From assembly GCA_021780675.1 (NCBI GenBank), contig JAJXYH010000013.1, positions 593 through 64,592 of the forward strand: 64,000 nt of DNA, read 5' to 3'. The notes beneath the pieces are model-generated. The model saw only the letters and a list, made by a program, of their open reading frames with translations. It was not told where the DNA came from and did no database searches. This stretch comes from a bacterium (lineage in GTDB: Bacteria > Patescibacteriota > Microgenomatia > Levybacterales > UBA12049). Position 1 is the first letter of the stretch; the number at the start of each line of letters is the position of its first letter. The position numbers and the translations under genes are program-made. Of the stretch, positions 1 to 64,000 are shown piece by piece.

Positions 1-184
1 GCTTTTTATTTTTTGTTCGATGTACTTTTTGCAAGCCGCCGGCGCGGTATTTTGATTGGCGGATTTATTTGCCTATATTTGGCTTTAAGATATTTTGGAC
101 TCACCCACCCGTTATTTTTAGTACTATTAATAGTACTGTTTGGGGGAATTGAAATGTTTTTCGTTAAACGAAGCTAATTCTGCT

Positions 185-190
185 ATAATC
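185..190 (+). promoter_or_regulatory. Extended -10 element TGCTATAAT ending 7 nt before the metG ATG (198). The implied transcript is leaderless or has a very short leader.
   Basis: Sequence tgcTATAATctttaattATG seen directly. No Shine-Dalgarno is possible in the 7-nt gap. Confidence 0.35.
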
Positions 191-197
191 TTTAATT

Positions 198-1643
198 ATG
201 GACAAGTACTACGTTACAACACCAATTTATTATATTAATGACATTCCGCATGTTGGACATGCCTACACTACTGTTTCTGCAGACATCCTAACAAGATATT
301 ACAAACAAAAATTAGGAAACGATAATGTTTTATTTCTTACCGGTACCGATGAACATGGAACAAAAGTTGCAGCTGCGGCAAAAGAGGAAGGAAAAGAACC
401 TAAGGAATATGCCGACTCAATAGTTCCAAAATTTGAGGATGCTTGGAAAATTTTAAATATCGACTATGACCATTTCTTCAGAACCACCGATATTAGACAT
501 GAAAAAATTGTTCAAGAAGTATTACAAAAAATTTATGATAAGGGACTAATAGAAGAGGGAATTTACGAAGGACTATATTGTGTAGGTTGCGAAAAATTTT
601 TAACCGAATCAGACTTAGTAAACGGTAAATGCCCACTTCACCCAAACAAAAAACCTATTCACCAAAAAGAAAAAAATTATTTCTTTAAACTTTCTAAATA
701 TGAAGGTGAATTAATTAAGGATTTTGAGTCGGATAATGTTAATATCTTGCCCGAAAGTAGAAAAAAAGAAATCTTAGGTAAATTAAAAGAGGGATTAAAA
801 GATATTGCAATTTCACGAGAGGAAGTTTCTTGGGGAATTCCTATTCCATGGGATAAAAAACAAACCATATATGTATGGGTTGAGGCTCTCTTCAATTATT
901 ATACGGCGACGCAATTTTTAAATCATAAGCAGAAATTTTGGCCTGCGGATTTACATCTTATCGGCAAAGATATACTTTGGTTCCACACTGTGATTTGGTG
1001 TGCTTTATTAAAAGCTGCAGACCTCCCTTTACCAAAAACTATTTTTGCACATGGTTTTTTTAGCATCAACGGACAAAAAATGTCAAAATCTCTGGGAAAC
1101 GTCATTTCTCCCAAAGAACTTGTAGATAAGTTTGGCGCTGATGCAACCAGATACTTATTGGAATCGCAGTTTCCTTTTGGGGAAGATGGAGATTTTTCAA
1201 TCGAAAAACTTATTGAAGGATATAATGCCTACTTAGCAAACGGACTTGGTAATTTAATATCAAGAGTAGCAAAATTATGCGAAACGGCTCGGTTTGTCCA
1301 AAGCTCCAACGAAAAGTCGGGACACGTTATTGTTGAACAGGAAAGTTTTGATAAAGCAATGGAAGAATTTAGATTTAACGATGCATTATCGATTGTTTGG
1401 GAAAAAATTTCCAAACTTGATAAATATATTAACGAAGAAAAACCATGGGAACTTTTAAAACTTCCCGAGGGAAGTAAAAAACTTGGAAGTATCGAGGATG
1501 TTCTGGCTCATGCGGTTTCACAAATACAGGAAATTGGAATTTTACTCAAGCCCTTTATGCCGGAAACGAGCAAAAAAATAATCGACCAGTTTGAAAAACC
1601 ACAAATTGCTTCGTCTTCACCGCTTTTCCCGAGAATTGTTTAA
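198..1643 (+). CDS. metG: Methionyl-tRNA synthetase (class I aaRS), short form without the C-terminal tRNA-binding domain.
   Basis: HIGH-type motif (PHVGHAYT) near the N-terminus and a KMSKS motif. CxxC...CP zinc knuckle. 481 aa. Confidence 0.9.
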   Translation: MDKYYVTTPIYYINDIPHVGHAYTTVSADILTRYYKQKLGNDNVLFLTGTDEHGTKVAAAAKEEGKEPKEYADSIVPKFEDAWKILNIDYDHFFRTTDIRHEKIVQEVLQKIYDKGLIEEGIYEGLYCVGCEKFLTESDLVNGKCPLHPNKKPIHQKEKNYFFKLSKYEGELIKDFESDNVNILPESRKKEILGKLKEGLKDIAISREEVSWGIPIPWDKKQTIYVWVEALFNYYTATQFLNHKQKFWPADLHLIGKDILWFHTVIWCALLKAADLPLPKTIFAHGFFSINGQKMSKSLGNVISPKELVDKFGADATRYLLESQFPFGEDGDFSIEKLIEGYNAYLANGLGNLISRVAKLCETARFVQSSNEKSGHVIVEQESFDKAMEEFRFNDALSIVWEKISKLDKYINEEKPWELLKLPEGSKKLGSIEDVLAHAVSQIQEIGILLKPFMPETSKKIIDQFEKPQIASSSPLFPRIV

Positions 1644-2773
1644 ATAATAAGTGTTTGTTTTTCTAAACCGGGCACTCTACCCGTAATAGTTCCTGTTTGT
1701 ACTAAGTGACGATTTCCAATCGACTGAGGAGCATCCATGTCTAACTCCTCCACACCTGTAATTGATGCAAAAGTTGCAAAGCAATCGAACGGATCACCGG
1801 AAACAACCTCATCAAGATCCATTATTCCCGGAAACTCATCGGTGGGGTTGCCATCACCGGTTACCCACATTAATTCGAAAGCTCCACCTAAAGCTTTGGC
1901 AGCACATGCTGCTATTACCGCTTCCGGTTTTCCCCCGCTTCCAATTGAAAGAATCGGATGGTCTTCGGTTGTTAAGGCTTTAAGGGCCGGAGCCAAATCC
2001 CCTCTTGGTATTTCTATAACATTCGTACCCAAAGACTCATATCCATATATAATAGCTTGGTTTCTTGGTCTGCCTAAAATATAAACATCTATTTCATGAG
2101 GGTCGGTAATCCCATATTCCTTAAGGGTTGCCATTATGTTTTGTTCTGCAGTATTTGATAAACTTACCTTTCCTTTTAATCTCTTGTGGGCAACAATTCT
2201 GTCTGCATATTTAGCGCTTGAATCTTCTTCGGGAATTTTAGTAATATCACCACTTCGTGTTCCTGCAATAATTGCAAATGAACCATCTTTATTTAACGAT
2301 GCATTGGTTGTTCCTTCAATAGGATCAATTACCAATTTCACTTTTTCAGGCGCTTCCTGTAAAACCTGGCGTTTGGAAAATGGAATTGAGTTTCCGAGTC
2401 CGTAAGCTCCCTCTGCTACACGAAGATCGGTTCGCCCAATCCCATCCTCCTCTGCTTTTCTTTTTTCTTTTTTTCCTTCACAATCCACAACTTCCGAAAC
2501 GAAATCTGCTTCATGCAAACCAAATTCCAACAATTCCGTTGCTCTGGTATCAAGCTTATGCCCTACTTCTAAAATTTGTGCTTTTGTCTGGGGAATTCCG
2601 CTTGCTTCGTGTATATCTGAAATAGCTACCCGAGCATCAACTGCTATCTGGGCTGTAATCGATGAATAAACTTTTAAAGCGTGATCCATTTCGATTTTGT
2701 CTTTAGGAGGGGTGCTTTCTACCGGTCTTGCGGGGAAAACGGGTACTTGTTCAACTAAAACTTCGTGCAACAT
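1640..2773 (-). CDS. glpX: Fructose-1,6-bisphosphatase class II (GlpX-type) / sedoheptulose bisphosphatase.
   Basis: DPIEGT metal-binding motif and a GSGGKPEAV block are collinear with E. coli GlpX. Converges on metG with a 4-nt overlap. Confidence 0.7.
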   Translation of the reverse strand: MLHEVLVEQVPVFPARPVESTPPKDKIEMDHALKVYSSITAQIAVDARVAISDIHEASGIPQTKAQILEVGHKLDTRATELLEFGLHEADFVSEVVDCEGKKEKRKAEEDGIGRTDLRVAEGAYGLGNSIPFSKRQVLQEAPEKVKLVIDPIEGTTNASLNKDGSFAIIAGTRSGDITKIPEEDSSAKYADRIVAHKRLKGKVSLSNTAEQNIMATLKEYGITDPHEIDVYILGRPRNQAIIYGYESLGTNVIEIPRGDLAPALKALTTEDHPILSIGSGGKPEAVIAACAAKALGGAFELMWVTGDGNPTDEFPGIMDLDEVVSGDPFDCFATFASITGVEELDMDAPQSIGNRHLVQTGTITGRVPGLEKQTLII

Positions 2774-2877
2774 ATAAAAATTATAAATCGAAACATTAAC
2801 GCATACTTGACGGAAATTAGTAATTTTTTCTGTCCAAATCCTGACAGAAAATATACAATTTAGTATATAATTAAATT

Positions 2878-3447
2878 GTGGACAGCATATCTGTTTTAAT
2901 AATTTTGTCTTTAGTAATTTACATAATAAATGTAATTCCTGTGTTTATGCCTCCTACATGGACCATCCTTGCGTTTTATTACATCCAGTTTCATCCGCCT
3001 CTTTTACCGGCTGCCGTAGCCGGAGCGATCGCGGCAACACTGGGAAGAGTAACTTTATATTATATTTCTAAAAATCATTTCCGCAGGTTTTTTTCCAAAA
3101 AAGATTTAACAAACTATGATGCATTGGGACTTTTTTTTAAAAAAAAACAAAAATTATCGGCACAACTTTTTTTAACTTACGCATTCTTCCCTATTTCTTC
3201 TAATTATGTTTATATTGCCGCCGGACTATCAAAAATTAATATTAAACTTTTGGCGGGATGTTTTTTATTGGGAAGAATTTTTAGTTATACTTTTTGGGTG
3301 GCAACCTCACATGTAGTTTTTACAAGAATTGACCAAATTTTTTCAAAGGAATTATCCAATACAGGTGTTATTATCCTTGAAATTGTAGGTTTATTAGTCT
3401 TAGTTGGAATAGGAAAAATAAATTGGAAAAGAGTGCTGCACGTATAA
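2878..3447 (+). CDS. Small polytopic membrane protein, possibly of the DedA/TVP38 (VTT-domain) family. GTG start.
   Basis: 4 to 5 hydrophobic helices and a G-R-containing loop reminiscent of DedA. TATAAT at about 2863 just upstream. Confidence 0.35.
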   Translation: MDSISVLIILSLVIYIINVIPVFMPPTWTILAFYYIQFHPPLLPAAVAGAIAATLGRVTLYYISKNHFRRFFSKKDLTNYDALGLFFKKKQKLSAQLFLTYAFFPISSNYVYIAAGLSKINIKLLAGCFLLGRIFSYTFWVATSHVVFTRIDQIFSKELSNTGVIILEIVGLLVLVGIGKINWKRVLHV

Positions 3448-3495
3448 ATAATTTTTCTTATTGACTTAGCGGAAAATAATGATATATTTATGTAA

Positions 3496-4164
3496 ATGAA
3501 GAATAAAAACGTACTCATAGCTTTTGTTGTAGTTTTACTTCTTTTGCTTTTAGGAGCCGGAGCATACCTTATGCTTAGTAAAAACGCAACTAAGTCCGCT
3601 CAAGTACCAACAGAAAAAACTCAAAAAACAAATACCCAAGCAGAGCAAACAACAAAATCTCTTTTAGATCTTGTTAATTCCGGACAAAAATTACGTTGCA
3701 CGTATAAAACAGCTATTGCCAACGGAACATCCGACGGCACTGTTTACATCTCGGGACAAAACATTAGAGCAGACTTTAATGCTACCGTACAGGGTCAGAA
3801 GCCTACGCAAACCAGTATGATTAAAAATAGAACCACTACTTATATTTGGGGATCTATCATGCAAGGCAAGGGCATAAAAATGACCACAAGCTTGGATGCA
3901 ATGGCGCAAAGTAAAGAGGCTGCTCAGTATGTAGATCCTACTCAAAAACTTGATTATAGTTGCGCTCCGTGGAATGTTGATTCTTCACTTTTCACTGCTC
4001 CTTCAAACGTTGAGTTTACCGATATGACAAATCTTATGGTGCCAAAAGCAACCGTTACGGGAACCCAAACACAAACCGCTCCATCCTCTTCTGATCCATG
4101 CGCTCAACTTACGGGTAGTGTTAAAACCGCTTGTGAAAATGCTTTACAGCAAAGCGGTAAATAG
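3496..4164 (+). CDS. Secreted or membrane-anchored hypothetical protein (N-terminal signal anchor, Thr/Gln-rich, conserved Cys pairs).
   Basis: N-terminal hydrophobic segment followed by a polar extracytoplasmic domain. No recognisable catalytic motif. Confidence 0.4.
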   Translation: MKNKNVLIAFVVVLLLLLLGAGAYLMLSKNATKSAQVPTEKTQKTNTQAEQTTKSLLDLVNSGQKLRCTYKTAIANGTSDGTVYISGQNIRADFNATVQGQKPTQTSMIKNRTTTYIWGSIMQGKGIKMTTSLDAMAQSKEAAQYVDPTQKLDYSCAPWNVDSSLFTAPSNVEFTDMTNLMVPKATVTGTQTQTAPSSSDPCAQLTGSVKTACENALQQSGK

Positions 4165-4165
4165 T

Positions 4166-4312
4166 TTCATCACGAGTTCCGCCTGATAAGCGGACGGCAA
4201 CCGAAAGACAAACGGTGCCAATCCGGAAAGGAAGATGTGTCCTTAAACGTTATCTTAAGGAAAGTCTAATTAAAAGCATTTATGCCTTCCGGATTTTCGG
4301 GAGGTTTTTTGT
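4166..4312 (+). ncRNA. SAM-I-family (S-box) riboswitch with an intrinsic-terminator expression platform, in the metK leader.
   Basis: Conserved S-box core elements GGCAACC (4196-4202) and GGUGCCAAUCC (4214-4224). P1-like 5' strand UCAUCACGAG resembles the consensus UUAUCAAGAG. Terminator hairpin CCUUCCGG-AUUUU-CGGGAGG plus U6 at 4285-4310. The 5' arm of the terminator can alternatively pair with CCGGAAAGG (4223-4231). Sits directly upstream of metK. Confidence 0.55.
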
Positions 4313-4384
4313 TGCGGAGGCAACATTCCGAACAACTCGCGAAGCGGATTAGTTGTGAGGAATTATGAACTTTAAATTTTATAT

Positions 4385-5476
4385 ATGAATTATACTTTTA
4401 CATCAGAATCTGTTTGTGCTGGACATCCGGATAAAATTTGCGATTCTATATCCGACGCAATTTTAGATGCAATTTTAAGCGAAGATAAAAAGGCGCGGGT
4501 TGCAGTCGAAACCGTTGCAGCATTTAATAGGGTTGCAATTGTTGGAGAAGTAACAACCCATGCAAAAGTCGACTATAAAAAGATTGCCAGACAAAGAATA
4601 ATAGACTTAGGATATACAAATCCAAAATTTAATTTCACCGATAAATCCAGGATCGAAGTCGATATCCACGAACAATCACCGGAAATTTATAAAGGTGTAA
4701 AAACTAAAGGTGCCGGAGATCAGGGAATGATGTTCGGCTTTGCATGTACCGAAACTAAAAGTTTAATGCCAATGCCAATAACTATTGCGCATAATTTAGC
4801 AAAAAGATTAGACGAAGTTAAAAAAGACACCCTACCGTTTTTAAGACCGGACGGAAAAACGCAAGTAACTATAGAGTATAAAAATAATAAACCTTACAAG
4901 GTTAACCAAATCGTTATTGCTGTCCCCCATGACGAAAATAAATCATTAAATCAAGTAAAAAAGGCATTATATAAGCATGTCGTTAAATATGTATTAGATG
5001 AATTCGGATTTAAACTATTAGAAAAAGATTTAATTGTTAACGGAACAGGCGTTTGGCATATTCCCGGACCGGCAAGCGATGCAGGGTTAACAGGCAGAAA
5101 AATCATAGTAGATACCTATGGCGGATATGCAAGAGTTGGTGGCGGAGCGTTTTCGGGAAAAGACCCAACCAAAGTTGATAGAAGCGGCGCCTATGCGGCA
5201 AGATTTTTAGCAAAAAATATCGTCAGGGAAGGCTTAGCGGAGAAGGCAGAAGTAAGACTTGCTTATTTTATCGGCGCAAAAAATCCAAGTATGCAGGAGA
5301 TTGAAACTTTTGGTACAGCCAAAGCAAGCGATAAAACAATCAAAAATTTTATGTCTAAAATTCTTGATACCTCTGTTAAGGGAATTTTGAAAGGGTTAGA
5401 CCTGCAAAGGCCTATTTATCTGCAAACTTCAGCTTACGGCCATTTCGGACGAGAAATATTTCCTTGGGAGAAATAA
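4385..5476 (+). CDS. metK: S-adenosylmethionine synthetase.
   Basis: GHPDKICDSISDAILD signature and the C-terminal glycine-rich P-loop GGGAFSGKD. Confidence 0.9.
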   Translation: MNYTFTSESVCAGHPDKICDSISDAILDAILSEDKKARVAVETVAAFNRVAIVGEVTTHAKVDYKKIARQRIIDLGYTNPKFNFTDKSRIEVDIHEQSPEIYKGVKTKGAGDQGMMFGFACTETKSLMPMPITIAHNLAKRLDEVKKDTLPFLRPDGKTQVTIEYKNNKPYKVNQIVIAVPHDENKSLNQVKKALYKHVVKYVLDEFGFKLLEKDLIVNGTGVWHIPGPASDAGLTGRKIIVDTYGGYARVGGGAFSGKDPTKVDRSGAYAARFLAKNIVREGLAEKAEVRLAYFIGAKNPSMQEIETFGTAKASDKTIKNFMSKILDTSVKGILKGLDLQRPIYLQTSAYGHFGREIFPWEK

Positions 5477-5498
5477 GTTTTTGTGCTAAACTAAGTTT

Positions 5499-5744
5499 AT
5501 GAGAAAACTTTTGGCGCTTATCATTTTTTTGTTCCTGATAATCCTGATACCAAATTATTTTACCCAAAGGCAAACAGATGCATATAACAGCAATAATACG
5601 CCGACTACACAGAACGTACAACAACCTACAAATATCCCAACCCCAACTCCTACGGTAATCCCGGCAACTCCTACTCCGCTTCCTCCTATGCAAAACTCTC
5701 TGCAGCTTCCTTCATTTAGAGTAAATGGCGGCGGAGATGATTAA
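5499..5744 (+). CDS. Small membrane-anchored Pro/Thr-rich hypothetical protein.
   Basis: N-terminal TM helix, then a PTPTP low-complexity region. Confidence 0.3.
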   Translation: MRKLLALIIFLFLIILIPNYFTQRQTDAYNSNNTPTTQNVQQPTNIPTPTPTVIPATPTPLPPMQNSLQLPSFRVNGGGDD

Positions 5745-5750
5745 ACTACC

Positions 5751-6545
5751 ATGATTGACGCCCACTGTCATCTTAATTTCCACGCATTTGAAAATGATTT
5801 GGATGAAGTAGTAAAACGAGCAAAGGAAAAGGGCGTTGAAAAAATTATTAATGTAGGAACAAGCCTTGAGTCAAGCCAAAAAGCGGTGGAGCTGGCAGAA
5901 AAATATGAAAATCTTTATGCAATTGTTGGTATTCACCCCCACCATGCGGACAAACTTGAAAAAGGCTGGGAAGATGAATTAGAAAAAATTGCTAAACACC
6001 AAAAAGTAATTGGTATTGGGGAAATCGGGCTTGACTATTATAGTTATAAATCAAACGGAATTGTTGATCCCAAACTGCAAAAAGAGGTTTTTGAAGCTCA
6101 AATTAACCTTGCACATAAATTAAGACTACCGCTGCAAATCCACAACCGTCATGCAGGAGACGACATTTTAGCCATACTTTATAGGCACAAAAATAGTCTT
6201 TTGGAAACTCCGGGAATGTTTCATTGTTTTGCAGGAAGCCGCGATGTTTTAATTGATGCTTTGAAGTTTGGTTTTTATATTGGATTTGATGGTAATTCTA
6301 CTTATAGTGGGCTTGCACCAGGTGAAACTGTTGAACTGCCCGAACTTATCAAGATGACGCCCCTTGATAGAATTGTTGTAGAAACCGATTCTCCATATCT
6401 TACCCCGATACCCCACCGCGGTAGCAGAAACGAACCTTCCTATGTTATAATTACAGCTGAATTCATAGGTAAAATTAAAAATACTCCTTTCGAAAAATTA
6501 GAAAAAATCACAACGGAAAATGTTCTAAAAATATTTAAAATATGA
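5751..6545 (+). CDS. tatD: TatD-family metal-dependent hydrolase/DNase.
   Basis: N-terminal DAHCHL metal-binding motif. Internal HxH and terminal D are conserved. Confidence 0.85.
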   Translation: MIDAHCHLNFHAFENDLDEVVKRAKEKGVEKIINVGTSLESSQKAVELAEKYENLYAIVGIHPHHADKLEKGWEDELEKIAKHQKVIGIGEIGLDYYSYKSNGIVDPKLQKEVFEAQINLAHKLRLPLQIHNRHAGDDILAILYRHKNSLLETPGMFHCFAGSRDVLIDALKFGFYIGFDGNSTYSGLAPGETVELPELIKMTPLDRIVVETDSPYLTPIPHRGSRNEPSYVIITAEFIGKIKNTPFEKLEKITTENVLKIFKI

Positions 6546-8035
6546 CACAAACTTTTAACAGAATTTTCATCCGATATCCGGTAAAAACCAAAAGGGCTTT
6601 GGAAATCTTACCGGGTTTTGTCTCATGGATGCTTATACTTTTTCCTCTATGGGGTTCTTTTTTTATACCATTGGTGGTTGCCTATTTCATCCTGTTTTTT
6701 GACGTATATTGGTTTTATAAAAGTTTTTCTCTTGTAATTACTGCCTATATTTCATCAAGAAAAATCCGACAGGCGGAAAAAGAAAATTGGCTGGAGGCTG
6801 CAAAACCACTAGAGAATTTTGAAAACACAAGCCATATTGTAATTATTCCTAATTATAAAGAAACATTAGAAAAACTAAGAAAAACTATTGAAAGCTTGGC
6901 TGACCAAAGTTTCCCGGCAAAAAGAATTTACGTTGTACTTGCCATGGAAAAAAGAGAAACCGAAGCAAAAGAAAGAGCAGAAAAACTAACCACAGAATTT
7001 AAAGATGTCTTCGGAGATATTTTTGCAACCTTTCATCCCGATATTCAAGGTGAAGTAAAAGGTAAATCATCTAACGAAAGCTATGCCGGAAAGGTTGCCT
7101 ATAAAAAATTGACTAAAGAGAAAAAAATTGACTATGACTTTACAACTATTTCCTCTGTTGATGCCGATTCTATCTTTGATAAACAGTATTTTTCGTATCT
7201 TACCTTTCTATTTTTAACCGATAAAAATAGGTATGAAAAGTTCTGGCAATCGGCCAATGTTAATTACAATAATTTTTGGAATGTTCCGGCTCCGATTAGA
7301 GTCATTTCATTTTTCGGAAGTCTATACAGAACCGCACTTTTGGTACAAAAAGACAGGCTCGTTTCTAATTCCACTTATTCGCTATCCCTTAAGCTTATGC
7401 ATGAAATCGGATTTTGGGATACAGACGTAATTCCAGAAGATTATAGAATATTCTTTAAGGCATTTTTTAAAAAACAGGGACAAGTATATATGGAGCCAAT
7501 ATTCTTAAAAACTTCCATGGATGCCCCACTTTCTTCAAGCTATGTAAAATCGCTTAATAATAAATACCAGCAGGAAAGAAGATGGAGCTGGGGGGCATCT
7601 GACGATGCTCTGTTTATAAAATGGTGGCTTACTATTCCTAATGTTCCCTTTTTTAGAAAAACACACTTAGTTTTTAATGTTCTGGTAGATCATTTTTTAT
7701 GGCCGGTAAATTGGTTTATAATTACAATAGCTGCAAATATTATGCCGTTTGTTAATCCGGTTTTTACAAGAACTACACTTGGTTACAATCTTCCCAGGAT
7801 GGCTGGATTTATCTTAACCCTCTGTCTATTAGCAACTTTTGGAATGATAATAATAGATTATAGACAACGAAGTTCGCATCAAAAGACTTCGAAAAAAAGA
7901 CAACTTTTATTTCCACTGGAATTTTTGCTTCTTCCTATTATCGGATTTTTCCTTTCTTCACTTCCCGCTCTAATTTCTCATACACAACTTATGCTTGGCA
8001 AAAGACTTGAGTATAAAGTTACAGAAAAACTTTAA
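6542..8035 (+). CDS. Polytopic membrane glycosyltransferase-like protein (GT2-like cytoplasmic domain flanked by TM helices).
   Basis: N-terminal TM pair, a roughly 250-aa soluble domain with a D..D-type acidic patch (SSVDADSIFD), then a C-terminal TM bundle. Start overlaps the tatD stop (ATGA). Confidence 0.45.
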   Translation: MTQTFNRIFIRYPVKTKRALEILPGFVSWMLILFPLWGSFFIPLVVAYFILFFDVYWFYKSFSLVITAYISSRKIRQAEKENWLEAAKPLENFENTSHIVIIPNYKETLEKLRKTIESLADQSFPAKRIYVVLAMEKRETEAKERAEKLTTEFKDVFGDIFATFHPDIQGEVKGKSSNESYAGKVAYKKLTKEKKIDYDFTTISSVDADSIFDKQYFSYLTFLFLTDKNRYEKFWQSANVNYNNFWNVPAPIRVISFFGSLYRTALLVQKDRLVSNSTYSLSLKLMHEIGFWDTDVIPEDYRIFFKAFFKKQGQVYMEPIFLKTSMDAPLSSSYVKSLNNKYQQERRWSWGASDDALFIKWWLTIPNVPFFRKTHLVFNVLVDHFLWPVNWFIITIAANIMPFVNPVFTRTTLGYNLPRMAGFILTLCLLATFGMIIIDYRQRSSHQKTSKKRQLLFPLEFLLLPIIGFFLSSLPALISHTQLMLGKRLEYKVTEKL

Positions 8036-9525
8036 TGATTAACTTATTAAAAAAATTAGAGAAAAACATTAATTTTTGGTTTTTAGTAGGAATATCTTTT
8101 TTATTTTTCTTGTTAAGATTTCCTTCTCTTTTTGAACCTAACTGGTATGGAGATGAAGGAATTTACCAAGTATTGGGATTAGGAATAAATGCGGGGAGAC
8201 TTTTATACAGAGATATTTTCGACAACAAACCACCGCTTCTATATATACTTTACAGCCTCGTAAATTCTAATTTATTTTGGATAAGATTTCTTTCCTTAGT
8301 TGCAGGACTTTTTGCTGTTTGGGGATTTTATTATTTATCTAAGAAAATTTTAAAAACAAAAAAGGCAAGCTTTGTTACAACCGGAATTTTTGCAATACTC
8401 TTCGGTCTTCCTTTAATTGAGGGCAACATCGCAAATGCGGAAAATTTTATGTTGCTTCCTAATATTATTGGTGCAATTCTTGTTTTAAAATCCATAGAGG
8501 TTGCAAGCCTTAATAAAAAATTGATACTGCTTTCTGCATCAGGCTTTATATTGGGTTTATCATTTTTATTAAAAATAGTTGCTGTTTTTGATTTTGCAGC
8601 GTTTTTTATGTTTTTATTTATTGCAGATTTTCCCGGTAAAATTTCGCAATTTTTTGAAAAGGAAAAATTTTTATTAGCCTTTAAAAAACTTTCCGTTTTT
8701 ACCGTTAGCTTTGCCCTTCCGATAATTCTTACTACTTTATTTTTTATTCTAAATAATTCCCTCTCCTATTTCTTAAAAGCAGTTCTTTTCAATAACGTAG
8801 GGTATGTAGGATATGGCAACCAATTTATAATTCCTCAGGGCTTACTGATTATTAAGCTTGCTTTATTGTTAATATCTATACTTTTCTTATTTATTAAAAG
8901 AAAATCATTTGATAAAACTTTTATCTTTGTAGGTATTTGGTTGGGTTTTTCGCTTTTTGATACGTTTTTTTCGCAGCGACCTTATACCCATTATGTATTA
9001 ACACTTTTACCCAGTTTTTGTCTTATGGTTGGTTTACTTTATCAAGATAATAAATCATCTAAACTTGCCGGAATTTTTGCTTTATCAACTCTTATAATAG
9101 TGCTTCTCAATTTTAAGTTTTATTCTAAAACCGGTTATTATTATCAAAATTTTATTTCATACATCACTGGTTTTGAAAAAACTTATGATTACAGGAAATT
9201 TTTTGATGGTAATACTCCGCGTGATTATGAGCTTGCGGACTATCTACTTCTTCAAGAAAAATCCGGATCAAAAACTTTTATCTGGGGTAATAATGCGGAA
9301 GTTTATACACTAATTAATTCTCTTCCTCCCGGAAGATATACTGTTGCTTATCATATTACCAACTATAAAGACGGTTATCAAAATACACTAGACGGATTAA
9401 AAAATAGTCCTCCTCAATTTATTGTAATAATGCCAAATGTTCCATCTTATCCATTCAGCCTTTACGGCTATAATCTAAAAATTAATTTAAGCGGTATAAA
9501 TATTTATGAAAAAATTAATCAATAA
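8035..9525 (+). CDS. GT-C fold membrane glycosyltransferase (ArnT/PMT/GT83-GT39-like).
   Basis: At least 10 TM helices. First extracytoplasmic loop carries WYGDEGIY, the DE motif of GT-C enzymes that use polyprenyl-phosphate sugar donors. C-terminal soluble domain. Confidence 0.55.
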   Translation: MINLLKKLEKNINFWFLVGISFLFFLLRFPSLFEPNWYGDEGIYQVLGLGINAGRLLYRDIFDNKPPLLYILYSLVNSNLFWIRFLSLVAGLFAVWGFYYLSKKILKTKKASFVTTGIFAILFGLPLIEGNIANAENFMLLPNIIGAILVLKSIEVASLNKKLILLSASGFILGLSFLLKIVAVFDFAAFFMFLFIADFPGKISQFFEKEKFLLAFKKLSVFTVSFALPIILTTLFFILNNSLSYFLKAVLFNNVGYVGYGNQFIIPQGLLIIKLALLLISILFLFIKRKSFDKTFIFVGIWLGFSLFDTFFSQRPYTHYVLTLLPSFCLMVGLLYQDNKSSKLAGIFALSTLIIVLLNFKFYSKTGYYYQNFISYITGFEKTYDYRKFFDGNTPRDYELADYLLLQEKSGSKTFIWGNNAEVYTLINSLPPGRYTVAYHITNYKDGYQNTLDGLKNSPPQFIVIMPNVPSYPFSLYGYNLKINLSGINIYEKINQ

Positions 9526-9859
9526 TATTAAATCTGACAAAATTACATTAAGAGGATTTTTACTTAGTTTAATTTTAGGCTTGTTAACAAGTGTGTACGT
9601 ATTGTTTTATTACGGATCACTTCCTCCATTTATTCCTATTTTTAATCAACTTCCCTGGGGGGAACAAAGATTTACCTCTACTATTGGAATTTTTATTCCT
9701 ATCATTATATTTTCTTTATTATTTCTATTTAACCTAATTGTTACCGGAGTTATTTATAACAAAAATCCCCTAATTGCAAGGATAATTGCCGCAACAACTC
9801 TTCTTATAGCTATCATGAATTCTATTTTTATTATAAGAACAATTTTAGTAATAATTTAA
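9506..9859 (+). CDS. Small 3-TM membrane protein, unknown function.
   Basis: 117 aa, three hydrophobic helices. Translationally coupled within the glycan operon. Confidence 0.35.
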   Translation: MKKLINNIKSDKITLRGFLLSLILGLLTSVYVLFYYGSLPPFIPIFNQLPWGEQRFTSTIGIFIPIIIFSLLFLFNLIVTGVIYNKNPLIARIIAATTLLIAIMNSIFIIRTILVII

Positions 9860-10938
9860 TGGAAAATTTAATCCAAATTATTTTTTTTCCGTTTTTAACA
9901 TCTCTTATAGTTACTGCAGTTACAACGCCTTTTATATTACGAATTCTCAAAAAGTTTAACATTGTGGATGATCCAAATAAACATAAACATCCTGCAATAA
10001 TTCACAAAATACCGGTGCCAAGAGGCGGTGGTATACCTCTTTTTATCGGTGCATTTGTGGCAAGCATATTCTTTCTTCCATTTGATAAAGTTTTAATTGC
10101 TACATTTATAGCGAGTTTTATTTCGCTTACGGTTGGAGTATTAGATGATAAATTCGATATCTCCCCTTATTTAAGATTTTTTGTAAATATATTTTGCGCA
10201 ATATTTGTTGTAGCTATGGGAGTAAGCATTCCTTTTATAACCAATCCTTTCGGGGGAATATTATTTTTAAATAATTTTCATCTACCATTTCTTAATAATA
10301 TTTCCATGCCGTTTTTCTCGGAGCTAATTGCAATTGTCTGGATTGTTTGGGTTATGAACATGTTAAATTGGAGTAAGGGAGTTGATGGTCAAATGCCGGG
10401 AATTGTAGCCATTTCCGCAATAACCATTGGCATTCTTAGCCTAAGGTTTTCCCATTTAGACGTTTCAAGTCAAACTGCAGCAACTCTTTCTTTTATAATT
10501 GCCGGTGCTTCGTTGGGTTTTTTAATATTTAATTTTTCTCCGGCTAAAATATTCCCGGGATACGGTGCAACTAGTATATATTTGCTTTTAGCAATTGCGT
10601 CAATTTTATCAGGAGCAAAACTTGCAACTGCAATACTTGTTATGGGAGTTCCTATGACCGACGGATTATTTACAATACTTAGAAGGATTTTGTCGGGAAA
10701 ATCACCCTTTTGGCATGATAAAAAACATCTTCACCATTTGTTATTGGGTTTAGGATTAAGCCAAAGGCGCGTTGCATTGTTTTATTGGATTATTTCTGCT
10801 ATATTAGGCACAATATCATTAGTTCTTTCCAGTAAGGGTAAGCTTTTTGCGATAATAATGTTAGTAATTTTAGTAGGTGGATCATTATTATTTTTACATT
10901 ACTTAATTAATAAAACCAATAATGAAACTAATTTATAA
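9859..10938 (+). CDS. Polyprenyl-phosphate N-acetylhexosamine-1-phosphate transferase (GT4, MraY/WecA family).
   Basis: VLDDKFDISP (DDxxD Mg-binding) and the NxxNxxDGIDGL-like motif NWSKGVDGQ. 10 to 11 TM helices. 359 aa. Confidence 0.8.
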   Translation: MENLIQIIFFPFLTSLIVTAVTTPFILRILKKFNIVDDPNKHKHPAIIHKIPVPRGGGIPLFIGAFVASIFFLPFDKVLIATFIASFISLTVGVLDDKFDISPYLRFFVNIFCAIFVVAMGVSIPFITNPFGGILFLNNFHLPFLNNISMPFFSELIAIVWIVWVMNMLNWSKGVDGQMPGIVAISAITIGILSLRFSHLDVSSQTAATLSFIIAGASLGFLIFNFSPAKIFPGYGATSIYLLLAIASILSGAKLATAILVMGVPMTDGLFTILRRILSGKSPFWHDKKHLHHLLLGLGLSQRRVALFYWIISAILGTISLVLSSKGKLFAIIMLVILVGGSLLFLHYLINKTNNETNL

Positions 10939-11860
10939 CATATTAAGACTTTTAAGACCCAGGCAATGGGTAAAAAACTTCGCTCTCTTTGCGGCAATTA
11001 CATTTGCCGGACAACTCTTTAATCCACCCGTATTTGAAAAAGTGGTATTTAGCTTTTTTGTTTTCTGCGGAATTGCAAGCTCTACATATATTATGAATGA
11101 TATCTTTGATGCTAAAAAAGATAGGCTACACCCGTTTAAAAAATTTAGGCCTATTGCTCATGGTGATGTGCCAATACCCTTTGCAACCGGTCTTGCATTA
11201 TTTTTAATTTTCATATCATTAATAGTAGCCAGAGCTATTACTCCCGGATTTTTTGCTTTATCCATACTTTATTTGCTAATACAGTTTATGTATTCAGGTT
11301 TTTTAAAAACAATTGCTGTAATCGACATACTTTTAATTGCAACCGGATATATTTTAAGAGTTTATGCGGGAGAGTTTGCAAGTGGATTTCATATTTCGGT
11401 TTGGCTATTATTAACAACTATCTCTATCTCGCTTTTTTTGGCAATCGGAAAAAGAAGGTCGGAATTAACGCTTTTATCTCACGAAAAGAATTTGAGTCTA
11501 TCCGAAACACGGGCATCATTAACCCATTATTCGGAAAAATTACTTGATGTATATGCATCAATCTTTGCAACTTCAACTTTTATTTCTTACTCTCTTTTTA
11601 CCTTTTTGGAAAATCCCGGCGGATTTAAATTATCTTTCGGAGTTTTGCTCCCCGATTTTCTGCCCACGTTTTTACAACGCAAGTGGTTAATGATTACTAT
11701 TATTCCTGTTGTTTACGGACTAATGAGATATATTCAGGATATTTATGAAAAGGATGAAGGCGAAAGCCCTGAAAAAGTTCTTTTTTCAGACAAACCATTG
11801 TTAGTAACTGTAGCTATTTGGACAGTCTTAGTAGTTTTTCTTGTATATTTTGTCTCCTAA
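10922..11860 (+). CDS. UbiA-family prenyltransferase of the decaprenyl-phosphate 5-phosphoribosyltransferase (DPPR synthase) subfamily.
   Basis: N-terminal LRPRQWVKN hallmark of the DPPR-synthase subfamily. NDxxDxxxD motif (NDIFDAKKD). 8 to 9 TM helices. Confidence 0.65.
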   Translation: MKLIYNILRLLRPRQWVKNFALFAAITFAGQLFNPPVFEKVVFSFFVFCGIASSTYIMNDIFDAKKDRLHPFKKFRPIAHGDVPIPFATGLALFLIFISLIVARAITPGFFALSILYLLIQFMYSGFLKTIAVIDILLIATGYILRVYAGEFASGFHISVWLLLTTISISLFLAIGKRRSELTLLSHEKNLSLSETRASLTHYSEKLLDVYASIFATSTFISYSLFTFLENPGGFKLSFGVLLPDFLPTFLQRKWLMITIIPVVYGLMRYIQDIYEKDEGESPEKVLFSDKPLLVTVAIWTVLVVFLVYFVS

Positions 11861-12708
11861 GGATGTTTTTGCGCGTATTGTGAGCTTATCCACCCGTTGC
11901 TACCATCAGATAATTTTATTTCATACCATCCTGTTTTTTCATCTAAAAGTTCGTATGTTTCACCCGGTTTTACCTGAGATATTTCTGCAGCGGAAAGACT
12001 TGCATCTTGTCTAACCCTTAAAAACCCGGTTGGCGTTTGTAATATTAACACTGCTTGTGTATTTGATTTTACTCCGGACTGAAGTTCTGACGGCATCGTA
12101 AGCGCCGAACTTGAGGCGTTAAAATCGGGATCTATCCCTAAATAAATCAAGGCTTCCAGTTTATATCCCAAAACACTTCTAACTCTTATAATTTTATCTT
12201 TGTATCCTTTATAAGAAACTTCTAATTCATGATCACTTTCTTTAACATTTTTAATAATTTGGGGACTTACTCCTTGTAACTTACTGTCTAAAAAAACTTG
12301 TGCGCCGGATGGAGAGGTCACAACGGCAATTTGAGCATCATTTTTATTGTCTATCGAAGATAAACTAATAATACTTGCATTACCCAAACCTTTTTCTGCA
12401 AAATTTTTATCAACTACGGTTAATGTTTTAGGGGAAATGGTAACTGTCTGTTCAAAAGGATTAGCACTGCCAGACTGTGGCACTAACTTAAGAGTATAAC
12501 TTCCTTGATAAAGCATGTCTTTTAAATCACATTTACAAAGTGGTGTTACTCCAACTAACTTATCGTTTAAATAAACTTTTGAGTTGGGATTTGAAGTAAT
12601 CTGCAAAGCACCTTTGCCTTTATTTAATATAAATAAATATGAAATTACTATGAATACTAAAACTGCTGCCAGAATTGTAAGAAAAACATATAAAAATTTC
12701 TTCATCAA
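11857..12708 (-). CDS. Membrane-anchored extracytoplasmic protein with a PEGA domain and a C-terminal bacterial SH3 domain.
   Basis: N-terminal signal anchor. PEGA-like NSKVYLNDKLVGVTPL. C-terminal GWYEIKLSDGSNGWISSQY, typical of SH3b. Confidence 0.5.
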   Translation of the reverse strand: MMKKFLYVFLTILAAVLVFIVISYLFILNKGKGALQITSNPNSKVYLNDKLVGVTPLCKCDLKDMLYQGSYTLKLVPQSGSANPFEQTVTISPKTLTVVDKNFAEKGLGNASIISLSSIDNKNDAQIAVVTSPSGAQVFLDSKLQGVSPQIIKNVKESDHELEVSYKGYKDKIIRVRSVLGYKLEALIYLGIDPDFNASSSALTMPSELQSGVKSNTQAVLILQTPTGFLRVRQDASLSAAEISQVKPGETYELLDEKTGWYEIKLSDGSNGWISSQYAQKHP

Positions 12709-12773
12709 AGTATTTTAACATTATAACTTAAAAGGGGGTATAAAAAAACTGTTTACTCCGAATATTTATTGTA

Positions 12774-14411
<1,638 letters not shown>

Positions 14412-14708
14412 TTATTCTACAATTGCCAAAATATCTTTTTGTTCAACTAAGATTAATTCCTCGCCATTGACTTTAATTTCATTTCCTCCCCATTTTTTAT
14501 ACATAACTTTTTGACCAACTTTAACAACTATTTTTTCAACTTCTCCTTTTGGCATTACTTTACCCGGCCCAACTGCAACAATTTCTCCCATTTGCGGTTT
14601 TTCTTTAGCAGAATCGGGAAGTAAAATCCCGGATGCGGTTTTCTCTTCGGCCTCTAAAGGCCTTACTAAAATATTGTCAAAAAGCGGTTGAATTTTTGTT
14701 TTTGCCAT
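14412..14708 (-). CDS. groS: Co-chaperonin GroES (Cpn10).
   Basis: 98 aa. Mobile-loop sequence and the ILLPDSAKEKPQ.GEIVAVG pattern. Confidence 0.95.
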   Translation of the reverse strand: MAKTKIQPLFDNILVRPLEAEEKTASGILLPDSAKEKPQMGEIVAVGPGKVMPKGEVEKIVVKVGQKVMYKKWGGNEIKVNGEELILVEQKDILAIVE

Positions 14709-14742
14709 AAAATTAAAATATCAGTTGATTGTCTAGAGTGCT

Positions 14743-14772
14743 AGTTTAGCAGATACCCATTTTTTTTGTCAA
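14743..14772 (-). promoter_or_regulatory. Sigma-70-like promoter for groES-groEL (TTGACA, 18-nt spacer, TAAACT), followed by a degenerate CIRCE-like element (CTAGCACTC).
   Basis: Minus-strand reading gives TTGACAAAAAAAATGGGTATCTGCTAAACTAGCACTCTAGA. TAGCACTC matches a CIRCE half-site, but no properly spaced partner half-site is present. Confidence 0.35.
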
Positions 14773-14827
14773 GGGTTTAAATTAACCCAGTTGACAAATA
14801 AACAAAACATTGTGAATAATATTATTG

Positions 14828-15565
14828 ATGGCAAAATCAATAAAGTTTAGGGAAAGGTTTCCGCATTTTGGAATTTTCTTAGTTATTGCAATTGCACTCG
14901 CAATCCCATTCACCGTTTGGTCTTTAAATAATATACAAACACAAACTCAGCAATATGCCGCAATGCCATCTTATTACTATTCTCAGTATAGTTCTTCTTG
15001 GCAAACATCAACCTGTCATCTGGCTACATATGGCTGTTTTGAAACCTCTCTAGCAATGACTTTAAAGAAATATATCAGTGATACATACAATCCACTGAGC
15101 GTCGCTAAGTCTGTTAGCCAAGGGTGTACAAGTGGTACCAACTTAAGTGAACAAGATTCCATTATGACCGGCTATGCAAGAAATAAAGGCTTGACAACCG
15201 TTATATTAAGAGGAAGCGATAAATCTACAAAAATACTTAATTATGGGAGTAAATACTTTAATTATTCATTAGCAAAAAATTATATCGATAAGGGATATAC
15301 ATTAATACTTAGCGGATGTATGAAATTTTACAATACTAATGGTACTTTATCGTCTTATCCACTTTCACATGCGATTGTCGTAATTGATGTAAACACATCA
15401 ACTCATGTACTTACTGTACTTGACCCAACAAAAGAAAATGGTATTAGATATTTTAATGGTAACTCTGAAATCCTAAGTTGTCCAAACGTAGTAAATGGAT
15501 GGGTTTCTGCATATGCCATAAAAAACCAAAGTAGTGGATGTATAACGAAGTATTGTCCGCTTTAA
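14828..15565 (+). CDS. Secreted papain-like (C39-like) cysteine-peptidase-domain protein.
   Basis: Signal anchor. Q....C..A..AMTL block (WQTSTCHLATYGCFETSLAMTL) and a downstream His (SHAIVVID), arranged as in Peptidase_C39-like domains. ATG at 14828; the ORF track starts at a TTG at 14825. Confidence 0.35.
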   Translation: MAKSIKFRERFPHFGIFLVIAIALAIPFTVWSLNNIQTQTQQYAAMPSYYYSQYSSSWQTSTCHLATYGCFETSLAMTLKKYISDTYNPLSVAKSVSQGCTSGTNLSEQDSIMTGYARNKGLTTVILRGSDKSTKILNYGSKYFNYSLAKNYIDKGYTLILSGCMKFYNTNGTLSSYPLSHAIVVIDVNTSTHVLTVLDPTKENGIRYFNGNSEILSCPNVVNGWVSAYAIKNQSSGCITKYCPL

Positions 15566-17301
15566 CTCTGAAGCATCGACAATAGTGCTTTTTGGGGAAT
15601 TTCAACTTTGGATACATTAATCATACGCACCTTACCTTTTTTCTGAGCTTCTAATAATTTATCTTTTCTTGTTCTATCTCCACCCGACATTTTTGCTAAA
15701 ACGTCTTTTCTGTAAGGAGGAATTTCAGTTCTTGCGACTATTTTTGTACCAACTGCCGATTGTATGATTTGTCTAAATTGTTGTCGTGGTAAAAATTCCT
15801 TAAGCTTCTCTGTCTTTTCTCTTCCCACATGATCAATTTCATCTTTATAAACAAGCTCCGACAGGACATCAATCACGTTTTCATTTATCAAAATATCCAT
15901 TTTAACTAAATTTGCTTCTTTAAAACCGGTAATTTCATAATCAAGACTTGCAAAACCCTGAGAGACACTTTTAAGCTCCGACGACAAACCCCTGATAAAC
16001 ATCGAGTAAGGCATTTCGTATTCTAGTATTGCGTTATCTTTATGGTAAGTAATATTTAAAAGAATTCCTTTTTTGTTTTGAGCAACTGTCATCACACCTC
16101 CAACGTAAGATGAGGGAACAAAGATAGTTAAATTCATAACCGGTTCGTAGATTTTTTCTCCCTCTTCTTTATATAAAACCCGTGGCATCGTTAATAATGG
16201 GTCTACAGCACCTTCCTGCGTAAGTCTTTCTTTAACAATTTCCGCGTGTAGTAACCCCAAAAAACCAACTCGAAAACCACTTCCTAAAAAAGCCGAATGT
16301 TCATTTGCAACAGTTAATGATCCATCATTTAAAGAAAGCTTGTTTAACGCCTCCCTAAGATGAATATAATCATTTGTACTTTTAGGATAAATTCCAAAAA
16401 ATACCATCGGCTTAGGTAAAGAATATCCGGGAAGCGGCATAACCAATTCTTTGGTGTTTTGAAAGGTAATAGTATCCCCAACTCTTGTTTGCCTGATATC
16501 CTTGATTCCTGTCACAACATATCCTATTTGTCCCGCTACTATTTCTTTCTGAGAAATAAGGAAGGGAGAAAAAAATCCAACCTCAGAAACATCAATCTTT
16601 GTCCCGGTTTGAATAAATTCCAATTTATCCTGTTTTTTTATTAGGCCATCAAATAACTTTATAAAAATAATGACTCCTCTATGCTCATCAAATGCGGCAT
16701 CAAAAACCAATCCTCTAAGAGGTTTGTTTAAATCTGCGCTGGGCGGGGGTACTTTTTTAATAACTTCTTCCAAAAGCTCTCTGGTACCTTCGCCTGTTTT
16801 TGCAGATATATATAATATCTCTTCCTCCCTAAAACCGAATATCTCTATCATACTTTTAGCAACAATTTCTTTATTTGAAGAGGGAAGATCGATTTTATTT
16901 ATTACAGGAATTACCTTAAGACTCTCTTTTTTAGCAGTGTTGTAATGAGCGACTGTCTGCGCTTGGATCCCTTTTGTTGCGTCAACTAAAAGTATTGCCC
17001 CTTCACAAGCAGCTAAAGTCCTTGAAACTTCGTAAGAAAAATCCATATGCCCGGGGGTATCAATTAGATTAAGACTATATTCTTCTTCGTTAAATTTATA
17101 TTGCATTCTTACCGGAGCAAGTTTAATAGTAATACCCCTTTCTCTTGAAATAGGATTTTGATCTAAAAATTGTTCTTTTAATTTATCTTTAGATATCGTA
17201 CTTGTTATTTCTAAAAATCTATCGGCAAGCGTGGACTTTCCGTGATCAATATGTGCAATAATGGCAAAATTTCTAATATTTTTGGGTTTCATACGAAGCA
17301 A
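15562..17301 (-). CDS. lepA: Translation elongation factor 4 (LepA GTPase).
   Basis: G1 motif AHIDHGKST, DTPGH, and the LepA-specific C-terminal domain. Confidence 0.9.
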   Translation of the reverse strand: MLRMKPKNIRNFAIIAHIDHGKSTLADRFLEITSTISKDKLKEQFLDQNPISRERGITIKLAPVRMQYKFNEEEYSLNLIDTPGHMDFSYEVSRTLAACEGAILLVDATKGIQAQTVAHYNTAKKESLKVIPVINKIDLPSSNKEIVAKSMIEIFGFREEEILYISAKTGEGTRELLEEVIKKVPPPSADLNKPLRGLVFDAAFDEHRGVIIFIKLFDGLIKKQDKLEFIQTGTKIDVSEVGFFSPFLISQKEIVAGQIGYVVTGIKDIRQTRVGDTITFQNTKELVMPLPGYSLPKPMVFFGIYPKSTNDYIHLREALNKLSLNDGSLTVANEHSAFLGSGFRVGFLGLLHAEIVKERLTQEGAVDPLLTMPRVLYKEEGEKIYEPVMNLTIFVPSSYVGGVMTVAQNKKGILLNITYHKDNAILEYEMPYSMFIRGLSSELKSVSQGFASLDYEITGFKEANLVKMDILINENVIDVLSELVYKDEIDHVGREKTEKLKEFLPRQQFRQIIQSAVGTKIVARTEIPPYRKDVLAKMSGGDRTRKDKLLEAQKKGKVRMINVSKVEIPQKALLSMLQS

Positions 17302-17303
17302 TT

Positions 17304-18971
17304 CTAAGGGTTAAACTTGTTTCCGTCAATTGTTTCTTCCGATTTTTTAAGAATCTGTCTCCAATCACCGAACTTTTTGAAAAGCATAATAAACATTGTT
17401 GCCTCTTTAACGTCAAATAGCCAGGTTAAGAAAAGGTACAGACAAAGTCCGACAAAACTTGAAATTCCGGTTAGAAGCAAAAGGTTAATCGTTTTTGTGG
17501 TATCAAAAACCAACTGATCTAAAAGTTTTATGGGAATATAAAGTGCAAAAGCCGTAAAAGCTGTAGAAATAAATATTTGGGAAGTTGTAATAATTAAATG
17601 TCTTTTTTCAAATCCTTTTACTTTAATATCCAATAAGATAAACATAATAATTAAATTGATAACCGATGCAATCGAAAAAGCCAAAGCTATTGCTTGTATT
17701 CCAAAATGGTAATAGAAAACAAAAATACTTCCTAAAATAATCATAATGGCGGTTGAAAATACCCCAACCGAAAGAGGAGTTTTTGTATCATGTAATGCAT
17801 AAAACCCTCTTGAAACCAAATATATTAAGGCTTGCGAAAAAATTGAAATACTAAAAAAAGCTAAAGTTCTTCCCGTAGCAACAGTTGCATCCCAATCAAA
17901 TTGAGCGGCTCCAAAGACAAGTCTTACAATCGGAATCCTTAATACCAGAAAAAGTACGGAAAACGGCAGGATTAAATATAAAAGCTGATTAAAACTGGTA
18001 ATAAAAGTTGTTTTAAATGCCTCAAGATTATCCTTTTCTTTGGAAAGAACCGGGAATGCAGCCTGTGCAATAGCTTGTCCAAATAAAACTACGGGGGCAA
18101 AAGCAAGTGTTTGTGCATAATCAAAGATTACATAATTCCTACCCGGGTTTTGTAAAAATGACACCATGGTAACGGTAATAACCGTTCCCAACTGAAAAAC
18201 AGCAATTGAAAGCGTCCTTGGCCAAATTAATTTAAACACATCTATAACACCGGACGTTCTTATAAATTCCGGCGAAAGATTTGGGATAAAGGAAAATCCC
18301 ATTTTTTTAACAAAAGGTATTTGAATTAAAACGAAAATTAATGCTCCTAAGATTACCCCAAGCGCAGCTGAATAAATTCCTACAAATGGTGAAAATATAA
18401 TAATTCCAATGATGATTCCCAAGTTATATAAGGCAGAGGCTATACCCGGGATAAAAAAATGATTATAAGATTGTAAAACCGCCGAAAAAAAGCTTCCAAC
18501 TATAAAAAGCATTTCCCCAAAAATTATTATTCTTGTTAGAGATGCCATTAGAGCCAGCTGGTCAGGAGGAAAACCCGGGGCCATAAGAGATGAAAACTGT
18601 TTTGCAAAAATAAATAATACTATCGATAAAGCGGCGAATACTAAAAGACTAATCGCTAAAAGCGTAGAAGCTACTTTATGTGCCTCATGCTCCTTGTTCT
18701 TTGCCAGGTAATCTGAAAAAACAGGTATAAAAGCGGATGATAAAGCTCCGGCAATAATTAGTTGAAACAAAAAGTCTGGAAGTCTTGTTGAGGCAAGATA
18801 AACACCAAGTGTGTTTGATGCACCAAAAATAGAAACTAGAAGTCTTTGTCTAAAAAGTCCTAGAATTTGCGAAAAAACAATTGTTCCCATGATTACAACA
18901 GCTGCAGTAATAATGTTATTTTGCTGTTTGAGAAGAAAATTTAAGCTTTTTTTAATAAAATCACCCGGCAT
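17304..18971 (-). CDS. murJ: Lipid II flippase MurJ/MviN.
   Basis: 14 TM helices. N-terminal pattern ILGLFRQRLLVSIFGAS...LPDFLFQLIIAGALSSAFIPVFS matches MurJ. Confidence 0.85.
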   Translation of the reverse strand: MPGDFIKKSLNFLLKQQNNIITAAVVIMGTIVFSQILGLFRQRLLVSIFGASNTLGVYLASTRLPDFLFQLIIAGALSSAFIPVFSDYLAKNKEHEAHKVASTLLAISLLVFAALSIVLFIFAKQFSSLMAPGFPPDQLALMASLTRIIIFGEMLFIVGSFFSAVLQSYNHFFIPGIASALYNLGIIIGIIIFSPFVGIYSAALGVILGALIFVLIQIPFVKKMGFSFIPNLSPEFIRTSGVIDVFKLIWPRTLSIAVFQLGTVITVTMVSFLQNPGRNYVIFDYAQTLAFAPVVLFGQAIAQAAFPVLSKEKDNLEAFKTTFITSFNQLLYLILPFSVLFLVLRIPIVRLVFGAAQFDWDATVATGRTLAFFSISIFSQALIYLVSRGFYALHDTKTPLSVGVFSTAIMIILGSIFVFYYHFGIQAIALAFSIASVINLIIMFILLDIKVKGFEKRHLIITTSQIFISTAFTAFALYIPIKLLDQLVFDTTKTINLLLLTGISSFVGLCLYLFLTWLFDVKEATMFIMLFKKFGDWRQILKKSEETIDGNKFNP

Positions 18972-19011
18972 ATGTATTGTTTTTTACAGTATAGCATGCT
19001 AAAATACCCGC

Positions 19012-19329
19012 ATGCCAGTAATAAAGTCTGCCAGAAAAAAGTTAAGAAAAGACAGAAAAAGGGAAAAACTAAATAGCGTCGTCAAAGAAGGTTATAGGAG
19101 TGCTGTTAAGAAAGCTCAAAAAAGCAAAACTCCGGAAAATGTTAAACTTGCTGTAAAGCTTATTGACAAAGCTACTAAAAAAAGACTCCTTCATAAGAAT
19201 AAAGCTGCAAGATTAAAATCCAAATTAAGCAAGTTGGCAAAACCCGCATCAAAATCAAATACATTAGCTAATTCTGCTGCTAAAAAGATCTCAAAACCAG
19301 CTTCAAAAAAACTCCCCAAAAAGAAATAA
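19012..19329 (+). CDS. rpsT: 30S ribosomal protein S20 with a Lys-rich C-terminal extension.
   Basis: LLHKNKAARLKSKL corresponds to the S20 core LIHKNKAARHKANL. Basic composition. Confidence 0.8.
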   Translation: MPVIKSARKKLRKDRKREKLNSVVKEGYRSAVKKAQKSKTPENVKLAVKLIDKATKKRLLHKNKAARLKSKLSKLAKPASKSNTLANSAAKKISKPASKKLPKKK

Positions 19330-19344
19330 TTTTAACCTTAATTC

Positions 19345-19373
19345 AGCTTTGACAAACAGACAAAAAAACCGTA
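19345..19373 (+). promoter_or_regulatory. Sigma-70-like promoter (TTGACA, 17 nt, TAGACT) upstream of the pilN-like operon.
   Basis: tTTGACAaacagacaaaaaaaccgTAGACTaaaattagtATG. Confidence 0.4.
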
Positions 19374-19386
19374 GACTAAAATTAGT

Positions 19387-19950
19387 ATGTGGAAAAAATC
19401 TTCCTCTATAAATTTAGTAAAAAAGGACAATAATCAGCTTGCAAATCAGGTCATAAACTGGGCACTAACTATTGGAAGATTAATGGTAATAATTGTTGAA
19501 ATTATTGCTCTTTCGGCATTTATATATAGATTCTATTTAGATAATCAATTAAGAGACATTAATGCGAAAATTCAACAAGATCAGGCTGTTTTAAGTTCCC
19601 AGAGGCAAAAAGAGGTAGAGTATAGAAACCTACAAGATCGCCTAAATTTAGAATCTTTAATTGTTAACCAGGGAAAACAACAATTAAATACATTTAAAGA
19701 AGTAATTGGATTAACCCCTCAAGGAATAAGCTATACAAACTTTTCGTTAATAGGTAACCAATTAAATATTCAGTTAAACACTTCTTCCGTCTTTCCACTT
19801 AGTGCACTTGTTGATCAATTAAGAAAGTATCCCCAGACCGATTTTATCAGTATAAATACAATTGAAAATAGAGCTTCAACCACGGTAATAAGCGTTGGAC
19901 TAACTGTAAATCTTAAAACTAAAGGAGGGATTATAAATGGCGGGAATTAA
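19387..19950 (+). CDS. PilN-like type IV pilus/competence assembly protein (bitopic, coiled-coil).
   Basis: Short cytoplasmic N-terminus, one TM helix, a periplasmic coiled-coil, then a PilN-like C-terminal domain. About 190 aa. Confidence 0.4.
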   Translation: MWKKSSSINLVKKDNNQLANQVINWALTIGRLMVIIVEIIALSAFIYRFYLDNQLRDINAKIQQDQAVLSSQRQKEVEYRNLQDRLNLESLIVNQGKQQLNTFKEVIGLTPQGISYTNFSLIGNQLNIQLNTSSVFPLSALVDQLRKYPQTDFISINTIENRASTTVISVGLTVNLKTKGGIINGGN

Positions 19951-20569
19951 AGAATTAATCTTAAAAAGTGTTAAACAAGACAGATACCAAAAATATGTAG
20001 AGCTTATACCGGAATTAAAATCGGAAAAAAGTGAGAAAATGGTCATGGTAATTTTAACCATTGTAGCTTTTATAGTTTTAGGTCTATTTGCAATAAAACC
20101 AACTCTTTCAACAATTGCAAGTCTACAAAAACAAGTGAATGATAGTAAATACTTCGAGTTTAGATTGGAAGAAAAAATAAATAATCTTTCGCTTTTGGAT
20201 CAGAAATACCACAGCATTATACAAGATTTACCGTTAATTTATGACGCAGTACCAGCTACTCATCAAATAGCTACACTTGCGGCAACGATTCAAACTATTG
20301 CTACCCCTTCTGGTATAAATCTTGTAGACTTAGAGGTTCAAAATGCCGATATTTCAAAAAATGCTATTGCATCAAAAAAATATTCCAGTTTTGACTTTAC
20401 AGTTGGTGCTCAGGGAAATTACCAAGATCTTATTGACCTTACCGGTAATATTATAACTTTTCAAAGAATCTTAACACTTAAAAGCATATCTATTGTAAAA
20501 TCTACTACAGTTAAGCAAGAGGCAACTTTACAGTTGAATGTATCTGGAAATGCTTATTTCAAACCTTAA
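19937..20569 (+). CDS. PilO-like pilus assembly protein.
   Basis: Same bitopic plus coiled-coil architecture. Overlaps the pilN-like gene by 14 nt. Confidence 0.35.
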   Translation: MAGIKELILKSVKQDRYQKYVELIPELKSEKSEKMVMVILTIVAFIVLGLFAIKPTLSTIASLQKQVNDSKYFEFRLEEKINNLSLLDQKYHSIIQDLPLIYDAVPATHQIATLAATIQTIATPSGINLVDLEVQNADISKNAIASKKYSSFDFTVGAQGNYQDLIDLTGNIITFQRILTLKSISIVKSTTVKQEATLQLNVSGNAYFKP

Positions 20570-20572
20570 TTT

Positions 20573-20866
20573 ATGAAAAAAAAGGATTTACTAATTATTC
20601 TTATTCCGACACTTATATTTGTTATTGCCTGGATTGGCTTTAGCATCTATGACAGTGCAGTAACTTCCACAATTTCATCACAAGAAGTTTCACAAATTAC
20701 GCCTATTGATCCAACTTTTAATACAGCTGTAATTTCTGAACTTAAAAAACGTAACAGAATTGAACCTAAATATGTAACATCGGAGACTCCAAGTCCAACA
20801 CCATCACCAAAGCTTACGAATACAAAAAATGCCGAAGCAACTAGCGGAGGGGCATTAAAACCATGA
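20573..20866 (+). CDS. Small membrane-anchored Pro/Thr/Ser-rich protein (PilP-like position).
   Basis: Single TM helix plus a low-complexity extracytoplasmic tail. 4-nt overlap with the next gene. Confidence 0.3.
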   Translation: MKKKDLLIILIPTLIFVIAWIGFSIYDSAVTSTISSQEVSQITPIDPTFNTAVISELKKRNRIEPKYVTSETPSPTPSPKLTNTKNAEATSGGALKP

Positions 20867-22137
20867 ACAAGTCGGTTTTAAATAAAAGAATCCCTACTCT
20901 CTTAGGGTTGATTATAATTATCTTCGGACTAAGTGTTACTACCCTCTTAACAAATAAAGCAACATTTTTACAATCAAACGCAACAGAAAATAAACAACCG
21001 CAAGACGTAAGAATTACTAATATAAGTGATAATTCATTTACTGTTTCTTATACAACAGTTTCTATGGAAAGTGGATTTGTTAAATACGGATCAACCGGAT
21101 CGCTAGATCAAACTGCATTTGATGACAAAGACACCACTCAAAAATTACAGACACATATTGTACACAGCATCACATTAAATAACCTAAATCCTGATACTAA
21201 ATATTATTTCTCTATTAATAGCGGTGGGGAAACATACTTAGATAATAATAACAACTTCGAAATAACAACTGCTGCTAATACATTTAACGCAACTTCTAAT
21301 TCTCCTGTTTCAGGAAGAGTGATGCTTGCAAATTCAAACCCTCCCAAGGAAGCAATTGTTTACATAACAGTAGATAACTCTCAAGTCTTATCAACACTCG
21401 TCAATACTGATGGTACATATAAAATAGACCTCCAGCATCTATTAAATTTTAATTTATCAAATACTCTTAGTCTTACAAGAGATTCCGTGATAAAAATGCT
21501 TGTCGCAGGAGATTCGTTATCCTCAAATGTCACATTGAATTATTACCAAAGCGCTGATGTCCCCGTAATCACACTTTCAAACAATTATGACTTTAGAGAA
21601 GGCAATCAACAAACAGCAAGTCCATCTGCTGCACTTGAGGGATTTCCAATGCAAAATATAACGTCATCAAAATCTAATAGTATTAGCATACTAAGCCCAT
21701 CTAAAGATCAGGTTATTTCTACTCAACAACCGGTATTAAAGGGTCAAGCAACGCCCAACCAAAATTTACAAATTACTATTCATTCGCAACAGGTCGTAAA
21801 AGCAAATGTTATTACCGACTCAAGCGGCAACTGGAGCTATCAACCAACTACACCACTTGATCCGGGAACACACACAATAACAGTAACCGGTAAGGATTCA
21901 AAAGGTATTCTAAGAACAATTACCGAAAGTTTCACGGTTTATGCTGCTGAAAATTCTTCTACAGCAACTGCTGCCATAGAAACACCGACTAATACACCCA
22001 CTACCGTAACTGCACAAAATAAAAAGCAAACATTGATAACAACAAATAACACCTCTATAATCACAGCAATTATTGTAGGATTAATAATTACTTTTGTTGG
22101 GGGTTTTATTTTCCTTCTGTCCCGCAAAGGAATTTAA
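20863..22137 (+). CDS. Cell-surface protein with fibronectin-III-like and Ig-like domains, anchored by an N-terminal signal/TM and a C-terminal TM helix.
   Basis: FN3-like block (ITNISDNSFTVSYTT...LNPDTKYYFSI). Ig-like block (PGTHTITVTGKDSKG). C-terminal hydrophobic helix followed by RKGI. Confidence 0.45.
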   Translation: MNKSVLNKRIPTLLGLIIIIFGLSVTTLLTNKATFLQSNATENKQPQDVRITNISDNSFTVSYTTVSMESGFVKYGSTGSLDQTAFDDKDTTQKLQTHIVHSITLNNLNPDTKYYFSINSGGETYLDNNNNFEITTAANTFNATSNSPVSGRVMLANSNPPKEAIVYITVDNSQVLSTLVNTDGTYKIDLQHLLNFNLSNTLSLTRDSVIKMLVAGDSLSSNVTLNYYQSADVPVITLSNNYDFREGNQQTASPSAALEGFPMQNITSSKSNSISILSPSKDQVISTQQPVLKGQATPNQNLQITIHSQQVVKANVITDSSGNWSYQPTTPLDPGTHTITVTGKDSKGILRTITESFTVYAAENSSTATAAIETPTNTPTTVTAQNKKQTLITTNNTSIITAIIVGLIITFVGGFIFLLSRKGI

Positions 22138-22138
22138 T

Positions 22139-23416
22139 ATGAAAATAGCCATAATTGGTGCAGGCTTTACCGGCCTTTCCGCAGCATATGAGTTATCGAA
22201 AAAGGGTCATAAAGTAACTGTATTTGAAAAAGATAAAAACCCCGGTGGTCTTGCAGTGGGATTTAAACAAAAAGGATGGAAATGGTCGCTTGAAAAGCAT
22301 TACCACCATTGGTTTACTAACGACAAGGAAATTATAAGCTTAGCCAAAGAAATTAAATTTCCGGTAGTCACTAGACGTCCAAAAACAAGTATATATGTTA
22401 ATCAAAATACATATAAGCTTGATTCCCCGCTAAACGTTATCTTCTTCCCACTTTTACCTATTATTGATAGGTTTAGATTGGGATTTTCTATTGCTGTTTT
22501 TCGATTTAATCCTTTCTGGAAACCATTAGAAAAATATAACGCTGTTAAAATCTTACCAAAACTTATGGGCAAAAAAGCCTATGAAATGATCTGGGAACCT
22601 CTTTTTATAAATAAATTTGGTAGGTTTTCTCAAAATGTTTCTCTGGCCTGGTTTTGGGCAAGAATTATCAAAAGAACACCATCGCTTTGTTATCCTAAAG
22701 GTGGATTCTTAGAGTTTGCAAATAGCTTAACAAAGAAAATCGAGGAAAAAGAAGGAGTATTTTATTTTAGTACCGAGGTCAAAAAACTCGAGTCTGATAA
22801 TTTACCCCTAATTACATACCAAAAAGAAAACGCAGTAATAGAAACAGAAGAGTTTGATAAAGTCATAGTAACTACTCCTATCTTTATCTTCTTCTCGTTT
22901 ACTCCACAGCTTCCCGAAAAGTATAAAAATAATATACTAAACTTGAAAAGCTTGGGTGCAATAAATTTAGTATTAAGACTTAAAAAACCATTTTTTAAAG
23001 ATAATACTTATTGGTTAAGCGTATGCGATAAAAATGCTCCGGTTATGGCAATTGTTGAACACACCAACTTTATCGACAAAAAAAACTATAATAATGAACA
23101 TTTACTTTATCTTGGAAATTACAAAGAGCGGGAAAATAGTTTATTCTCAATGGATGCCAATCAAATCTTAAGTCTATTTGACCCCTATTTAAAAAAAATT
23201 AACCCCAAATATTCAAAATTTATCATCGGATATGATCTTTTTAAAGATCCTTTTGCTCAACCGGTTATTCCCGTTAATTATTCAAAGATAATTCCTAAAA
23301 TGATTACACCTCTTAAAAATGTGTATCTTGCAAATATCGAACAGGTATACCCCTGGGACAGGGGAACTAACTATGCCGTTGAGCTTGGAAAAAGAGTTGC
23401 TGATAAAGTAATTTAA
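22139..23416 (+). CDS. FAD-dependent Rossmann-fold enzyme resembling UDP-galactopyranose mutase (Glf) / amine-oxidase family.
   Basis: N-terminal GxGxxG (IIGAGFTGLSAAYEL). HHWFTNDK corresponds to Glf HIFHTNDK. A KxxxWG....ARIIKR block is collinear with E. coli Glf. The ORF track begins upstream at 22094, but the ATG at 22139 directly follows the stop of the previous gene. Confidence 0.5.
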   Translation: MKIAIIGAGFTGLSAAYELSKKGHKVTVFEKDKNPGGLAVGFKQKGWKWSLEKHYHHWFTNDKEIISLAKEIKFPVVTRRPKTSIYVNQNTYKLDSPLNVIFFPLLPIIDRFRLGFSIAVFRFNPFWKPLEKYNAVKILPKLMGKKAYEMIWEPLFINKFGRFSQNVSLAWFWARIIKRTPSLCYPKGGFLEFANSLTKKIEEKEGVFYFSTEVKKLESDNLPLITYQKENAVIETEEFDKVIVTTPIFIFFSFTPQLPEKYKNNILNLKSLGAINLVLRLKKPFFKDNTYWLSVCDKNAPVMAIVEHTNFIDKKNYNNEHLLYLGNYKERENSLFSMDANQILSLFDPYLKKINPKYSKFIIGYDLFKDPFAQPVIPVNYSKIIPKMITPLKNVYLANIEQVYPWDRGTNYAVELGKRVADKVI

Positions 23417-23418
23417 TA

Positions 23419-25041
23419 ATGAAAAAAATAAAGCTTTTCGTAATTAAATATAAGCTGGAGATTATTATAGTTATTTTCTCTTTAATATTTTCTACTTGGC
23501 TTATGTTTTCTTCCTTTTCTTACGAAAATGGTTTTATGCAAATCTCAACAAAATCATGGAGTGATTTTGCTAGTCATATTCCCTTAATTAGATCATTTTC
23601 TTTTGGAAATAATTTTCCGCCTGAATATCCCCTTTTCTTAGGACCTGCTATCAAATATCATTTTTTATTTTTTGCAGTGGTTGGGTATCTTGAGCGTTTT
23701 GGCTTAAGAATTGATTATGCGTTTAACATCCCCTCAATTTTAGGATTCAGTTTTTTAATTTTTATGATTTATATTTTTTCAAAATATTTATTTAAGTCTA
23801 AAAGTGTTGGTGTATTAAGCATAATCTTCTTTTTGTTTAATAGTTCGCTTGATTTTGTAAAATTTTTTACAAAAACCCCGTTATCTCTAAACACCCCCAT
23901 AGATATTATTACTAATAAAACTTTTCCGTCCTTTGGTCCTTATGATAATAGTGTAATTTCTGCATTTTGGAACTTAAATATCTATACAAACCAAAGGCAT
24001 CTTGGATTGTCTTACGCGTTGTCTCTACTTTTAATCTATTTTGTATTAAAAAATATTACAAATAAAAAAATATCTTATAAATACTATCTATTACTAGGAG
24101 TTGCAACGGGATTATTGTTCTTTTTAAACATGGCAGTCTTTTTAATGACGATGATTATACTGCTTTGTATGCTTCTAATATTTTCTAAAAATAGGGTAAA
24201 ATTATTCATTCTAATTTTATCTACCGGAGTTATTGCTTTTCCACAATATCTGTATGTTGAATCCGGACCATCAATTTTTCATATAAAAATTCATGTGGGA
24301 TATCTTTTGAATCGTGTTGATTTGTTTTCCTTTTTAAATTATTGGTGGCAAAATATAGGATTGAATCTAATTCTTATACCAATTGGTTTTATACTTTCGG
24401 ACAAAACAGCTAAAAAAGTAATTATTTCATTTTTTACCCTTTTTATGGTCGGAAATGTATTACAATTTTCTCCCGAAATTGCTGCTAATCATAAATTTTT
24501 TAATTTTTTTGTAATTATAGGCAGCATGTATTCGGCGTTTTTAATTATCAAGCTATTTAGAAAAAACATTAAATACAAATTACTTGGCATAAGTTTAGTT
24601 TTATTACTTACCCTGTCTGGAATTATCGACTTCTTCCCAATCTACAATGACACTAAAATCAATCTTGCCGACTATTCGCAAAACAAAAATATTTTATGGA
24701 TTAAAGATCATACGTCTCAAAAGGCAAAATTTCTAAATACAGACTATCTTTACGATACAGCATCATTAGCGGGAAGAAGAATATTTTTAGGATGGCCTTA
24801 TTTTGCATGGTCACAAGGGTATGATACGACTTCAAGAGATAATTTACGAAAATCTCTACTGTTAACTAACAATTTTTCTTATTTTTGTAGTAATATATCA
24901 AAATATAAAATCAGTTTTGCCGAAGTTAATACAAATTCACAGGATGCTAAGGTAAACATAAATTTTTTTAACAATAATTTTCCTAAGGTTTATACTAATA
25001 ATAGTAATTATAGTATTTACAATTTAAGTAGGTGCAGATGA
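23419..25041 (+). CDS. Large polytopic membrane protein, putative GT-C-type glycosyltransferase.
   Basis: 540 aa, at least 11 TM helices. Conserved acidic/aromatic first loop. C-terminal soluble domain. 3-nt gap after the Glf-like gene. Confidence 0.4.
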   Translation: MKKIKLFVIKYKLEIIIVIFSLIFSTWLMFSSFSYENGFMQISTKSWSDFASHIPLIRSFSFGNNFPPEYPLFLGPAIKYHFLFFAVVGYLERFGLRIDYAFNIPSILGFSFLIFMIYIFSKYLFKSKSVGVLSIIFFLFNSSLDFVKFFTKTPLSLNTPIDIITNKTFPSFGPYDNSVISAFWNLNIYTNQRHLGLSYALSLLLIYFVLKNITNKKISYKYYLLLGVATGLLFFLNMAVFLMTMIILLCMLLIFSKNRVKLFILILSTGVIAFPQYLYVESGPSIFHIKIHVGYLLNRVDLFSFLNYWWQNIGLNLILIPIGFILSDKTAKKVIISFFTLFMVGNVLQFSPEIAANHKFFNFFVIIGSMYSAFLIIKLFRKNIKYKLLGISLVLLLTLSGIIDFFPIYNDTKINLADYSQNKNILWIKDHTSQKAKFLNTDYLYDTASLAGRRIFLGWPYFAWSQGYDTTSRDNLRKSLLLTNNFSYFCSNISKYKISFAEVNTNSQDAKVNINFFNNNFPKVYTNNSNYSIYNLSRCR

Positions 25042-27230
25042 ACAATCAAGATATAATTTATATTTTAAGATGGTTTCTTACTTTTTTTGTTATCGGTATA
25101 TCTTTTTTACCGATAACTTTAAATTTGTTTAATAACTTTAGAGATAAAGGTTATATCTTTTCCAAAATCATAGGAATGATAGTACTCTCCTACTTTATTT
25201 TTATCTTAGGGATTCTAAGATTATCCCAATTTTCTTTTTCTTTAACAATTATCTTATTAATTATATTATTTGTATTAAATTATTCTATTTTTGATAGGAA
25301 AAATATTCTTGTTACAATTAAGAAAAATTTAAATATATTTATATTTGAAGAAATAATTTTTTTTATTACCTTGGTCTTTTGGTCGTTCATAAGAAGCCGC
25401 ATGCCGGACATTTTTGGGCTAGAGAAATTTATGGATTTTGGTTTCTTAAACTCAATTTTAAGAAGTGATTACTTTCCGCCCAAAGACATGTGGTACACAC
25501 CGCTTCCAATAAATTATTATTATTTCGGGCATCTTATAACTGCTGTATTAACCAAAATATCGCAAATCCCTTCATTTATAAGCTATAACTTAATGATTAC
25601 TACTCTTTTTGCCTTAACTTTTACTTCGGCGTTCTCAATTGCGGTTAACCTTCTTAGCGAATTTAAGTCTAAATTTATAACTAAAGTATTATCTTTCATA
25701 TTTCCCGTTTTCTTGGCGTTTGGAGGAAACCTTACCACAATATATACATTCTTTAAGCCTTATACACCGGCAGATATGCCTATACCGTTTTGGAATTTAC
25801 AGTTTTTGCCCTTTAGCTTCCCAAATGACTTTTGGTATCCTAACGCTACCCGTTTTATTCCTTTTACAATTCATGAGTTCCCTATTTATTCCTTTGTAGT
25901 TTCAGATTTACATGGCCACGTATTAGACATACCTATTGTTTTACTAACTATAGCTTTTCTCTTCTCAATAATTTTAAGGATTAATAAGCAAAATGATAAA
26001 CAGTTATTGTTTAGTAATCATTTTTTAAAAATATTTAATACTATAAAAATTAAATCGCTTGAAAATTGGAAATTTAAATTCACCGATTTAATTATAGTGA
26101 GCTTTTTATTGGCAATAATGTATATGGCAAATGCCTGGGACGGGCTAATCTATTTTCTTTTAACTGGGCTGATAATTATTTTTTTAAATTTTTCAAAAGA
26201 AAATTTAGGCGAGTTTATTATAAATTCATTTAATAATACCCTGACCGTCGGTTTAGGATTTTTACTATTTTCACTTCCATTTAGTATTAATTTTAAGCCG
26301 TTTGTTTCCGGAATAGGAATATTATGTGCGCCGGGATTTCTTACAAAAATTGGTAAAATTGGGCCATTTCTTTTTGAAGCAAATCACTGTCAAAAATCAC
26401 CAATCTGGCAATTACTTATACTTTATGGCTTTTTCTATTTTTTTGTATTTTCATTTATTTCCTTTTTAAAATTTAAGAGAAAATATACATTATCAAATAA
26501 CGATAAATTTGTTCTAATATTAATAATTTTATCTACAATTTTAATTGTTGTTCCTGAATTTATTTACGTTAAAGATATCTATCCCTTACATTACCGTGCT
26601 AATACAATGTTCAAGCTTGTTTATCAGTCATTTATAATGCTGTCTCTTGTAAGCGGTTATGTGTTAATAAAACTTATGTTTGAGATAAAAAATATAATTT
26701 TAAAACTGGCTTTCACTGGAGTTGCTATTTTCTTAAGTTTCTTTATATTAATATATCCGTTTTTTGCAATCGGGTCATACTACAATAATTTAACGGGAAA
26801 AGGATCGTTAGACGGATTTAAATATATGTTAAAAACTTATCCTCAGGATTACAATTTAATAAACTGGGTCAATAGCAATATTAAAGGGCAACCGGTCGTT
26901 TTGGAAGCAAACGGTGATTCATATACCGAATATGCAAGAATTTCGGCAAATACAGGACTACCTACGGTTATAGGATGGCCGGTGCATGAATGGCTTTGGA
27001 GAGGAACCTACGATATTGTCGCACCCAGAATTGATGACGTTAGAACTTTATATACAACTTCCGATATAAGCTTAACAAAATCATTAATTAAAAAATATAA
27101 TATTTCTTACGTAGTGGTATCCATGCTTGAAGAAAAAAAATATCCCGGTATAAACATTAATAAATTTAATACTTTAGGAAAAATCGTCTATCAAAATGGT
27201 GGGGCTACTCTCTATAAAATCACAGACTAG
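25032..27230 (+). CDS. Chlor_Arch_YYY-domain membrane protein (putative GT-C glycosyltransferase, 732 aa).
   Basis: Signature PINYYYFGH, matching the YYY motif of the Chloroflexi/Archaea domain family. About 14 TM helices plus a C-terminal globular domain. Overlaps the previous gene by 10 nt. Confidence 0.5.
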   Translation: MQMNNQDIIYILRWFLTFFVIGISFLPITLNLFNNFRDKGYIFSKIIGMIVLSYFIFILGILRLSQFSFSLTIILLIILFVLNYSIFDRKNILVTIKKNLNIFIFEEIIFFITLVFWSFIRSRMPDIFGLEKFMDFGFLNSILRSDYFPPKDMWYTPLPINYYYFGHLITAVLTKISQIPSFISYNLMITTLFALTFTSAFSIAVNLLSEFKSKFITKVLSFIFPVFLAFGGNLTTIYTFFKPYTPADMPIPFWNLQFLPFSFPNDFWYPNATRFIPFTIHEFPIYSFVVSDLHGHVLDIPIVLLTIAFLFSIILRINKQNDKQLLFSNHFLKIFNTIKIKSLENWKFKFTDLIIVSFLLAIMYMANAWDGLIYFLLTGLIIIFLNFSKENLGEFIINSFNNTLTVGLGFLLFSLPFSINFKPFVSGIGILCAPGFLTKIGKIGPFLFEANHCQKSPIWQLLILYGFFYFFVFSFISFLKFKRKYTLSNNDKFVLILIILSTILIVVPEFIYVKDIYPLHYRANTMFKLVYQSFIMLSLVSGYVLIKLMFEIKNIILKLAFTGVAIFLSFFILIYPFFAIGSYYNNLTGKGSLDGFKYMLKTYPQDYNLINWVNSNIKGQPVVLEANGDSYTEYARISANTGLPTVIGWPVHEWLWRGTYDIVAPRIDDVRTLYTTSDISLTKSLIKKYNISYVVVSMLEEKKYPGININKFNTLGKIVYQNGGATLYKITD

Positions 27231-28344
27231 GATTTTGCGGTATCACACAACTACTATTATTTATTTCACAAGAAATATACTTTTGTATCTCAGAAAAATT
27301 GCCGTCACCAATTCTTGGAATAAGTACCCACGAATAGTCATATTCTGCAGTATAAGGCGGGTTAAATAAAAGTCCGGGTCTGTTTGTTGCGGGATCTCCA
27401 TAATCTATGACAGCACTTTGGATTTTAGCACCTTTCATTTTCTGTGCAAGCCTTACAAAATCATCGAATTCACTTTGCTTAATATCGGTATCTATACTCC
27501 CGCTTAAAATACTGTAAAGTTGGATTATCTTTGCCGGATTTATCAACGTTTGTGCAGATAATATTTTATCTTTAAGAGCCTTTATTACTTTTTCCTGCCT
27601 TTTACTCCTTGCAAAATCCGTTCCCTCGACTCCTGTTGCATGTCTTGATCTTACAAATTCAAGAGCAGTTTCTCCATCCATATGCATTAAACCTTTATCA
27701 AAATGTACATGCTTATACCTACATGGAAATTTAATTAAATCCATTTCTGCCGATGCGGTACCACTTTCGGTATATGCCTTAATATCCTCTGCTAAGTTTC
27801 CGCAAGTATCATCTTCTTTTCCACTAATCGGGTACGCATAATCGTCAAATGTATTATCAACATTAATGTCTAGTCCTCCTAGGATATCAACTGCTTTTAC
27901 AAAACCTGAAAAATCAACTCTAACACCGTAATCTATATGTTGCCCTGTAATTTTACTAACTACAGCTTCTGCCTCAACCAATCCTCCTCCTTTTCTTTTA
28001 TTCTCCCCATCTGCATAGGCTTCATTTACTTTTTTAAAGCTAGTGGTTAAGCTGGGAAACCACAAATCACGCGGGATAGAAGTAAGAACCACTTTATTAT
28101 TTTTTTGATTTACTGATGCAAGAATTATCGTATCGGTTAAATTCGGTCCATCATGACTTCCTCCCCCAATACCTAAAAGTAATATATTAATATTATTATT
28201 GGTTTGTTTTAAAGAAACTCCTTTATCAACTACCAATTGGAATAAAAAGGGATAAAAACTTGCTGTTTTATAAACAAAAAATCCTATTATGATTAATAGG
28301 AAAACTAATAGGGCTAGTAATGGCCTTTTTTTATTTCTACGCAT
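27220..28344 (-). CDS. LytR-CpsA-Psr (LCP) family cell-wall glycopolymer phosphotransferase.
   Basis: Signal anchor. Conserved LCP core ILLLGIGGGSHDGPNLTDTIILASV...IPRDLW. Confidence 0.8.
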   Translation of the reverse strand: MRRNKKRPLLALLVFLLIIIGFFVYKTASFYPFLFQLVVDKGVSLKQTNNNINILLLGIGGGSHDGPNLTDTIILASVNQKNNKVVLTSIPRDLWFPSLTTSFKKVNEAYADGENKRKGGGLVEAEAVVSKITGQHIDYGVRVDFSGFVKAVDILGGLDINVDNTFDDYAYPISGKEDDTCGNLAEDIKAYTESGTASAEMDLIKFPCRYKHVHFDKGLMHMDGETALEFVRSRHATGVEGTDFARSKRQEKVIKALKDKILSAQTLINPAKIIQLYSILSGSIDTDIKQSEFDDFVRLAQKMKGAKIQSAVIDYGDPATNRPGLLFNPPYTAEYDYSWVLIPRIGDGNFSEIQKYISCEINNSSCVIPQNPSL

Positions 28345-28999
28345 TTTTAATTATGTTTAAAAATTCCATGGGGTCAAGACTTGCTCCACCCACCAAAACG
28401 CCTTTTATTTTATCACTTTTTGTAAAATTTGCTACATTATCTGAAGTAACACTTCCACCATAAAGAACAGAAAGATTGTCATGGTTAGCGATGATATCTT
28501 CGCAAACCTTATCCGCATTTTCTGGAGTATCTGGAGTTCCGGTGCCAATAGCAAAAACGGGCTCATAGGCAACAACATTCACTCCTTGTGGAATATTTGT
28601 ATCTTTTCCCTGAACACAGAATATGGGAGTTAATCCGTATTTTAAAGCTAAATTCACCTTTTTAGTTAACATTTCATCTGTCTCCCCAAAGTTATTTCTT
28701 CGTTCAGAATGTCCAATTATTACATAATCTGCAAAATCTTTAATTTGTTTACCATTTACCTCACCCGTAAATGCCCCTTCATCAAAAGGTGACAAATTCT
28801 GTGCCGAAAGCTTGATATTTGTACCGGAAAAAACTGAATTAAAACTTAAAAGGAATGTAAAAGTTGGAGCTAAAATGACTTCTTTGTCGCCCATATTTTT
28901 CAGTTCCTGCTTATGACTAATAAAGACATCTAGCCAGTTTTTAGCCTCATTATTAGTCATATTAGACTTAAAATTGGCAACTATATAAAGCTTTTCCAT
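28337..28999 (-). CDS. tpiA: Triosephosphate isomerase (compact, 220 aa).
   Basis: ANFK substrate-binding N-terminus, catalytic IIGHSERR, C-terminal GGASL-type phosphate-binding loop (VGGASLD). Confidence 0.8.
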   Translation of the reverse strand: MEKLYIVANFKSNMTNNEAKNWLDVFISHKQELKNMGDKEVILAPTFTFLLSFNSVFSGTNIKLSAQNLSPFDEGAFTGEVNGKQIKDFADYVIIGHSERRNNFGETDEMLTKKVNLALKYGLTPIFCVQGKDTNIPQGVNVVAYEPVFAIGTGTPDTPENADKVCEDIIANHDNLSVLYGGSVTSDNVANFTKSDKIKGVLVGGASLDPMEFLNIIKNA

Positions 29000-30874
29000 G
29001 TGGTATCATTATACGGTATGAATAAAGATTTTCTCAAGGACTTAAACTCCGAACAGCTTGAAGCGGTAAAACAAAAGAATGGCCCAATGATAATTTTGGC
29101 AGGTGCAGGAAGCGGCAAAACACGGGTTCTTACCTATAAAGTAATTTATTTAATTGATCAGGGGGTTGACCCAACAAACATTTTAATGGTTACTTTTACA
29201 AATAAAGCAGCTAATGAAATGAAAGAAAGAATGAGAAGATCTTTTGCAAAACAAAACGTCTTAATTTCTGATTTCCCTACTATTTCCACGTTTCATGCAT
29301 TATGCGCAAAACTTCTAAGAATCGAGGGAGAAGCAATCGGAATCCCTAAAAACTTTTTAATCTATGACGATCAAGATCAAAAAGATGCAATAAAAGAGTG
29401 TTTTAATCTTCTTAACATTTCAATAAAAGAATACAAACCAAATTCTGTTCTAAATAATATTTCACAAGCTAAGAATGAATTGATAAACGAACTTGAATAC
29501 CCTCAGTACGCAAGAGGACATTTTCAAGAAGTCGTATCTAAAGTTTATATAATTTACCAAAAATTATTAAAAGAAAATGCTGCTCTTGATTTTGATGACC
29601 TTATTTTAAAAACAGTTGAGCTTTTTCAAAAAAATCCGCAAATTTTGGAGAAATATCAAAATAAATTTAAATATATTTTAGTTGACGAGTATCAGGATAC
29701 AAATCATGCCCAATACCAATTAACGAAAATGCTATCTAAAAGATGGAATAATATTTGTGTGGTAGGAGATTTTTCTCAAAGCATATATAGTTTTAGAGGG
29801 GCTGATTTTTTAAACCTGTCTAAATTTAAAGAAGACTTTAGTAACGTAAAGACCTTTTCTCTCTCACAAAACTACCGCTCAACGCAAAGAATATTAGATG
29901 CTGCTTCGTCTGTAATTTCAAAAAATAACTCACATCCTGTTTTAAAACTTTGGACAGAAAATAAAAAAGGTGAAGATGTTTTTGTCCATGAATCACTAAA
30001 TGAACAAAAAGAGGCGGAGTATATTTTAGAAAATATTTCAGAAATTAAGTACCAAAACCCGGATCTTAAGTATTCTGATTTTTGTGTTCTTTATAGAACA
30101 AACGCTCAATCAAGGTCGATAGAAGAGGTGTTTATTCATAATTCCCTTTCCTATATATTAATCGGTGGAACAAGATTTTATGAAAGAAAAGAAATAAAAG
30201 ACGTTTTGGCATATCTAAAATATATTGCCAACCGAAGAGATAAAGTTTCTTTAAAAAGAATTGAAAAATTAGGAAAAGGCCGCTTAGGAAAATTTAATGA
30301 ATTCCTAAACAGGTTAGAAAATAAAAAAATTGAAGAAATAAAAACCATCGACATTTTGGATGATGTCATAAAAAATACAGATTATCTTTCGCTCTATGAT
30401 GAAAAGGACGAAGAAGATCTTGCAAGACTAGAAAACATTAAAGAGTTAAGATCTGTTGCTATTGCGTTTACAGACATTAATCTGTTCTTGGAGAATGTTT
30501 CACTTGTCGAACAAGAATACCTTCCTGACAATATAAAAGAGGAAGACGGTAAAAAAAATGCAGTTAATTTAATGACATTGCACGCGGCAAAAGGTTTGGA
30601 GTTCCCGATAGTATTTATGGTGGGTATGGAAGAAGGCCTTTTCCCGCATAGTAGAAGCTTAATGGATAAGAACAACTTAGAAGAAGAAAGAAGACTTTGT
30701 TATGTCGGAATGACTAGAGCAAAAGAAAAACTGTTCTTAACATACTCAAGAAAGCGTCTGTTCTTTGGTCAAAAGACGACAAACATTGTTTCAAGGTTTA
30801 TACTAGAATTACCTGAACAAACGCTTGAAAAAAATTTAAACGATATGCAATCAGATATTCCGGAATATTTATGA
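29000..30874 (+). CDS. pcrA: ATP-dependent DNA helicase PcrA/UvrD (SF1).
   Basis: Walker A AGAGSGKT. Motifs II (VDEYQDTN) and VI (VGMTRAKEKL). Confidence 0.85.
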   Translation: MVSLYGMNKDFLKDLNSEQLEAVKQKNGPMIILAGAGSGKTRVLTYKVIYLIDQGVDPTNILMVTFTNKAANEMKERMRRSFAKQNVLISDFPTISTFHALCAKLLRIEGEAIGIPKNFLIYDDQDQKDAIKECFNLLNISIKEYKPNSVLNNISQAKNELINELEYPQYARGHFQEVVSKVYIIYQKLLKENAALDFDDLILKTVELFQKNPQILEKYQNKFKYILVDEYQDTNHAQYQLTKMLSKRWNNICVVGDFSQSIYSFRGADFLNLSKFKEDFSNVKTFSLSQNYRSTQRILDAASSVISKNNSHPVLKLWTENKKGEDVFVHESLNEQKEAEYILENISEIKYQNPDLKYSDFCVLYRTNAQSRSIEEVFIHNSLSYILIGGTRFYERKEIKDVLAYLKYIANRRDKVSLKRIEKLGKGRLGKFNEFLNRLENKKIEEIKTIDILDDVIKNTDYLSLYDEKDEEDLARLENIKELRSVAIAFTDINLFLENVSLVEQEYLPDNIKEEDGKKNAVNLMTLHAAKGLEFPIVFMVGMEEGLFPHSRSLMDKNNLEEERRLCYVGMTRAKEKLFLTYSRKRLFFGQKTTNIVSRFILELPEQTLEKNLNDMQSDIPEYL

Positions 30875-31812
30875 AAAATTCGCATCCGTTACAGACCATG
30901 CTTTGGGCACAATTTAGAACAAACACGGGTATAAAAGTTATAAATTTAAATGATTTATTTATTACAATCCATCCCGTTCCGCACACAAATTATGCAATCG
31001 GATATTTACCAAAAGGGCCTGATGTCACTAAAGAATTATTAGACAGTCTTTGGGAACTGGGTAAAAAGGAAAATTGTATTTTTATTCAAATTGAGCCAAA
31101 TATAGAAAAAGACAATAAAAAATACAATTTCAAAAATTTATTTCCTTCTGCTCATCCACTTTTTACAAAATATAACTTTATTTTAGATTTAACAAAATCA
31201 GAAGATGAGTTATTAAAGAACATGCAACCAAAAACAAGATATAATATACGTCTTGCACAAAAAAGGGGAGTAACCGTAAAAGAGGACAACAGTGATAATG
31301 CGTTTAAAGAGTACATAAACTTAACTAAAGAAACTACTAAAAGGCAGAATTTTTATGCACACACAACAAAATATCATGAAATAATGTGGGATACTTTTAA
31401 AAAAAACAAAAATAATGATCCTGACAATTTTACGCCTCATTTATTAATAGCACGTTACGAAGGTAAAGTATTAACAGCATGGTTATTGTTTTCTTTAAAA
31501 GACACTTTATATTACCCATACGGTGCGTCGACAATTGAACATCGTGAGGTTATGGCTTCAAATTTAATGATGTGGGAAGCCATAAGGTTTGGCAAAAAAA
31601 TGGGTTTGAAAAAATTTGACATGTGGGGGGCGGCAAATGTAGAAACCCCTAAACCAGATAATATATATTATGGATTCCATAAATTTAAATCGGGGTATGG
31701 ACCAAGACACGTCGAATATATGGGAAGTTATGATTTTGCAATAAGAAAAAACTTATATCTTTTTTATAAACTTGCCAATAAGTTAAGGTGGATTATTCTA
31801 AAATTTAGATAA
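30871..31812 (+). CDS. FemAB-family peptidoglycan interpeptide aminoacyl-transferase-like protein.
   Basis: PKTRYNIRLAQKRGV and YYPYGAS blocks are typical of FemX/FemAB. 313 aa. Confidence 0.55.
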   Translation: MKNSHPLQTMLWAQFRTNTGIKVINLNDLFITIHPVPHTNYAIGYLPKGPDVTKELLDSLWELGKKENCIFIQIEPNIEKDNKKYNFKNLFPSAHPLFTKYNFILDLTKSEDELLKNMQPKTRYNIRLAQKRGVTVKEDNSDNAFKEYINLTKETTKRQNFYAHTTKYHEIMWDTFKKNKNNDPDNFTPHLLIARYEGKVLTAWLLFSLKDTLYYPYGASTIEHREVMASNLMMWEAIRFGKKMGLKKFDMWGAANVETPKPDNIYYGFHKFKSGYGPRHVEYMGSYDFAIRKNLYLFYKLANKLRWIILKFR

Positions 31813-32320
31813 TATACAATTTTAATCTATTTTCTTTATCTATTAGTTGTGGCTTTTGATCTTCAATATCATATATAAAACTTACAATTTTTGTTCCTTT
31901 TTTTAATTCTTTTTTAAATTTAGGAAGCAATTTTTTTAATGCTACAGGAACCAAATATACTATTACAACCGTTGCTTCAGATATATTCTCCTTAAAAAAG
32001 TTATCTTTTTTAATAATAACCTTACGTTCTAAATTATTTTTCTTAATCCTTAAGATTGCAATCCAGACCCTTATTGGATCAATCTCTATTCCAACACCTT
32101 TTGCCCCAAGCTTCCCTGTCTGAATAAGAACCTCCCCATCCCCACAACCTAAATCGTAAACTACGTCTTTGGAGGAAATTTTTGCCAGTTTACAGATTGC
32201 CTTAGCAGTTTTAGTATTCGTTCTCCACCATGGTGCCCAAGGACTATCCGGCGGCCAAATCATTGATAAAAAAATCAATAACACAAAAACTATAAAAATG
32301 ATAATTACATTTACTAACAT
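31805..32320 (-). CDS. Membrane-anchored class I SAM-dependent methyltransferase.
   Basis: N-terminal TM helix. Motif I VYDLGCGDG and motif post-I GIEID. Confidence 0.6.
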   Translation of the reverse strand: MLVNVIIIFIVFVLLIFLSMIWPPDSPWAPWWRTNTKTAKAICKLAKISSKDVVYDLGCGDGEVLIQTGKLGAKGVGIEIDPIRVWIAILRIKKNNLERKVIIKKDNFFKENISEATVVIVYLVPVALKKLLPKFKKELKKGTKIVSFIYDIEDQKPQLIDKENRLKLYII

Positions 32321-32604
32321 TAAATAATTTTAAATACTTTACCTAAAATATTTTTACGATCTATGAAGCCAATTTTTCTACTATCTAAACTGTCATTTAT
32401 ATTATCACCAATTACAAAATATTGATTATCTTTAATTTGGGAGATTCGCTTTACCATTTTCTTATTATTGAACTTAAAAGCAACTATATCATTAACTTTG
32501 GGTTCTTTAAATATGTAAAATAAATTACTAACCAGTACGATGTTATTATTTTTAAGTGCAGGTTCCATGCTGTGTCCAATTATTCTTAATTTACCAAGAA
32601 GCAT
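32320..32604 (-). CDS. sodX: S26/S24-type serine peptidase, the NiSOD maturation protease SodX.
   Basis: Catalytic Ser box GHSMEP and downstream KRI(S) Lys dyad. 94 aa. Start lies directly at the stop of sodN. Confidence 0.6.
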   Translation of the reverse strand: MLLGKLRIIGHSMEPALKNNNIVLVSNLFYIFKEPKVNDIVAFKFNNKKMVKRISQIKDNQYFVIGDNINDSLDSRKIGFIDRKNILGKVFKII

Positions 32605-33086
32605 TATTTGTAGATTACTACTTCACCTTCTGTGGGGTAAACAGATTTAATTCTGACCGGAGTAACCTTTTTTGTCTTATAAAAAATTTCCGCTATTTCC
32701 AAAACTCCATAAAGTGCCATGAGTGCCGAATCCATATCTATGTTCTGTCTTGCTTTTGCCGAAGCTCTTAGAGTTTTCACAAATAACTCGTTTAGGTTTT
32801 TGAATTCATTAAAATGTTCATCCTTAAAATAGTCATTTCTAAGTGTTTCCAGTTCTTCTTCTAATAAATCCGAGTGTTTTTCTTTAACATGAGTAATTCT
32901 TGCAATTGTGTGATCTGAAGTTAAATTATCATCTTGTTTTATATCTTGTAACATCTTGGTCATTCTTACTACTGTGTGTGCAGCAAGTTGTGCCTGATGT
33001 GGATCATAAATTCCGCAAGGAATATCACAATGCGCAAAAGCAATGTCTTCTTTTATAAATTTTGTAACAAATTTAATAATGTTCAT
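32604..33086 (-). CDS. sodN: Nickel-containing superoxide dismutase precursor.
   Basis: 18-aa propeptide followed by the Ni-hook HCDIPCGIYDP (His-Cys-x-x-Pro-Cys-Gly-x-Tyr). Four-helix-bundle-length protein, 160 aa. Confidence 0.8.
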   Translation of the reverse strand: MNIIKFVTKFIKEDIAFAHCDIPCGIYDPHQAQLAAHTVVRMTKMLQDIKQDDNLTSDHTIARITHVKEKHSDLLEEELETLRNDYFKDEHFNEFKNLNELFVKTLRASAKARQNIDMDSALMALYGVLEIAEIFYKTKKVTPVRIKSVYPTEGEVVIYK

Positions 33087-33127
33087 TATTTGAAAATAGT
33101 ACTACTTAAAAAAAGAAAAGTCAAAAC

Positions 33128-33739
33128 TTAAAATCCTAAAGCTTCGTTTACTATAATTGCAGTTACCCGGTCTTTTACAGGTTCTTTTGTATAAATAACA
33201 AGCTTACTTACGTTGCTGGGAATCCCATAAAGCTTCTTAAGTCTTTCCGACTCAAGCGGTAAAACATAATCGTATATCCTTCTATTTGCCTCCTCGAGAT
33301 CTTTTACGATTTTTTGCGCACCAATTACCCATATTACCTTTCCGGCGCTAAACACATATGCCGCCATTTGACTCCCTGAATTTGATACAACCAATACTTC
33401 TCCTAACTCTGTTACAGCGTGAACGCTACCAACAATAACTTGAGGAGTTGAACGAAGTTCCCGTATTCTATCAGCATCTTTTTCATGATCTAATGCCATA
33501 TATTCTTTTCTTACCGAAACGATGTTATCCGAATTTTCAATTTCATTCGCAATATCTGTTTGATTAAGAGTTTCCGACTGACTAGCTAAAACCCGTGCTC
33601 CTTGAGGAATTAATTCTAATACTTTTTTCTTTGCCTCCTCGGAAGTTTCTACAAAATATGCATCTATATTTCTGTTTTTAAGATTATTAACTACTTTATG
33701 TATAATATTTTTGTCTGCAACTTTTTTCCAATCATTCAT
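33128..33739 (-). CDS. LUD-domain (LutC/YkgG-like) protein.
   Basis: About 200 aa. The central VIVGSVHAVTELGEVLVVSNSG...VIWVIGAQKIV pattern resembles LUD-domain proteins. Confidence 0.4.
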   Translation of the reverse strand: MNDWKKVADKNIIHKVVNNLKNRNIDAYFVETSEEAKKKVLELIPQGARVLASQSETLNQTDIANEIENSDNIVSVRKEYMALDHEKDADRIRELRSTPQVIVGSVHAVTELGEVLVVSNSGSQMAAYVFSAGKVIWVIGAQKIVKDLEEANRRIYDYVLPLESERLKKLYGIPSNVSKLVIYTKEPVKDRVTAIIVNEALGF

Positions 33740-33755
33740 ATTGACATGATAAACT

Positions 33756-34100
33756 ATGCACTATATAATGTCAAGTAGTTACAATAAGTATAGTATGGGA
33801 AACAGAGATATACAAGAAATTTCAAAAGTTGCAAAAATTATCGGTAGTAAATGGACACTCTCAATAATTAATTCTCTTTTAGAAGGAACTAAAAGGTTTG
33901 GGCAACTACAAAAAGAGGTTGGTGAAATAAACCCTCGAACCTTATCTAAAAGACTGCAAGATCTTGAAAAACAGGGTTACCTTACAAAAAAAGTTTACGC
34001 TCAAGTTCCACCCAAAGTTGAATATTCTTTAACCAAAAAGGGTGGGGTTTTTAAATTAGTAGTAAGTGCCGTTAAAACTTGTGATAATAAGTTAAAATAA
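33756..34100 (+). CDS. HxlR-family winged-helix transcriptional regulator.
   Basis: KWTLSIINSL...RFGQLQ...NPRTLSKRLQDLEKQGYL..K.Y..VPPKVEYSLT matches the HxlR signature. Divergent from the LUD/NiSOD genes. Confidence 0.75.
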   Translation: MHYIMSSSYNKYSMGNRDIQEISKVAKIIGSKWTLSIINSLLEGTKRFGQLQKEVGEINPRTLSKRLQDLEKQGYLTKKVYAQVPPKVEYSLTKKGGVFKLVVSAVKTCDNKLK

Positions 34101-34101
34101 A

Positions 34102-34686
34102 TTATCTATAACGGATATCTTTAAAATCCGCACCTTCTTCATTGAAATGCATCCATCTAATAATAGGTTCTTTTATTGCTTCGCCGTTAACCATTTTTTC
34201 TGTTTTTCCCAAAATAACCCTGACATATAATCCTCTTTCTCCAACGAACTTAAAACTCGCATCATAAAATTCTCCTTCAGCAGGAGGACATACCTCCAAA
34301 GCTGTAGCAGCCCTTTCTTCTATACTGTCCCAACTTGCAGCTTTAGAATTTTCATCTTTATTGGGAATATCCAATGTAGGTATATCTTCAATTTTTTTAT
34401 AGTAAACTATGCCTGACGGAGCCCAAACATCTGTAGGAAGATCCCTTCCTTTAAAATACTCTCCACCATTTCTTATCACCGGCACTTGTTCAGATTTTGG
34501 AGCTACGTAAGTAGATTCCTCACTAGGTTTAGGTGGATTATCAAAAAAACTAACAGGTACGCTCCTAACTTTATCAGGATGATTACCTAATCGTCTTATA
34601 GCTTTTGGCACTCTGCCGGTTGGACCTTCTTCTCCCATACGCAGATTATAACATAATGGGTTGAATGAAAAATATTTTTCCTGCAT
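34102..34686 (-). CDS. Hypothetical protein (194 aa, acidic, no TM).
   Basis: Clean ORF with good codon usage. No motif I can assign with confidence. Confidence 0.35.
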   Translation of the reverse strand: MQEKYFSFNPLCYNLRMGEEGPTGRVPKAIRRLGNHPDKVRSVPVSFFDNPPKPSEESTYVAPKSEQVPVIRNGGEYFKGRDLPTDVWAPSGIVYYKKIEDIPTLDIPNKDENSKAASWDSIEERAATALEVCPPAEGEFYDASFKFVGERGLYVRVILGKTEKMVNGEAIKEPIIRWMHFNEEGADFKDIRYR

Positions 34687-34695
34687 AATTAGTTT

Positions 34696-35697
34696 ATGCT
34701 AGACCTTTTGAATGTTGGTGATACAGTTATTGATATTTTTTTAAGAATATCCGAAGATAATCCCAAATTTAGCCTCGACAAAAACACCAATAAGCTAATG
34801 ATTAATTTTGGGGATAAACTAACTGTTGAAAAATACGTTATTGGACTTGGTGGCAATGCTACTAATACTGCTGTTGGAACAGCAAGACTAGGAATAAAAA
34901 CAGGACTCGTTGCGGAAGCAGGAAACGATGAATTTTCCCAAAAAATTATTAAGTCTTTAAAAGAAGAGGGTGTTGATTCAAAATATGTAATATTTGACAA
35001 TAACAAACAAACCTCAATTACTGTTGCGCTAAGCTACGACGGAGAAAGAACTTTATTTACAGAATATGTAGAAAGAGGACATAAATTCGATTTCGAGGAT
35101 GCAGAAACCAAAATGGTTTACTTAACCAGTTTAGGCAATGTTTGGGAACACGTGTATGGGGAAACCATTGATTTCGTTAATAAAAAACAGACTTTACTTG
35201 CTTTTAACCCGGGGACTGTTCAACTTGAGCATAAAAATAAAACCGTAATTGATGTAATTGAAAAAACAGATTATTTATTTGTGAACAAACAGGAGGCAGA
35301 AGAAATTTTATATGGAAAGGAATTAGGACTTAACAAGGAAACCGACGGAAATTTAATTACAAAATTACTCTTTGGACTTAAGGCTCTTGGAGCAAAAAAT
35401 GTAATTATTACAGATTCGGATAAAGGTTCTTATGTTTATACGAAAGATGATAAAAAATACCATTTAGGAATTGTAAAAGTAGATGTTGTAGAAAAAACCG
35501 GCGCGGGGGATGCTTATACTGCCGGATTTTTGTCTGCAATTTTAAAAGGGCATGATATAAAAGATGCTATGATTTGGGGATCAATTAACTCCTCTGGTGC
35601 AATTCAACAAATTGGATCGCAAAACGGGATGCTAAATGAAGAAAAAATTACCACAATTATAAATTCGCTTTCAAATTTTACTCCCGAAGAGTTATAA
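34696..35697 (+). CDS. PfkB-family (ribokinase-like) carbohydrate/nucleoside kinase.
   Basis: N-terminal GG motif (LGGNATNTAV) and C-terminal GAGDAYTAGF ATP/anion-hole motif. Confidence 0.75.
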   Translation: MLDLLNVGDTVIDIFLRISEDNPKFSLDKNTNKLMINFGDKLTVEKYVIGLGGNATNTAVGTARLGIKTGLVAEAGNDEFSQKIIKSLKEEGVDSKYVIFDNNKQTSITVALSYDGERTLFTEYVERGHKFDFEDAETKMVYLTSLGNVWEHVYGETIDFVNKKQTLLAFNPGTVQLEHKNKTVIDVIEKTDYLFVNKQEAEEILYGKELGLNKETDGNLITKLLFGLKALGAKNVIITDSDKGSYVYTKDDKKYHLGIVKVDVVEKTGAGDAYTAGFLSAILKGHDIKDAMIWGSINSSGAIQQIGSQNGMLNEEKITTIINSLSNFTPEEL

Positions 35698-35719
35698 TTT
35701 TATCCACATATTAACTTTT

Positions 35720-37489
35720 ATGAAAAATATAGTTAAAATTATTAAAATATCAAAACCCCTCCATCCTTTAATAGGTCTTATTTCCTTATTAATTATTATT
35801 TATTCCGTATTAGGCCTTGTGTCTCCTGTTCTTTCTAAATTAATTGTTGATGAAATTGTTAAACATATTCAAAGAAAAAATTCTAGCTTAGACTATCTAA
35901 TTTTTTTAATTTTTATTGCTTTTTTATCAAGTGTATTATCAATTATCTTAAATTCTATCAGCGATCGCCTTGGAGACTATTTGGCAGGCCGACTCAGAAA
36001 ATTCTTAACAGAAAAATTTTATTATAAAATACTTGGACTTCCCCAAAGTTTTTTTGACTCCTCAGTTTCCGGAAAAATTGTTAACCAGCTAAACAGAGGA
36101 ATACAAATAATTCAAGACTTTGCCAACACAGTTACTAGTTTTATATTGCCATCCATTTTACAAACAATATTTACGATTGCTATTTTAGCCTATTATAACG
36201 TTCCAATTGCAATCTTTACTTTTCTTTTATTCCCTATTTACATAATACTTTCTTACTTTTCAATTAAACAGTGGGGAAGATACGAAGAACAAAAAAATAA
36301 AATTGAGGATTTTAATAGAGGTAGGATTCAGGAAGTAATTTTAAACATCCCTCTTGTAAAAAGTTTTAACAACCAATTGGATGAATTTAAACAAGTAGTT
36401 GATAATTTAAGTCAAATTAATACGCTTTATGACAAACAAAGTAATAATTATCATCTTATAGATTTTTTAAGAAATTTTAGCCTAAGTATTATTCTACTTT
36501 TAGTAAATGTTATTGTTTTTTACGGCGCTTTTAAGCAAAGTTTAACCCTAGGAGAAATGGTATTAATTTTACAGCTTATGGGACAAATTAGATCTCCACT
36601 TTTTGCAATGTCATTTATTTTATCTAGAGTACAGGCTGCAGAAAGCGGTTCAAAAGAATTTTTTGAAATATTAAATCTTAAATCTACTGAAGATTTTGAA
36701 AACTATAAACAAACAAAAAAATTAGAAAATGCAGGTATAGAATTTAAGGGGGTTTCGTTTAAATATAAGGATAGCAAAGATGTGTTAAATAATATTTCAT
36801 TTAAACTTAGGGCAAATGAAAAAATTGCTTTGGTTGGGCATAGCGGTGCAGGAAAAACTACAATTATTAATTTAATTATGAAGTTTTATGATCCTATAAA
36901 AGGAGATATTTTTTTAAACAATATTAATTATAAAAATCAGGACGTGAGTTTTATAAGGAATAATATTTCATTGGTTTTTCAAGAAAGTGAACTTTTTTCA
37001 TCCAGCATTAAAGATAATGTTTCTTATGGAAAAAAACTGGCAAGTGAAAAAGAGATAATTAATGCATTAAAACTTGCAAATGCCTATGAATTTGTAGTGG
37101 ATTTTACGGATAAACTTAACACTTTGGTTGGAGAAAAAGGGGTTAAGCTTTCGGGCGGACAAAAACAAAGAATTCAAATAGCAAGAGCTATTCTTAAAGA
37201 TAGTCCAATTGTAATTTTAGATGAAGCAACCAGCTCTTTGGATGCAAAAAGCGAAAGAGATGTTCATGAAGCATTGGAAAACTTAACTAAAAATAAGCTG
37301 GTATTAATAATTGCACACCGTTTTTCAACCATACAAAATGTAGAAAAAATTATTGTACTTGATAAAGGACATATAAGTGATTTCGATACTCCCAAAAATC
37401 TTGCAAATAAGAAAGGTATTTATTCTGAGCTTCTACATTATCAAATTGAGGGAAATAAAAAATTACTTAAAGAATTTGATTTACAGTAA
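35720..37489 (+). CDS. ABC exporter, fused permease/ATPase (MsbA/type I exporter).
   Basis: 6 TM helices, then Walker A GHSGAGKTT, signature LSGGQKQR, Walker B ILDEATS. Confidence 0.85.
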   Translation: MKNIVKIIKISKPLHPLIGLISLLIIIYSVLGLVSPVLSKLIVDEIVKHIQRKNSSLDYLIFLIFIAFLSSVLSIILNSISDRLGDYLAGRLRKFLTEKFYYKILGLPQSFFDSSVSGKIVNQLNRGIQIIQDFANTVTSFILPSILQTIFTIAILAYYNVPIAIFTFLLFPIYIILSYFSIKQWGRYEEQKNKIEDFNRGRIQEVILNIPLVKSFNNQLDEFKQVVDNLSQINTLYDKQSNNYHLIDFLRNFSLSIILLLVNVIVFYGAFKQSLTLGEMVLILQLMGQIRSPLFAMSFILSRVQAAESGSKEFFEILNLKSTEDFENYKQTKKLENAGIEFKGVSFKYKDSKDVLNNISFKLRANEKIALVGHSGAGKTTIINLIMKFYDPIKGDIFLNNINYKNQDVSFIRNNISLVFQESELFSSSIKDNVSYGKKLASEKEIINALKLANAYEFVVDFTDKLNTLVGEKGVKLSGGQKQRIQIARAILKDSPIVILDEATSSLDAKSERDVHEALENLTKNKLVLIIAHRFSTIQNVEKIIVLDKGHISDFDTPKNLANKKGIYSELLHYQIEGNKKLLKEFDLQ

Positions 37490-37490
37490 T

Positions 37491-38060
37491 CTATTTAACG
37501 CTTAGAAGTTCAACTTCAAATATTAAAGTTGAATTGGGTGGGATTGAGCCCGCGGGTTGACTTCCGTAACCTAAATCCGGCGGAATGATAAGTTTTCTCT
37601 TCCCACCGACTTTCATGCCAACTATCCCCTCATCCCAACCTTTAATTACTTGTCCTACTCCAATTCGTGTTGTAAACGGAGTATTTCTGTCATATGAGCT
37701 ATCAAATTTAGTTCCATTTTCAAGTGTGCCTACATAATTAACCATAACTGTATCCCCTGTCTTAGCCTCTTGTCCTGATCCCACAGTTTCATCCATATAT
37801 TTTAACCCGTCTGCTGTCGTTGTGTAATTATCCATACTAGCTCCGTTTGTTGCCTGTGCGTTTTCAGGCTGTGGAGTAATTATAGCAGGTTGTTGAATTG
37901 GTGTAGGGGTTATTTGATTGGTTGGGAAAAGCGTTGGAATTAAATCCATTGGATTTTGTTTGGGAGCCGAGGGACCCTGATTTGATAAAAAGAATATTGC
38001 CCCAATACCAATAAAAATAACAGCAGCGACGATAAAATATGGTACAGCTTTTTTTAACAT
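37491..38060 (-). CDS. FKBP-type peptidyl-prolyl cis-trans isomerase, membrane-anchored or secreted.
   Basis: C-terminal FKBP domain (VNYVGTLENGTKFDSSYDR...GVGQVIKGWDEG). N-terminal signal anchor and Pro/Thr linker. Confidence 0.8.
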   Translation of the reverse strand: MLKKAVPYFIVAAVIFIGIGAIFFLSNQGPSAPKQNPMDLIPTLFPTNQITPTPIQQPAIITPQPENAQATNGASMDNYTTTADGLKYMDETVGSGQEAKTGDTVMVNYVGTLENGTKFDSSYDRNTPFTTRIGVGQVIKGWDEGIVGMKVGGKRKLIIPPDLGYGSQPAGSIPPNSTLIFEVELLSVK

Positions 38061-38103
38061 AGGTGAATAATACTAAAAAAATTAATTTTAGTGAATAGGC
38101 AAT

Positions 38104-38442
38104 TTAATGTTTTCCCAAAAAACCTAAAAAGGTATTTGAAATTGATAATACAATTCCAAATACTAAGGCCGATAAGAATCCATCAACTATAAATCCGGGG
38201 ACAATCCAACCCACCAACAAAATTAAAACCGCATTTAATACAAGAGCAAAAAGACCAAGAGTTAATAAAGTGATCGGAAGTGTCAATATAATTAATAACG
38301 GTTTTAAAACTGCATTAACTACACCCAAAACTAATGCTACAGCTAAGGCAGTAATAAAACCCGAAACATGAACTCCGGGCACAATATATGCCGCAACTAC
38401 TATTACCATTGCCGATATTATCCAGTTTATAAGTATTTTCAT
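38104..38442 (-). CDS. Four-TM small membrane protein of the Phage_holin_4_2 / DUF360 family.
   Basis: 112 aa, four hydrophobic helices with VPG and GF motifs typical of that family. Confidence 0.5.
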   Translation of the reverse strand: MKILINWIISAMVIVVAAYIVPGVHVSGFITALAVALVLGVVNAVLKPLLIILTLPITLLTLGLFALVLNAVLILLVGWIVPGFIVDGFLSALVFGIVLSISNTFLGFLGKH

Positions 38443-38444
38443 CT

Positions 38445-38846
38445 TTATATGTTCTGTTGCCCCTCTTGTCCTCCGGCAGTAACTGACTGAAAAACCGTAC
38501 CAAACAAGGATTCTTGAGCATCTGGACTTACAATTTTATGAATCCTTTCAGAAAGACCGATAACCTCTATTAAATTACCCTGATTAACTGCTCTATTAAC
38601 CTCATCTGCTTGTTCCGTAAGTCCAACTTCCTCCGCAATTCCAATTGCCCGTCTGGCTGTTCGTAAAGCTAATTTTTCTGACAACTCGCTTGCCGAAGAA
38701 ATCCCTAGAGAAAGTCTTAAGCTTGGGTTGGAATCTAGAACTTGTCCTGAAAAATAATCTAAAGCTTCTTTTGGATCTGCCATGTAAAAAAAGTATACAG
38801 CTATATATTTAGGGTTGTCAATAAAATTAACATTCACGATTACCAA
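38445..38846 (-). CDS. Hypothetical cytoplasmic protein.
   Basis: ORF only. Probable true start at the internal Met (MADPKEA). Confidence 0.3.
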   Translation of the reverse strand: MVIVNVNFIDNPKYIAVYFFYMADPKEALDYFSGQVLDSNPSLRLSLGISSASELSEKLALRTARRAIGIAEEVGLTEQADEVNRAVNQGNLIEVIGLSERIHKIVSPDAQESLFGTVFQSVTAGGQEGQQNI

Positions 38847-38870
38847 ATAGAGTAATGTATAATAAACATT

Positions 38871-39425
38871 ATGAAAAATGATGTGGCAACTTTTGCCGGC
38901 GGCTGTTTTTGGTGCACAGAAGCAATATTTAAAAGATTAAAGGGTGTTTACTCTGTAACACCTGGTTATAGTGGAGGGGATATAGAAAATCCTTCTTATG
39001 AAAAGGTTTCCTCGGGAGAAACCGGACATGCAGAAAGTATTCAAATAAAATTTAATCTTGAAGAAATGCCTTATGCAGTACTATTAGAAATTTTCTGGCA
39101 TACCCATGACCCCACTACTATAAACATGCAGGGTAACGATATTGGCACACAATATAGATCGGCAATTTTTTATCATTCTGAAGAACAAAAAAATCAGGCC
39201 CTTGAATCCAAGAAAAAAATTGAAAAAGATAAAATCTATAAAGATCCAATCGTAACTCAAATATTACCTTTTAAGAATTTTTATGAAGCTGAAAATTACC
39301 ATAAAGATTATTATGACCGAAATAAAGATTATCCGTATTGCAATTTTGTAATAAGTCCCAAAATAAAAAAACTTATGGATAAATACAGTAAATTCGTTAA
39401 GAATGAATATTTAGAAAATAACTAG
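38871..39425 (+). CDS. msrA: Peptide-methionine (S)-S-oxide reductase.
   Basis: Active-site GCFWC motif at the N-terminus. Confidence 0.9.
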   Translation: MKNDVATFAGGCFWCTEAIFKRLKGVYSVTPGYSGGDIENPSYEKVSSGETGHAESIQIKFNLEEMPYAVLLEIFWHTHDPTTINMQGNDIGTQYRSAIFYHSEEQKNQALESKKKIEKDKIYKDPIVTQILPFKNFYEAENYHKDYYDRNKDYPYCNFVISPKIKKLMDKYSKFVKNEYLENN

Positions 39426-40649
39426 TTATTTTCTAACAAAAAGAAGAGCGTTTGGTATGTTTCTGCCTGGTCCTGCCTTATAACCTCCGCCATACCAAAG
39501 TGCAGTTGATCCACCTTGATCTAAATTCATTGCATTATCCATTCCTAGCGCCTTTAATACATTTGCGCTTTCTTGCATCGTTGCGTTAAAAACAATTCCT
39601 ATATATGCAGTATTTCCCTTGTTCGCAACAAATGTTCTTGCTGCTTTTGGAGCATATTTTGCATCCCCTCCGCCGGAATAAACAACATTTCCATTATTAA
39701 CTAAAAGTGGGTAATTTGATAAAACCGAATCAACGCTTGTATCTCTTCCCCAAGATAAGGCTTGAGAAACAAATCTGGCATTATTACCATAGAAAATTAC
39801 TGCGGGATTGGTGCTATATACATTATTGGATGAATTAAAATATGTTTTATTTTTATTCATCACTAAAAGATCGAAAGAATTTGTTTTACCCACACAACTA
39901 GGATATTCTGCAGGGCAAAAATAAGAACCGTTAATTCCGGCGTATGCACCGCTTCTGGCAACATAATCTGCAAGCGGCATTACAGGACAATTATTGCCGC
40001 AATCCCCATCCGATGCGGTATCAACAATTACCTTTGTGGAATTTAGGTCGGCAGCAATAATATATACCGTAAAATCTGCTCCGTTTGCAGATACGGACTG
40101 AACAGAAAATCCGTTAGTGGGGGGGGTATTACTCTTAGTAACGTTTTGTGCCGGCGCACTTGCTGCAGCTTGAGCTTTCGCCAGCTCATCTTGTTTTTTC
40201 TTAACGCTATCCGCCAAAGAATTTAATTGAGCCGAGGCTGAAGGATAGTTAATTTCAGATATGTAATTTATTCCCTGCGCCAATTGCTTATCTAAATCGG
40301 ATGTGTCTTGTTTTTGTACTTTTAGGTCTAATATATTTTGATAAATATCAACAACGTCCTTAGATAAACTTTGTATATTGGTAATATTTTTCTTAAGTTG
40401 TTGATTTATTTTATATTGGTCTTGATTTTGTAAATCATTTAATTTACCTGCTGTAACTTTTAATTTATTCGTCAAATCGCTATTAGATCTTTTATAACTA
40501 TTTACATTATTTAACAAATTTACATTAGTAATAACCAATACAACAATTAGTACAGAAATTACTAGAATATCCGGAAGCTGCGTCTTAAATATGTGTTTAA
40601 AATCTAATTGTTTAAAATGTTTGATATATTTAAGTATGTTTAAGACCAC
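39426..40649 (-). CDS. Phosphodiester glycosidase-family (NAGPA/DUF2233) exoprotein with an N-terminal TM anchor and coiled-coil.
   Basis: C-terminal NLDQGGSTAL (family DGGGSS motif). Conserved Cys-rich central region. Confidence 0.55.
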   Translation of the reverse strand: MVLNILKYIKHFKQLDFKHIFKTQLPDILVISVLIVVLVITNVNLLNNVNSYKRSNSDLTNKLKVTAGKLNDLQNQDQYKINQQLKKNITNIQSLSKDVVDIYQNILDLKVQKQDTSDLDKQLAQGINYISEINYPSASAQLNSLADSVKKKQDELAKAQAAASAPAQNVTKSNTPPTNGFSVQSVSANGADFTVYIIAADLNSTKVIVDTASDGDCGNNCPVMPLADYVARSGAYAGINGSYFCPAEYPSCVGKTNSFDLLVMNKNKTYFNSSNNVYSTNPAVIFYGNNARFVSQALSWGRDTSVDSVLSNYPLLVNNGNVVYSGGGDAKYAPKAARTFVANKGNTAYIGIVFNATMQESANVLKALGMDNAMNLDQGGSTALWYGGGYKAGPGRNIPNALLFVRK

Positions 40650-40672
40650 AATTTATTATAGCAAATTATGCT

Positions 40673-41092
40673 TTATCTCTTAAACTTTGGGTAATAATTT
40701 ATTGTTAGAGCAATTACAAAACTTAATAACATTACCAGCTGACAAGTTAAACAAACAGGACAAATAACATGTAGAACAAATATCTCCTGAATCGTTAAAT
40801 AAAGGCAAAATATCATTCCAAATGTTACAATTGCCAAAACTGTTTTAGATTTCCTTAGTATTGATGACAATAATATGCCTATATACCCAAACAAACCAAT
40901 AATTGAAACTGGTATTCCCAAAATGGTTGAAAGAGCACCTTTCGTAACAGCATCGCAATTAACAGAACTATTTATATAGCATGACTCTAATACTGGTTTT
41001 GTTAAATAATTATAAAAAAGATACAGTGCAAGTAGTATTCCTATTACAGATAGAGTAGTCAAAACTTTCCAAATATTCAGTTTACTTAACAT
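40673..41092 (-). CDS. Vitamin K epoxide reductase (VKOR) family thiol-disulfide oxidoreductase.
   Basis: 4 TM helices. Loop cysteines (CYINSSVNC) and active-site CPVC in the last helix. Confidence 0.7.
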   Translation of the reverse strand: MLSKLNIWKVLTTLSVIGILLALYLFYNYLTKPVLESCYINSSVNCDAVTKGALSTILGIPVSIIGLFGYIGILLSSILRKSKTVLAIVTFGMIFCLYLTIQEIFVLHVICPVCLTCQLVMLLSFVIALTINYYPKFKR

Positions 41093-41120
41093 AATTTTAT
41101 ATTCTCAATAAAAACATTAT

Positions 41121-41621
41121 ATGTCAATCTATTTGCCCCAAAGATGTATAATAAATGTGATGAAGGTATCTGATGTATTTCAAAAGAATATCGGGTACAC
41201 CACTCCAGAATCCACGCTTATAGAGGCGGCAAAATATATTTTTGGTCACGGTCATAAAGGAATACCAGTTGTTAAGAAAAACTCTAAGAAACTAATCGGT
41301 TTTATTACCGAACAGGATATACTATCTCAGCTTTTCCCGCAAGTTCAAAGCTTATTTGAAGATTATATTCATGAAAGGGACTTTGAGGAAATGGAAATGA
41401 ATATAAAACCCATATTAAAAAGAAGGGTTAAGGAGGTCATGACTAGAACAATTATTGCAATTCATGTTGATGAACCGCTTCTTAAAGCTGAGTCTATCAT
41501 GAAATTAAAAGACATATCACGCTTACCTGTTATCGATAGCAAGGGTACGCTTTTGGGAATAATATCAAAAGTAGACATTTTTAGAGCCTTGGTGAGCCAC
41601 AAATTGAGAGGTTTTAAATAA
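41121..41621 (+). CDS. CBS-domain pair protein.
   Basis: Two tandem CBS motifs (GIPVVKKNSKKLIGFIT and RLPVIDSKGTLLGIIS). Confidence 0.7.
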   Translation: MSIYLPQRCIINVMKVSDVFQKNIGYTTPESTLIEAAKYIFGHGHKGIPVVKKNSKKLIGFITEQDILSQLFPQVQSLFEDYIHERDFEEMEMNIKPILKRRVKEVMTRTIIAIHVDEPLLKAESIMKLKDISRLPVIDSKGTLLGIISKVDIFRALVSHKLRGFK

Positions 41622-41670
41622 ACTTAATTGACTACTTTATAAATAAGTAAAATTTGATTAAAATAAGAAT

Positions 41671-43611
41671 ATGACTGCCCTAAAAAGAGCTGCGGAAAAT
41701 CCAATTTTAATTCCTAACCCACAAAATGATTGGGAACATGACGGTGCATTTAATGGCTGTGTCGTATACGCCGAAGGAACATACCACATGGTATACAGAG
41801 CCCTTTCTTCTTCTAAAAAAAGGAATGGTGTAAATATGCAGGTTTCATCGGTAGGTTATGCCAAAAGCGATGACGGAGTAATATTTAAAGATCAAAGACT
41901 TTTATTTGGTCCCACAGAAGATTGGGATACTTACGGATGTGAGGATCCTAGAATTACTTATCTAGATGGTAAATTTTATATTTTCTATACTGCTCTTTCT
42001 ACCTATCCATTTTCAGCTTTTGGCATAAAATTGGGAGTTGCAGTCACTAAAGACTTTACGTCTTTTGAAAAACACCCCGTTACCACTTTTAATTCTAAAG
42101 CCATGGCATTATTCCCCGAAAAAATAAATGGTAAATTCGTGGCAATACTTACTAAAGATACAGATCAGCCTCCGGCTAAAATAACCATTGCGGAATTTGA
42201 TAAAGAAGAGGACATTTATTCTGCTGATTATTGGAATAATTGGAAAGAAAAGGTTTACGATCATATTGTTTATTTACTTAGAGATATTCACGATCAAGTA
42301 GAATTAGGTTCTCCACCAATAAAAACAGAAAAGGGCTGGCTAGTAATTTATTCTTATATTAAAAACTATACTTCCAATAATAAAGAATTTAGAATTGAAG
42401 CAGTTCTTTTAGATCCCAACAATCCGCGTAAAGTAATAGGAAGAACTTCCTCTTCACTTTTAAATCCTGAGGAAAAGTATGAACTTGAGGGAAACGTGAC
42501 CAACGTAATTTTTCCATCAGGAGCAATTATTAAGGATGGGAGGCTATTTGTATATTATGGCGCGGCAGACACTGTTTGTGCACTCGCAACTTGTGATTTA
42601 AACCTACTTTTAAATGAGCTTACCACAGAAGAAAAGCCTCAACAAGAAATAAATCCTAAAAAATTTACCAGGTTTGAAGGTAATCCAATTCTATCACCAA
42701 TTATAGAGCTTGATTGGCAAAAAGAAGGGGTTTTTAACCCTGCAGCAATTTATGAAGACGGAAAAGTACATTTAATTTATAGGGCTCAGGGGGGTGATGG
42801 CACTTCTGTTTTTGGATATGCCTCCAGCAAAGACGGCTTTAATATTGACGAAAACCTTGATTACCCTATTTATACTCCTCGTGAAAGTTTTGAAAAAAAG
42901 GCAGATCCAGAAAAAAATAAAAATGGAAACTCAGGTTGTGAAGATCCGAGAATTACTAAAATTAACGATAGGTATTATCTAACCTACACAGCATATGACG
43001 GTAAAAACCCACCACGGATTGCTTTATCATCTATTTCTATCAATGACTTTTTACATAAAAATTGGAATTGGGAAAAACCAAAGCTAATTTCCCCACCGGG
43101 AGTAGACGACAAAGATTCCTGCATTATCCGAAAAGTTAATAGTAATGGTTTTCTTGCATTTCACCGTCTTGGAGATGTTATTTGGATGGATAACTTACGA
43201 GACTTAGATTTTCCGGAAACTAAATACTTATCGGGTGGAATAATTGCTCAGGCAAGGAAAGACAAATGGGATAATGTTAAGATTGGAATCGGAGCTCCAC
43301 CTATTGAAACAGAGCATGGATGGTTACTAATTTACCATGCGGTATCGGACCCCGGTTTTATGTATAAAGTGGGCGCAATAATGCTTGACTATAATGATCC
43401 TAAAAAGATACTTGCACGTACCGATGAGCCAATTTTTGAACCGGAAAAAGAATATGAATTAAACGGAAGAGTCCCTAACGTAGTATTTCCGTGCGGAGCT
43501 GTCGTAATAAATGATCTTTTATATATTTACTATGGTGGAGCAGATACGGTAACAGGCGTTGCAACAATACCACTAAATACCTTGGTTAATGATATACTAT
43601 TAAAAAAGTAG
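41671..43611 (+). CDS. Tandem GH130-like (five-bladed beta-propeller glycoside phosphorylase/hydrolase) protein.
   Basis: Two homologous halves each start with the NPIL(I/S)P...W(E/Q).(D/E)G.FN motif and contain CEDPRIT...Y.TYTA...GW.IY.. blocks typical of GH130. Confidence 0.55.
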   Translation: MTALKRAAENPILIPNPQNDWEHDGAFNGCVVYAEGTYHMVYRALSSSKKRNGVNMQVSSVGYAKSDDGVIFKDQRLLFGPTEDWDTYGCEDPRITYLDGKFYIFYTALSTYPFSAFGIKLGVAVTKDFTSFEKHPVTTFNSKAMALFPEKINGKFVAILTKDTDQPPAKITIAEFDKEEDIYSADYWNNWKEKVYDHIVYLLRDIHDQVELGSPPIKTEKGWLVIYSYIKNYTSNNKEFRIEAVLLDPNNPRKVIGRTSSSLLNPEEKYELEGNVTNVIFPSGAIIKDGRLFVYYGAADTVCALATCDLNLLLNELTTEEKPQQEINPKKFTRFEGNPILSPIIELDWQKEGVFNPAAIYEDGKVHLIYRAQGGDGTSVFGYASSKDGFNIDENLDYPIYTPRESFEKKADPEKNKNGNSGCEDPRITKINDRYYLTYTAYDGKNPPRIALSSISINDFLHKNWNWEKPKLISPPGVDDKDSCIIRKVNSNGFLAFHRLGDVIWMDNLRDLDFPETKYLSGGIIAQARKDKWDNVKIGIGAPPIETEHGWLLIYHAVSDPGFMYKVGAIMLDYNDPKKILARTDEPIFEPEKEYELNGRVPNVVFPCGAVVINDLLYIYYGGADTVTGVATIPLNTLVNDILLKK

Positions 43612-43656
43612 CTTTAACTTGAGAAGAATAACCATTTCTCCGTATAATTAAACTGT

Positions 43657-44469
43657 ATGTTTAAAAAAATTCTACAACCGCTGATTATTTTTATTACCTT
43701 AATACTAACAGGGGCACTCTTTTTTTCAAATGCAAACGCACAAACTACTTCAAATAATTTTTCTATTACAACCGAAGGTGCCGCAAGCTTAGGTGTTGCC
43801 CAAATTGTTGAACTTGCCCAGAAGGATGTAAAAGATGGAAGTATTGTTTCTTCTTCAAAAGACGGGGTTATTCTTTCAAATACACCTTATGACCCACAAG
43901 TTTTAGGAATTGTTGCAAGAGATGCGGCAATCATATTCTCAACAAGCGATGTCAACAATGGTGTTCCGGTAATTCCCGTTGGGAGAGTTTATGTATTGGT
44001 TTCAACTAAAGACGGTATTATTAAAAAAGGTGATGAAATAACCACCTCAACGATACCGGGTGTTGGTGTAAAAGCCACAAAAGACGGATATGTGCTGGGT
44101 CCTGCTTTAGAAGATTATACTAATACAAAACAGGTTGGAAAAATTGCATTAAATCTTGAACTACATTATTTTAATGCCAAACCCACTTTAGCAGGATCGC
44201 TTTCCGATATTTTTAAATTTGCACTTTTACCTACAAAAGAAGGACCTGCTCCAATTTTTAAATATATAGTTGCAGCGCTGGTTGTTTTAGCATCAGTAAT
44301 CTTTGGTTTCTTAAGCTTTGGAAGAACGGCTGCAAAAGGAGTAGAAGCGTTAGGAAGAAATCCCGCAGCTGGAAGAATTATTCAACTTGGCATTATATTC
44401 AACGTCATTATTGTTATTGCAATAATTATAGCAGGACTTAGTGTTGCCTTTTTAATTCTTAGACTTTGA
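43657..44469 (+). CDS. Secreted hypothetical protein with a C-terminal two-helix membrane hairpin.
   Basis: Signal peptide, about 200-aa extracytoplasmic domain, then helix-GRNPAAGR-helix. Confidence 0.35.
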   Translation: MFKKILQPLIIFITLILTGALFFSNANAQTTSNNFSITTEGAASLGVAQIVELAQKDVKDGSIVSSSKDGVILSNTPYDPQVLGIVARDAAIIFSTSDVNNGVPVIPVGRVYVLVSTKDGIIKKGDEITTSTIPGVGVKATKDGYVLGPALEDYTNTKQVGKIALNLELHYFNAKPTLAGSLSDIFKFALLPTKEGPAPIFKYIVAALVVLASVIFGFLSFGRTAAKGVEALGRNPAAGRIIQLGIIFNVIIVIAIIIAGLSVAFLILRL

Positions 44470-45570
44470 TGCAATAAAATTTTCTATTTCCTCCTTAAAT
44501 CTCTCCTTGGAGAATTTTTGCGACTGCTTATTACAATCCATAGGATTAATCTTTAAACTTTCAAATTTTTTAATAGCGGCGGTTAAACTTTCTGTTGTTA
44601 AATCATTAAATAATATTCCGGTTTTATTATCTATTACTGTTTCTTTAACTCCGCCTGATCGATATGCTATTACCGCTGTCCCCACAGACATTGCCTCAAC
44701 CGGCATAATTCCAAAATCTTCATCCTCTGCCGGGAATATAAAAACCTTTGCTTGCTCATATAACTTCCATTTTTCTTCATCGGTTACTTCACCTAAAAAT
44801 TCTACAGTCGGACCAGCTAATCTTTTTAATTCGCTTCCGTATCCTGAGAATTCTCTTCCAAAAACTTTTAGGGGGAAACCCATTTTTGTACATACCAAGA
44901 CCGCCAGATCTACATGTTTGGGTCTTGCAAGCCTTCCACCGGCCAATAGATAATTACCCTTTTTCTGATTTAAATAACCCTCCTTTACTTGCACAGGAGG
45001 ATAAATTATTTTTGGGTCTCGTCTATAAAATTTTTTAATTCTTTTGGAAACTTCTTCTGAATTAGCAATAAAATAGTCGGGAATTTGAGCTGATTTAAAA
45101 TCTAACAAACGGATAAAATGAATGGGTACTAAACCAACTAGATATAACAACTTTCTCCACCAAACACTTTTCCATGGGGCGGCTGTTGAGTAACCATACA
45201 AATACCTGGGGGGCGTATGACAATAACAAAATAATTTAGCATCCTTTTTCTTTTTAACAAAATTTGGACTTGTATAGGTACCTGTTGCAGATGTAATAAT
45301 CACATCATAATCTGAAAGATCCAAAGACTTAAAAACAAATGGCGCAATTAAACGAAAATAACTAAGTAATTTATTTTTAAAAGGGGTGTTTTGAAACCAA
45401 GTAGTCCTAATATCCATTTTATTAAACCTTTCTCTATGCGAACCTAAAAAGGACGGTGAATAAAATGCTGTATATATTGGAGCTTCAGGATAAATTTCCG
45501 ACAGAGTTTCCAAAACTTTTTCTGCTCCGCCGTACTCTTTTATATAATCATGGACTAATGCAACTTTCAT
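44452..45570 (-). CDS. GT4 (GT-B, retaining) glycosyltransferase.
   Basis: N-terminal MKVALVHDY...GGAE, C-terminal E-x7-E region (FPAEDEDFGIMPVEAM). Confidence 0.75.
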   Translation of the reverse strand: MKVALVHDYIKEYGGAEKVLETLSEIYPEAPIYTAFYSPSFLGSHRERFNKMDIRTTWFQNTPFKNKLLSYFRLIAPFVFKSLDLSDYDVIITSATGTYTSPNFVKKKKDAKLFCYCHTPPRYLYGYSTAAPWKSVWWRKLLYLVGLVPIHFIRLLDFKSAQIPDYFIANSEEVSKRIKKFYRRDPKIIYPPVQVKEGYLNQKKGNYLLAGGRLARPKHVDLAVLVCTKMGFPLKVFGREFSGYGSELKRLAGPTVEFLGEVTDEEKWKLYEQAKVFIFPAEDEDFGIMPVEAMSVGTAVIAYRSGGVKETVIDNKTGILFNDLTTESLTAAIKKFESLKINPMDCNKQSQKFSKERFKEEIENFIASKSKN

Positions 45571-46493
45571 AATAAGCTCATCTGATTATCTTCTTTTTTT
45601 TCCTCTTTTTGTTTTTTTATAATAGGCTTTGAATCAAAAACGGACAGTCTTTTTAATAAACTGCTAAACCCAAGTGATTCAAATTGTTTTTTTAAACCAT
45701 TAGCATCAATATTTGAAATTAAACAATCGTTTTCATTTAATTCAACCGGTGCATCGGTAATAATTGTTGCAAGATTTTTTGACATTACAGCTTGCTCTGC
45801 GTCGTTTGCCAGTTTTTCTTGAAGTTGTGGAAGTAACTCCGATATATGTTTATATAAATTTTCTAGACTTTCATATTTGTTTATAAGCTGCGATGCTGTT
45901 TTTGACCCAATGCCTGTTACTCCCGGATAATTATCTGATGAATCACCAGCCAATGCTTTATAGTCTATGATTTGTTTAGGCTTAAGTCCATACTTTTCTT
46001 TTATTTTTGCTTCATCAAAAAGTATCATATTTGTAATACCAACAACGGGTGCTAAAACTAACACATGAGAGTTAACAAGTTGTAATAAATCTCTGTCTCC
46101 CGAAACAATAATTACTTCAAAATTCTTTTCAACACCCTTTTTAGATAATGTGCCAATTAAATCGTCTGCCTCATATCCCTCAACACCAAAATGAACTATC
46201 TGTGCTTCGTCTAATGATTTATGAATAATATCTATTTGAGGTACTAAATCTTCCGACATTTTTGGTCTTTTTGCCTGATACCCAACATAAATTTGCTTCC
46301 TAAAGGTCGGTGCCTTTTTATCAAAGCATACTATTAAATTTTCAGGTTTTAAGCTTTCAATAATTTTAAAAAGCATGGTAAAAAAACCATAAACTGCATT
46401 TGTTGGTTGTCCTTCCTTGTTATTTAACGGGGGCAGTGCGTGATAAGCTCTGTGGATAATTGCATTACCGTCTATAAGAACGAGTTTCTTCAT
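45567..46493 (-). CDS. Stand-alone 5'-3' exonuclease (Pol I N-terminal-domain / FEN homolog).
   Basis: LIDGNAIIHRAYHALPPL...GQPTNAVYGF is collinear with the Pol I 5'-nuclease domain. 308 aa, no polymerase domain. Confidence 0.8.
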   Translation of the reverse strand: MKKLVLIDGNAIIHRAYHALPPLNNKEGQPTNAVYGFFTMLFKIIESLKPENLIVCFDKKAPTFRKQIYVGYQAKRPKMSEDLVPQIDIIHKSLDEAQIVHFGVEGYEADDLIGTLSKKGVEKNFEVIIVSGDRDLLQLVNSHVLVLAPVVGITNMILFDEAKIKEKYGLKPKQIIDYKALAGDSSDNYPGVTGIGSKTASQLINKYESLENLYKHISELLPQLQEKLANDAEQAVMSKNLATIITDAPVELNENDCLISNIDANGLKKQFESLGFSSLLKRLSVFDSKPIIKKQKEEKKEDNQMSLL

Positions 46494-46508
46494 GAAGCTT
46501 ATTATAAC

Positions 46509-47147
46509 TTATTTAAATGAAGATTGTGATAAAAGTTTTCTGTAAACGTAGGCTTCCGCCACCATTGCAAGTGGCACCGTAATAATCAGTCCAATCAAAA
46601 GACACAAAAATCCTAATATATTAATAAGTCCCAATAAAAGCCCTAATAAAAATAAATTCCATTTAACTCCTTTTGTCATTTCCCAGCTTGCCTTTATAGC
46701 ATCAACTGCATCCATTTTTTTATCAACAATCAAGTATTCCGTAAATTGAAGTTTAATTGAAAAGATAATTCCGGGAATTATTAAAAGAATAAAACCAACT
46801 GCAATTATTAATCCTCTAATAAGAGATGCTAACATAAAATTAAATAATTTTGTAATATAATAAAGGTCTTTATATTCAGGTTTTTTCCTATCAACAAACT
46901 TAAGTATAATATTGACAAACCCCATTGATATAATAGAAGTTACGACCCATGAAACAAGAGCTAACATAAAACTTATTAAGGATTGTTTGTCTGCATTTAG
47001 TGTGTGTTGTATAGATGAAGAAATAACTGTAATAACTCCCCAAATTACAAAAAGTCCGATAAAGAATACGATGTTTTCTTTTGCAATTTTAAAACCAAAA
47101 TTTATTGCTTCTTTTTTTGAAAAACTTCGTTTTTGTGAAGTACTCAT
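46509..47147 (-). CDS. Polytopic membrane protein (DUF975-like).
   Basis: 5 TM helices. No catalytic motif. Confidence 0.35.
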   Translation of the reverse strand: MSTSQKRSFSKKEAINFGFKIAKENIVFFIGLFVIWGVITVISSSIQHTLNADKQSLISFMLALVSWVVTSIISMGFVNIILKFVDRKKPEYKDLYYITKLFNFMLASLIRGLIIAVGFILLIIPGIIFSIKLQFTEYLIVDKKMDAVDAIKASWEMTKGVKWNLFLLGLLLGLINILGFLCLLIGLIITVPLAMVAEAYVYRKLLSQSSFK

Positions 47148-47163
47148 ACATTTATAGTATAAC

Positions 47164-49062
47164 TTACACTTTTACGGTTGCAAGAACTGCTTTTTTGGGG
47201 CCGACAATCCTTTCAAACTCTTCAGATTCAATCGTTTCATTTTTTAATAATTCTTCTGCTAAAACATCCAATTTTGTTTTTAATTTTTTAAGTACTCCGA
47301 TTGCGTTTTCGTATGCATCGTCAGTAATTTTTTTAACTTGTACATCAATCTTAGAGGCCATCTCCGAAGAAACATTAGTTTGCTCGTAAGGATTTCTTCT
47401 GTCTCCATCCAAATTAATAGGCCCAAGTTCACTCATTCCATATTCTACAACCATCGTTCTTGCAACTTCGGTAGCTTTTGCAATATCATCTGACGCTCCT
47501 GTTGTAACTTCTTTAAAAATTAAGCTTTCTGCAGCCCGTCCTCCAAGCATTACCGAAATCTCCTCCAAAAGATGTGTTTTTGTTTCATGTACTCTATCCA
47601 TTGGTTCCATCATTGTATGCCCCAAAGACATTCCCCTTGATACGATTGATATTCTATGCACCGGATCCATATGCGGCATAAACCAAGAAACCAAAGCATG
47701 TCCTGCTTCATGATATGCAGTCATTTTTCTGTCTTCATCCGACTGTAATCTCTTTTTTTCCGGCCCTAGTTTTACTTTAGTTGCTGCTTCTTCCAAGTCC
47801 TTCATATCAATTGATTTCTTGGAAAGTCTTGCTGCTAAAATTGCCGATTCATTAAGCATGTTTTCTAAATCTGCGCCTGAAAAACCTACTGTTCTTTTGG
47901 CAATTTTTTCCCATGAAACGTTACTTGCAAATGGTTTTCCTTTTGCATGGATTGCTAAAATTGCTTCACGGCCTTTAACATCAGGAAATTCTAAAACAAC
48001 CCTTCGATCAAACCTACCGGGCCTTATTAATGCCGGATCTAAAACATCAGGCCTATTAGTTGCGGCAATTACTACTAATTGTTCTGTTGGCGCAAACCCA
48101 TCCATCTCGACCAAAATTTGATTTAATGTTTGCTCTCTTTCATCATGGCCACCCATAAATCCTGTACCGCGTTGTCTTCCGATTGCGTCAACCTCGTCAA
48201 TAAAAATTATTGCAGGCTGTGCTTTTTTGGCGTTGCTAAATAAATCTCTTACCCTTGATGCACCGACTCCAACTAACATTTCCATAAATTCCGATCCCGC
48301 CATTGAAAAAAATGCCACACCTGCCTCACCGGCTGTTGCTCTTGCTAAAAGTGTTTTTCCCGTTCCGCTTGGACCAACCATTAATACTCCTTTTGGAGTC
48401 CTTGCACCCATTGCCTTGTATTTACCCGGGTTTTTCAAAAAATCCACAACTTCTGTTAATTCCTGTTTTGCTTCGTCAACCCCCGCAACATCTGCAAATG
48501 TAGTTCTTGGTGTATCTTTACTAAAAAGCTTTGCAGAAGATTTTCCGAAAGAAAATATGTTATCCTGCGCCCCTCTTGCCTGCCTAAAAATAAACCAGAA
48601 AAACGCAATCATTAAAACAATTGGCAAAACAGATCCTAATATATTTAGCCAGTTATTAAGTGTAGTATCATCTTTTATTACAACACTTGTTTTAGAAAGT
48701 GAAACTCCCGCATTTCTAAATAATTGATAAACATCAGCATTTGTCTCTTTGTAGCTTTCCAGAGTTTCCGTCTTTCCTACCGCATCAATTTTATTTGTGT
48801 ATACATTTATTGTGCTTATTTTCCCACCTTTAACTTCATTTATAAGTGTTGAAAGTGGCACGGTTTTGACATTTTGAAGATTTGTTCCACTTTGAGATCC
48901 TGCGCCAAAAAACAAGAATCCTGTAAAAATTATGAGGAATGCATAAAGAACAATATTTTTCCAGGAAAACTTCATTCTTACTCTTACCTGTTTTAATTTC
49001 TTTGGTTTTTTTATCGTTGCCATAACCTGGAGATTATAACATAAATCGAAGCTAACTAACAA
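47164..49062 (-). CDS. ftsH: ATP-dependent zinc metalloprotease FtsH.
   Basis: Two N-terminal TM helices. AAA Walker A GPSGTGKT, SRH. HEAGH zinc motif. Confidence 0.9.
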   Translation of the reverse strand: MLVSFDLCYNLQVMATIKKPKKLKQVRVRMKFSWKNIVLYAFLIIFTGFLFFGAGSQSGTNLQNVKTVPLSTLINEVKGGKISTINVYTNKIDAVGKTETLESYKETNADVYQLFRNAGVSLSKTSVVIKDDTTLNNWLNILGSVLPIVLMIAFFWFIFRQARGAQDNIFSFGKSSAKLFSKDTPRTTFADVAGVDEAKQELTEVVDFLKNPGKYKAMGARTPKGVLMVGPSGTGKTLLARATAGEAGVAFFSMAGSEFMEMLVGVGASRVRDLFSNAKKAQPAIIFIDEVDAIGRQRGTGFMGGHDEREQTLNQILVEMDGFAPTEQLVVIAATNRPDVLDPALIRPGRFDRRVVLEFPDVKGREAILAIHAKGKPFASNVSWEKIAKRTVGFSGADLENMLNESAILAARLSKKSIDMKDLEEAATKVKLGPEKKRLQSDEDRKMTAYHEAGHALVSWFMPHMDPVHRISIVSRGMSLGHTMMEPMDRVHETKTHLLEEISVMLGGRAAESLIFKEVTTGASDDIAKATEVARTMVVEYGMSELGPINLDGDRRNPYEQTNVSSEMASKIDVQVKKITDDAYENAIGVLKKLKTKLDVLAEELLKNETIESEEFERIVGPKKAVLATVKV

Positions 49063-49073
49063 GGATCCTTAAC

Positions 49074-50048
49074 TTACATCAAGCCTAATTGTTCCTTAGC
49101 TTTGTTTAGTGTTTTCAGTGATTTATTTATGGAATAATCCTTACCTTCATCTAATACTCTTCTTAAATATTTTTCATCACTTCTAATTTGAGTATATTTT
49201 CCCTGTATTTCCTTAAGTTTATCTACAACAAGTTCTGCCAGTAATCCTTTAAACTCTCCATAAGATTTTCCATCCAGCTCATTATATGTAATATCTAATG
49301 ATTGATCTTTAAAAGCGGAGTATATAGCTAATAGATTTGCAATTGCCTCTCCGCCGTTGTCTTTAGAAATTGAGGAATTAGAATCTGTCACAGCTTTTTT
49401 AATCTTTTCTTTAATTTTTTCGACCGTATCCAAAAGATTTATTGTACCCAACGGGTCATTATCGGATTTACTCATTTTTGATAAGGGATTTTGAAGACTC
49501 ATTATTCTTGCCGTATCTTTATGAATAACTGAGTTAGGTAATTTAAAAGTCTGTCCGAATTTTTTATTAAACTTTTCTGCCAAATCTCTGGTAAGTTCTA
49601 TGTGCTGTTTTTGATCTTCGCCAACCGGAACTTCATCTGTTTGATAGAGTAAAATGTCTGATGCCATTAAAACAGGGTAGTCAAAAAGACCAACATTTAC
49701 CTCATGTTTTTCCGACTTTTCCTTAAATTGCGTCATCCTCTCAAGCTGTCCAAACGGGGTAATTGTATTTAAAATCCAGGCAAGTTCCGTATGGTTGGGG
49801 TTTTCCGACTGAATAAAAATTTTTGATTTTCTTGGATCAATTCCGCATGCTAAATAAAGAGCCGCAACCTCTAACACTTTTTCTTTTATTGCTGAAGGAT
49901 TCTGTGGAACAGTTATTGCATGTAAATCTACGACACAAAAAATGCTTTCTGTAAAATCTTGCCCCTTAACCCACTGCGAAATTGCGCCTATATAGTTTCC
50001 AATATGTAAATCTCCGCTTGGCTGAATTCCCGAAAAAACTGTTTTCAT
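49074..50048 (-). CDS. trpS: Tryptophanyl-tRNA synthetase.
   Basis: FSGIQPSG...HIGNY (HIGH-type) and KMSKS (KMSKSDND). Confidence 0.9.
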   Translation of the reverse strand: MKTVFSGIQPSGDLHIGNYIGAISQWVKGQDFTESIFCVVDLHAITVPQNPSAIKEKVLEVAALYLACGIDPRKSKIFIQSENPNHTELAWILNTITPFGQLERMTQFKEKSEKHEVNVGLFDYPVLMASDILLYQTDEVPVGEDQKQHIELTRDLAEKFNKKFGQTFKLPNSVIHKDTARIMSLQNPLSKMSKSDNDPLGTINLLDTVEKIKEKIKKAVTDSNSSISKDNGGEAIANLLAIYSAFKDQSLDITYNELDGKSYGEFKGLLAELVVDKLKEIQGKYTQIRSDEKYLRRVLDEGKDYSINKSLKTLNKAKEQLGLM

Positions 50049-50077
50049 ATCAATATCTTAACACAAAATTCTATTCA

Positions 50078-50353
50078 TTATACATTTTTAAAATTCCCCT
50101 TTTGGATTTCCCGTGCACCTCTTGTTACGGTAGCAACACCAACTTGAATAGTTTTTGAAACTTCTTGTTGCGGAATTCCACGTTTTAACATTTTAACTAT
50201 TAAAAGCCTGTTGGATATTTCTTCCAGCTCTTTTGGTGTTAAAATTCCATGCAAGAAAGTATTAATTTCATCTTTTGTTTTTAGTCGTGAAATGAAATTA
50301 ACAAGATCTTCCAAGTTCTTTTCTTTATTATTACTATTTAATAATATTTTCAT
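50078..50353 (-). CDS. TrpR-related YerC/YecD-family DNA-binding protein.
   Basis: 91 aa. The LTPKELEEISNRL...G.SQQEVSKTIQVGVATVTRGAREI helix-turn-helix matches the YerC/YecD (Trp-repressor-like) family. Confidence 0.65.
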   Translation of the reverse strand: MKILLNSNNKEKNLEDLVNFISRLKTKDEINTFLHGILTPKELEEISNRLLIVKMLKRGIPQQEVSKTIQVGVATVTRGAREIQKGNFKNV

Positions 50354-50398
50354 AAAAAATCTTCCTAAACAATAAAAATTTTATATTTATTATTATTT

Positions 50399-50436
50399 GT
50401 ACATACTAGTATACTAATATTAATAATAAATGTCAA
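50399..50436 (-). promoter_or_regulatory. Promoter (TTGACA, 17 nt, TATACT) whose -10 and +1 are covered by a perfect palindrome containing the ACTAGT core. Candidate TrpR-type operator.
   Basis: Minus-strand reading gives TTGACAtttattattaatattagTATACTAGTATGTAC. ATACTAGTAT (50403-50412) and TAGTATACTA are perfect palindromes. The E. coli TrpR operator core is ACTAGT. Confidence 0.4.
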
Positions 50437-50463
50437 TTCAATATGTAATGGATGTATAAAATG

Positions 50464-52974
<2,511 letters not shown>

Positions 52975-52978
<4 letters not shown>

Positions 52979-53757
52979 AAGAGAGAAATTTTCTCAATTT
53001 TACCACTCTTTGTCAATTTATCAACATGAAACCCTATCGCATTCAAACCCCCTGTTGTATAAAAATTATATCTTGCTTTATTGGAATTAGAAAGAATTTT
53101 ATTGTTATTTAATATTCTTTCAACTTGTCTAACAACAGCTCCTGCTGAATCTAAAATTAAAACATTTGGCAACTTTTTTTTAATTTTTGAATAAATTAAC
53201 GGAAAATGGGAACATCCTAAAGCCAAAACATCAACCTTTTTTTCAATAAATGGCTTTAATTCCTTTTCTAATATTTTATCTATTGATACAAAATCCGGAT
53301 TTTCTATCTTCTCAACTAAATTATCTGAACCGATACTTATAACAGTATTTTCTTTTGCAAATTCATTGATTAATTTTTTTTGATATTTACTTTTTGCCGT
53401 AACCTTTGTTGAAAAAATGCCAATCTTTCCACTTTTTGAATTATTTATTGCTGTTTTTACCACAGGAACTATTCCTACAACCGGCAAATTAGGGTAATAT
53501 TTCCTTAATTTTTCTATTGACGTAACAGTTATTGTATTACAAGCTATTAAAAGTAATTTAATATTTTTGCTAAGTAGATAATCAACCATTTTTTTAGTTA
53601 ATTTATAGATTTCTTCCGCTGATTTTTGTCCATAAGGACAATTTTTAGAATCAGCAATATAAACAATTGATTCTTTAGGAAGTTTTTTTATTAAAACCGA
53701 GGCAATTGATAGGCCACCAATGCCAGAATCTATAATTCCAATTGGCTTATTATTCAT
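52975..53757 (-). CDS. murI: Glutamate racemase.
   Basis: GIIDSGIGGLS N-terminus. Catalytic Cys motifs (NCPYG... and GCSHFP). Confidence 0.85.
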
Positions 53758-54016
53758 AAGAAGAATTATAACAGAGGAAAAATGTGTTGCGGGGCTAGGA
53801 GTTGCGCCTAGTCTATAAGATTATGAGCCTCATGTGCACTGTACACTACCCCGCACGTGAAACTATTATATAACAAATTTGCTTCAATTTGAAGTTATTG
53901 ATAAAATACATTTATCGTTTCCTACCAAAATCCGAAGGATTTTGAAGAGGAACAACCGATAAAAAGTTGAAATCCGAATTTTACGAGGATGAAAACGCAA
54001 AATCGTGTTGCGACGT

Positions 54017-54090
54017 GCCAGGGTAGCTCAGTTGGTTAGAGCACAAGATTCATATCCTTGCGGTCGTGAGTTCGAATCTCACCCCTGGTA
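54017..54090 (+). tRNA. tRNA with a CAU anticodon (elongator tRNA-Met, or tRNA-Ile2 if C34 is converted to lysidine).
   Basis: Cloverleaf folded by hand. Acceptor GCCAGGG/CCCTGGT (G1-U72). D-arm GCTC-AGTTGGTTA-GAGC. Anticodon loop TTCATAT (U33, CAT, A37). T-arm GTGAG-TTCGAAT-CTCAC. Discriminator A, no encoded CCA. One A31-C39 mismatch. Confidence 0.8.
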
Positions 54091-54114
54091 CTTTTTGACC
54101 TTTAGTTATCCCCG

Positions 54115-54834
54115 TTGTATAATTCCCGCACAATGATGGCAATTGAAACTAATCAAATTTTTCCGGAACAAGAATTAAGGCCAGAACCTAAATTTGATGC
54201 AATCCTTGTTCATGGATATTGGATGAGTGAACCAGTCTCTGGCGATGTAAGATCTGCATTAAGAACCCGTTTGGCTACCAGATCCGCTGCACTGGCTTAC
54301 GACCGAGGAGATGGCGCAAGAAATATTGTTCTACCGTTAGGAAAATTGTGGGGGCAAGACTATGAATCATTAGGAAACTTAATGGCCGATGAACTTGAAT
54401 TTAAATATGGAGTTCCACCAGGCACAATAATAAGAGAAGGGAATGCATTTAGTACGGGTGGTGAAATAAAAACCTTTTTAGAAATTGCGCAAAAAAACGG
54501 CTGGACAAAACTTCTGGATATTGCTTTTTCTGCACATTTTTTAACAATCCCCCATGTATTTGATGCCTACTCTAAAGATGATGGAAAAATAACTGTTCAG
54601 TTTAGGTCTGTTGAGGAGATAATCGAATCTGAAGATTATGAATTAGTATCAGGGCTTGTCAAAAGACTTGGAAAATCTAGATATGGAATTGCCCATAAGG
54701 TTTATGAAAGAGGAAAACAAATAGTCACTAAAATTCATGGGACAGACTACGATTCCTTGGAAGAACGTAATAAAATGGCGCGAACAAAAAAAGGTAAGGA
54801 ATTTCCAATATCATTTGATGTTTACAAAATTTAG
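54115..54834 (+). CDS. DUF218 (YdcF/ElyC/SanA-like) domain protein. Higher GC than its neighbours.
   Basis: FDAILVHG...RL...AALAY.....IVLPLG...... then GVPPGTIIREGNAFSTGGEIKTFLEIAQ...LLDIAFSAHF matches the DUF218 pattern. Probable start at the internal Met-Met. Confidence 0.45.
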   Translation: MYNSRTMMAIETNQIFPEQELRPEPKFDAILVHGYWMSEPVSGDVRSALRTRLATRSAALAYDRGDGARNIVLPLGKLWGQDYESLGNLMADELEFKYGVPPGTIIREGNAFSTGGEIKTFLEIAQKNGWTKLLDIAFSAHFLTIPHVFDAYSKDDGKITVQFRSVEEIIESEDYELVSGLVKRLGKSRYGIAHKVYERGKQIVTKIHGTDYDSLEERNKMARTKKGKEFPISFDVYKI

Positions 54835-55166
54835 TAAAAAAGTTTGAGCCATTTTTGCCAGTTTGGGGTATTTTTCACAGCCGATTTCGAATCTGAATTA
54901 ATCATGTTTGAGGATATAATCACATCTTCTTCTCCGGGTTTTACCAAAAATAACTTATTTCTGGCAGTTTCGTCTACAAAACTCTGGGTTTTAACATAGG
55001 AAAGTTCGGCTTTTAACTTAGTATTATTATTTTTTTGCATCTGTAATTCATTTTTGGCAGAAGACAAAAGGTCTTGTTTTTGCCAAAGATCAATAATTGA
55101 CTGCAAAAGCCCGTTTATGACCAATAAAAGTACTATAACTGTTAGAATATATCCTATTTTTTTCAT
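54831..55166 (-). CDS. FtsB/DivIC-like septum-formation-initiator family protein.
   Basis: 111 aa. N-terminal TM helix, coiled-coil (ELQMQKNNNTKLKAELSYV) and the FLVKPGEE tail characteristic of FtsB/DivIC. Confidence 0.5.
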   Translation of the reverse strand: MKKIGYILTVIVLLLVINGLLQSIIDLWQKQDLLSSAKNELQMQKNNNTKLKAELSYVKTQSFVDETARNKLFLVKPGEEDVIISSNMINSDSKSAVKNTPNWQKWLKLFY

Positions 55167-55289
55167 AACCTATTGTAATGATACCATACCCCAGCCTCTT
55201 TTCATGCTTGACTATTATAAAGTTTAGTGATATTATAGGATACGTTAAACAGCCTTGATAGCAAGGCTTGTTTTGAATTTATAAGTATT

Positions 55290-56150
55290 ATGAAACAAGT
55301 TACCCTAAAAAATGCTCATGAAGAGTTTAAAAACTTTTTAGAGCAAAACAAGAAATCTGCATCAACTGTCGTTGCTTATGGCAAGGATATTGACCAGCTT
55401 ATTGGTTTTTTGGAAGAGGTTAAAAAGAATAATGTTCATGAAGTTTCTACAGAAGACATTCAAGCCTTCTTGGCTAAGCTTGGAAACGAAGGTTATACTC
55501 CAAAATCAGTCTCAAGAAAAATAAACTCAACCAGAACTTTTTATAGGTTTCTAAAGGTCAATGAGTATGTAACCGACGACCCTTCACTTTTAGTTTCCCA
55601 TCCCAAATATCAACTTGCCCCACCCAGAATTTTAACTCCCACAGAATATAGAGCATTAAGGGATGCTGCCAGAAACGATGCAAGAATGTTTGCAGTTATT
55701 GAGCTTTTGCTCCAAACCGGAATTAGGATCGGGGAACTGGCAAACCTTAGACTCTCCGACATAGTAAAAGATTCACTTCATATTGCCCCATTTGAAAAAC
55801 ACGAAGAAAGAAATGTCCCATTAAACAAAAGCGCACAAGCCGCATTAAATAAATATCTAGAAGCAAGACCCAAAGTTACCGATGATCATGTTTTTGTAAC
55901 AAAGAGCGGGAAACCATTTTTAATAAGAAATATTAGAACCGCGGTTGAAAGATATTTTAGGTTAGCAGAAATTAAAGGTGCAAAAGTAAATGATTTAAGA
56001 CATACATTTGTTGCTCATCATTTAAAACACGGAGTGTCCTTAGTTATGCTTTCTAAAGTTTTGGGGCATAAAAGAATTTCTACAACCGAAAGGTATCTTC
56101 AATACGTCCCAGATAGAGGCAAAGAAACCTCAACGCTAACCGAACTATAA
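55290..56150 (+). CDS. Tyrosine site-specific recombinase of the XerC/XerD family.
   Basis: N-terminal SAM-like core-binding domain (STVVAYGKDIDQLIGFL). Catalytic R...HxxR...Y (RHTFVAHHL ... RISTTERY) with Tyr at the C-terminus. Confidence 0.8.
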   Translation: MKQVTLKNAHEEFKNFLEQNKKSASTVVAYGKDIDQLIGFLEEVKKNNVHEVSTEDIQAFLAKLGNEGYTPKSVSRKINSTRTFYRFLKVNEYVTDDPSLLVSHPKYQLAPPRILTPTEYRALRDAARNDARMFAVIELLLQTGIRIGELANLRLSDIVKDSLHIAPFEKHEERNVPLNKSAQAALNKYLEARPKVTDDHVFVTKSGKPFLIRNIRTAVERYFRLAEIKGAKVNDLRHTFVAHHLKHGVSLVMLSKVLGHKRISTTERYLQYVPDRGKETSTLTEL

Positions 56151-56238
56151 ATTTTTAATTAGAAAGAATTCTTCAAAAATATATCTTCCCAGATGGTTTA
56201 TATTTATTGTATTAAATGAAGAAAAGAAAGGTAAATAG

Positions 56239-56310
56239 TGCCCCCGCTTGGATTCGAACCAAGGACATCTACTTTATAAGAGTAGCGCTCTACCGCTGAG
56301 CTACAGGGGC
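56239..56310 (-). tRNA. tRNA-Ile with a UAU anticodon.
   Basis: Reverse complement folds as GCCCCTG-TA-GCTC-AGCGGTA-GAGC-G-CTACT-CTTATAA-AGTAG-ATGTC-CTTGG-TTCGAAT-CCAAG-CGGGGGC-A. All stems perfect, one G-U wobble. Anticodon loop C-U-UAU-A-A. Confidence 0.8.
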
Positions 56311-56354
56311 TTATACTTTGCAATTATATCAATAATCTTAAGATGTTCAAGTTT

Positions 56355-58727
56355 TTAAAGTCTTGCTCTTTGGGCAATTTGGGTTTCTAAATTAACGACG
56401 TCTTTACCGTATTTAAGTCTTGAAAGCTCACGAATAAGCTCTGCAACCCTTTGGTTTTCCATCGCTTTTTCTTTTGCCATATCCTTAGTAGTATCCATCG
56501 AAAACGGAGTTACCGGTTCGTTTTTTACAATTGTTTTAACAAAAGCATTAAAAACATCAACATTAATTAAATCCGCTTCGGTAAAAATAGGTTGGAATTC
56601 ATGCTGCAAATAACTTGCATCTGTTACACCCACCCTAAAAGACATTATTGTTCCAACGTTTCCAAAAATTGCGTTTTTAACCTCTTCATCCATTTGTCCA
56701 ATAAACTGGTTTGCAACAATTAAATTCAATCGATATTTTCTTGCCTCCGATAAAATTTGCGCAAAATCCGGTGTAGCGAAATTTTGGAACTCGTCAACAT
56801 AAAGATAGAAATCTTTTCTTTGCTCTTGTGGAACATCTTGTCTACTCATGGCGGCAACTAAAATTTTAGGTACCATAACAAGTCCTAAAAAGTTAGAATT
56901 TTCTTCTCCGATTTTTCCTTTAGAAAGATTTACCAAAAGAATTTTTTGCTCATCCATTACCTTTCTAAAATCAAAGGCTGATTGTGATTGACCGATAATA
57001 TTTCTCATCATTTTATTAGTAACAAACCTACCAAATTTGGAAACTATATAATCCAAGGTTTCCGACTTATGAAAATCGCTGGTTTGGGCGATCTGATCAG
57101 TCCAGTAACGCCTAACAATGGGGTCTGAAACTTTAGGCAATAACTCTTGTACAAACGAGGCATCGGTTAAAGCTCTTACCACCTCTATAAAAGTACTACC
57201 TTGCTCATACATAACCGTAAGCATTGCATTTCTAATTGCATGCTCAAACCTTGGACCAATAATACCGGTTTTATTAGGATCGTAAAGTTTATACATGAGC
57301 CCTACAATTGATGAAACAATATAATGTTTTTCCTGTTCGGTTTGTGCTTCTAGCATATTAAGTCCCATTGGTCTTTGTGAATCTGATGGATCAAATAAAA
57401 TAACATCTTCCGCTCTTTTAGCAGGAATCATTTTAAGTATGTCTTCTATTAAATCTCCGTGCGGGTCAATTACTCCGATTCCTTTTCCCTCCTGAATATC
57501 CTGGATTATCATTTGCTTAAGAAGTTCAGATTTACCAACGCCGGTTTTTCCAATAATGTACATGTGCCTTCTCCTATCGTCATCCTGAATATAAACTGGC
57601 TTACCAATTCCTCTAAATGTACTCATTCCCAAATAAAGTCCGCTTGATGGAATTTGCGATGGAGCCGGAGCCCTTTTTGCATTAATCCATTCAATATGTG
57701 GAGTTGTTACGCTTTTATTTGGAAAATGGAATATTCCTGCCAACTCCTCGCTATTTAAAACAGATAAATTTCCATTTGAAGGAAAATACCTATAAACAAA
57801 ATCTGAAATAAATCCTCCCTTTAGCCAATGTTTATTTTTACTTAAGGAGTTGCTTCCGTCAAACTGGCTAAAAGAAGTTAAAATATTTTCAAGATGGGCT
57901 GTTGCCGCTTCGCTTGATGAAGAAGAGACTACAATTCTAATGACTGCATAAAACCCAGGTTTTGAAATTTTATTCTCAATCGCTTCCAACTCTTTAGGAT
58001 CCGATGAATACTTTGCAGTTTCCGGGTTTGACTCATTTTTCTTGGTTGTTGCAATAAAACTTCGCCCAGCCTTACTCCATTTACTATCTGCTCCTGATAT
58101 TAAAATTTGAATTGCCGCACCTTCACCTTGACTCATTTTTGCAAGAACAGAAGTAATTGAAGCAAGCGGGTCAACTGCAAAGTCCTTATATAATTTTAAG
58201 GATTTAAAATTAGAATCCTTTAGCTTAAGCGATGCAAAAGCAACTTTACCTTCCTTGCTAAAAATATTATATTCGTTGCCAATGATATACCCTTCTTTTG
58301 ATCCCTTTTCCTCAACAACTCTAATTTCTGCATCCGGGTACGAAGCATTAATTTGTTTTTCAACTAAATCTTTATATTTGTTAGGTGTATAGATATAAAA
58401 TCTTATATCTTCGGGCATTCCAACAATTTCAAATGAGATATGCGGAGGATTTTTTAAAAAAGAGAACATTCCGTGAGCTTTAATTCCGGCAAAACTTGCA
58501 AACATTTGTTCGGCTGCATCTATTTTTATTTCATTATCCCTTGGAAGAGAGATTTGAAGAAGTGTAGAATCTAAAGACTGCTTTTCCCTATCCCTGTTTT
58601 TATACCAAATCATCAAAACGTAAGTAACAGCAAAAATTCCAACAATAATAATCGCCAACAAAACAAGGACTACGAAAACTGCAATTATCACATTAAACAT
58701 GTTTGATAAAGAAAAGGCTTGAATCAT
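56355..58727 (-). CDS. Membrane-anchored P-loop ATPase of the VirD4/TraD/TraG (type IV coupling protein) or HerA-FtsK superfamily. 790 aa.
   Basis: N-terminal TM helix. Roughly 380-aa domain of unknown function. Then Walker A IIGKTGVGKSE, a VIDPHGDL block and a Walker-B-like LYVDEFQNF. Confidence 0.55.
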   Translation of the reverse strand: MIQAFSLSNMFNVIIAVFVVLVLLAIIIVGIFAVTYVLMIWYKNRDREKQSLDSTLLQISLPRDNEIKIDAAEQMFASFAGIKAHGMFSFLKNPPHISFEIVGMPEDIRFYIYTPNKYKDLVEKQINASYPDAEIRVVEEKGSKEGYIIGNEYNIFSKEGKVAFASLKLKDSNFKSLKLYKDFAVDPLASITSVLAKMSQGEGAAIQILISGADSKWSKAGRSFIATTKKNESNPETAKYSSDPKELEAIENKISKPGFYAVIRIVVSSSSSEAATAHLENILTSFSQFDGSNSLSKNKHWLKGGFISDFVYRYFPSNGNLSVLNSEELAGIFHFPNKSVTTPHIEWINAKRAPAPSQIPSSGLYLGMSTFRGIGKPVYIQDDDRRRHMYIIGKTGVGKSELLKQMIIQDIQEGKGIGVIDPHGDLIEDILKMIPAKRAEDVILFDPSDSQRPMGLNMLEAQTEQEKHYIVSSIVGLMYKLYDPNKTGIIGPRFEHAIRNAMLTVMYEQGSTFIEVVRALTDASFVQELLPKVSDPIVRRYWTDQIAQTSDFHKSETLDYIVSKFGRFVTNKMMRNIIGQSQSAFDFRKVMDEQKILLVNLSKGKIGEENSNFLGLVMVPKILVAAMSRQDVPQEQRKDFYLYVDEFQNFATPDFAQILSEARKYRLNLIVANQFIGQMDEEVKNAIFGNVGTIMSFRVGVTDASYLQHEFQPIFTEADLINVDVFNAFVKTIVKNEPVTPFSMDTTKDMAKEKAMENQRVAELIRELSRLKYGKDVVNLETQIAQRARL

Positions 58728-58730
58728 AAA

Positions 58731-59258
58731 TTATGCCTTCCTGCCGAATAATTTTTTATGCATCTCTTTAATAATTTTATTAAGAAGTGTTGCTAAAAAC
58801 GGTTTAGAGTCCTCTGTATATTCTCCCGCAAATTCACCAACATTTTCATGTAGGTTAAATTTTGTTTGTTTAGTTTTTAATGTTTCATTTATTTCATCTT
58901 CGCTCATCGGTAAAACAATTGTACTAGATGGCGAACTTGGAACCGGCGCGTTTTCTTGTGAATGTTTAACCCCAATTTGTTCATGGATCTCATCAAGGTT
59001 TGGCTTGTCCGAGTTTGCAGCAACACCAACATCTTTTAATTCTTGTTCAACTTTAACTTCTTCCTCCGAAGGTTTTATTACCTCCGATAAAGGGACTCCA
59101 CCAACTCTTTCCTTGTTTGCTGAAGGTGTTGGAGAAAATTGTCCTTGTCCTGTAAGAATTTTATCATCCGGTTTTGCTTGCTGCACCTGAGGAGCAGATG
59201 AACTCTGTAAGTTTTGATCTGATGGTTGCGCTTTTTGATTTTGAGCAGTGTTATCCAT
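58731..59258 (-). CDS. Hypothetical Gln/Pro/Ser-rich protein.
   Basis: Low-complexity N-terminal half, conserved-looking C-terminal roughly 60 aa. Sits 3 nt upstream of the ATPase gene. Confidence 0.35.
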   Translation of the reverse strand: MDNTAQNQKAQPSDQNLQSSSAPQVQQAKPDDKILTGQGQFSPTPSANKERVGGVPLSEVIKPSEEEVKVEQELKDVGVAANSDKPNLDEIHEQIGVKHSQENAPVPSSPSSTIVLPMSEDEINETLKTKQTKFNLHENVGEFAGEYTEDSKPFLATLLNKIIKEMHKKLFGRKA

Positions 59259-59311
59259 ACAATTATAATAACATTATTGAGAATAAACGACAATTAAACC
59301 GGTAGGTTAAA

Positions 59312-60466
59312 TTAACATCTGACGTTTTTTCCACAATCCGGATTTTGACAATTTTCTATTAATTGGTTTTCCGGTCGTAAATTTTTCCAACCACAATGCG
59401 GACAATCAAAAGTTCTGTCTCCAAATCTATCTTTTAATTTCCCAAACTCCGAAACACTAAACGGGGCTTTACCTGGCTCCATAAAACTTCCCAAACTAAA
59501 TCCTTCCGAAGTTCCGGGACATGGGCCTTGAGCCTTACGGACATTTTTTGTTCCCATAGCCCAGGAAATATCTTCGGCATAATTTGGGTCAAATGCATAT
59601 CTGTAATACAAGCTGTCCAAAAATTTAGAATCTCCGTTTTTAATTGCATCCAGAACCATATCTGATTGGTTTAGAATTGCATTGTATTTAAGTCTGTGGA
59701 TAAAATGATCGTTTGGTAAACCAACTAAAGAATTTATATAGCTTGTAATAAGAGGTGCGTTTATTTTATTGATTTTATCCATCTCGTCTTTTTCCAAAGC
59801 CTTTATACCGCCGTTTAGATATTTTTGGAGTTCTCCTGAATTATCGAATCCTGTTACTTTTATCGGGTCTTTTAGAAAATCCTCAGCTTTTGGCAAATTT
59901 TCGAAAACTTTAAAAGGTGCTACTCTTTGTCTATATTCATCTGCTGTAAGGTTTGATAAGAAACGTCTGTGTTCTACATATCTTCCTTTTTCATCCTCCT
60001 GAACCGAAAATGTATCAAAAAAATTGTTTGTATAATCCGACCCTGCAATACCCGGAAGCGACACCACCAAGAAAGTAGTTCCGGGAGGGATGTCTTCGTT
60101 AACCAGTTCAGGCTGCATTAGCTTAACTCCGGCAAGTTCTGCATCTTCCCTTTCAAAATCAATAGGATTCCCGTGCTCTCTTCTAAAATTAATTCCATTT
60201 ATCATCATGTCCTCAAGCGATTGTCCCATTGAGGCGGAAAAAATTTTACCCTCAACAATGTCATAACGCGTAACAGATTCTGCAACCTGCACCCTTTCAC
60301 CCATATACGTCTCAAGTTGTCTTTGAGTATATTCTTTTAACCTTTGTTGCTCTTTAAGAGATAGTTCGGAAAAATTTTCATAATCCCTCTCATCAAACGA
60401 AGGATTATATGCAAGTTTTGCCTCTTCCTGTCTATTTGGTATGTAATTTAGTCCTTCTCTTTCCAT
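59312..60466 (-). CDS. Hypothetical 384-aa cytoplasmic protein with a C-terminal Cys4 zinc ribbon.
   Basis: C-terminal CPHCGW...CQNPDCGK. No other recognisable domain. SD GAGGAG 7 nt upstream of the ATG. Confidence 0.4.
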   Translation of the reverse strand: MEREGLNYIPNRQEEAKLAYNPSFDERDYENFSELSLKEQQRLKEYTQRQLETYMGERVQVAESVTRYDIVEGKIFSASMGQSLEDMMINGINFRREHGNPIDFEREDAELAGVKLMQPELVNEDIPPGTTFLVVSLPGIAGSDYTNNFFDTFSVQEDEKGRYVEHRRFLSNLTADEYRQRVAPFKVFENLPKAEDFLKDPIKVTGFDNSGELQKYLNGGIKALEKDEMDKINKINAPLITSYINSLVGLPNDHFIHRLKYNAILNQSDMVLDAIKNGDSKFLDSLYYRYAFDPNYAEDISWAMGTKNVRKAQGPCPGTSEGFSLGSFMEPGKAPFSVSEFGKLKDRFGDRTFDCPHCGWKNLRPENQLIENCQNPDCGKNVRC

Positions 60467-60495
60467 AAAAAAACTCCTCTTTTCTTTTCGAGGAG
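60467..60495 (-). terminator. Intrinsic terminator of the nrdR-nrdJ-pduO operon. Its 3' arm doubles as the SD of the downstream gene.
   Basis: Minus-strand RNA: CUCCUC-GAAAAGAAAA-GAGGAG-UUUUUUU-AUG. Confidence 0.45.
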
Positions 60496-60593
60496 TCTTA
60501 TAAAAAGCACTTTTTGCTCGAAAAGATTTTAAGGGGATCTGGCTTTACAGTTGCGGCACAGCGTCGGAATTACACCGACTTTCACCCTAAGAA

Positions 60594-61139
60594 TCATCTG
60601 GATAACCAAATAATTTCTTTTTTGTTTTGTTTCTTATTTATAAATCTAGCATACATAAAAAGCAAGTCCGAAAGCCTATTCATGTAAATTAAAATTTCAT
60701 TGCCAACCTTTTCTTTTTCGGAAAGTTCAACAACCCTTCTCTCCGCACGGCGTACTAATGTTCGCGCAAAATGTAAACTTGCCCCTACTTCCGAACCTCC
60801 CGGAAAAATAAAATTTCTTAAAACCGGCAATTTTTTTGTTAATCCGTCTATTTCTTTTTCAAATAATTTAACTTGTTCTATCAGATGTTTTTCCAACGCC
60901 TGATTATTTAATTTGCTTGGGTTTGCTAAATAAGCGCCGATTTGAAATAAATCGTTTTGAATAACTTCTAAATTTTTTTTAATATTTTTGTTTTTATTCT
61001 TGGAAAGTATGACACCAAGATAACTATTTAGCTCATCAAGCGATCCATAGGTATTAACACGAAGCGAAGCCTTAGAAACTACCTTTCCTGCAAAAAGAGA
61101 AGTCTTGCCTTTATCACCAAATTTAGTATAAATGGACAT
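60594..61139 (-). CDS. PduO-type ATP:cob(I)alamin adenosyltransferase.
   Basis: N-terminal IYTKFGDKGKTSL matches the PduO/MMAB signature IYTKTGDKGTTSL. 181 aa. Confidence 0.8.
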   Translation of the reverse strand: MSIYTKFGDKGKTSLFAGKVVSKASLRVNTYGSLDELNSYLGVILSKNKNKNIKKNLEVIQNDLFQIGAYLANPSKLNNQALEKHLIEQVKLFEKEIDGLTKKLPVLRNFIFPGGSEVGASLHFARTLVRRAERRVVELSEKEKVGNEILIYMNRLSDLLFMYARFINKKQNKKEIIWLSR

Positions 61140-61148
61140 AAAATTTAC

Positions 61149-63560
61149 TTAACACTCGGAATATCCACAGGAGTAGCATTTCTTACATCCTTCTTCATAT
61201 GCAAGGCTTGCTGCACCACAATCAGGGCAGATATCATAAAGTCCTGTTGCAGTTCCTTCTGTTGTGGACAAACTTCCGGAATGAGATTGCAGCGTTAATT
61301 GCTCAAGTTTTACAATTTCCTCCTTTGGCTGAGCGTCTGCGGCTATTGGAGCGTGTGTTAAGGCAATATTAACATTGGTTGTTCCATTTGAATTTACAAT
61401 TCTGGGTTTATCTTCGACAACACCGTTTACTTTAAATTCGAAGTGTTTTGATAGAACCTTAGCAACTGCGTCGGGAAGAGATAATACTTTGTTTGCACCA
61501 AATCCTACAGACCTCGCACCACCAATACCAATTAGCTGCGCGACAATTTGCCTAATTCTTTCCCTTGGCGCCAAGCTTCCGTTAAGCCTTAAATTAAGAG
61601 AAATCATTCTACCCAAAGCGTCTGCCATTGCTGTGACATCCGAACCCGATTTACCAATTGTTATAAACACTTCAAAAGGCTCCTTATATTCGTTATGATT
61701 GATCGTTATGAATGTTTTACCAACCGGCGTTTCCGACTGATATGTGACGCCTTCAACCATCATTGGTCTTGGCATTACCGGAAGAGTTGTTTGCATTTGG
61801 AGTTTTTCTACTTCTTCTTTTTTATCGTCTGTCCTTGATAAAACTCCCTCTCTTGATCCGTCTCTCATGTAAGTTATTCCCTTAAGACCCATATCATGTG
61901 CCATTTCATATAGTTTCTTAACATCTTCTACTGTATGTCCCTTAGGCGCATTCACTGTTTTAGAAATAGACGAATCAATATATTCTTGGGCAACAGACTG
62001 TACTTTTACGTGTTCCTCGGGCGTTAGGTCGTTTGCGGAAACAAAGTATTCTGGTCTCTGTTTGCTTGGATTTTCGCTTCTCCACTGCTCAAAAAGCGGG
62101 TGATACATCTTATGTTCTCCCAGTCTATCCCTTCGTATAAATTCAAATTCATAAACCGGTTCTATTCCCGATGAAGCACCGGCCAAAAGCCCTGTTGAAC
62201 CGGTTGGCGCAATTGTTAAAAGTACCGCATTTCTTATTCCCTGTTTGGCAATCTTTTTTCTAATTTCCTCCGGAAGTCTTTTAATAAACCAGCCGTTTAG
62301 GTATTTTTCTTTATTAAATTTAGGGAAAGAACCTTTCTCGGCTGCAATATCGGATGAAGATATATAGGCATTATCTCTTAATGTTTTAAATATTTTTTCA
62401 ATTATTTTTAAGGATTCCTCAGAGCCATATTTTACTTCCATCTTTATTAATGCGTCTGCCAAACCCATGATTCCCAAACCTTGTCTTCTAATGTCTTTAG
62501 CTACTTTTTCATTTTCTTTTATAAAATAATGGGTATCATCAATTACATCATCTAAAAACCTGACTGCCGTTTGAACATCTTTACCCAAATTTACATAATC
62601 AAATTTTTTGTTCTTTACGTAAGCGGACAGGTTCATTGCTCCTAAATTACAAACCGCATAACCGGATAACGGCTGTTCTCCGCATGGATTTGTAGCGATT
62701 AACCTTTCAAAATACCAGGTATTAGAGCGTTTATTGCTTCTATCTAAGAAGTGAAGTCCTGGCTCTGCACTACGCCAAGCTGCCGTACAAATTAAATCCC
62801 AAAGTTGTTTTGCTTTAACGGTTTTTTTAACTTCTACCTTACCACCCAACTTCTTCCATTCTTCGATATCTCCTGTCCATTTTTTATCATATTTTTTATC
62901 CGCAAGGTCAGGATAAACCAAATCCCAATTTCCGTCCTTTTTAACAGCCTCCATAAAAGCATCGGATACGCAAACCGAAAGGTTTGCACCATTTAATTTA
63001 GTTAAATCTTGCTTGGTCGTTATAAATTCCTCTACGTCAGGATGCCAATCATGAAGCATAAGCATTAAAGCCCCCCTTCTTGACCCACCCTGCTGGACAA
63101 TATCAATTGTTGAGGTTGAATAAAGCTGTGCCCAATTAAGCGGACCGGATGAAAACCCGTTGACTTTTTTAACCCTTGATCCTCTTGGTCTTAAGGAAGA
63201 CAAATTAACCCCAACTCCGCCGCCATGAGCCATAATTTCAATCATTTGGGTTAAATTTTGCATTATTCCGCCTCTTGAATCCGGAGGATTAGGGATTACG
63301 AAACAATTATAGTAAGTTACATCAAATCCTGTTCCTGCACCTGCTAAAATTCTTCCTCCAGGTAAGAATTTAAAATCAGACATTACTTCAAAGAATTTTT
63401 TTTCCCATTTTTTGCGGTCTTTTGGTTTTTCTACATTGGCAATACCCTTAGCAACTCTTTTCCACATTTCCTCCGGGGTTTTTTCTAGTGGATTACCTTT
63501 GGCATCTTTTAACGAATACCTATCTAAAAATACTTTTTGTCTTACTCCATCTAATTTCAT
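61149..63560 (-). CDS. nrdJ: Class II (adenosylcobalamin-dependent) ribonucleotide reductase with a C-terminal zinc ribbon.
   Basis: Length, conserved catalytic Cys region (NPCGEQPL) and the ten-stranded-barrel finger loop. C-terminal CPDCG...CKKCYSCG. Confidence 0.85.
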   Translation of the reverse strand: MKLDGVRQKVFLDRYSLKDAKGNPLEKTPEEMWKRVAKGIANVEKPKDRKKWEKKFFEVMSDFKFLPGGRILAGAGTGFDVTYYNCFVIPNPPDSRGGIMQNLTQMIEIMAHGGGVGVNLSSLRPRGSRVKKVNGFSSGPLNWAQLYSTSTIDIVQQGGSRRGALMLMLHDWHPDVEEFITTKQDLTKLNGANLSVCVSDAFMEAVKKDGNWDLVYPDLADKKYDKKWTGDIEEWKKLGGKVEVKKTVKAKQLWDLICTAAWRSAEPGLHFLDRSNKRSNTWYFERLIATNPCGEQPLSGYAVCNLGAMNLSAYVKNKKFDYVNLGKDVQTAVRFLDDVIDDTHYFIKENEKVAKDIRRQGLGIMGLADALIKMEVKYGSEESLKIIEKIFKTLRDNAYISSSDIAAEKGSFPKFNKEKYLNGWFIKRLPEEIRKKIAKQGIRNAVLLTIAPTGSTGLLAGASSGIEPVYEFEFIRRDRLGEHKMYHPLFEQWRSENPSKQRPEYFVSANDLTPEEHVKVQSVAQEYIDSSISKTVNAPKGHTVEDVKKLYEMAHDMGLKGITYMRDGSREGVLSRTDDKKEEVEKLQMQTTLPVMPRPMMVEGVTYQSETPVGKTFITINHNEYKEPFEVFITIGKSGSDVTAMADALGRMISLNLRLNGSLAPRERIRQIVAQLIGIGGARSVGFGANKVLSLPDAVAKVLSKHFEFKVNGVVEDKPRIVNSNGTTNVNIALTHAPIAADAQPKEEIVKLEQLTLQSHSGSLSTTEGTATGLYDICPDCGAASLAYEEGCKKCYSCGYSEC

Positions 63561-63565
63561 AATAT

Positions 63566-64000
63566 TTATTTAATTAACCTTTTTACCTCTTTTTCGAAAT
63601 CCTCAATATCTACAAACCTTTTAAATACACTACTAAACCTTATGTATGCCACCTTGTCCTTCGTTTTTAGTCTGGCCGAAACTAATTGCCCAATTTTTTT
63701 ACTTTCAACCTCAACCGAATCTGCGCCCCTTAACTCTCTTTCTATTTCCGTTACTATCTTTTCAATGTCTTCAAGAGATACTGTTGTCTTTTCGCAGGAT
63801 CTTATAATTCCCGCTTTTAATTTGTCCCTGTCAAATTGCTCTCTCTTACCGTCCTTTTTTATTACTATTAAGTTAACGTTCTCTATTCTTTCGTATGTCG
63901 TAAACCTTTTATTACACTTTAAACATTCTCGTCTTCTTCTTATTGTCTCTAGGTCTTCGCTATCTCTGGTTTCTACGACCTCCGAGTCTTTATTACCGCA
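63566..64000 (-). CDS. nrdR: Transcriptional repressor NrdR (partial: the N-terminal zinc-ribbon start lies beyond the window edge).
   Basis: Hand translation of the reverse strand gives ...RRRECLKCNKRFTTYERIE..LIVIKKDGKREQFDRDKL...VAYIRFSSVFKRF..IEDF..E, collinear with NrdR (zinc ribbon plus ATP-cone). The stop lies 5 nt before the nrdJ start. Confidence 0.75.
   Translation of the reverse strand, partial: CGNKDSEVVETRDSEDLETIRRRRECLKCNKRFTTYERIENVNLIVIKKDGKREQFDRDKLKAGIIRSCEKTTVSLEDIEKIVTEIERELRGADSVEVESKKIGQLVSARLKTKDKVAYIRFSSVFKRFVDIEDFEKEVKRLIK

Follow-up and report, generated by a model that had tools for sequence, protein, structure and literature searches.

The region 4163-4310 of the window (the whole stretch of 64,000 nucleotides analysed here) very probably forms a SAM-I/IV riboswitch that would switch metK off by premature transcription termination. 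Judged from its sequence, the element belongs to the SAM-I/IV family (RF01725) and not to classical SAM-I: all the structural features of the class match, and the features that define SAM-I and those that define SAM-IV are both missing.

The metK locus and its match to RF01725

The gene at 4385-5476 on the forward strand is metK. Its product, an S-adenosylmethionine synthetase, contains the full set of three S-AdoMet_synt domains of Pfam (E = 3e-57 to 5e-36), and the exact MetK sequence is present in NCBI, ENA and Logan. The metK leader is the same in three independent assemblies (two from ENA, one from Logan), all identical, and no natural leader variant was found among them. The riboswitch lies on the same strand as metK, so that the aptamer is found in the 5′ leader of a gene of SAM metabolism. 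A previous annotation made without database searches, hereafter the sequence-only reading, had taken the upstream gene for metG. The upstream neighbour is actually a 222-aa ORF (3496-4164, forward strand) for which a Pfam search returned zero matches. The same reading was right in giving 220 nt to the gap between the stop of this ORF (4164) and the metK ATG (4385). It had also described the gap as the only long GC-enriched intergenic stretch of the neighbourhood; the enrichment holds (GC of 0.42 in the gap and 0.47 in the aptamer, against 0.34 in the window) but the uniqueness does not, as the stretch 5477-5750, which contains an 81-aa ORF, reaches 0.41.

When the whole window was scanned with Rfam at the default gathering thresholds, no SAM family was reported, the only matches being two tRNA genes and a riboswitch of the AdoCbl-II family. 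Permissive scanning of 4100-4420 placed SAM-I/IV (RF01725) at 4162-4278 on the forward strand, with 39.9 bits and E = 2.9e-5 for this 321-nt search, a value that becomes about 6e-3 by our own scaling to the whole window. The match covers the full model (1-99), all other matches in 4100-4420 have E > 2, and SAM-I/IV is the top-scoring family of the SAM clan at the leader. The default scan misses the element because its score is 1.2 bits under the gathering score of 41.1, which is an operational cut-off and not a structural feature. The loss is mainly due to a P3 below the consensus length (three distal pairs are missing) and to extra nucleotides inserted ahead of the 3′ strand of P1, after P3. 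The sequence-only reading had spoken of a SAM-I-type riboswitch, with a possible SAM-I/IV-type variant in reserve, and had proposed to search the leader with covariance models and to look for conserved structure in orthologous leaders. The SAM clan was correctly recognized; the class is SAM-I/IV and not SAM-I, and the variant held in reserve is the one borne out by the best Rfam family. The covariance-model search yields a significant match despite the score below the cut-off, and orthologous metK leaders carry a shared, covarying structure (see below).

A score under the gathering score and an empty default scan at this place could also be explained by a chance resemblance in a GC-richer gap, next to a terminator that simply serves the upstream gene. 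Such a coincidence has a negligible probability in view of the E-value of 2.9e-5 obtained over the full RF01725 model, of the ten other metK leaders with the same architecture, of covariation in five helices and a pseudoknot, and of the specific pairing of the terminator with its own aptamer junction.

Architecture of the aptamer and its conservation upstream of metK

According to RF01725 and to a covariance model of our own (R1), the whole SAM-I/IV-type aptamer, from P1 to P5 with the PK-2 tail, occupies 4163-4272; like all the features of the leader described below, it lies on the forward strand. P1 is made of CAUC (4168-4171) paired with GAUG (4234-4237). It has 4 bp in the window and 5 bp in the relatives, and is flanked by a mismatch between U4167 and U4238. 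The P1-like 5′ strand of the sequence-only reading is indeed present as UCAUC-ACGAG at 4167-4176. J1/2 is ACGA (4172-4175), where the relatives mostly have AAGA. P2 (4176-4195) is an undivided hairpin, with a closing G4176-C4195 pair, a continuous 5-bp stem (4178-4182 with 4190-4194) and the 7-nt loop CUGAUAA; it has neither internal loop nor kink-turn. The same reading had found P2 non-canonical and without a kink-turn, in agreement with this folding. P2 alone folds at -6.7 kcal/mol and compensatory changes occur in relatives at all five inner pairs.

P3 (4196-4219) carries the ligand-binding core GGCAACCG...CGGUGCC. Its strands, 4196-4203 and 4213-4219, leave A4199, A4200 and U4216 unpaired and enclose the loop L3 (4204-4212). 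The core strings listed by the sequence-only reading were all recovered, namely GGCAACC at 4196-4202, GGUGCCAAUCC at 4214-4224 and CCGGAAAGG at 4223-4231. A SAM-I-type core is thereby found, composed of CAUC/GAUG, of ACGA (a J1/2 ending in GA) and of GGCAACCG/CGGUGCC, with pairs invariant in 11/11 leaders. The invariant positions are the central A-U and U-A pairs of P1, the G-C pair closing P2 and three pairs of P3, whose distal pair covaries. We take these invariant pairs to be the SAM-I-type pocket of the SAM-I crystal structures.

In the junction, a minimal P4 hairpin, UCC-GGAAA-GGA (4222-4232, with 4222-4224 paired to 4230-4232 around the loop GGAAA), folds alone at -2.6 kcal/mol, its stem having only 3 bp. 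A hairpin is present at the P4 position in 9 of the 11 leaders, with differing sequences (for instance UGCA-GUAA-UGCA, CUCC-AAAAA-GGAG and GUCC-AAGA-GGAC in relatives), and all three modelled pairs covary. The aptamer extends past the 3′ strand of P1, via P5 and PK-2, to about 4267. P5 (4240-4261) pairs UCCUUAA (4240-4246) with UUAAGGA (4255-4261) around the loop ACGUUAUC; it folds alone at -5.6 kcal/mol and shows compensatory changes at 6/7 pairs. Finally, AGAC in the P3 loop (4206-4209) pairs with GUCU in the 3′ tail (4264-4267) to form PK-2, which has only 4 bp in the window. The tail strand corresponds to SS_cons_1 of the 2010 family alignment (Weinberg et al., 2010).

Two readings of these details were considered and rejected. 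The first was that ACGAG in J1/2 would be a disabling deviation from AAGAG; CACGAG is common in the 2010 family alignment. The second was that the junction hairpin would be an intermediate between SAM-I and SAM-I/IV; the same alignment already annotates a variable hairpin there, and P4 is described in PMC6890682.

The nearest genomic relatives of MetK are found in MAGs of Patescibacteria (CPR), at 58-69% identity, including a Daviesbacteria MAG (Microgenomates group); one relative MAG carries a Gammaproteobacteria label, probably through an error of binning. Metagenome contigs provide relatives of up to 78% identity. Rfam scans revealed a SAM-clan riboswitch upstream of metK nearly everywhere among these relatives, in two forms. 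Classical SAM-I leaders, with 41-57 bits, occur in a Saccharibacteria-like set (L004-L008, L086, L089, L091). SAM-I/IV leaders make up the set nearest to the window. Some of them are at or above the cut-off (L088 with 53 bits, L085 with 48, L002 with 46.2, L094 with 45.8 and L083/L092 with 42.8), and others are under it (L084 with 40.0, L081 with 37.8, L001 with 37.1 and L087 with 34.4). L003 shares the layout of the SAM-I/IV set but has a long insert in P3 and gives no SAM-I/IV match; L082 (71% MetK identity) apparently has no riboswitch directly upstream. Counting the window, the gathering score is reached by 5/11 distinct leaders and missed by 6/11. Model R1, built from five leaders, gave 11 matches upstream of metK elsewhere, 10 of them distinct (L083 and L092 being the same), with 39-100 bits. 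In the window it finds a single copy, at 4163-4272, with 105 bits; no second copy of the aptamer was found elsewhere in the window with either Rfam or R1. R1 separates the group that includes the window (39-105 bits) from the classical SAM-I leaders (< 28 bits).

Covariation was evaluated on 11 distinct sequences, a small sample in an alignment fitted to the model structure; within this frame, 91.4% of the cells in nested helices are paired, and both partners have changed in 18 of the 26 pairs. In 500 column shuffles, the values of the real alignment were not attained for any of the five measures used. When the 3′ partners were slid by 1-3 columns, pairing fell to 35-47% and the covariation score dropped from 0.455 to 0.10 or less. 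The pseudoknot behaves similarly. Its two strands vary together across the leaders (AGAC:GUCU, AGAUU:AAUCU, AAGUAUU:AAUACUU, AAGCUU:AAGCUU, AAGU:ACUU and UAAAAGUU:AACUUUUA), and cognate strands pair better than non-cognate ones (permutation tests, p = 1.5e-4 on helix length and p = 0.002 on the energy of the duplex), the pairing being weak or unclear in three leaders (L003, L087 and L084).

These data bear on the possibility that the leader would be a classical SAM-I (S-box, RF00162) riboswitch. The strings of the binding core are indeed common to SAM-I, a hairpin occupies the P4 position, and close Saccharibacteria-like relatives of MetK carry true SAM-I leaders (41-57 bits). However, SAM-I/IV scores best of the clan, P2 in the window has no internal loop or kink-turn, P5 and PK-2, both absent from SAM-I, are present, and R1 gives the true SAM-I leaders less than 28 bits. 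Moreover, a contact of the PK-1 type joining the P2 loop to J3/4, for which 3-4 bp can be drawn by eye in many leaders, had to be rejected. The best L2:J3/4 helix has 3 bp, and cognate combinations are not better than non-cognate ones (2.68 versus 2.45, p = 0.13). Assignment to classical SAM-I is accordingly regarded as very improbable.

Terminator, antiterminator and the route to metK

The SAM-I/IV aptamer is followed by an intrinsic terminator (4284-4310), GCCUUCCGG/AUUU/UCGGGAGGU, in which 4284-4292 pair with 4297-4305 around the loop AUUU. The hairpin (4284-4305) has 9 pairs and -12.3 kcal/mol; a run of six U occupies 4305-4310, its first U also closing the stem. The sequence-only reading had placed a terminator there, upstream of metK, and had proposed that its 5′ arm pairs alternatively with the 3′ region of the aptamer. 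The terminator is confirmed, and the alternative pairing proves longer than had been claimed. The 5′ strand of the antiterminator (4220-4238) runs through J3/4, P4, J4/1 and the 3′ strand of P1; its 3′ strand (4276-4296) overlaps the 5′ arm and the loop of the terminator. Within these limits, AAUCCGG-AAGG (4220-4231) pairs with CCUUCCGGAUU (4285-4295) over 11 bp with one bulged A, at -15.1 kcal/mol (z = -3.7 compared with shuffled partners). The duplex is more stable than the terminator hairpin, a relation to be expected of a transcription OFF switch that depends on SAM. In the minimum-energy fold of a transcript ending at 4296, this antiterminator is formed together with a helix between 4233-4238 and 4276-4281 that sequesters the 3′ strand of P1, whereas P2, P3 and P5 are kept.

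When either fold is enforced, the energies are nearly equal, -42.3 kcal/mol for P1 plus terminator versus -41.2 kcal/mol for the antiterminator, in an energy model that comprises neither PK-2 nor SAM binding. Stabilization of the aptamer by its ligand could tip the balance between the two folds. The pairing is also specific across the ten terminator-bearing leaders. The mean energy of the duplex between junction/P1 3′ strand and terminator arm is -10.3 kcal/mol for cognate partners versus -7.05 kcal/mol for non-cognate ones, and 0/20,000 permutations do as well. Antitermination via the 5′ strand of P1 and J1/2, or via P5, was rejected, as the overall signal is weak or absent (p = 0.03 and 0.26, respectively); strong pairings of this kind are confined to some of the relatives (L085, L001) and are not seen in the window.

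By analogy with classical S-box leaders, we infer a SAM-dependent transcription OFF switch. When SAM is abundant, its binding would lock P1, P4 and PK-2, and the junction strand would no longer be free; the terminator would then form and RNA polymerase would stop 75 nt ahead of metK. At low SAM, the nascent RNA would adopt the antiterminator fold and metK would be transcribed.

The transcript on which this switch would act may start upstream of the leader. A search for sigma-70-type promoters on the forward strand near the leader found nothing convincing. By eye, TTGTGA is kept at 4131-4136 and the -10 position reads GCGGTA, inside the 3′ end of ORF 3496-4164. Since no promoter was found on this strand and the aptamer starts 3 nt past the stop codon of that ORF, the riboswitch probably serves as an internal attenuator of transcripts that continue from ORF 3496-4164 into the leader. 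A bypass promoter of the leaderless type at the metK ATG was also envisaged and rejected, since neither a TATAAT-like box at the expected distance nor any promoter match was found. In the relatives L001, L002, L081, L083, L084 and L087, a promoter-like pattern TTGnnn-17-TTTAAT can be recognized by eye about 30 nt upstream of P1, ending 6-9 nt before it and often with an upstream TG, as in an extended -10 box.

The position of metK relative to the terminator also varies. Most relatives have their AUG 2-15 nt past the U-run. In the window, a spacer of 73 nt (4311-4384), missing from most relatives, separates the terminator from metK, and the permissive Rfam scan gave no meaningful match in it. 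L002 lacks a terminator altogether, and its AUG comes immediately after the PK-2 tail, an arrangement which suggests that this leader may be under translational control. In L083, L085, L088, L084 and L001, the 3′ arm of the terminator reads GAGAGG or GGGAGG and is followed by 5-7 U and then by the metK AUG. One hairpin could thus serve in these leaders both as terminator and as mask of an SD-like sequence.

These variations raise the question of whether the aptamer in the window, although real, would have a mainly translational output, or would be a decaying relic without regulatory role. L002 speaks for the first case, and the short distance between U-run and AUG in most relatives makes a terminator 3′ arm such as GAGAGG resemble a sequestered ribosome-binding site. 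As for decay, P1 is shortened in the window, the promoter of the relatives is lost and the 73-nt spacer has been inserted. Against both, in the window 75 nt separate the metK AUG from the terminator, and this AUG lacks an SD, a signal rarely used in this genome (7/56 ORFs); the terminator (-12.3 kcal/mol) and the antiterminator (-15.1 kcal/mol) are both intact and balanced; the core nucleotides are all conserved; and a 4-bp P1 is normal in the clan, as SAM-IV shows (PMC6890682). A translational or relic element is on the whole considered unlikely, and transcription termination is retained as the probable output.

A second, translational output added to the riboswitch may also be imagined, in which a chain of uORFs would relay ribosomes to metK. 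GGAGG at 4300-4304, in the 3′ arm of the terminator, is located 7 nt ahead of a TTG (4312) that opens, as read by eye, an 18-codon uORF. The stop TGA of this uORF (4366-4368) overlaps, as ATGA, with an ATG at 4365. The latter starts a 7-codon uORF (MNFKFYI) whose stop TGA (4386-4388) overlaps in the same way with the metK ATG at 4385. Two consecutive ATGA overlaps could reflect translational coupling, or chance in an AU-rich sequence. If ribosomes were relayed along the chain, GGAGG hidden in the terminator hairpin would also stop metK translation, and the spacer would be a coupling device rather than junk. We give such a relay only a small probability. The spacer also contains two small hairpins, GUUGC-GGAG-GCAAC (4311-4324) and CAACU...AGUUG (4333-4355).

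Relation to known SAM riboswitches and to other features of the window

The 'SAM-I/SAM-IV variant' alignment of Weinberg et al. (2010) gathers 473 sequences from 'several phyla, marine', whereas the window belongs to a probable member of the Patescibacteria. The consensus structure of the alignment has a junction stem of variable length, then a hairpin after P1, and a second structure line pairs L3 with the 3′ tail. Many members have a junction hairpin of 3-4 bp, and many have CACGAG in J1/2 (string CAU.CACGAG). The supplementary text describes SAM-I/IV variants without P2 internal loop and without pseudoknot at the tip of P2 (Weinberg et al., 2010). In the cryo-EM study of SAM-IV, SAM-I/IV is characterized by an undivided P2, the absence of PK-1, a P4 helix, P5 and PK-2, and the crystal structure of SAM-I/IV is cited (Trausch et al., 2014, as cited in PMC6890682).

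The element of the window shares with SAM-I/IV (RF01725) P1, the undivided P2, the P3 core, a variable P4, P5 after P1, PK-2, the absence of PK-1, the CACGAG variant of J1/2 found in the family alignment and the association with a gene of SAM metabolism. It departs from typical members by its score 1.2 bits under the cut-off, its shorter P3 and its minimal 3-bp P4. It is an ordinary member of a known family and alters nothing in what is known of the way the class works. The comparison with the neighbouring classes leads to the same assignment. SAM-I (S-box, RF00162), exemplified by the metK and yitJ leaders of Firmicutes, has the same binding core, type of gene and terminator/antiterminator logic. 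In contrast to SAM-I, the window has no P2 kink-turn and no PK-1 but has P5 and PK-2 in addition, and its antiterminator strand is mostly J3/4 and P4, whereas that of SAM-I is mainly the 3′ strand of P1. With SAM-IV (RF00634), the element shares P5, PK-2, the common binding pocket and a P1 of four base pairs (PMC6890682 for SAM-IV). Unlike SAM-IV, where P2 is split into P2a and P2b, PK-1 is present and P4 is absent, the element of the window has a continuous P2 and a P4 and lacks PK-1.

In a host that is probably a member of the Patescibacteria (CPR), SAM synthesis would be under feedback control by a riboswitch of a known class, and no description of native riboswitches in Patescibacteria was found in the literature searched. 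As 6/11 distinct leaders fall below the gathering score, standard annotation under-reports SAM-I/IV in these lineages, missing about half of the leaders of the group; addition of such leaders to the RF01725 seed would mend this. Moreover, in related CPR lineages metK is preceded either by SAM-I (Saccharibacteria-like) or by SAM-I/IV (Daviesbacteria-like), and this split provides a small, clean data point on class replacement.

The starts of the 56 ORFs of at least 120 aa in the window were surveyed for signals. A TATAAT-like box (at least 5/6 matches) ends 4-12 nt before the start at 26/56 ORFs, with a peak at 6 nt, versus 3/56 in an intragenic control, and an SD-like motif is found at only 7/56. 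These sequence signals suggest that most mRNAs of the genome may be leaderless. metK, with its structured leader of 220 nt, is an exception to this pattern.

The AdoCbl-II (cobalamin) riboswitch reported by the default Rfam scan is located at 60524-60599 on the reverse strand and scores 40.5 bits for a gathering score of 36.5. A cobalamin adenosyltransferase gene (PF01923; ORF 60594-61139, reverse strand) immediately precedes it, and downstream of it is a 384-aa ORF without Pfam match (59312-60466, reverse strand), a candidate B12-regulated gene that may serve uptake or binding. Finally, a 790-aa ORF (56355-58727, reverse strand) contains TrwB/TraG-type coupling-protein domains (PF10412, PF12696) and adjoins a tRNA gene (56239-56310, reverse strand); the ORF may belong to a conjugative or integrated element.

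Follow-up and report, generated by a model that had tools for sequence, protein, structure and literature searches.

The window, that is, the whole 64-kb stretch of DNA that was analyzed, contains on its + strand six ORFs that lie exactly at the positions given in the first-pass annotation (Table 1). They are joined, as described there, by overlaps of 1 to 20 nt, which in the 5' to 3' direction are ATGA (4 nt), TAATG (1 nt), 20 nt, TAATG (1 nt), and 17 nt. Upstream of them lie metK and an 81-aa ORF that has no Pfam family and whose BLAST matches were limited to the same genome (L001).

Table 1. Features of the region from the metK upstream hairpin to the PEGA/SH3b gene, in window positions
Feature	Position	Strand	Remarks
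Terminator-like hairpin	4284..4305	+	9 bp stem and T-run; upstream of eight genes without a -10-like box
metK, S-adenosylmethionine synthetase	4385..5476	+	
81-aa ORF	5499..5744	+	Putative gene; hydrophobic N-terminal stretch
TatD/YchF-family metal-dependent hydrolase	5751..6545	+	PF01026, TIGR00010
Membrane-integrated GT2 glycosyltransferase, cellulose/hyaluronan-synthase-like fold	6542..8035	+	
GT-C fold glycosyltransferase (PMT_2 / 'GT39'-annotated type)	8035..9525	+	
117-aa membrane protein	9506..9859	+	3 predicted TM helices, called by eye
PNPT-superfamily (WecA/TagO/MraY-type) polyprenyl-phosphate sugar-1-phosphate transferase	9859..10938	+	CPR-specific clade
Polyprenyl-phosphate 5-phosphoribosyltransferase (PPPRS; Rv3806c/DPPR-synthase subfamily of UbiA)	10922..11860	+	HMM, PDB match, ligands
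PEGA/SH3b protein	11857..12708	-	Convergent; PEGA at 1.2e-12, SH3_3 at 3.6e-12

Because overlap and tight packing are usual in this genome (13 of the 38 same-strand neighbor pairs in the window overlap, and the coding density is 94%), the overlaps are by themselves weak evidence of an operon. A -10-like box located 4-11 nt upstream of the start codon was found in 26 of 60 genes (background, 7.7%), but all eight genes of the stretch that begins with metK and ends with the UbiA gene lack one. The lack of such boxes and, independently of it, a gene order that is kept across divergent CPR lineages support the single operon proposed earlier. The six genes and metK are thus probably transcribed together, the hairpin ahead of metK being the likely 5' boundary of the predicted unit. 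With overlaps and packing being the rule here, a shared transcript is no proof of a shared pathway.

The product of the last gene of the cluster matches the UbiA family (2e-17), and its best four NCBIfam matches are all PPPRS-type models (161-227 bits), NF008978 scoring 226.7 bits against a curated cut-off of 207. The NCBIfam models of ubiquinone, menaquinone, heme-o, chlorophyll, and archaeal-lipid prenyltransferases each gave 50 bits or less, and the profile-HMM comparison proposed in the first-pass annotation therefore bore out its assignment of the protein to the DPPR-synthase type. In agreement with this, PDB entry 8j8j (Rv3806c) was matched over the full length (residues 3-304; E value of 1.9e-36) with 37% identity, and 11 of the 12 PRPP/Mg ligands of Rv3806c are identical (R22, K28, Y70, N73, D77, K87, R90, Q135, Y138, K143, and Y157). 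The ten ligands from R22 through K143 are invariant in all 49 CPR sequences, and those of the 5'-phosphate (K28, Y70, and Y/F157) are kept. The LRPRQWVKN N terminus from which that assignment had started is real, and its RPRQWVKN motif includes R22 and K28. The CPR PPPRS proteins form one monophyletic clade. Judged from these comparisons, the protein is a true member of the Rv3806c-type PPPRS/DPPRS subfamily and should have PRPP:polyprenyl-phosphate 5-phosphoribosyltransferase activity.

The adjacent PNPT, previously labeled as a WecA/MraY GT4 enzyme, was correctly placed at the superfamily level; it matches Glycos_transf_4 (PF00953) at 6.5e-24 and retains D96-D97, N167, D176, and H290xH292-H293. 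It scored 101 bits with TIGR02380 WecA (cut-off 326) and 42 bits with NCBIfam mraY (cut-off 192). In a profile search of the PDB, full-length matches to MraY scored 72-75 bits and GPT scored 23 bits, a ranking that may lean toward MraY, as no WecA- or TagO-named chain was returned. With its HLHH loop motif, the protein is closer to WecA/TagO than to MraY, which has PxHHHxE. The Asp residue of the Mg site (D265 in MraY and D252 in DPAGT1) is replaced by Tyr235, and 51 of 51 CPR orthologues have Tyr or Phe there. Because this canonical Asp is missing, the activity and the sugar donor of the PNPT are uncertain.

The 117-aa protein carries a conserved loop (LPPxxPxFxxLPWGE) and has no Pfam or PDB match, profile search included. 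A profile HMM placed it immediately ahead of the PNPT in each of the 50 other CPR loci covering this part of the cluster, and in two WWE3-type loci it is fused to the PNPT N terminus (L046, 505 aa; L049, 512 aa). This constant position and the two fusions tie it to the PNPT, and we infer that it is a partner or subunit of that enzyme. A flippase is not an obvious reading for a protein that occurs fused to the PNPT.

The two glycosyltransferases matched their Pfam families below threshold, and their folds were confirmed. The GT2 protein, whose Pfam match is weak and under the gathering threshold, contains D207xD209, E299-D300, and Q344xxR347W348, and its structure model, whose membrane part is of no more than moderate confidence, indicates a cellulose/hyaluronan-synthase-like membrane fold. 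The GT-C protein (PMT_2 match sub-threshold) carries after TM1 the motif E34-P-x-x-Y38-x-D40-E41, in which D40-E41, the DE motif pointed out before, is kept in at least 95% of the orthologues; its earlier assignment is correct at the superfamily level. It ends in a mixed alpha/beta domain, presumed by analogy to be extracytoplasmic. Its structural neighbors include AftA, AftB, AftD, and Emb, and it is closer to ALG3, PIG-M, PMT, and ArnT than to the Aft and Emb enzymes. Across lineages, the cluster is variable in its GT-C. In 14 CPR loci the cluster has none, and the link between PPPRS and GT-C is thus not obligatory at the cluster level; the GT-C slot is occupied by a non-orthologous GT-C in L039, and L047 has a second GT-C and L046 and L049 a Wzy_C gene.

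The order GT2-[GT-C]-small protein-PNPT-PPPRS, followed by the convergent PEGA/SH3 gene, is kept in 51 other CPR loci from Levy-, Collier-, Davies-, Chisholm-, and Amesbacteria, WWE3, and Paceibacterota, and it is retained down to 41% PPPRS identity. At 41-50% identity the GT2-small protein-PNPT-PPPRS order persists, and the flanking genes differ. The cluster is vertically conserved in CPR lineages, where the gene is common, and its presence in a CPR-like genome, earlier suggested to be unexpected, is not so in the sense of being rare; NCBI and JGI auto-annotation already name the UbiA gene product decaprenyl-phosphate phosphoribosyltransferase. The conserved neighborhood also includes metG, tatD, and groEL/ES. 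Although the TatD protein is well supported (PF01026 at 1e-81; TIGR00010 at 274 bits, cut-off 206), its inclusion among the glycan genes was not upheld. The tatD gene is preceded by metG in those Collier, Paceibacterota, and WWE3-type loci that were examined, and in the Chisholmbacteria version of the cluster (L044) it is missing and metG lies directly upstream of the GT2 gene, so tatD is probably a housekeeping gene that accompanies metG as a passenger. The metK gene, found upstream of the cluster only in the closest relatives (L005-L007), is probably co-transcribed and lies outside the conserved glycan cluster. The PEGA/SH3b gene has its own TATAAT box, and in nearly all CPR loci it directly follows the UbiA gene; its product combines a hydrophobic, membrane-anchor-like segment at the N terminus with PEGA domains and, at the C terminus, an SH3b domain, and is a candidate wall- or polymer-binding protein.

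The window also encodes LCP, MurJ, MurD, MurI, and FemAB, the LCP transferase lying 15 kb downstream of the cluster; the LCP, MurJ, MurD, and FemAB genes point to a peptidoglycan wall to which polymers can be added. Neither teichoic-acid synthesis genes nor an identifiable phosphatase or flippase for a lipid-linked pentose was seen within the window. DprE1-like, DprE2-like, PAP2, and HAD-phosphatase genes were found neither in the window nor, in 51 CPR loci, within ~9 kb of the UbiA gene, whereas DprE1- and DprE2-like genes lie directly downstream in 13 of 31 non-CPR loci and a HAD phosphatase is fused or adjacent in 4 of the 31. Because no CPR copy has DprE1/DprE2 nearby, the arabinofuranose donor and the Corynebacterineae link first envisaged lose their support, and the sugar delivered is most likely ribofuranose (or phosphoribose).

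Taken together, these results lead us to favor, by a modest degree of confidence, a CPR-lineage envelope-glycan module in which PPPRS supplies ribofuranose (or phosphoribose), the PNPT a primer, and the GT2 protein a backbone. PPPRS would use PRPP to make polyprenyl-P-(5-phospho)ribofuranose at the cytoplasmic face of the membrane, and the lipid-linked pentose would then lose its phosphate, be flipped across the membrane, and serve the GT-C as the donor for transfer of ribofuranose to an acceptor outside. The translationally coupled PNPT and its dedicated 3-TM partner would provide a polyprenyl-PP-HexNAc primer, and the cellulose-synthase-like GT2 protein would form the backbone either on this primer or processively. 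The LCP transferase presumably transfers the product to the wall, where the PEGA/SH3b protein may bind it; tatD and metK would merely be carried along in the transcript. Going by the gene content, the product is most likely a ribofuranose-containing wall polymer and not a mycobacterial-style arabinan.

It appears rather unlikely that the genes are co-transcribed neighbors serving separate pathways, with their order reflecting inherited synteny and not function, so that the GT2 protein could make its own exopolysaccharide, the PNPT prime a wall polymer, and PPPRS feed a GT-C encoded elsewhere. The frequency of overlaps and the coding density in this genome, the housekeeping genes in the same conserved neighborhood, and the variable GT-C would fit such an arrangement, and processive GT2 synthases generally do not need a lipid-linked primer; nevertheless, the core order outlasts the change of its flanks, the small protein and the PNPT have become fused, and non-orthologous GT-C or Wzy_C genes have repeatedly been recruited into or beside the cluster. 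That the PNPT is the MraY (lipid I synthase) of this lineage and not a WecA-type initiator, the cluster tying peptidoglycan precursors to pentose decoration, is very improbable. MraY entries do head its solved-structure matches and no other MraY gene accompanies MurD, MurJ, and MurI in the window, but the possible bias of that ranking, the higher WecA than mraY score, the HLHH loop, and the clade-wide replacement of the essential Asp265 equivalent all argue against it.

As for the pentose, a polyprenyl-P-ribose-5-phosphate used without dephosphorylation, giving an anionic phosphoribosyl wall polymer as a teichoic-acid substitute with PRPP as the only special activated donor, is an unlikely though purely inferential reading. 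It would suit the lack of a HAD-PRP or PAP2 5'-phosphatase beside any of the 51 CPR copies, the conserved 5'-phosphate ligands, and the occurrence of an LCP transferase together with a TagO/WecA-like PNPT but no teichoic-acid synthesis genes in the window. However, such genes may lie beyond the window, housekeeping phosphatases could remove the phosphate (Rv3807c is reportedly dispensable in mycobacteria), and no GT-C is known to use a phosphorylated sugar donor. Quite improbable, given that no epimerase genes lie in the window or near the CPR copies, is a mycobacterial-type DPA route in which DprE1/DprE2-like enzymes from another part of the genome epimerize the dephosphorylated PPPRS product and the GT-C acts as an arabinofuranosyltransferase making an arabinan-like polymer, even though PPPRS is a genuine homologue of Rv3806c, Aft and Emb proteins are among the structural neighbors of the GT-C, and the window covers 64 kb of a genome of roughly 0.7-0.9 Mb.

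Compared with known systems, the CPR GT2 protein resembles BcsA, hyaluronan synthase, PgaC/IcaA, and PcManGT in joining a GT-A domain to membrane helices in a cellulose-synthase-like arrangement and in its D, DxD, ED, and QxxRW motifs, but it is only ~10-13% identical to any solved member and has no PilZ or other regulatory domain. The PNPT shares with WecA/TagO and MraY the PF00953 family, a full-length alignment, and the DD, N, D, and HxHH motifs; it differs in falling under both equivalog cut-offs, in the Tyr/Phe at the Mg site, and in its obligatory, sometimes fused, upstream partner. The mycobacterial/corynebacterial DPA pathway (Rv3806c UbiA, Rv3807c, DprE1/DprE2, Emb/Aft GT-C, WecA-primed arabinogalactan, and LCP ligation) is approached by the PRPP site of PPPRS and by a genome region that combines a PNPT initiator with a GT-C enzyme and an LCP ligase. 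In contrast to that pathway, the CPR cluster lacks DprE1/DprE2 and a PAP2 phosphatase in the window and the CPR loci, its GT-C is structurally nearer to ALG3, PIG-M, PMT, and ArnT, its lipid is presumably C55 and not decaprenyl, and its genes lie together, in what is probably one transcription unit, with that of a synthase-like GT2 that has no DPA counterpart.

A precedent for PPPRS and GT-C pentofuranose systems is the three-component extracytoplasmic glycosylation by ORF15-ORF14-ORF12 of Citrobacter youngae O1/O2 (Kelly et al., PNAS 2024, PMC11127046), which likewise places a UbiA-type PRPP-dependent phosphoribosyltransferase beside a GT-C in a glycan locus and has ribofuranose as the default sugar when there is no epimerase. 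Unlike that system, the CPR cluster includes neither a HAD-PRP phosphatase domain nor a gene for a MATE or SMR/GtrA flippase, and its GT-C, which is dispensable at the cluster level, belongs to the PMT_2 type instead of GT136. The hosts differ as well, a CPR bacterium with peptidoglycan-wall genes versus a Gram-negative that makes O antigen, and the invariant partners in CPR are the PNPT with its small membrane protein and the synthase-like GT2.

The protein encoded by the last gene of the cluster is well supported as a member of the PRPP-dependent polyprenyl-phosphate phosphoribosyltransferases (PPPRS or DPPRS) of the Rv3806c type. When it was compared with the NCBIfam models, the decaprenyl-phosphate phosphoribosyltransferase model NF008978 gave the top score (226.7 bits, above the cut-off of 207), followed by NF008977 (224.9 bits, slightly under its cut-off of 234), by NF006088 (165 bits, with the match confined to positions 194-384 of its 482) and by a third DPPRS model (161 bits); the best true-prenyltransferase model reached 50.6 bits, far below the PPPRS-type models. 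The match to the solved Rv3806c of M. tuberculosis was full length (8j8j, E = 1.9e-36, query residues 3-229 and 254-304), and the 8j8k alignment spanned residues 3-302. The residues that bind Mg, ribose, 5'-phosphate and pyrophosphate are set out in the cryo-EM study of Rv3806c, which notes that true UbiA prenyltransferases do not share the phosphoribose ligands (PMC10994848). When the ligand set was compared (n = 12), R22, K28, Y70, N73, D77, K87, R90, Q135, Y138, K143 and Y157 were identical in the window protein, and R22 and K28, both PRPP-site ligands, lie within the LRPRQWVKN signature from which the first-pass annotation had recognized a DPPR synthase. The sole difference, K208 to Ala, concerns a position that is variable across the family, and the first ten ligands (R22 to K143) are invariant in the 49 CPR sequences compared. 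Taken together, the HMM scores, the full-length alignment and the conserved ligands place the protein in the PPPRS/DPPRS subfamily, as had been proposed from its N terminus. By homology, we infer that it would transfer ribose 5-phosphate from PRPP onto a lipid that is probably a polyprenyl phosphate.

The preceding gene encodes a 359-aa polyprenyl-phosphate sugar-1-phosphate transferase (PNPT), as indicated by PF00953 (6.5e-24, 85 bits; cut-off 27), which stays below equivalog level with the WecA model TIGR02380 (101 bits; cut-off 326) and the mraY model TIGR00445 (42 bits; cut-off 192). Among solved structures, the profile of its orthologues matched MraY with 72-75 bits over the full length and GPT with 23 bits. 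The DD, N, D and HxHH motifs (residues D96, D97, N167, D176, H290, H292 and H293) show little or no variation. The Asp of the Mg site (D265 in MraY_AA, D252 in DPAGT1) is replaced by Tyr235, in the well-aligned block GxxLGFLxFNxxPA...G; 45 of the 51 CPR orthologues likewise have Tyr there and the other 6 have Phe, and the remaining catalytic motifs are kept. As judged from this alignment, the replacement is a clade-wide deviation of the active site. D265 has been reported to be essential in MraY, and D252 of DPAGT1 to chelate Mg, yet the D252N variant is hyperactive.

Directly upstream of the PNPT gene, in 50 of the 50 loci covering the region, lies a gene for a small protein (117 aa in the window) with three predicted transmembrane helices and a conserved LPPxxPxFxxLPWGE loop, which matched no Pfam family or solved structure, profile search included. 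In two WWE3-type loci this protein is fused to the N terminus of PNPT (L046:4080-5597 and L049:6345-7883; 505-512 aa), which suggests, by the Rosetta-stone argument, that it works together with PNPT, and counts against a role as flippase of a pentose donor. Its assignment as a GtrA/SMR-type flippase was accordingly rejected, since 17 diverse orthologues gave no Pfam match and the profile no PDB match, and the fusion points elsewhere; a proposed resemblance to DUF1648 was discarded on the same searches.

For the GT-C and GT2 proteins, searching the PDB by sequence alone returned nothing meaningful, and structure prediction was therefore needed for both. The model of the 497-aa GT2 protein, less confident in its membrane part (pLDDT 70.7), had as its best structural matches PcManGT (20.8), hyaluronan synthases (19.9 and 19.8; 373-378 residues aligned) and BcsA (18.8). 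The protein is thus predicted to combine a GT-A domain with a cellulose-synthase-like membrane domain, as in membrane-integrated GT2 enzymes. It contains the processive-synthase motif set D, DxD, ED and QxxRW; at least 95% of 44 orthologues retain D207xD209, E299-D300 and Q344xxR347W348. PcManGT is an enzyme of lipid-linked N-glycan synthesis, in keeping with a GT2 protein that would extend a lipid-linked primer. The GT-C protein belongs to the GT-C superfamily by its multi-transmembrane fold and by an acidic motif that lies in its first extracytoplasmic loop.

All six ORFs were recovered on the plus strand exactly where the first-pass annotation had located them, and the short overlaps that it described are real (see the table). 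In the window, whose G+C content is about 33% and coding density 94%, overlaps join 13 of 38 same-strand neighbor pairs, which is ordinary for this genome, and Shine-Dalgarno-like motifs are rare (7 of 60 gene starts), so that neither feature alone demonstrates a functional unit. The missing Shine-Dalgarno motifs were likewise rejected as a sign of translational coupling, because their scarcity is genome-wide rather than operon-specific. A TATAAT-like -10 hexamer ending 4-11 nt upstream of the start codon was found for 26 of 60 genes (background 7.7%), and the genome, with such boxes near its starts and few Shine-Dalgarno motifs, seems to depend mostly on leaderless mRNAs. From metK to the UbiA gene, both included, eight genes in a row lack such a box at their starts, and a strong terminator-like hairpin lies upstream of metK. 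This gap, together with the hairpin, is one of two lines of evidence that back the claim of a single operon, the other being a gene order conserved far outside this genome. A sigma-70 promoter and terminator scan of positions 4100-13000 found fewer promoter-like sites than shuffled sequences (24 versus 35.5) and is therefore uninformative, only the hairpin standing out. Public sources record no names for these exact six proteins. Upstream of the operon, a VTT/DedA-domain membrane protein is encoded; DedA-family proteins have been implicated in polyprenyl phosphate recycling.

Features of the window, with junctions between the cluster genes and neighboring observations
Feature	Position	Strand	Remarks
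VTT/DedA-domain protein gene	2878-3447		30.7 bits, just under the Pfam threshold
Terminator-like hairpin	4284-4305		
metK	4385		
tatD	5751-6545	+	4-nt overlap (ATGA) with GT2
GT2	6542-8035	+	1-nt overlap (TAATG) with GT-C
GT-C	8035-9525	+	20-nt overlap with next gene
Small membrane protein	9506-9859	+	1-nt overlap (TAATG) with PNPT
PNPT	9859-10938	+	17-nt overlap with UbiA/PPPRS
UbiA/PPPRS	10922-11860	+	
PEGA/SH3b membrane protein	11857-12708	-	convergent neighbor
MurJ	17304-18971		sole MOP-family protein nearby
Second envelope cluster	22094-28344		FAD oxidoreductase, 540-aa protein of no family (28% G+C region), DUF2298/chlor_Arch_YYY membrane protein, LCP transferase
FAD oxidoreductase	22094-23416		NF005560 (family uncharacterized), amine-oxidase/phytoene-desaturase-like
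LCP glycopolymer-peptidoglycan transferase	27220-28344		opposite strand
Glycan-related genes	39426-45570		NAGPA-type phosphodiester glycosidase, GT4-family Leloir glycosyltransferase, 646-aa protein carrying two stretches of GH130 (mannoside phosphorylase)
Possible edge of integrative element	55290-58727		
tRNA-Ile (anticodon TAT)	56238-56310	-	between tyrosine-recombinase/integrase gene and TrwB/TraG-like type IV coupling protein
384-aa protein	59312-60466		no Pfam or NCBIfam family
AdoCbl-II riboswitch	60524-60599	-	40.5 bits, above gathering score; directly upstream of the 384-aa protein, downstream of the ribonucleotide reductase gene
Ribonucleotide reductase large subunit	61149-63560		Ribonuc_red_lgC and TSCPD domains

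To follow the cluster beyond this genome, which by its nearest GTDB records belongs to Candidatus Levybacteria/Levyibacteriota within the CPR, one genome per GTDB species was scanned. This yielded 80 loci, and BLAST and profile HMMs served to match the genes of these loci to the window proteins. The 51 CPR loci span Levybacteria, Collier-, Chisholm-, Davies- and Amesbacteria, WWE3 and Paceibacterota, with PPPRS identities to the window protein of 41-82%. On every contig that reaches across the region, the order GT2-[GT-C]-small protein-PNPT-PPPRS is maintained and is followed by the convergent PEGA/SH3b gene; in the two WWE3-type loci L046 and L049, 0.9-3.3 kb of other genes, a response-regulator gene among them, lie between PNPT and PPPRS, and a Wzy_C gene is found downstream. 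At the cluster level, 35 other CPR loci have a GT-C orthologue and 14 lack one; in one of these 14 (L039) a non-orthologous PMT_2 GT-C fills the slot, leaving 13 with no GT-C in the cluster; locus L047 carries a second, PMT-type GT-C immediately after the PPPRS gene. These additional GT-Cs and the Wzy_C of the WWE3-type loci indicate repeated recruitment of transferases acting on lipid-linked glycans.

A neighbor-joining tree grouped the 49 CPR PPPRS sequences in a single clade with no non-CPR member inside, and mean PPPRS identity was 57% within CPR versus 35% between CPR and non-CPR sequences, a pattern consistent with vertical inheritance. Among the best 120 database matches, identities were 71-90% for GT2 and 73-84% for PPPRS. 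This strong identity, and an order kept in at least seven named CPR lineages, suggest an important envelope function. The Levybacteria/CPR cluster (42-71% identity to the window PPPRS, CPR gene order) was also seen in MAG records titled "uncultured Gammaproteobacteria" or "Pseudomonadales" (L008-L012, L015, L016, L022, L023, L025, L029, L030, L034-L036, L041-L043, L048 and L051), the taxonomy of which looks wrong.

The metG gene lies ahead of tatD in those Collier, Paceibacterota and WWE3-type loci that were inspected, in locus L044 metG abuts GT2 with no tatD, and tatD is absent from the Chisholmbacteria cluster; from these comparisons, tatD is probably best seen as a housekeeping passenger. 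On the same grounds it is very unlikely that TatD is the missing 5'-phosphatase, an idea for which we found no support.

The individual protein families of the cluster are already known, and automatic NCBI/JGI labels on its orthologues read "decaprenyl-phosphate phosphoribosyltransferase," "glycosyltransferase family 39 protein" and "cellulose synthase/PNAG synthase-like." In the open-access literature we found no paper tying a decaprenyl/PPPRS enzyme or pathway to CPR bacteria, and no lineage-specific statement on PRPP synthase in Microgenomates or Levybacteria. The novelty lies in the conserved, CPR-specific architecture: the PNPT to which PPPRS is coupled has its metal site altered and its own small partner, the synthase-like GT2 is invariant and GT-C facultative, and a phosphatase, a flippase and an epimerase are not recognizable.

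Beyond the enzyme classes, we infer the following pathway. PPPRS, whose class is assigned with high confidence, would make lipid-P-(5-P)-ribofuranose; PNPT and its small partner would produce a lipid-PP-sugar primer; the synthase-like GT2 would extend or polymerize the glycan backbone; and GT-C, or an analogue encoded elsewhere where the cluster has none, would decorate the glycan outside the membrane with the lipid-linked pentose. A peptidoglycan wall able to accept such a polymer is expected, because the window also encodes the LCP transferase, MurJ, MurD, glutamate racemase and FemAB. CPR bacteria live attached to other cells and may live largely on scavenged nucleosides, in which case PRPP may be readily supplied. 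It is possible, although in our view rather unlikely when taken as a whole, that the cluster represents a vertically inherited, CPR-wide envelope pathway in which PRPP, as activated donor, supplies the ribofuranosyl or phosphoribosyl groups of a wall polymer, with the synthase-like GT2, the metal-site-altered PNPT with its obligate small subunit and PPPRS as its core, and that the product serves as a teichoic acid substitute and a surface determinant of host attachment. For the envelope glycans of CPR/Patescibacteria, on which there has been hardly any experimental work, the cluster yields a concrete prediction, a ribofuranose-containing polymer built from PRPP via a lipid carrier. It also offers three readily assayable enzymes, and brings to light a new small partner protein together with a PNPT clade whose metal site has changed.

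Which sugar the lipid would carry can be judged by comparison with known pentofuranose systems. In the three-component systems, the nearest that have been described, PPPRS uses PRPP to form polyprenyl-P-ribose-5-P, whose 5'-phosphate is then stripped by a phosphatase of the HAD or PAP2 type. Optional epimerases turn ribose into arabinose or xylose; the donor is moved across the membrane by a flippase, and its sugar is transferred on the outer side by a GT-C (PMC11127046). As in these systems, the window operon encodes PPPRS and GT-C together; unlike them, the cluster has no dedicated MATE or SMR/GtrA flippase, and a HAD-PRP or PAP2 5'-phosphatase is absent from the operon, the window and the CPR loci. 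The first-pass annotation had drawn a parallel with the arabinofuranose donor of Corynebacterineae. The non-CPR loci retrieved follow the three-component pattern, as in locus L071 of Marinomonas fungiae (L071:8989-13501): PPPRS, LPG_synthase_TM, FAD_binding_4 (DprE1-like), SDR (DprE2-like) and HAD phosphatase genes stand in a row, and would appear to form a full lipid-linked arabinofuranose donor pathway in a gammaproteobacterium. When the four L071 proteins downstream of PPPRS were used as phmmer probes, DprE1- and DprE2-like genes were both found directly downstream of PPPRS in 13 of the 31 non-CPR loci and a HAD phosphatase match in 4 of the 31, in contrast to zero matches in the 51 CPR loci and in all ORFs of the 64-kb window, where the Pfam survey also found no FAD_binding_4 domain. 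The FAD oxidoreductase gene of the second envelope cluster was rejected as a DprE1 analogue, given its family and its place in a different cluster. With the DprE1/DprE2 pair of the mycobacterial DPA pathway missing from the window and the CPR loci, the arabinofuranose reading is unsupported, and no evidence of arabinan should be drawn from the label "decaprenyl-phosphate phosphoribosyltransferase" that is given automatically in CPR genomes. Ribofuranose, or undephosphorylated phosphoribose, would be the more economical prediction for the gene content of the window and the CPR loci, and the cluster extends the recently defined pentofuranose-donor systems past Proteobacteria and Actinobacteria.

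Follow-up and report, generated by a model that had tools for sequence, protein, structure and literature searches.

A Levybacteria (CPR) genome carries a gene for an FAD-dependent enzyme directly followed by genes for two large polytopic membrane proteins, with a LytR-CpsA-Psr (LCP) gene converging on them, and the question is what these genes build in the cell envelope. An earlier note on the window (the whole 64-kb stretch of DNA analysed) had joined them to a first glycan locus upstream and proposed a minimal galactofuranan- or arabinan-type wall-polymer pathway. All four ORFs of 22139-28344 are present as claimed (Table 1).

Gene layout and the LCP gene

The ATG of the FAD gene lies 1 nt past the stop of the upstream surface-protein gene, and the 540-aa gene follows after 2 nt, not the 3 nt that the earlier note had given. 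A 732-aa product overlapping the 540-aa gene by 10 nt, as claimed there, is obtained from GTG 25032, but gene callers and homologues prefer ATG 25038, for a 730-aa product whose gene overlaps by 4 nt (ATGA). The 11-nt overlap with the convergent LCP gene is correct. The 1-nt, 2-nt and 4-nt ATGA junctions indicate translational coupling. A promoter and terminator scan found no convincing internal terminator within the operon; its counts were at or below shuffle expectation, and the scan was therefore uninformative. Judged from the sequence, 22139-27230 is the distal part of one operon, which would begin with pilN/pilO-like genes and continue with the surface-protein gene before the FAD gene and the two GT-C genes.

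Table 1. Genes of the operon, its flanks and the first glycan locus in the window.
Feature	Coordinates	Strand	Assignment
FAD gene	22139..23416	+	425 aa; cytoplasmic FAD-dependent enzyme, NF005560/PRK07233
540-aa gene	23419..25041	+	polytopic membrane protein; short, divergent DUF2298 paralogue, presumed GT-C glycosyltransferase
DUF2298 gene	25038..27230	+	730 aa; Chlor_Arch_YYY, GT-C fold and C-terminal globular domain
LCP gene	27220..28344	-	LytR-CpsA-Psr family; converges on DUF2298 gene
TIM (triosephosphate isomerase) gene	28337-28999		overlaps LCP gene by 8 nt
fn3/Big_13 surface protein gene	20863..22137	+	Pfam Big_13, Pur_ac_phosph_N, fn3
UbiA-family gene (first locus)	10922..11860	+	prenyl-phosphate phosphoribosyltransferase-like, NF008978
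First locus remainder	6542..10938	+	Pfam and NCBIfam matches, several weak
GT2-like protein (first locus)	6542-8035	+	
PMT_2-like GT-C (first locus)	8035-9525	+	
117-aa TM protein (first locus)	9506-9859	+	
WecA/MraY-type GT4 (first locus)	9859-10938	+	

The LCP gene lies downstream of the TIM gene, which shares its strand, and the family named for it in the earlier note is upheld by PF03816 (115.1 bits, cut-off 24.6) and TIGR00350 (97.6 bits, cut-off 62.3). That note also suggested looking for co-occurrence of the Glf-like, YYY-domain and LCP genes in related genomes. The FAD and DUF2298 genes are linked again in Chloroflexota, whereas LCP was found in 0 of 80 DUF2298-anchored non-CPR loci, and among FAD-anchored loci outside Microgenomates it occurred only in L038 and L044, at a distance of 6-8 kb. 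LCP was therefore rejected as a conserved partner of these genes. By its genomic distribution it is a lineage-specific neighbour and not demonstrably part of the glycan system.

Family and fold of the flavoenzyme

The flavoenzyme had been taken for a UDP-galactopyranose mutase (UGM, Glf) because of shared sequence blocks. The blocks do align: HHWFTNDK is present at residue 56, and profile alignment with E. coli Glf (hhalign probability 88%, E 2.8e-6) pairs it with HIFHTNDK, RIIKRTP with IIKRIPVR, and MAIVEHTNF with TRIIEHKHF. However, residues 41-206 searched alone against the PDB retrieved no UGM at E<=10, so that the blocks alone are not significant, and the TNDK block does not keep its 'TN' throughout the family. 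The resemblance is therefore one of remote flavoprotein-superfamily homology, with no Glf signature. A scan with Pfam GLF (PF03275), which the earlier note had proposed, gave no match at E<=0.01.

The protein belongs instead to NF005560 (394.6 bits, cut-off 252, residues 1-424 covered), a cut-off also passed at 397-496 bits by homologues from Chloroflexota, Nanoarchaeota and one alphaproteobacterium. Its Pfam matches are Amino_oxidase, NAD_binding_8 and DAO, and 7,459 relatives were found among the 8,000 candidates scored in the first search. The fold is of the amine-oxidase, protoporphyrinogen oxidase (PPOX) and phytoene desaturase (PDS) type, with a distant relationship to UGM. Its best neighbours by structure and family are PDS, HpnE (57-86 bits) and PPOX; PDS and PPOX score as high or higher, the bacterial UGMs score lower (27.7 and 24.7), and the fold does not single out UGM among the flavoenzyme families.

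R278 of E. coli Glf is the active-site arginine that binds the UDP pyrophosphate, and its equivalent in K. pneumoniae is R280. In the hhalign alignment, a remote one, R278 falls on A304 of the flavoenzyme, and across 71 family members this position holds Ala in 55, Gly in 6, Val in 4 and Ser in 2, and Arg never. The mobile-loop arginine of the E. coli IIKR block is kept: R179 pairs with it in the alignment, and the position is Arg in 70 of the 71 members. The earlier note had itself considered an amine-oxidase or PPOX homologue lacking the Glf active-site residues; of these residues the R278 equivalent is absent and the IIKR arginine retained. Family, fold ranking and the missing arginine led us to reject Glf identity, and on these sequence and profile comparisons the flavoenzyme is not a UGM. 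Compared with the UGMs of E. coli (1I8T), K. pneumoniae and T. cruzi (4DSG), it lacks the GLF domain, belongs to another curated family, stands equally close to PDS and PPOX and is about 60 aa longer than the bacterial enzymes. Its gene is linked to genes for GT-C enzymes and flippase-like proteins, not to those for GT-A galactofuranosyltransferases. Known Galf transferases are enzymes of the GT-A, not the GT-C, type and take UDP-Galf as their donor.

These observations bear on the pathway first proposed, in which a UGM supplies UDP-Galf, the GT-Cs polymerise a galactofuranan or arabinan, and the adjacent LCP protein ligates it to peptidoglycan. Its GT-C fold and phosphoribosyltransferase-like UbiA stand (see below), but there is no true Glf in the window, the GT-C proteins do not match the known use of UDP-Galf, and the LCP linkage is not conserved outside Microgenomates. 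We consider this pathway highly improbable.

Another role was considered for the flavoenzyme. PDS, HpnE and PPOX act on lipophilic substrates, not on sugars, and the flavoenzyme might modify the isoprenoid carrier by saturation, desaturation or dehydroxylation of a polyprenol, making the lipid preferred by archaeal-type GT-C/Agl23 systems. However, it is only 12-18% identical to these enzymes and scores far under their family cut-offs. Its locus has no carotenoid, haem or hopanoid gene context, and no isoprenoid-synthesis genes were seen beside its gene. Residues conserved across the family are mostly polar or aromatic (Y55, H56, H57, D62, K159, R175, R179, E307, H308, N310, D407, R408 and N411), and so many invariant Arg, Lys, His and Tyr would be unusual for a hydrocarbon-binding tunnel. 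We read the residue pattern as more in keeping with a phosphosugar head group than with a purely hydrocarbon substrate, and modification of the carrier seems unlikely to us.

DUF2298 proteins and recurrent neighbours

The assignment of the 732-aa protein to Chlor_Arch_YYY was borne out by the TIGR03662 scan suggested with it (488.5 bits, cut-off 300.25; PF10060 E 2e-96) and by the YYYxG motif, present as PINYYYFGH. Its GT-C-like character also held, because the membrane domain is structurally similar to solved GT-C enzymes, with protein O-mannosyltransferases as top matches. DUF2298 proteins have a GT-C fold. The structure of the C-terminal domain resembles that of an archaeal oligosaccharyltransferase; a sequence relationship of this domain to AglB was rejected, there being no PDB match and a similarity in structure only. 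Candidate acidic residues of the first extracytoplasmic loop (EL1) are E129 and D133 (GxEKxMD), placed there from predicted helices. Both are invariant in DUF2298 from CPR to Chloroflexota; in the 540-aa family the invariant residue is D49, which aligns with D133. The search found 3,322 relatives of DUF2298. In line with the earlier statement that Chlor_Arch_YYY is functionally uncharacterised, the literature searched on DUF2298/Chlor_Arch_YYY, PRK07233, TIGR03663 and PF03706 gave nothing relevant. Literature matches to 'YYY domain' concerned an unrelated sensor domain.

The 540-aa protein had no Pfam or NCBIfam match, TIGR03662 and PF10060 included. The profile of its family aligns with the DUF2298 profile (hhalign 97.7%, E 2.4e-12, 473 columns), it shares 27% identity with the 732-aa protein in its C-terminal part, and IKYHFLF replaces INYYYFGH. 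PF10060 is matched in 1 of 43 representatives of the family and is carried by the L004 orthologue. The 540-aa protein is presumably a DUF2298 paralogue and a GT-C glycosyltransferase. It was also considered as the CPR counterpart of Agl23/TIGR03663, and this was rejected as neither A5 nor A1 was related to the Agl23-like profile by hhalign.

In Microgenomates the gene order is FAD, 540-aa paralogue, DUF2298, and in some loci additional PMT_2 and GT1 genes are interposed. Unrelated genes (MurJ, S20, TIM, UvrD and FemAB) are collinear there too, and the MurJ-FemAB block is collinear across Levybacteria and relatives. Because the whole block of unrelated genes is conserved, adjacency in Microgenomates alone carries little weight. 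In Chloroflexota the FAD and DUF2298 genes are again found linked, with other gene orders. L074, L128, L139 and L165 have the order DUF2298, Agl23-like, flippase-like (LPG_synthase_TM), FAD; L134 and L158 are close variants of the L074 order in which the FAD call comes from HMM matches, and L134 has an additional Agl23-like copy. The arrangements in L029 and L155 are looser. The Dehalococcoidia-like cases share one architecture and therefore may count as one evolutionary event. DUF2298 lies within 10 kb of the flavoenzyme in 2 of about 55 Chloroflexota loci, and the flavoenzyme is present in 6 of the 48 DUF2298 loci whose flank spans 6 kb or more. The two genes are thus either coupled facultatively or, as a rule, not linked.

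The constant partner of the Chloroflexota flavoenzyme is a flippase-like membrane protein encoded immediately upstream (26 loci by clustering); by Pfam, a flippase-like gene is the nearest-upstream ORF of the FAD gene in 23 of 55 loci. Apart from DUF2298, the recurrent neighbours of the flavoenzyme (flippase-like proteins, UbiA, GT-C, UDP-glucose dehydrogenase and epimerases) are also envelope glycan or lipid genes. The flavoenzyme could be a housekeeping oxidoreductase whose gene happens to adjoin the GT-C genes in a region that is collinear among Microgenomates. The collinear block and the scarcity of DUF2298 near most Chloroflexota FAD genes fit such a lack of functional connection, but the gene junctions indicate translational coupling, the two families are linked in another order in the Dehalococcoidia-like loci, L029 and L155, and the flavoenzyme's other neighbours are envelope genes. 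We regard mere adjacency as improbable.

Among non-CPR loci with enough flank, DUF2298 is directly followed by an Agl23/TIGR03663-like gene in 33 of 63, and in Dehalococcoidia-like loci the flippase-like and flavoenzyme genes follow this pair. This recalls the Agl22/Agl23 route of Haloarcula hispanica, which makes hexose-P-dolichol and uses it to glycosylate S-layer proteins, where Agl23 has been tied by experiment to hexose-P-dolichol use and flipping of lipid-linked glycans (PMC11182771). Agl23 and DUF2298 are both GT-C-type membrane proteins; Agl23 handles lipid-phosphate-sugars (PMC11182771), and DUF2298 would do so too. Unlike the Haloarcula system, the window has no TIGR03663 member (no match to the Agl23-like profile or NCBIfam), its second membrane protein is a DUF2298 paralogue unrelated to Agl23 at the profile level, and its host is a bacterium with peptidoglycan. 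In the literature searched, no role of DUF2298 or of any flavoenzyme in the archaeal Agl22/Agl23 pathway was reported.

Donor, acceptor and meaning for the families

All known GT-C enzymes take the sugar from a polyprenyl-phosphate-linked donor on the outer membrane face and pass it to an extracytoplasmic acceptor. Fold and neighbours (UbiA, Agl23-like and flippase-like) suggest that the GT-C enzymes here also use a polyprenyl-phosphate-linked donor. We favour, at a probability of about 0.55, an operon whose distal part encodes a donor-preparing flavoenzyme and two DUF2298-type GT-Cs, with LCP outside it. The flavoenzyme, a cytoplasmic and probably membrane-associated member of PRK07233, would prepare the lipid-linked donor on the cytoplasmic face, either through redox chemistry or isomerisation at its sugar head group or through action on its prenyl chain. 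By analogy with known GT-Cs, the two paralogous membrane proteins would then move the sugar, on the outer face, to an extracytoplasmic acceptor. The donor itself may be built by the WecA-like GT4, the GT2, the PMT_2-type GT-C and the phosphoribosyltransferase-like UbiA encoded 10 kb upstream, as part of the same system. Against donor preparation stand the lipophilic substrates of PDS, HpnE and PPOX and the low frequency of FAD-DUF2298 linkage given above. Moreover, neither a flippase-like (LPG_synthase_TM) gene nor homologues of DprE1 (FAD_binding_4) or DprE2 (SDR) were found in the 64-kb window, the latter by phmmer with the DprE1-like and DprE2-like queries of L060.

The UbiA of the window exceeds the cut-off of NF008978, decaprenyl-phosphate phosphoribosyltransferase (226.7 bits, cut-off 207), and falls under those of two sister models (NF008977, 224.9 against 234; NF008976, 161 against 474). 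It probably makes a polyprenyl-phospho-pentose donor. In L076 the FAD gene is immediately followed by a UbiA orthologue, in L021 with one gene in between, in both loci together with a PMT/TMEM260-like GT-C, and in L060 the FAD gene is followed by a HAD-UbiA fusion and adjoins DprE1-like and DprE2-like genes. In L074 the FAD gene has an SDR gene downstream. The mycobacterial arabinogalactan pathway comprises WecA, GlfT GT2 enzymes, Glf, UbiA/Rv3806c, DprE1/DprE2, Aft/Emb GT-C enzymes and Lcp1. Compared with this pathway and with TfpW pilin arabinosylation in P. aeruginosa, the window lacks DprE1, DprE2 and a true Glf, its GT-Cs are DUF2298 proteins rather than members of the Aft/Emb families, and LCP linkage is not conserved around its genes.

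Such genes raise the possibility that the flavoenzyme oxidises or epimerises the sugar of the UbiA-made polyprenyl-phospho-pentose, as a non-homologous analogue of DprE1/DprE2 or in addition to them, and yields a furanosyl donor, arabinan-type or related, for the GT-Cs. The UbiA score, the adjacencies in L076, L021 and L060, the lack of DprE1/DprE2 homologues in the window, the polar candidate active-site residues and the SDR gene of L074 would agree with this. However, FAD and UbiA genes adjoin each other in just 3 of about 58 loci, UbiA is absent inside 10 kb from most Chloroflexota loci, and DprE1 has the VAO fold and is unrelated to the flavoenzyme. Since the flavoenzyme coexists with DprE1-like and DprE2-like genes in L060, it is not simply their substitute. 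Pentose epimerisation is thus quite unlikely.

For the two GT-Cs of the favoured model, the acceptor is possibly the surface protein encoded just upstream. It has TM segments at both ends, the C-terminal one an anchor, and a stalk rich in Thr and Ser; the stalk reaches 40-57% S+T over 40 aa in six orthologues from related loci, the copy in the analysed DNA having been judged by eye. The GT-Cs might O-glycosylate this co-transcribed stalk, or pilus or S-layer proteins, and not a peptidoglycan-linked polymer. This is consistent with the protein O-mannosyltransferases among the structural matches, the oligosaccharyltransferase-like C-terminal domain, the stalk-protein gene, which directly precedes the FAD gene in every Microgenomates locus, the pilN/pilO-like genes in the operon and the TMEM260-like GT-Cs of L021 and L076, which adjoin the FAD gene there. 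Agl23, which accompanies DUF2298 in other genomes, functions in protein glycosylation in Haloarcula (PMC11182771). We hold a protein acceptor as a tentative possibility.

DUF2298/Chlor_Arch_YYY and PRK07233 are both large families without an assigned function, and their linkage offers each a testable role. The analysis places DUF2298 in the GT-C fold and shows that its usual partner is Agl23, the sole member of its gene neighbourhood with experimental data. The flavoenzyme and the flippase-like protein recurrently join this pair, which leads to a four-component hypothesis that can be tested in cultivated Chloroflexota carriers, namely Leptolinea tardivitalis (L038), Oscillochloris (L069) and Thermoflexus hugenholtzii (L036). 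More speculatively, and with the odds clearly against so broad a role, PRK07233 flavoenzymes might be an unrecognised component of lipid-linked sugar-donor synthesis: enzymes of the UGM/PPOX fold that isomerise or oxidise a polyprenyl-phosphate-sugar and not a nucleotide sugar, for example as a lipid-level pyranose-furanose mutase or a DprE1-like oxidase, and feed an archaeal-type DUF2298/Agl23 glycosylation common to CPR bacteria, Chloroflexota and DPANN archaea. The surface chemistry of CPR bacteria, which depend on attachment to hosts, is almost unknown. For these bacteria, our analysis identifies a conserved operon of putative envelope glycosylation that also includes pilus-like genes and the gene of a stalked surface protein.

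Gene organization of the locus

The window has a low G+C content (about 33%), and its proteins are 62–69% identical to those of Candidatus Levybacteria (CPR/Microgenomates). The four open reading frames that an earlier note had claimed at this locus all exist, and both motifs quoted there are present. The FAD gene begins with an ATG 1 nt after the stop codon of the upstream gene. The 540-aa gene nearly abuts the FAD gene as described, although the gap measures 2 nt rather than 3 nt. The 10-nt overlap described between the 540-aa and DUF2298 (Chlor_Arch_YYY) genes holds for a GTG start at 25032 but not for the ATG at 25038, which gene callers and homologues use and which gives a 730-aa protein with a 4-nt ATGA overlap. 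The LCP gene converges on the DUF2298 gene and overlaps it by 11 nt, as had been noted.

Four further genes precede the FAD gene on its strand, separated or overlapping by no more than 4 nt. The 97-aa membrane protein has an S/T/P-rich tail, and the fn3/Big_13 surface protein consists of an N-terminal transmembrane segment, a Thr/Ser-rich stalk and a C-terminal transmembrane segment with a basic tail. The FAD, 540-aa and DUF2298 genes thus form the distal end of a longer operon. A promoter and terminator scan of the locus was uninformative. Our data show that the genes for one cytoplasmic flavoenzyme and for a pair of GT-C-fold paralogues form an operon. Elsewhere, the window carries a tRNA-Ile whose TAT anticodon is uncommon in bacteria; AUA is read in most bacteria by a lysidine-modified CAT tRNA.

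Features of the window and of homologous loci (positions within each sequence)
Sequence	Feature	Positions	Strand
Window	UbiA (first glycan locus)	10922-11860	+
Window	pilN-like, pilO-like, 97-aa membrane protein, fn3/Big_13 surface protein	19387-22137	+
Window	FAD gene (flavoenzyme, 425 aa)	22139-23416	+
Window	540-aa gene	23419-25041	+
Window	DUF2298 gene	25038-27230	+
Window	LCP gene	27220-28344	-
Window	tRNA-Ile	56238-56310	
L076 (Gottesmanbacteria)	FAD, UbiA, PMT-like GT-C		
L021	FAD, Big_13-like protein, UbiA, TMEM260-like GT-C		
L060 (alphaproteobacterial MAG)	three polytopic membrane proteins, FAD, HAD-UbiA fusion, DprE1-like, DprE2-like	5627-14805	
L062 (Chloroflexota)	flippase-like gene, flavoenzyme	8432-11320	
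L134 (metagenome)	second Agl23-like protein	14206-17553	

Identity of the flavoenzyme and the membrane proteins

The whole length of the flavoprotein matches Pfam Amino_oxidase, and there was no Pfam GLF match at E≤0.01. The protein scored 394.6 bits against NF005560 (PRK07233; cut-off 252), a curated model titled 'hypothetical protein'. The earlier note had proposed a UDP-galactopyranose mutase (UGM, Glf), and the Glf-like blocks on which it relied did align with E. coli Glf (sequence identical to PDB 1I8T) in a weakly significant profile alignment (88%, E 2.8e-6, 297 columns). We rejected this identification because the block-containing stretch alone retrieved no UGM in a PDB search, because the 'TN' that gives the block its Glf look is not conserved among 71 family members, and because the position aligned with Glf R278, the arginine that binds the UDP pyrophosphate, holds Ala, Gly, Val or Ser in these members but in no case Arg, as read from a remote alignment. 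An amine-oxidase homologue of this kind is the outcome that the note itself had set against its reading of this gene. The Y-H-H-x-F-x-x-D core is invariant across the 71 members, which span four phyla, and the IIKR arginine is conserved in the same remote alignment. The flavoprotein is remotely related to UGM and belongs to a separate family that is uncharacterised.

On its own, the 540-aa protein retrieves no database match. It shares 27% identity with the larger DUF2298 protein in its C-terminal part, and the profile of its family (43 diverse relatives, only one of which PF10060 recognises) could be aligned to that of DUF2298 across 473 columns with 97.7% probability. The invariant D49 in the first loop of the 540-aa family aligns with D133 of the DUF2298 GxEKxMD motif, which is itself invariant from CPR through Chloroflexota. 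The two proteins are GT-C-type paralogues.

Neighbourhoods of the flavoenzyme and DUF2298 families

The FAD-anchored scan covered one genome per species and yielded 80 loci, and neighbours were analysed using stop-to-stop ORFs and profiles built for this work. Levybacteria and close Microgenomates keep the order Big_13 protein, FAD, 540-aa paralogue, DUF2298, LCP and TIM, and the unrelated genes MurJ, S20, UvrD and FemAB are likewise collinear there. In some Microgenomates genomes, additional PMT_2 and GT1 genes separate the FAD gene from DUF2298. Four MAGs titled 'uncultured Gammaproteobacteria' (L006, L007, L009 and L021) show the Levybacteria-type order with proteins 42–61% identical to those of the window; these titles are probably taxonomic mislabels in public records. 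The LCP protein is a genuine member of its family, as proposed. Its gene follows the triosephosphate isomerase gene with an 8-nt overlap, on the strand opposite to the GT-C genes, and its linkage to them is confined to collinear relatives; LCP was rejected as a conserved partner.

The pattern differs in the Chloroflexota and DPANN loci, about 55 in number, whose flavoenzymes are 33–44% identical. Within 10 kb of the FAD gene, DUF2298 occurred only in L029 and L074, and LCP was confined to L038 and L044, where it lies far from that gene. A co-directional flippase-like gene of the LPG_synthase_TM type, directly upstream, is the constant neighbour (26 loci by clustering; by Pfam, 23 of the 55 nearest-upstream ORFs), and the downstream side is variable. 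In the conserved two-gene module of Chloroflexota (L011–L069), an LPG_synthase_TM/TIGR00374 protein weakly related to HpnL is encoded immediately upstream of a PRK07233 flavoenzyme weakly related to HpnE.

A DUF2298-anchored metagenome scan with a Chloroflexota seed gave 80 loci without taxonomy (26–89% identity), none of which has an LCP homologue. A second DUF2298-type gene, often a giant form of 1,500–2,500 aa, occurs in tandem in 36 of the 80, indicating that the tandem pair of the window follows a general theme of the family. In L088, L091, L099, L147, L163 and others, the giant form immediately precedes a DUF2298 of approximately 800 aa. Of the 63 loci whose downstream flank is at least 1.5 kb, 33 have a TIGR03663-type GT-C directly following DUF2298. 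This NCBIfam model is now named 'flippase activity-associated protein Agl23', and purified Agl23 translocates lipid-linked oligosaccharide in vitro (PMC11182771).

DUF2298, Agl23-like, flippase-like and flavoenzyme genes form a tight co-directional operon in L128, L139 and L165. L134 (with an extra Agl23-like copy) and L158 are close variants in which the flavoenzyme call is HMM-based, and L155 is a looser version. L074, a Dehalococcoidia MAG, has the same four-gene order followed by an SDR gene, and the flavoenzymes of the metagenome operons are closest (46–51%) to that of L074. These Dehalococcoidia-like operons may represent a single evolutionary event. Together with the Microgenomates loci, they place the flavoenzyme–DUF2298 link in at least two phyla, with different gene orders, but as a facultative one. 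The C-terminal part of the second Agl23-like protein of L134 matches NHL/ScyF-type models, and may represent an extracytoplasmic beta-propeller joined to the GT-C-like membrane domain.

Possible donor and acceptor

Orthologues of the window UbiA lie beside the flavoenzyme in L076, L021 and L060. The L060 flavoenzyme passes NF005560 (476 bits), the HAD-UbiA fusion is PRK08238 (587 bits), the DprE1-like and DprE2-like proteins are FAD_binding_4 and SDR, respectively, and the three polytopic proteins have no Pfam match. This cluster is of the DPA type with an extra flavoenzyme. Of three decaprenyl-phosphate phosphoribosyltransferase models, the window UbiA passes one (NF008978, 226.7 bits; cut-off 207). 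These findings support the earlier proposal of a single system comprising the first locus (6.5–11.9 kb) and the FAD/GT-C locus. The 64-kb window has no DprE1/DprE2 homologues and no flippase-like gene. With this UbiA match and DprE1/DprE2 absent from the window, the donor made by this CPR bacterium may be of the polyprenyl-phospho-ribose type. Our data show that the PRK07233 family is recurrently associated with GT-C proteins, a flippase-like protein and a phosphoribosyltransferase-like UbiA.

All known GT-Cs draw on a polyprenyl-phosphate-sugar donor at the outer side of the membrane, and by analogy the GT-C pair would do the same. The flavoenzyme would act on the lipid-linked donor prior to flipping. 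The polar nature of its invariant residues, its remote similarity to UGM and its UbiA/DprE context favour a reaction at the sugar head group, whereas PDS and HpnE, its nearest characterised relatives, favour one at the prenyl chain.

As for the acceptor, O-glycosylation of a protein is no less plausible than a peptidoglycan-linked polymer, because protein O-mannosyltransferases are the best structural matches and the C-terminal domain of DUF2298 resembles its oligosaccharyltransferase counterpart in structural comparison. The role of Agl23 in protein glycosylation and the Thr/Ser-rich stalk of the co-transcribed surface protein point the same way. This stalk reaches 40–57% S+T in the six Microgenomates orthologues examined, the window copy being judged by eye, and the fn3/Big_13 protein is a possible glycosylation target. 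A literature search on the flavoenzyme and DUF2298 families found nothing. GT-C glycosylation fed by lipid-linked donors is a known kind of system, but the families that fill the roles here, PRK07233 and DUF2298, are uncharacterised.

Follow-up and report, generated by a model that had tools for sequence, protein, structure and literature searches.

A nickel superoxide dismutase gene coupled to a SodX-type peptidase gene in a Levybacteria-type genome of the Patescibacteria

Genes at the sodN locus

The window analysed here (the whole stretch of DNA, 64,000 nucleotides in length) carries on its minus strand a gene for a nickel superoxide dismutase (NiSOD), sodN, directly followed by a gene for a small SodX-type peptidase. 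The features of these two genes are:

32604..33086, minus strand: sodN, a 160-residue NiSOD preprotein (open reading frame table, profile and structure matches)
33033..33086, minus strand: codons of the 18-residue propeptide, MNIIKFVTKFIKEDIAFA (open reading frame table)
33000..33032, minus strand: codons of the Ni-hook, HCDIPCGIYDP (read from the sequence)
32607..32666, minus strand: C-terminal extension of SodN, residues 141-160, a predicted beta-hairpin (AF2 model and alignment)
32320..32604, minus strand: sodX, a 94-residue soluble Ser/Lys endopeptidase of the S26 family (profiles, alignment and synteny)
32569..32571, minus strand: codon of Ser12 of SodX, in the box GHSMEP
32449..32451, minus strand: codon of Lys52 of SodX, in the box VKRIS

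The two genes share a base, 32604, which belongs both to the TAA of sodN and to the ATG of sodX (TAATG). A model that had read the letters alone (the sequence-only reading) had named this pair a NiSOD preprotein and its maturation protease, and the identity of both proteins was borne out: the Sod_Ni, TIGR02753 and Peptidase_S26 profiles all scored above their cut-offs and the predicted fold of the first protein is that of NiSOD. The same reading had considered that sodN might turn out to be a fragment of a larger unrelated protein, which is not so; neither gene is a fragment of a larger protein.

The SodN preprotein and its Ni-hook

The SodN preprotein begins with MNIIKFVTKFIKEDIAFA, immediately followed by HCDIPCGIYDP. 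Position 33086 is the most upstream sodN start after a stop, and because no further ATG, GTG or TTG lies between it and His19 the propeptide comprises 18 residues; in most close relatives it has 17-20. The propeptide ends in A-F-A (Ala16-Phe17-Ala18), which places Ala at positions -1 and -3 and thereby forms an A-x-A site of the kind that signal peptidases recognise. This pattern is widely kept: among 244 hook-containing homologues, position -1 is Ala in 238, and position -3 is Ala in 189 and Val in 48 (237 with either residue).

In the hook, the Ni ligands are His19, Cys20 and Cys24, and Tyr27 is the counterpart of Streptomyces Tyr9. When SodN was compared with the PDB sequences by phmmer, Streptomyces NiSOD was the sole match (1t6u/1q0d, E about 1e-18); residues 19-27 (HCDIPCGIY) aligned to residues 1-9 of 1t6u, and His19 was paired with the mature His1 of 1t6u/1q0d. 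The hook positions H, C, D, P, C, G, Y, D and P showed no variation across 30 relatives, and H1, C2, P5, C6, G7 and Y9 were without variation in 204 members of the NiSOD family, a set for which the hook motif was itself the selection criterion. The open reading frame is thus as the sequence-only reading had described it, with the hook behind an 18-residue propeptide ending in Ala, and the hook holds in the proper alignment for which that reading had asked.

The profile searches which it had suggested were also run. Pfam PF09055 (Sod_Ni) matched SodN with 116.6 bits (cut-off 25; E=1.3e-33) over profile positions 3-127 of 127, and NCBIfam TIGR02753 with 121.6 bits (cut-off 90; E=3e-35) over positions 7-145 of 145. 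An AF2 model of SodN (pLDDT 85.8) is a four-helix bundle, and in a Foldseek search with this model all 16 PDB matches at E<=0.001 were NiSOD chains, with target-normalised TM scores of 0.86-0.92. The propeptide and the hook form the low-confidence region of the model. The hook of NiSOD becomes ordered only on binding of Ni, and the low confidence of this region fits such behaviour.

The four-helix bundle is followed by an extension with two predicted strands (residues 143-147 and 155-159, block-mean pLDDT 87-88 in the AF2 model), in which R145, K147, Y150, P151, T152 and E155 are invariant within the clade. A C-terminal hairpin specific to the CPR was considered as a possible novelty and ruled out: 36 of 84 diverse representatives clustered at 50% identity are extended by 15 residues or more, and, judging from these sequences, this is a common long form of the NiSOD family. 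Likewise, Ala35 and His71 of SodN replace Glu17 and Arg47 of the Streptomyces enzyme, which are the hydrogen-bond partners of His1 there; these residues of SodN were rejected as an unusual feature, since they are the majority states in the family (Ala in 50 and His in 47 of the 84).

Relatives of the locus

A search of 5.8 billion proteins with SodN returned 2425 homologues, the best 120 of which are 62-79% identical to it and nearly all 157-168 residues long. Several of these 120 are annotated as 'superoxide dismutase, Ni [Patescibacteria group bacterium]', and several are from Patescibacteria or Levybacteria by name. The identical SodN protein was found on contigs of NCBI assembly GCA_021833605.1, ENA and Logan. 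In a pattern scan with one genome per species, at least 578 stretches encoding relatives were recovered, and the best 80 of these were used for the comparison of loci. Almost all of the 80 are from Patescibacteria (Levybacteria, Daviesbacteria, Woykebacteria, Curtissbacteria, Microgenomates, Saccharimonadales or other Patescibacteria). They include TPA assemblies titled 'uncultured Gammaproteobacteria' with 31-44% GC, many of which have the same synteny and a UvrD that is 57-79% identical; the label of these assemblies is almost certainly a placeholder.

Within the Levybacteria-like lineage a block is conserved in which sodN, sodX and a methyltransferase gene are followed by FemAB and UvrD in convergent orientation. 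The third gene of the block is, in the window:

31805..32320, minus strand: a 171-residue class I SAM methyltransferase with a transmembrane helix at the N-terminus and homology to the crenarchaeal protein-lysine methyltransferase aKMT

This protein matches PDB 5fa8/5jwj, the aKMT of Sulfolobus islandicus, with E=3e-27 and shares with it the class I SAM methyltransferase core (residues 27-161), to which the bacterial protein adds a WPPDSPW motif, which is conserved, and the N-terminal transmembrane helix, which 59 of 60 homologues share. The aKMT equivalog model NF041081 scored 106.4 bits, under its cut-off of 200; on sequence, the protein is best described as an aKMT homologue, yet not filed as aKMT.

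Its gene is probably co-transcribed with sodN-sodX, and it might be asked whether the three genes form a functional module, in which the membrane-anchored, aKMT-like methyltransferase would act on NiSOD or SodX as a new accessory factor of NiSOD, for instance by methylating conserved lysines or by anchoring the enzyme to the membrane. The gene is co-directional with sodX, with a stop/start overlap of 1 nt (base 32320 is common to the sodX stop and the methyltransferase ATG), it is the next gene after sodX in 59 of the 80 best loci, even where insertions part it from FemAB, and in one locus it stays together with sodX although sodN is 2.8 kb off; in addition, the homology to aKMT is clear and SodN has invariant lysines, including K147 of the C-terminal hairpin. 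However, stop/start overlaps also link unrelated genes in the window (e.g., UvrD/FemAB), and the junction between sodX and the methyltransferase gene is looser than that between sodN and sodX, with a gap of <=0 nt in 31 of the 59 loci. Moreover, the association is limited to the Levybacteria-like lineage, in which synteny extends equally to the unrelated FemAB, UvrD and TIM; sodN-sodX and FemAB/UvrD occur in five loci without the methyltransferase gene, which is also absent from the more distant Daviesbacteria, Woykebacteria, Curtissbacteria and Saccharimonadales. We regard a module of three genes as unlikely, and the association of the methyltransferase gene with sodX may be lineage synteny only. 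The chances are slim, too, for the more specific proposal that in Levybacteria the methyltransferase modifies or localises the long-form, hairpin-bearing NiSOD, as part of a three-component module co-transcribed in roughly three of four loci; if it were true, NiSOD would have in the methyltransferase an accessory factor that has so far gone unrecognised.

The SodX peptidase

SodX scored 75.8 bits (cut-off 22.9; E=5.1e-21) with PF10502 (Peptidase_S26), the second Pfam check that had been suggested, and 74.4 bits (cut-off 47) with TIGR02227 (sigpep_I_bact). The sequence-only reading had pointed to the boxes GHSMEP and KRIS in this 94-residue open reading frame, and Ser12 and Lys52 do align to solved signal peptidases: together with residues 66-76 (GDNINDSLDSR, a GDNxxxSxDSR box) they correspond to boxes B, D and E of the signal peptidase I chains 4nv4 and 4me8, and box E was additionally aligned to 1b12. 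The motifs G-x-S-M-x-P, K-R and G-D-N-x-x-S show a conservation of 90% or more across 74 SodX homologues encoded next to sodN.

With the dedicated model TIGR02754 (sod_Ni_protease) SodX reached 60.9 bits, 2.3 below the trusted cut-off of 63.25, and this shortfall, alongside the passing score with the general sigpep_I_bact model, could be read to mean that sodN has for a mere neighbour the gene of a signal peptidase I, generic or degenerate, and that SodN is matured by another protease. Such a reading is very unlikely for several reasons. The protein has no membrane anchor (the highest Kyte-Doolittle mean over 18 residues is 0.81), and with 94 residues it is about as long as the SodX model (90 positions), with which it aligned end to end (positions 2-88). 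The gene lies directly 3' of sodN in 79 of the 80 best loci, the remaining locus stopping at a contig edge, and the junction mostly involves overlapping codons, with a gap of -4, -1 or 0 nt in 61 of the 79. Finally, the A-x-A cleavage site of SodN is the pattern preferred by S26 enzymes. The score under the TIGR02754 cut-off is consistent with a divergent SodX orthologue.

Distribution and ancestry of the gene pair

The sodN-sodX pair occurs widely, and in syntenic position, in Levybacteria and in further Microgenomates/Patescibacteria. UvrD, FemAB and TIM occur in the same order in the window and in the other loci, and the window proteins are 57-83% (UvrD), 48-66% (FemAB, apart from a single outlier at 30%) and 34-64% (TIM) identical to their counterparts. 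The GC content of the 32001..34000 bin is 32%, against 28-39% in the other bins of the window, so that sodN-sodX resembles its flanks; from the matching GC and the conserved synteny we conclude that the pair is an old, vertically inherited part of the Levybacteria-type genome. Although the phylogeny of NiSOD is dominated by horizontal transfer and Patescibacteria clusters nest in Chloroflexota (10.1101/2021.01.12.426412), a recent arrival of the pair as an island, or its origin from mis-binned contamination, is extremely improbable given this base composition, the Levybacteria-type housekeeping genes on the same contig and a block that is syntenic in more than 50 species, which implies that any transfer of sodN-sodX was ancient.

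The sequence-only reading had regarded a NiSOD with its maturation machinery as unusual in a small AT-rich genome. This does not hold in view of the at least 578 stretches with relatives, the presence of sodX behind sodN in nearly all of the loci compared and the published NiSODs of Patescibacteria (10.1101/2021.01.12.426412); sodN-sodX is standard equipment in these tiny-genome bacteria of the Levybacteria/Patescibacteria.

Upstream neighbours and putative promoters

Upstream of sodN, two further genes and three promoter-like sites were recognised:

33128..33739, minus strand: gene for a 203-residue LUD-domain (LutC-like) protein (PF02589, 82.7 bits)
33756..34100, plus strand: gene for a winged-helix regulator of the HxlR family (PF01638, 80.5 bits)
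33741..33774, both strands: face-to-face pair of sigma-70-like promoter sites in the 16-nt gap between the LUD and HxlR genes (consensus match only)
33096..33124, minus strand: weaker promoter-like site in the 41-nt gap between the LUD gene and sodN, TTGACT-17-TACTAT (9/12, consensus match only)

The LUD gene is on the same strand as sodN and 41 nt upstream of it. This slot varies among the 80 best loci: a LUD gene occupies it in 10 only, a gene for an FMN reductase (FMN_red) in 7, and other genes are found elsewhere; a Pyr_redox_2 oxidoreductase is encoded a few genes upstream of sodN in 8 of the 80. To survey the neighbourhoods in relatives, 1052 neighbouring open reading frames were clustered and the frequent clusters were annotated with Pfam. 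They comprise FMN reductase, a Pyr_redox_2 oxidoreductase, a ferredoxin-reductase-like protein, MsrA, methyltransferases, a TrwB-like ATPase and others, none of these recurrent families being a transporter candidate. Flavin and thiol-redox genes recur among the neighbours of sodN. In the window, genes for MsrA and VKOR are found near sodN.

The sequence-only reading had placed an HxlR-type regulator divergently at 33756..34100. Its position and family were right; the gene is, however, divergent from the LUD gene and not from sodN. A role as dedicated regulator of sodN was rejected, as an HxlR gene is found near sodN in 8 of the 80 loci only, each time with another gene (LUD or FMN_red) between them, from which, and not from sodN, it diverges. 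The RrpB-like model scored 74 bits with this protein, under its cut-off, and the RrpA model likewise remained under its cut-off. In the redox-sensing HxlR/DUF24 subgroup (YodB, HypR), a conserved N-terminal Cys precedes G-x-K-W by about 14 residues. The protein of the window has Ile at this position and its sole Cys near the C-terminus; by its sequence, it differs from the thiol-sensing YodB/HypR type in having no such N-terminal Cys.

Between the LUD and HxlR genes, the plus-strand site (33741..33769, TTGACA-17-TATAAT) agrees with the consensus at 12 of 12 positions and the minus-strand site (33774..33746, TTGACA-17-TATCAT) at 11 of 12, both being consensus matches only, and the pair forms an inverted repeat of 11 nt. 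The true start of HxlR may be a later ATG, at 33768 or 33795: the plus-strand promoter would begin transcription past the first two ATGs, so that the real start might be the one at 33795. The public gene call of HxlR has 110 residues. As regards the weaker site in front of sodN, many matches of 9/12 are expected by chance in AT-rich DNA such as this. Perhaps sodN-sodX is transcribed together with the upstream LUD gene, too.

Nickel supply and other oxidant defences

Pfam annotation covered essentially every open reading frame of at least 90 residues in the window. Among these, no NiCoT, HupE/UreJ, CbiMNQO, Nik or other metal importer was found in the 64 kb, which agrees with the earlier remark that no route of nickel supply is visible in the window. 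A nickel chaperone and an enzyme for the removal of H2O2 were not found in the 64-kb window either, nor did the Pfam annotation of the window reveal a second SOD, a superoxide reductase, a catalase or a peroxiredoxin. NiCoT, HupE, CbiM and Nik were likewise missing from the frequent neighbour clusters of the 80 sodN loci.

An AdoCbl riboswitch at 60524..60599 was considered as a control element of a Co/Ni transporter and discarded for this role, since the open reading frame downstream of it encodes a soluble protein of no known family. The riboswitch (AdoCbl-II, minus strand) lies upstream of a conserved orphan protein of 384 residues, in a context of NrdR, class II RNR and PduO, and this arrangement seems more novel than the NiSOD finding.

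A proposed route to active NiSOD

We consider it highly probable (roughly 0.92) that sodN and sodX encode a functional, cytoplasmic NiSOD system in this Levybacteria-type (Patescibacteria/CPR) genome, a view that draws on profiles, alignments and gene order. Family membership, the conservation of every ligand and catalytic residue, the fold and, over about 80 species, the tight coupling of sodN and sodX are shown by the present data, and from the systems of Streptomyces and Prochlorococcus we infer the cleavage of SodN, its Ni binding, its activity and its oligomeric state (hexamer). In the route we propose, sodN would be translated as a preprotein of 160 residues and the 94-residue SodX co-translated with it. 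By analogy, SodX, a soluble, signal-peptidase-I-like endopeptidase with Ser12 and Lys52, would cut after Ala18, by which His19 would become residue 1 of SodN. Ni would then be bound by the new N-terminal amine, the backbone amide of Cys2 and the thiolates of Cys2 and Cys6, the imidazole of His1 taking the axial position at Ni(III), and ping-pong cycling between Ni(II) and Ni(III) would convert superoxide to O2 and H2O2. The predicted scaffold for this site is the four-helix bundle plus the extra C-terminal beta-hairpin.

The complete NiSOD/SodX pair, as in hundreds of relatives, implies that the Levybacteria cell meets oxygen and needs trace nickel. The pair is real and correctly identified, yet neither such a system nor its presence in this taxon is new, and the main value of the finding is a correct annotation.

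Comparison with known NiSOD systems

A close known counterpart is the NiSOD of Streptomyces coelicolor and S. seoulensis (1t6u, 1q0d) with SodX (SCO5254/SCO5255), which also has an adjacent cognate peptidase of the S26 type; for Streptomyces, the literature assigns SodX to SodN as its peptidase (PMC3919588). Both SodN proteins carry H-C-D-x-P-C-G-x-Y-D-P right behind a propeptide that ends in Ala, and both form the same four-helix bundle (target-normalised TM 0.86-0.92, 31-34% identity). The mature protein of the window is longer, with 142 residues against 117 in Streptomyces, because of the C-terminal beta-hairpin, an extension which Levybacteria-type SodN carries and the crystallised Streptomyces NiSOD lacks. 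In contrast to Streptomyces, sodX of the window is co-directional with sodN and translationally coupled to it, and regulation of the Nur/sodF type is not evident at the window sodN.

Peptidase-dependent activation of NiSOD has reportedly been shown for Prochlorococcus by Eitinger in 2004. In marine Prochlorococcus and Synechococcus, as in the window, NiSOD and SodX are encoded in a small, streamlined genome, whereas the cyanobacterial hook is of the HCDGPCGVY type and that of the window reads HCDIPCGIY. Cyanobacterial sodN loci reportedly include a putative Ni transporter gene, sodT, and nothing comparable was found at the window sodN or among the frequent neighbours in the 80 loci. SodX is known as the activating protease of NiSOD in cyanobacteria, and marine picocyanobacteria with NiSOD as their only SOD have small genomes (PMC8346466), a precedent against the view of the sequence-only reading that a NiSOD in a small genome is unusual.

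Within the Patescibacteria, metagenome-assembled genomes from groundwater were reported to contain SOD genes in 66-83%, sodN being among those sought (10.1101/2021.07.28.454184). A preprint on the phylogeny of NiSOD (Sutherland et al. 2021; bioRxiv 10.1101/2021.01.12.426412) described at least three Patescibacteria clusters nested in the NiSODs of Chloroflexota; these are the same kind of protein, from the same superphylum, as the SodN of the window, whose own clade numbers at least 120 proteins with 62-79% identity. In this preprint, sodX, a peptidase and C-terminal features are not mentioned. The anatomy of the operon, with the coupling of sodX, the methyltransferase gene and the variable redox neighbours, is added detail to these systems and not a new kind of system.

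A methyltransferase gene and redox genes accompany sodN

The gene behind sodX, the gene of the maturation protease of nickel superoxide dismutase (sodN), encodes a relative of aKMT, the crenarchaeal protein-lysine methyltransferase.

31805..32320 (-): membrane-anchored aKMT homologue (matching the solved structure PDB 5fa8, E=3e-27)

It lies behind sodX in 59 of the 80 best sodN loci, all 59 of the Levybacteria type, and its product carries a conserved WPPDSPW motif C-terminal to the transmembrane helix. The name in the public annotation, '50S ribosomal protein L11 methyltransferase', is probably wrong.

The surroundings of sodN in the Levybacteria-type lineage include genes of redox metabolism and oxidative repair (MsrA, VKOR, FMN reductase, a Pyr_redox_2 oxidoreductase and a ferredoxin-reductase-like protein), with MsrA and VKOR among those in the window. 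No H2O2-scavenging enzyme was found anywhere in the 64 kb.

38871..39425 (+): redox/oxidative-repair neighbour
40673..41092 (-): redox/oxidative-repair neighbour
33128..33739 (-): LUD-domain gene, the neighbour upstream of sodN

Only 16 nt separate the LUD-domain gene from the divergent HxlR regulator, and at this gap a pair of putative sigma-70 promoters, each a near-perfect match to the consensus, stands face to face, making an 11-nt inverted repeat.

33741..33774 (both strands): two opposed sigma-70 consensus promoters (12/12 and 11/12 consensus matches)

As predicted from sequence, the minus-strand promoter would yield a leaderless LUD mRNA, and the position of the plus-strand one would imply a later start codon for HxlR, possibly at 33795.

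Taxon labels of related genomes

Many TPA_asm MAGs with sodN (L014, L017, L025, L027-L030 and others; GC 31-44%) are titled 'uncultured Gammaproteobacteria bacterium'. Because many so named (e.g., L014, L029 and L037) combine low GC with the Levybacteria-type sodN-sodX-methyltransferase-FemAB-UvrD synteny, the label is doubtful, apparently either a placeholder or a mistake. Locus L080, titled Methanomassiliicoccales, has a GC content of 59% and a sodN ORF lengthened to ~360 aa.

An orphan ORF behind an AdoCbl-II riboswitch

59312..60599 (-): AdoCbl-II riboswitch and 384-aa ORF (counterparts in relatives: L087, 4787-6161; L088, 4324-6116)

The riboswitch (RF01689, 60524..60599, minus strand) scores 40.5 bits against a gathering cut-off of 36.5, with a class II (B12-dependent) RNR and a PduO adenosyltransferase immediately upstream and the ORF downstream. 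The predicted product is soluble, with Cys316, Cys355, Cys358 and Cys373 invariant, and has only 35 homologues among 5.8 billion proteins searched. Pfam, NCBIfam and PDB-sequence searches gave no match, nor did Foldseek against the PDB (best E 0.058) with a confident AF2 model (pLDDT 83.5). The order NrdR-RNR-PduO-ORF is kept among relatives even where identity falls to 32%, and two of the four examined also have the riboswitch. The ORF may encode an undescribed factor for B12 salvage or delivery.

A coupling ATPase beside a recombinase

54017..54090 (+): tRNA gene
55290..56150 (+): tyrosine recombinase
56239..56310 (-): tRNA gene
56355..58727 (-): TrwB/VirD4-like coupling ATPase, 790 aa

The ATPase gene adjoins a tRNA gene and the recombinase gene. 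Since this arrangement recurs in three relatives (L087, L088 and L090), the region looks more like a conserved chromosomal feature, XerC/D-like in kind, than a mobile element.
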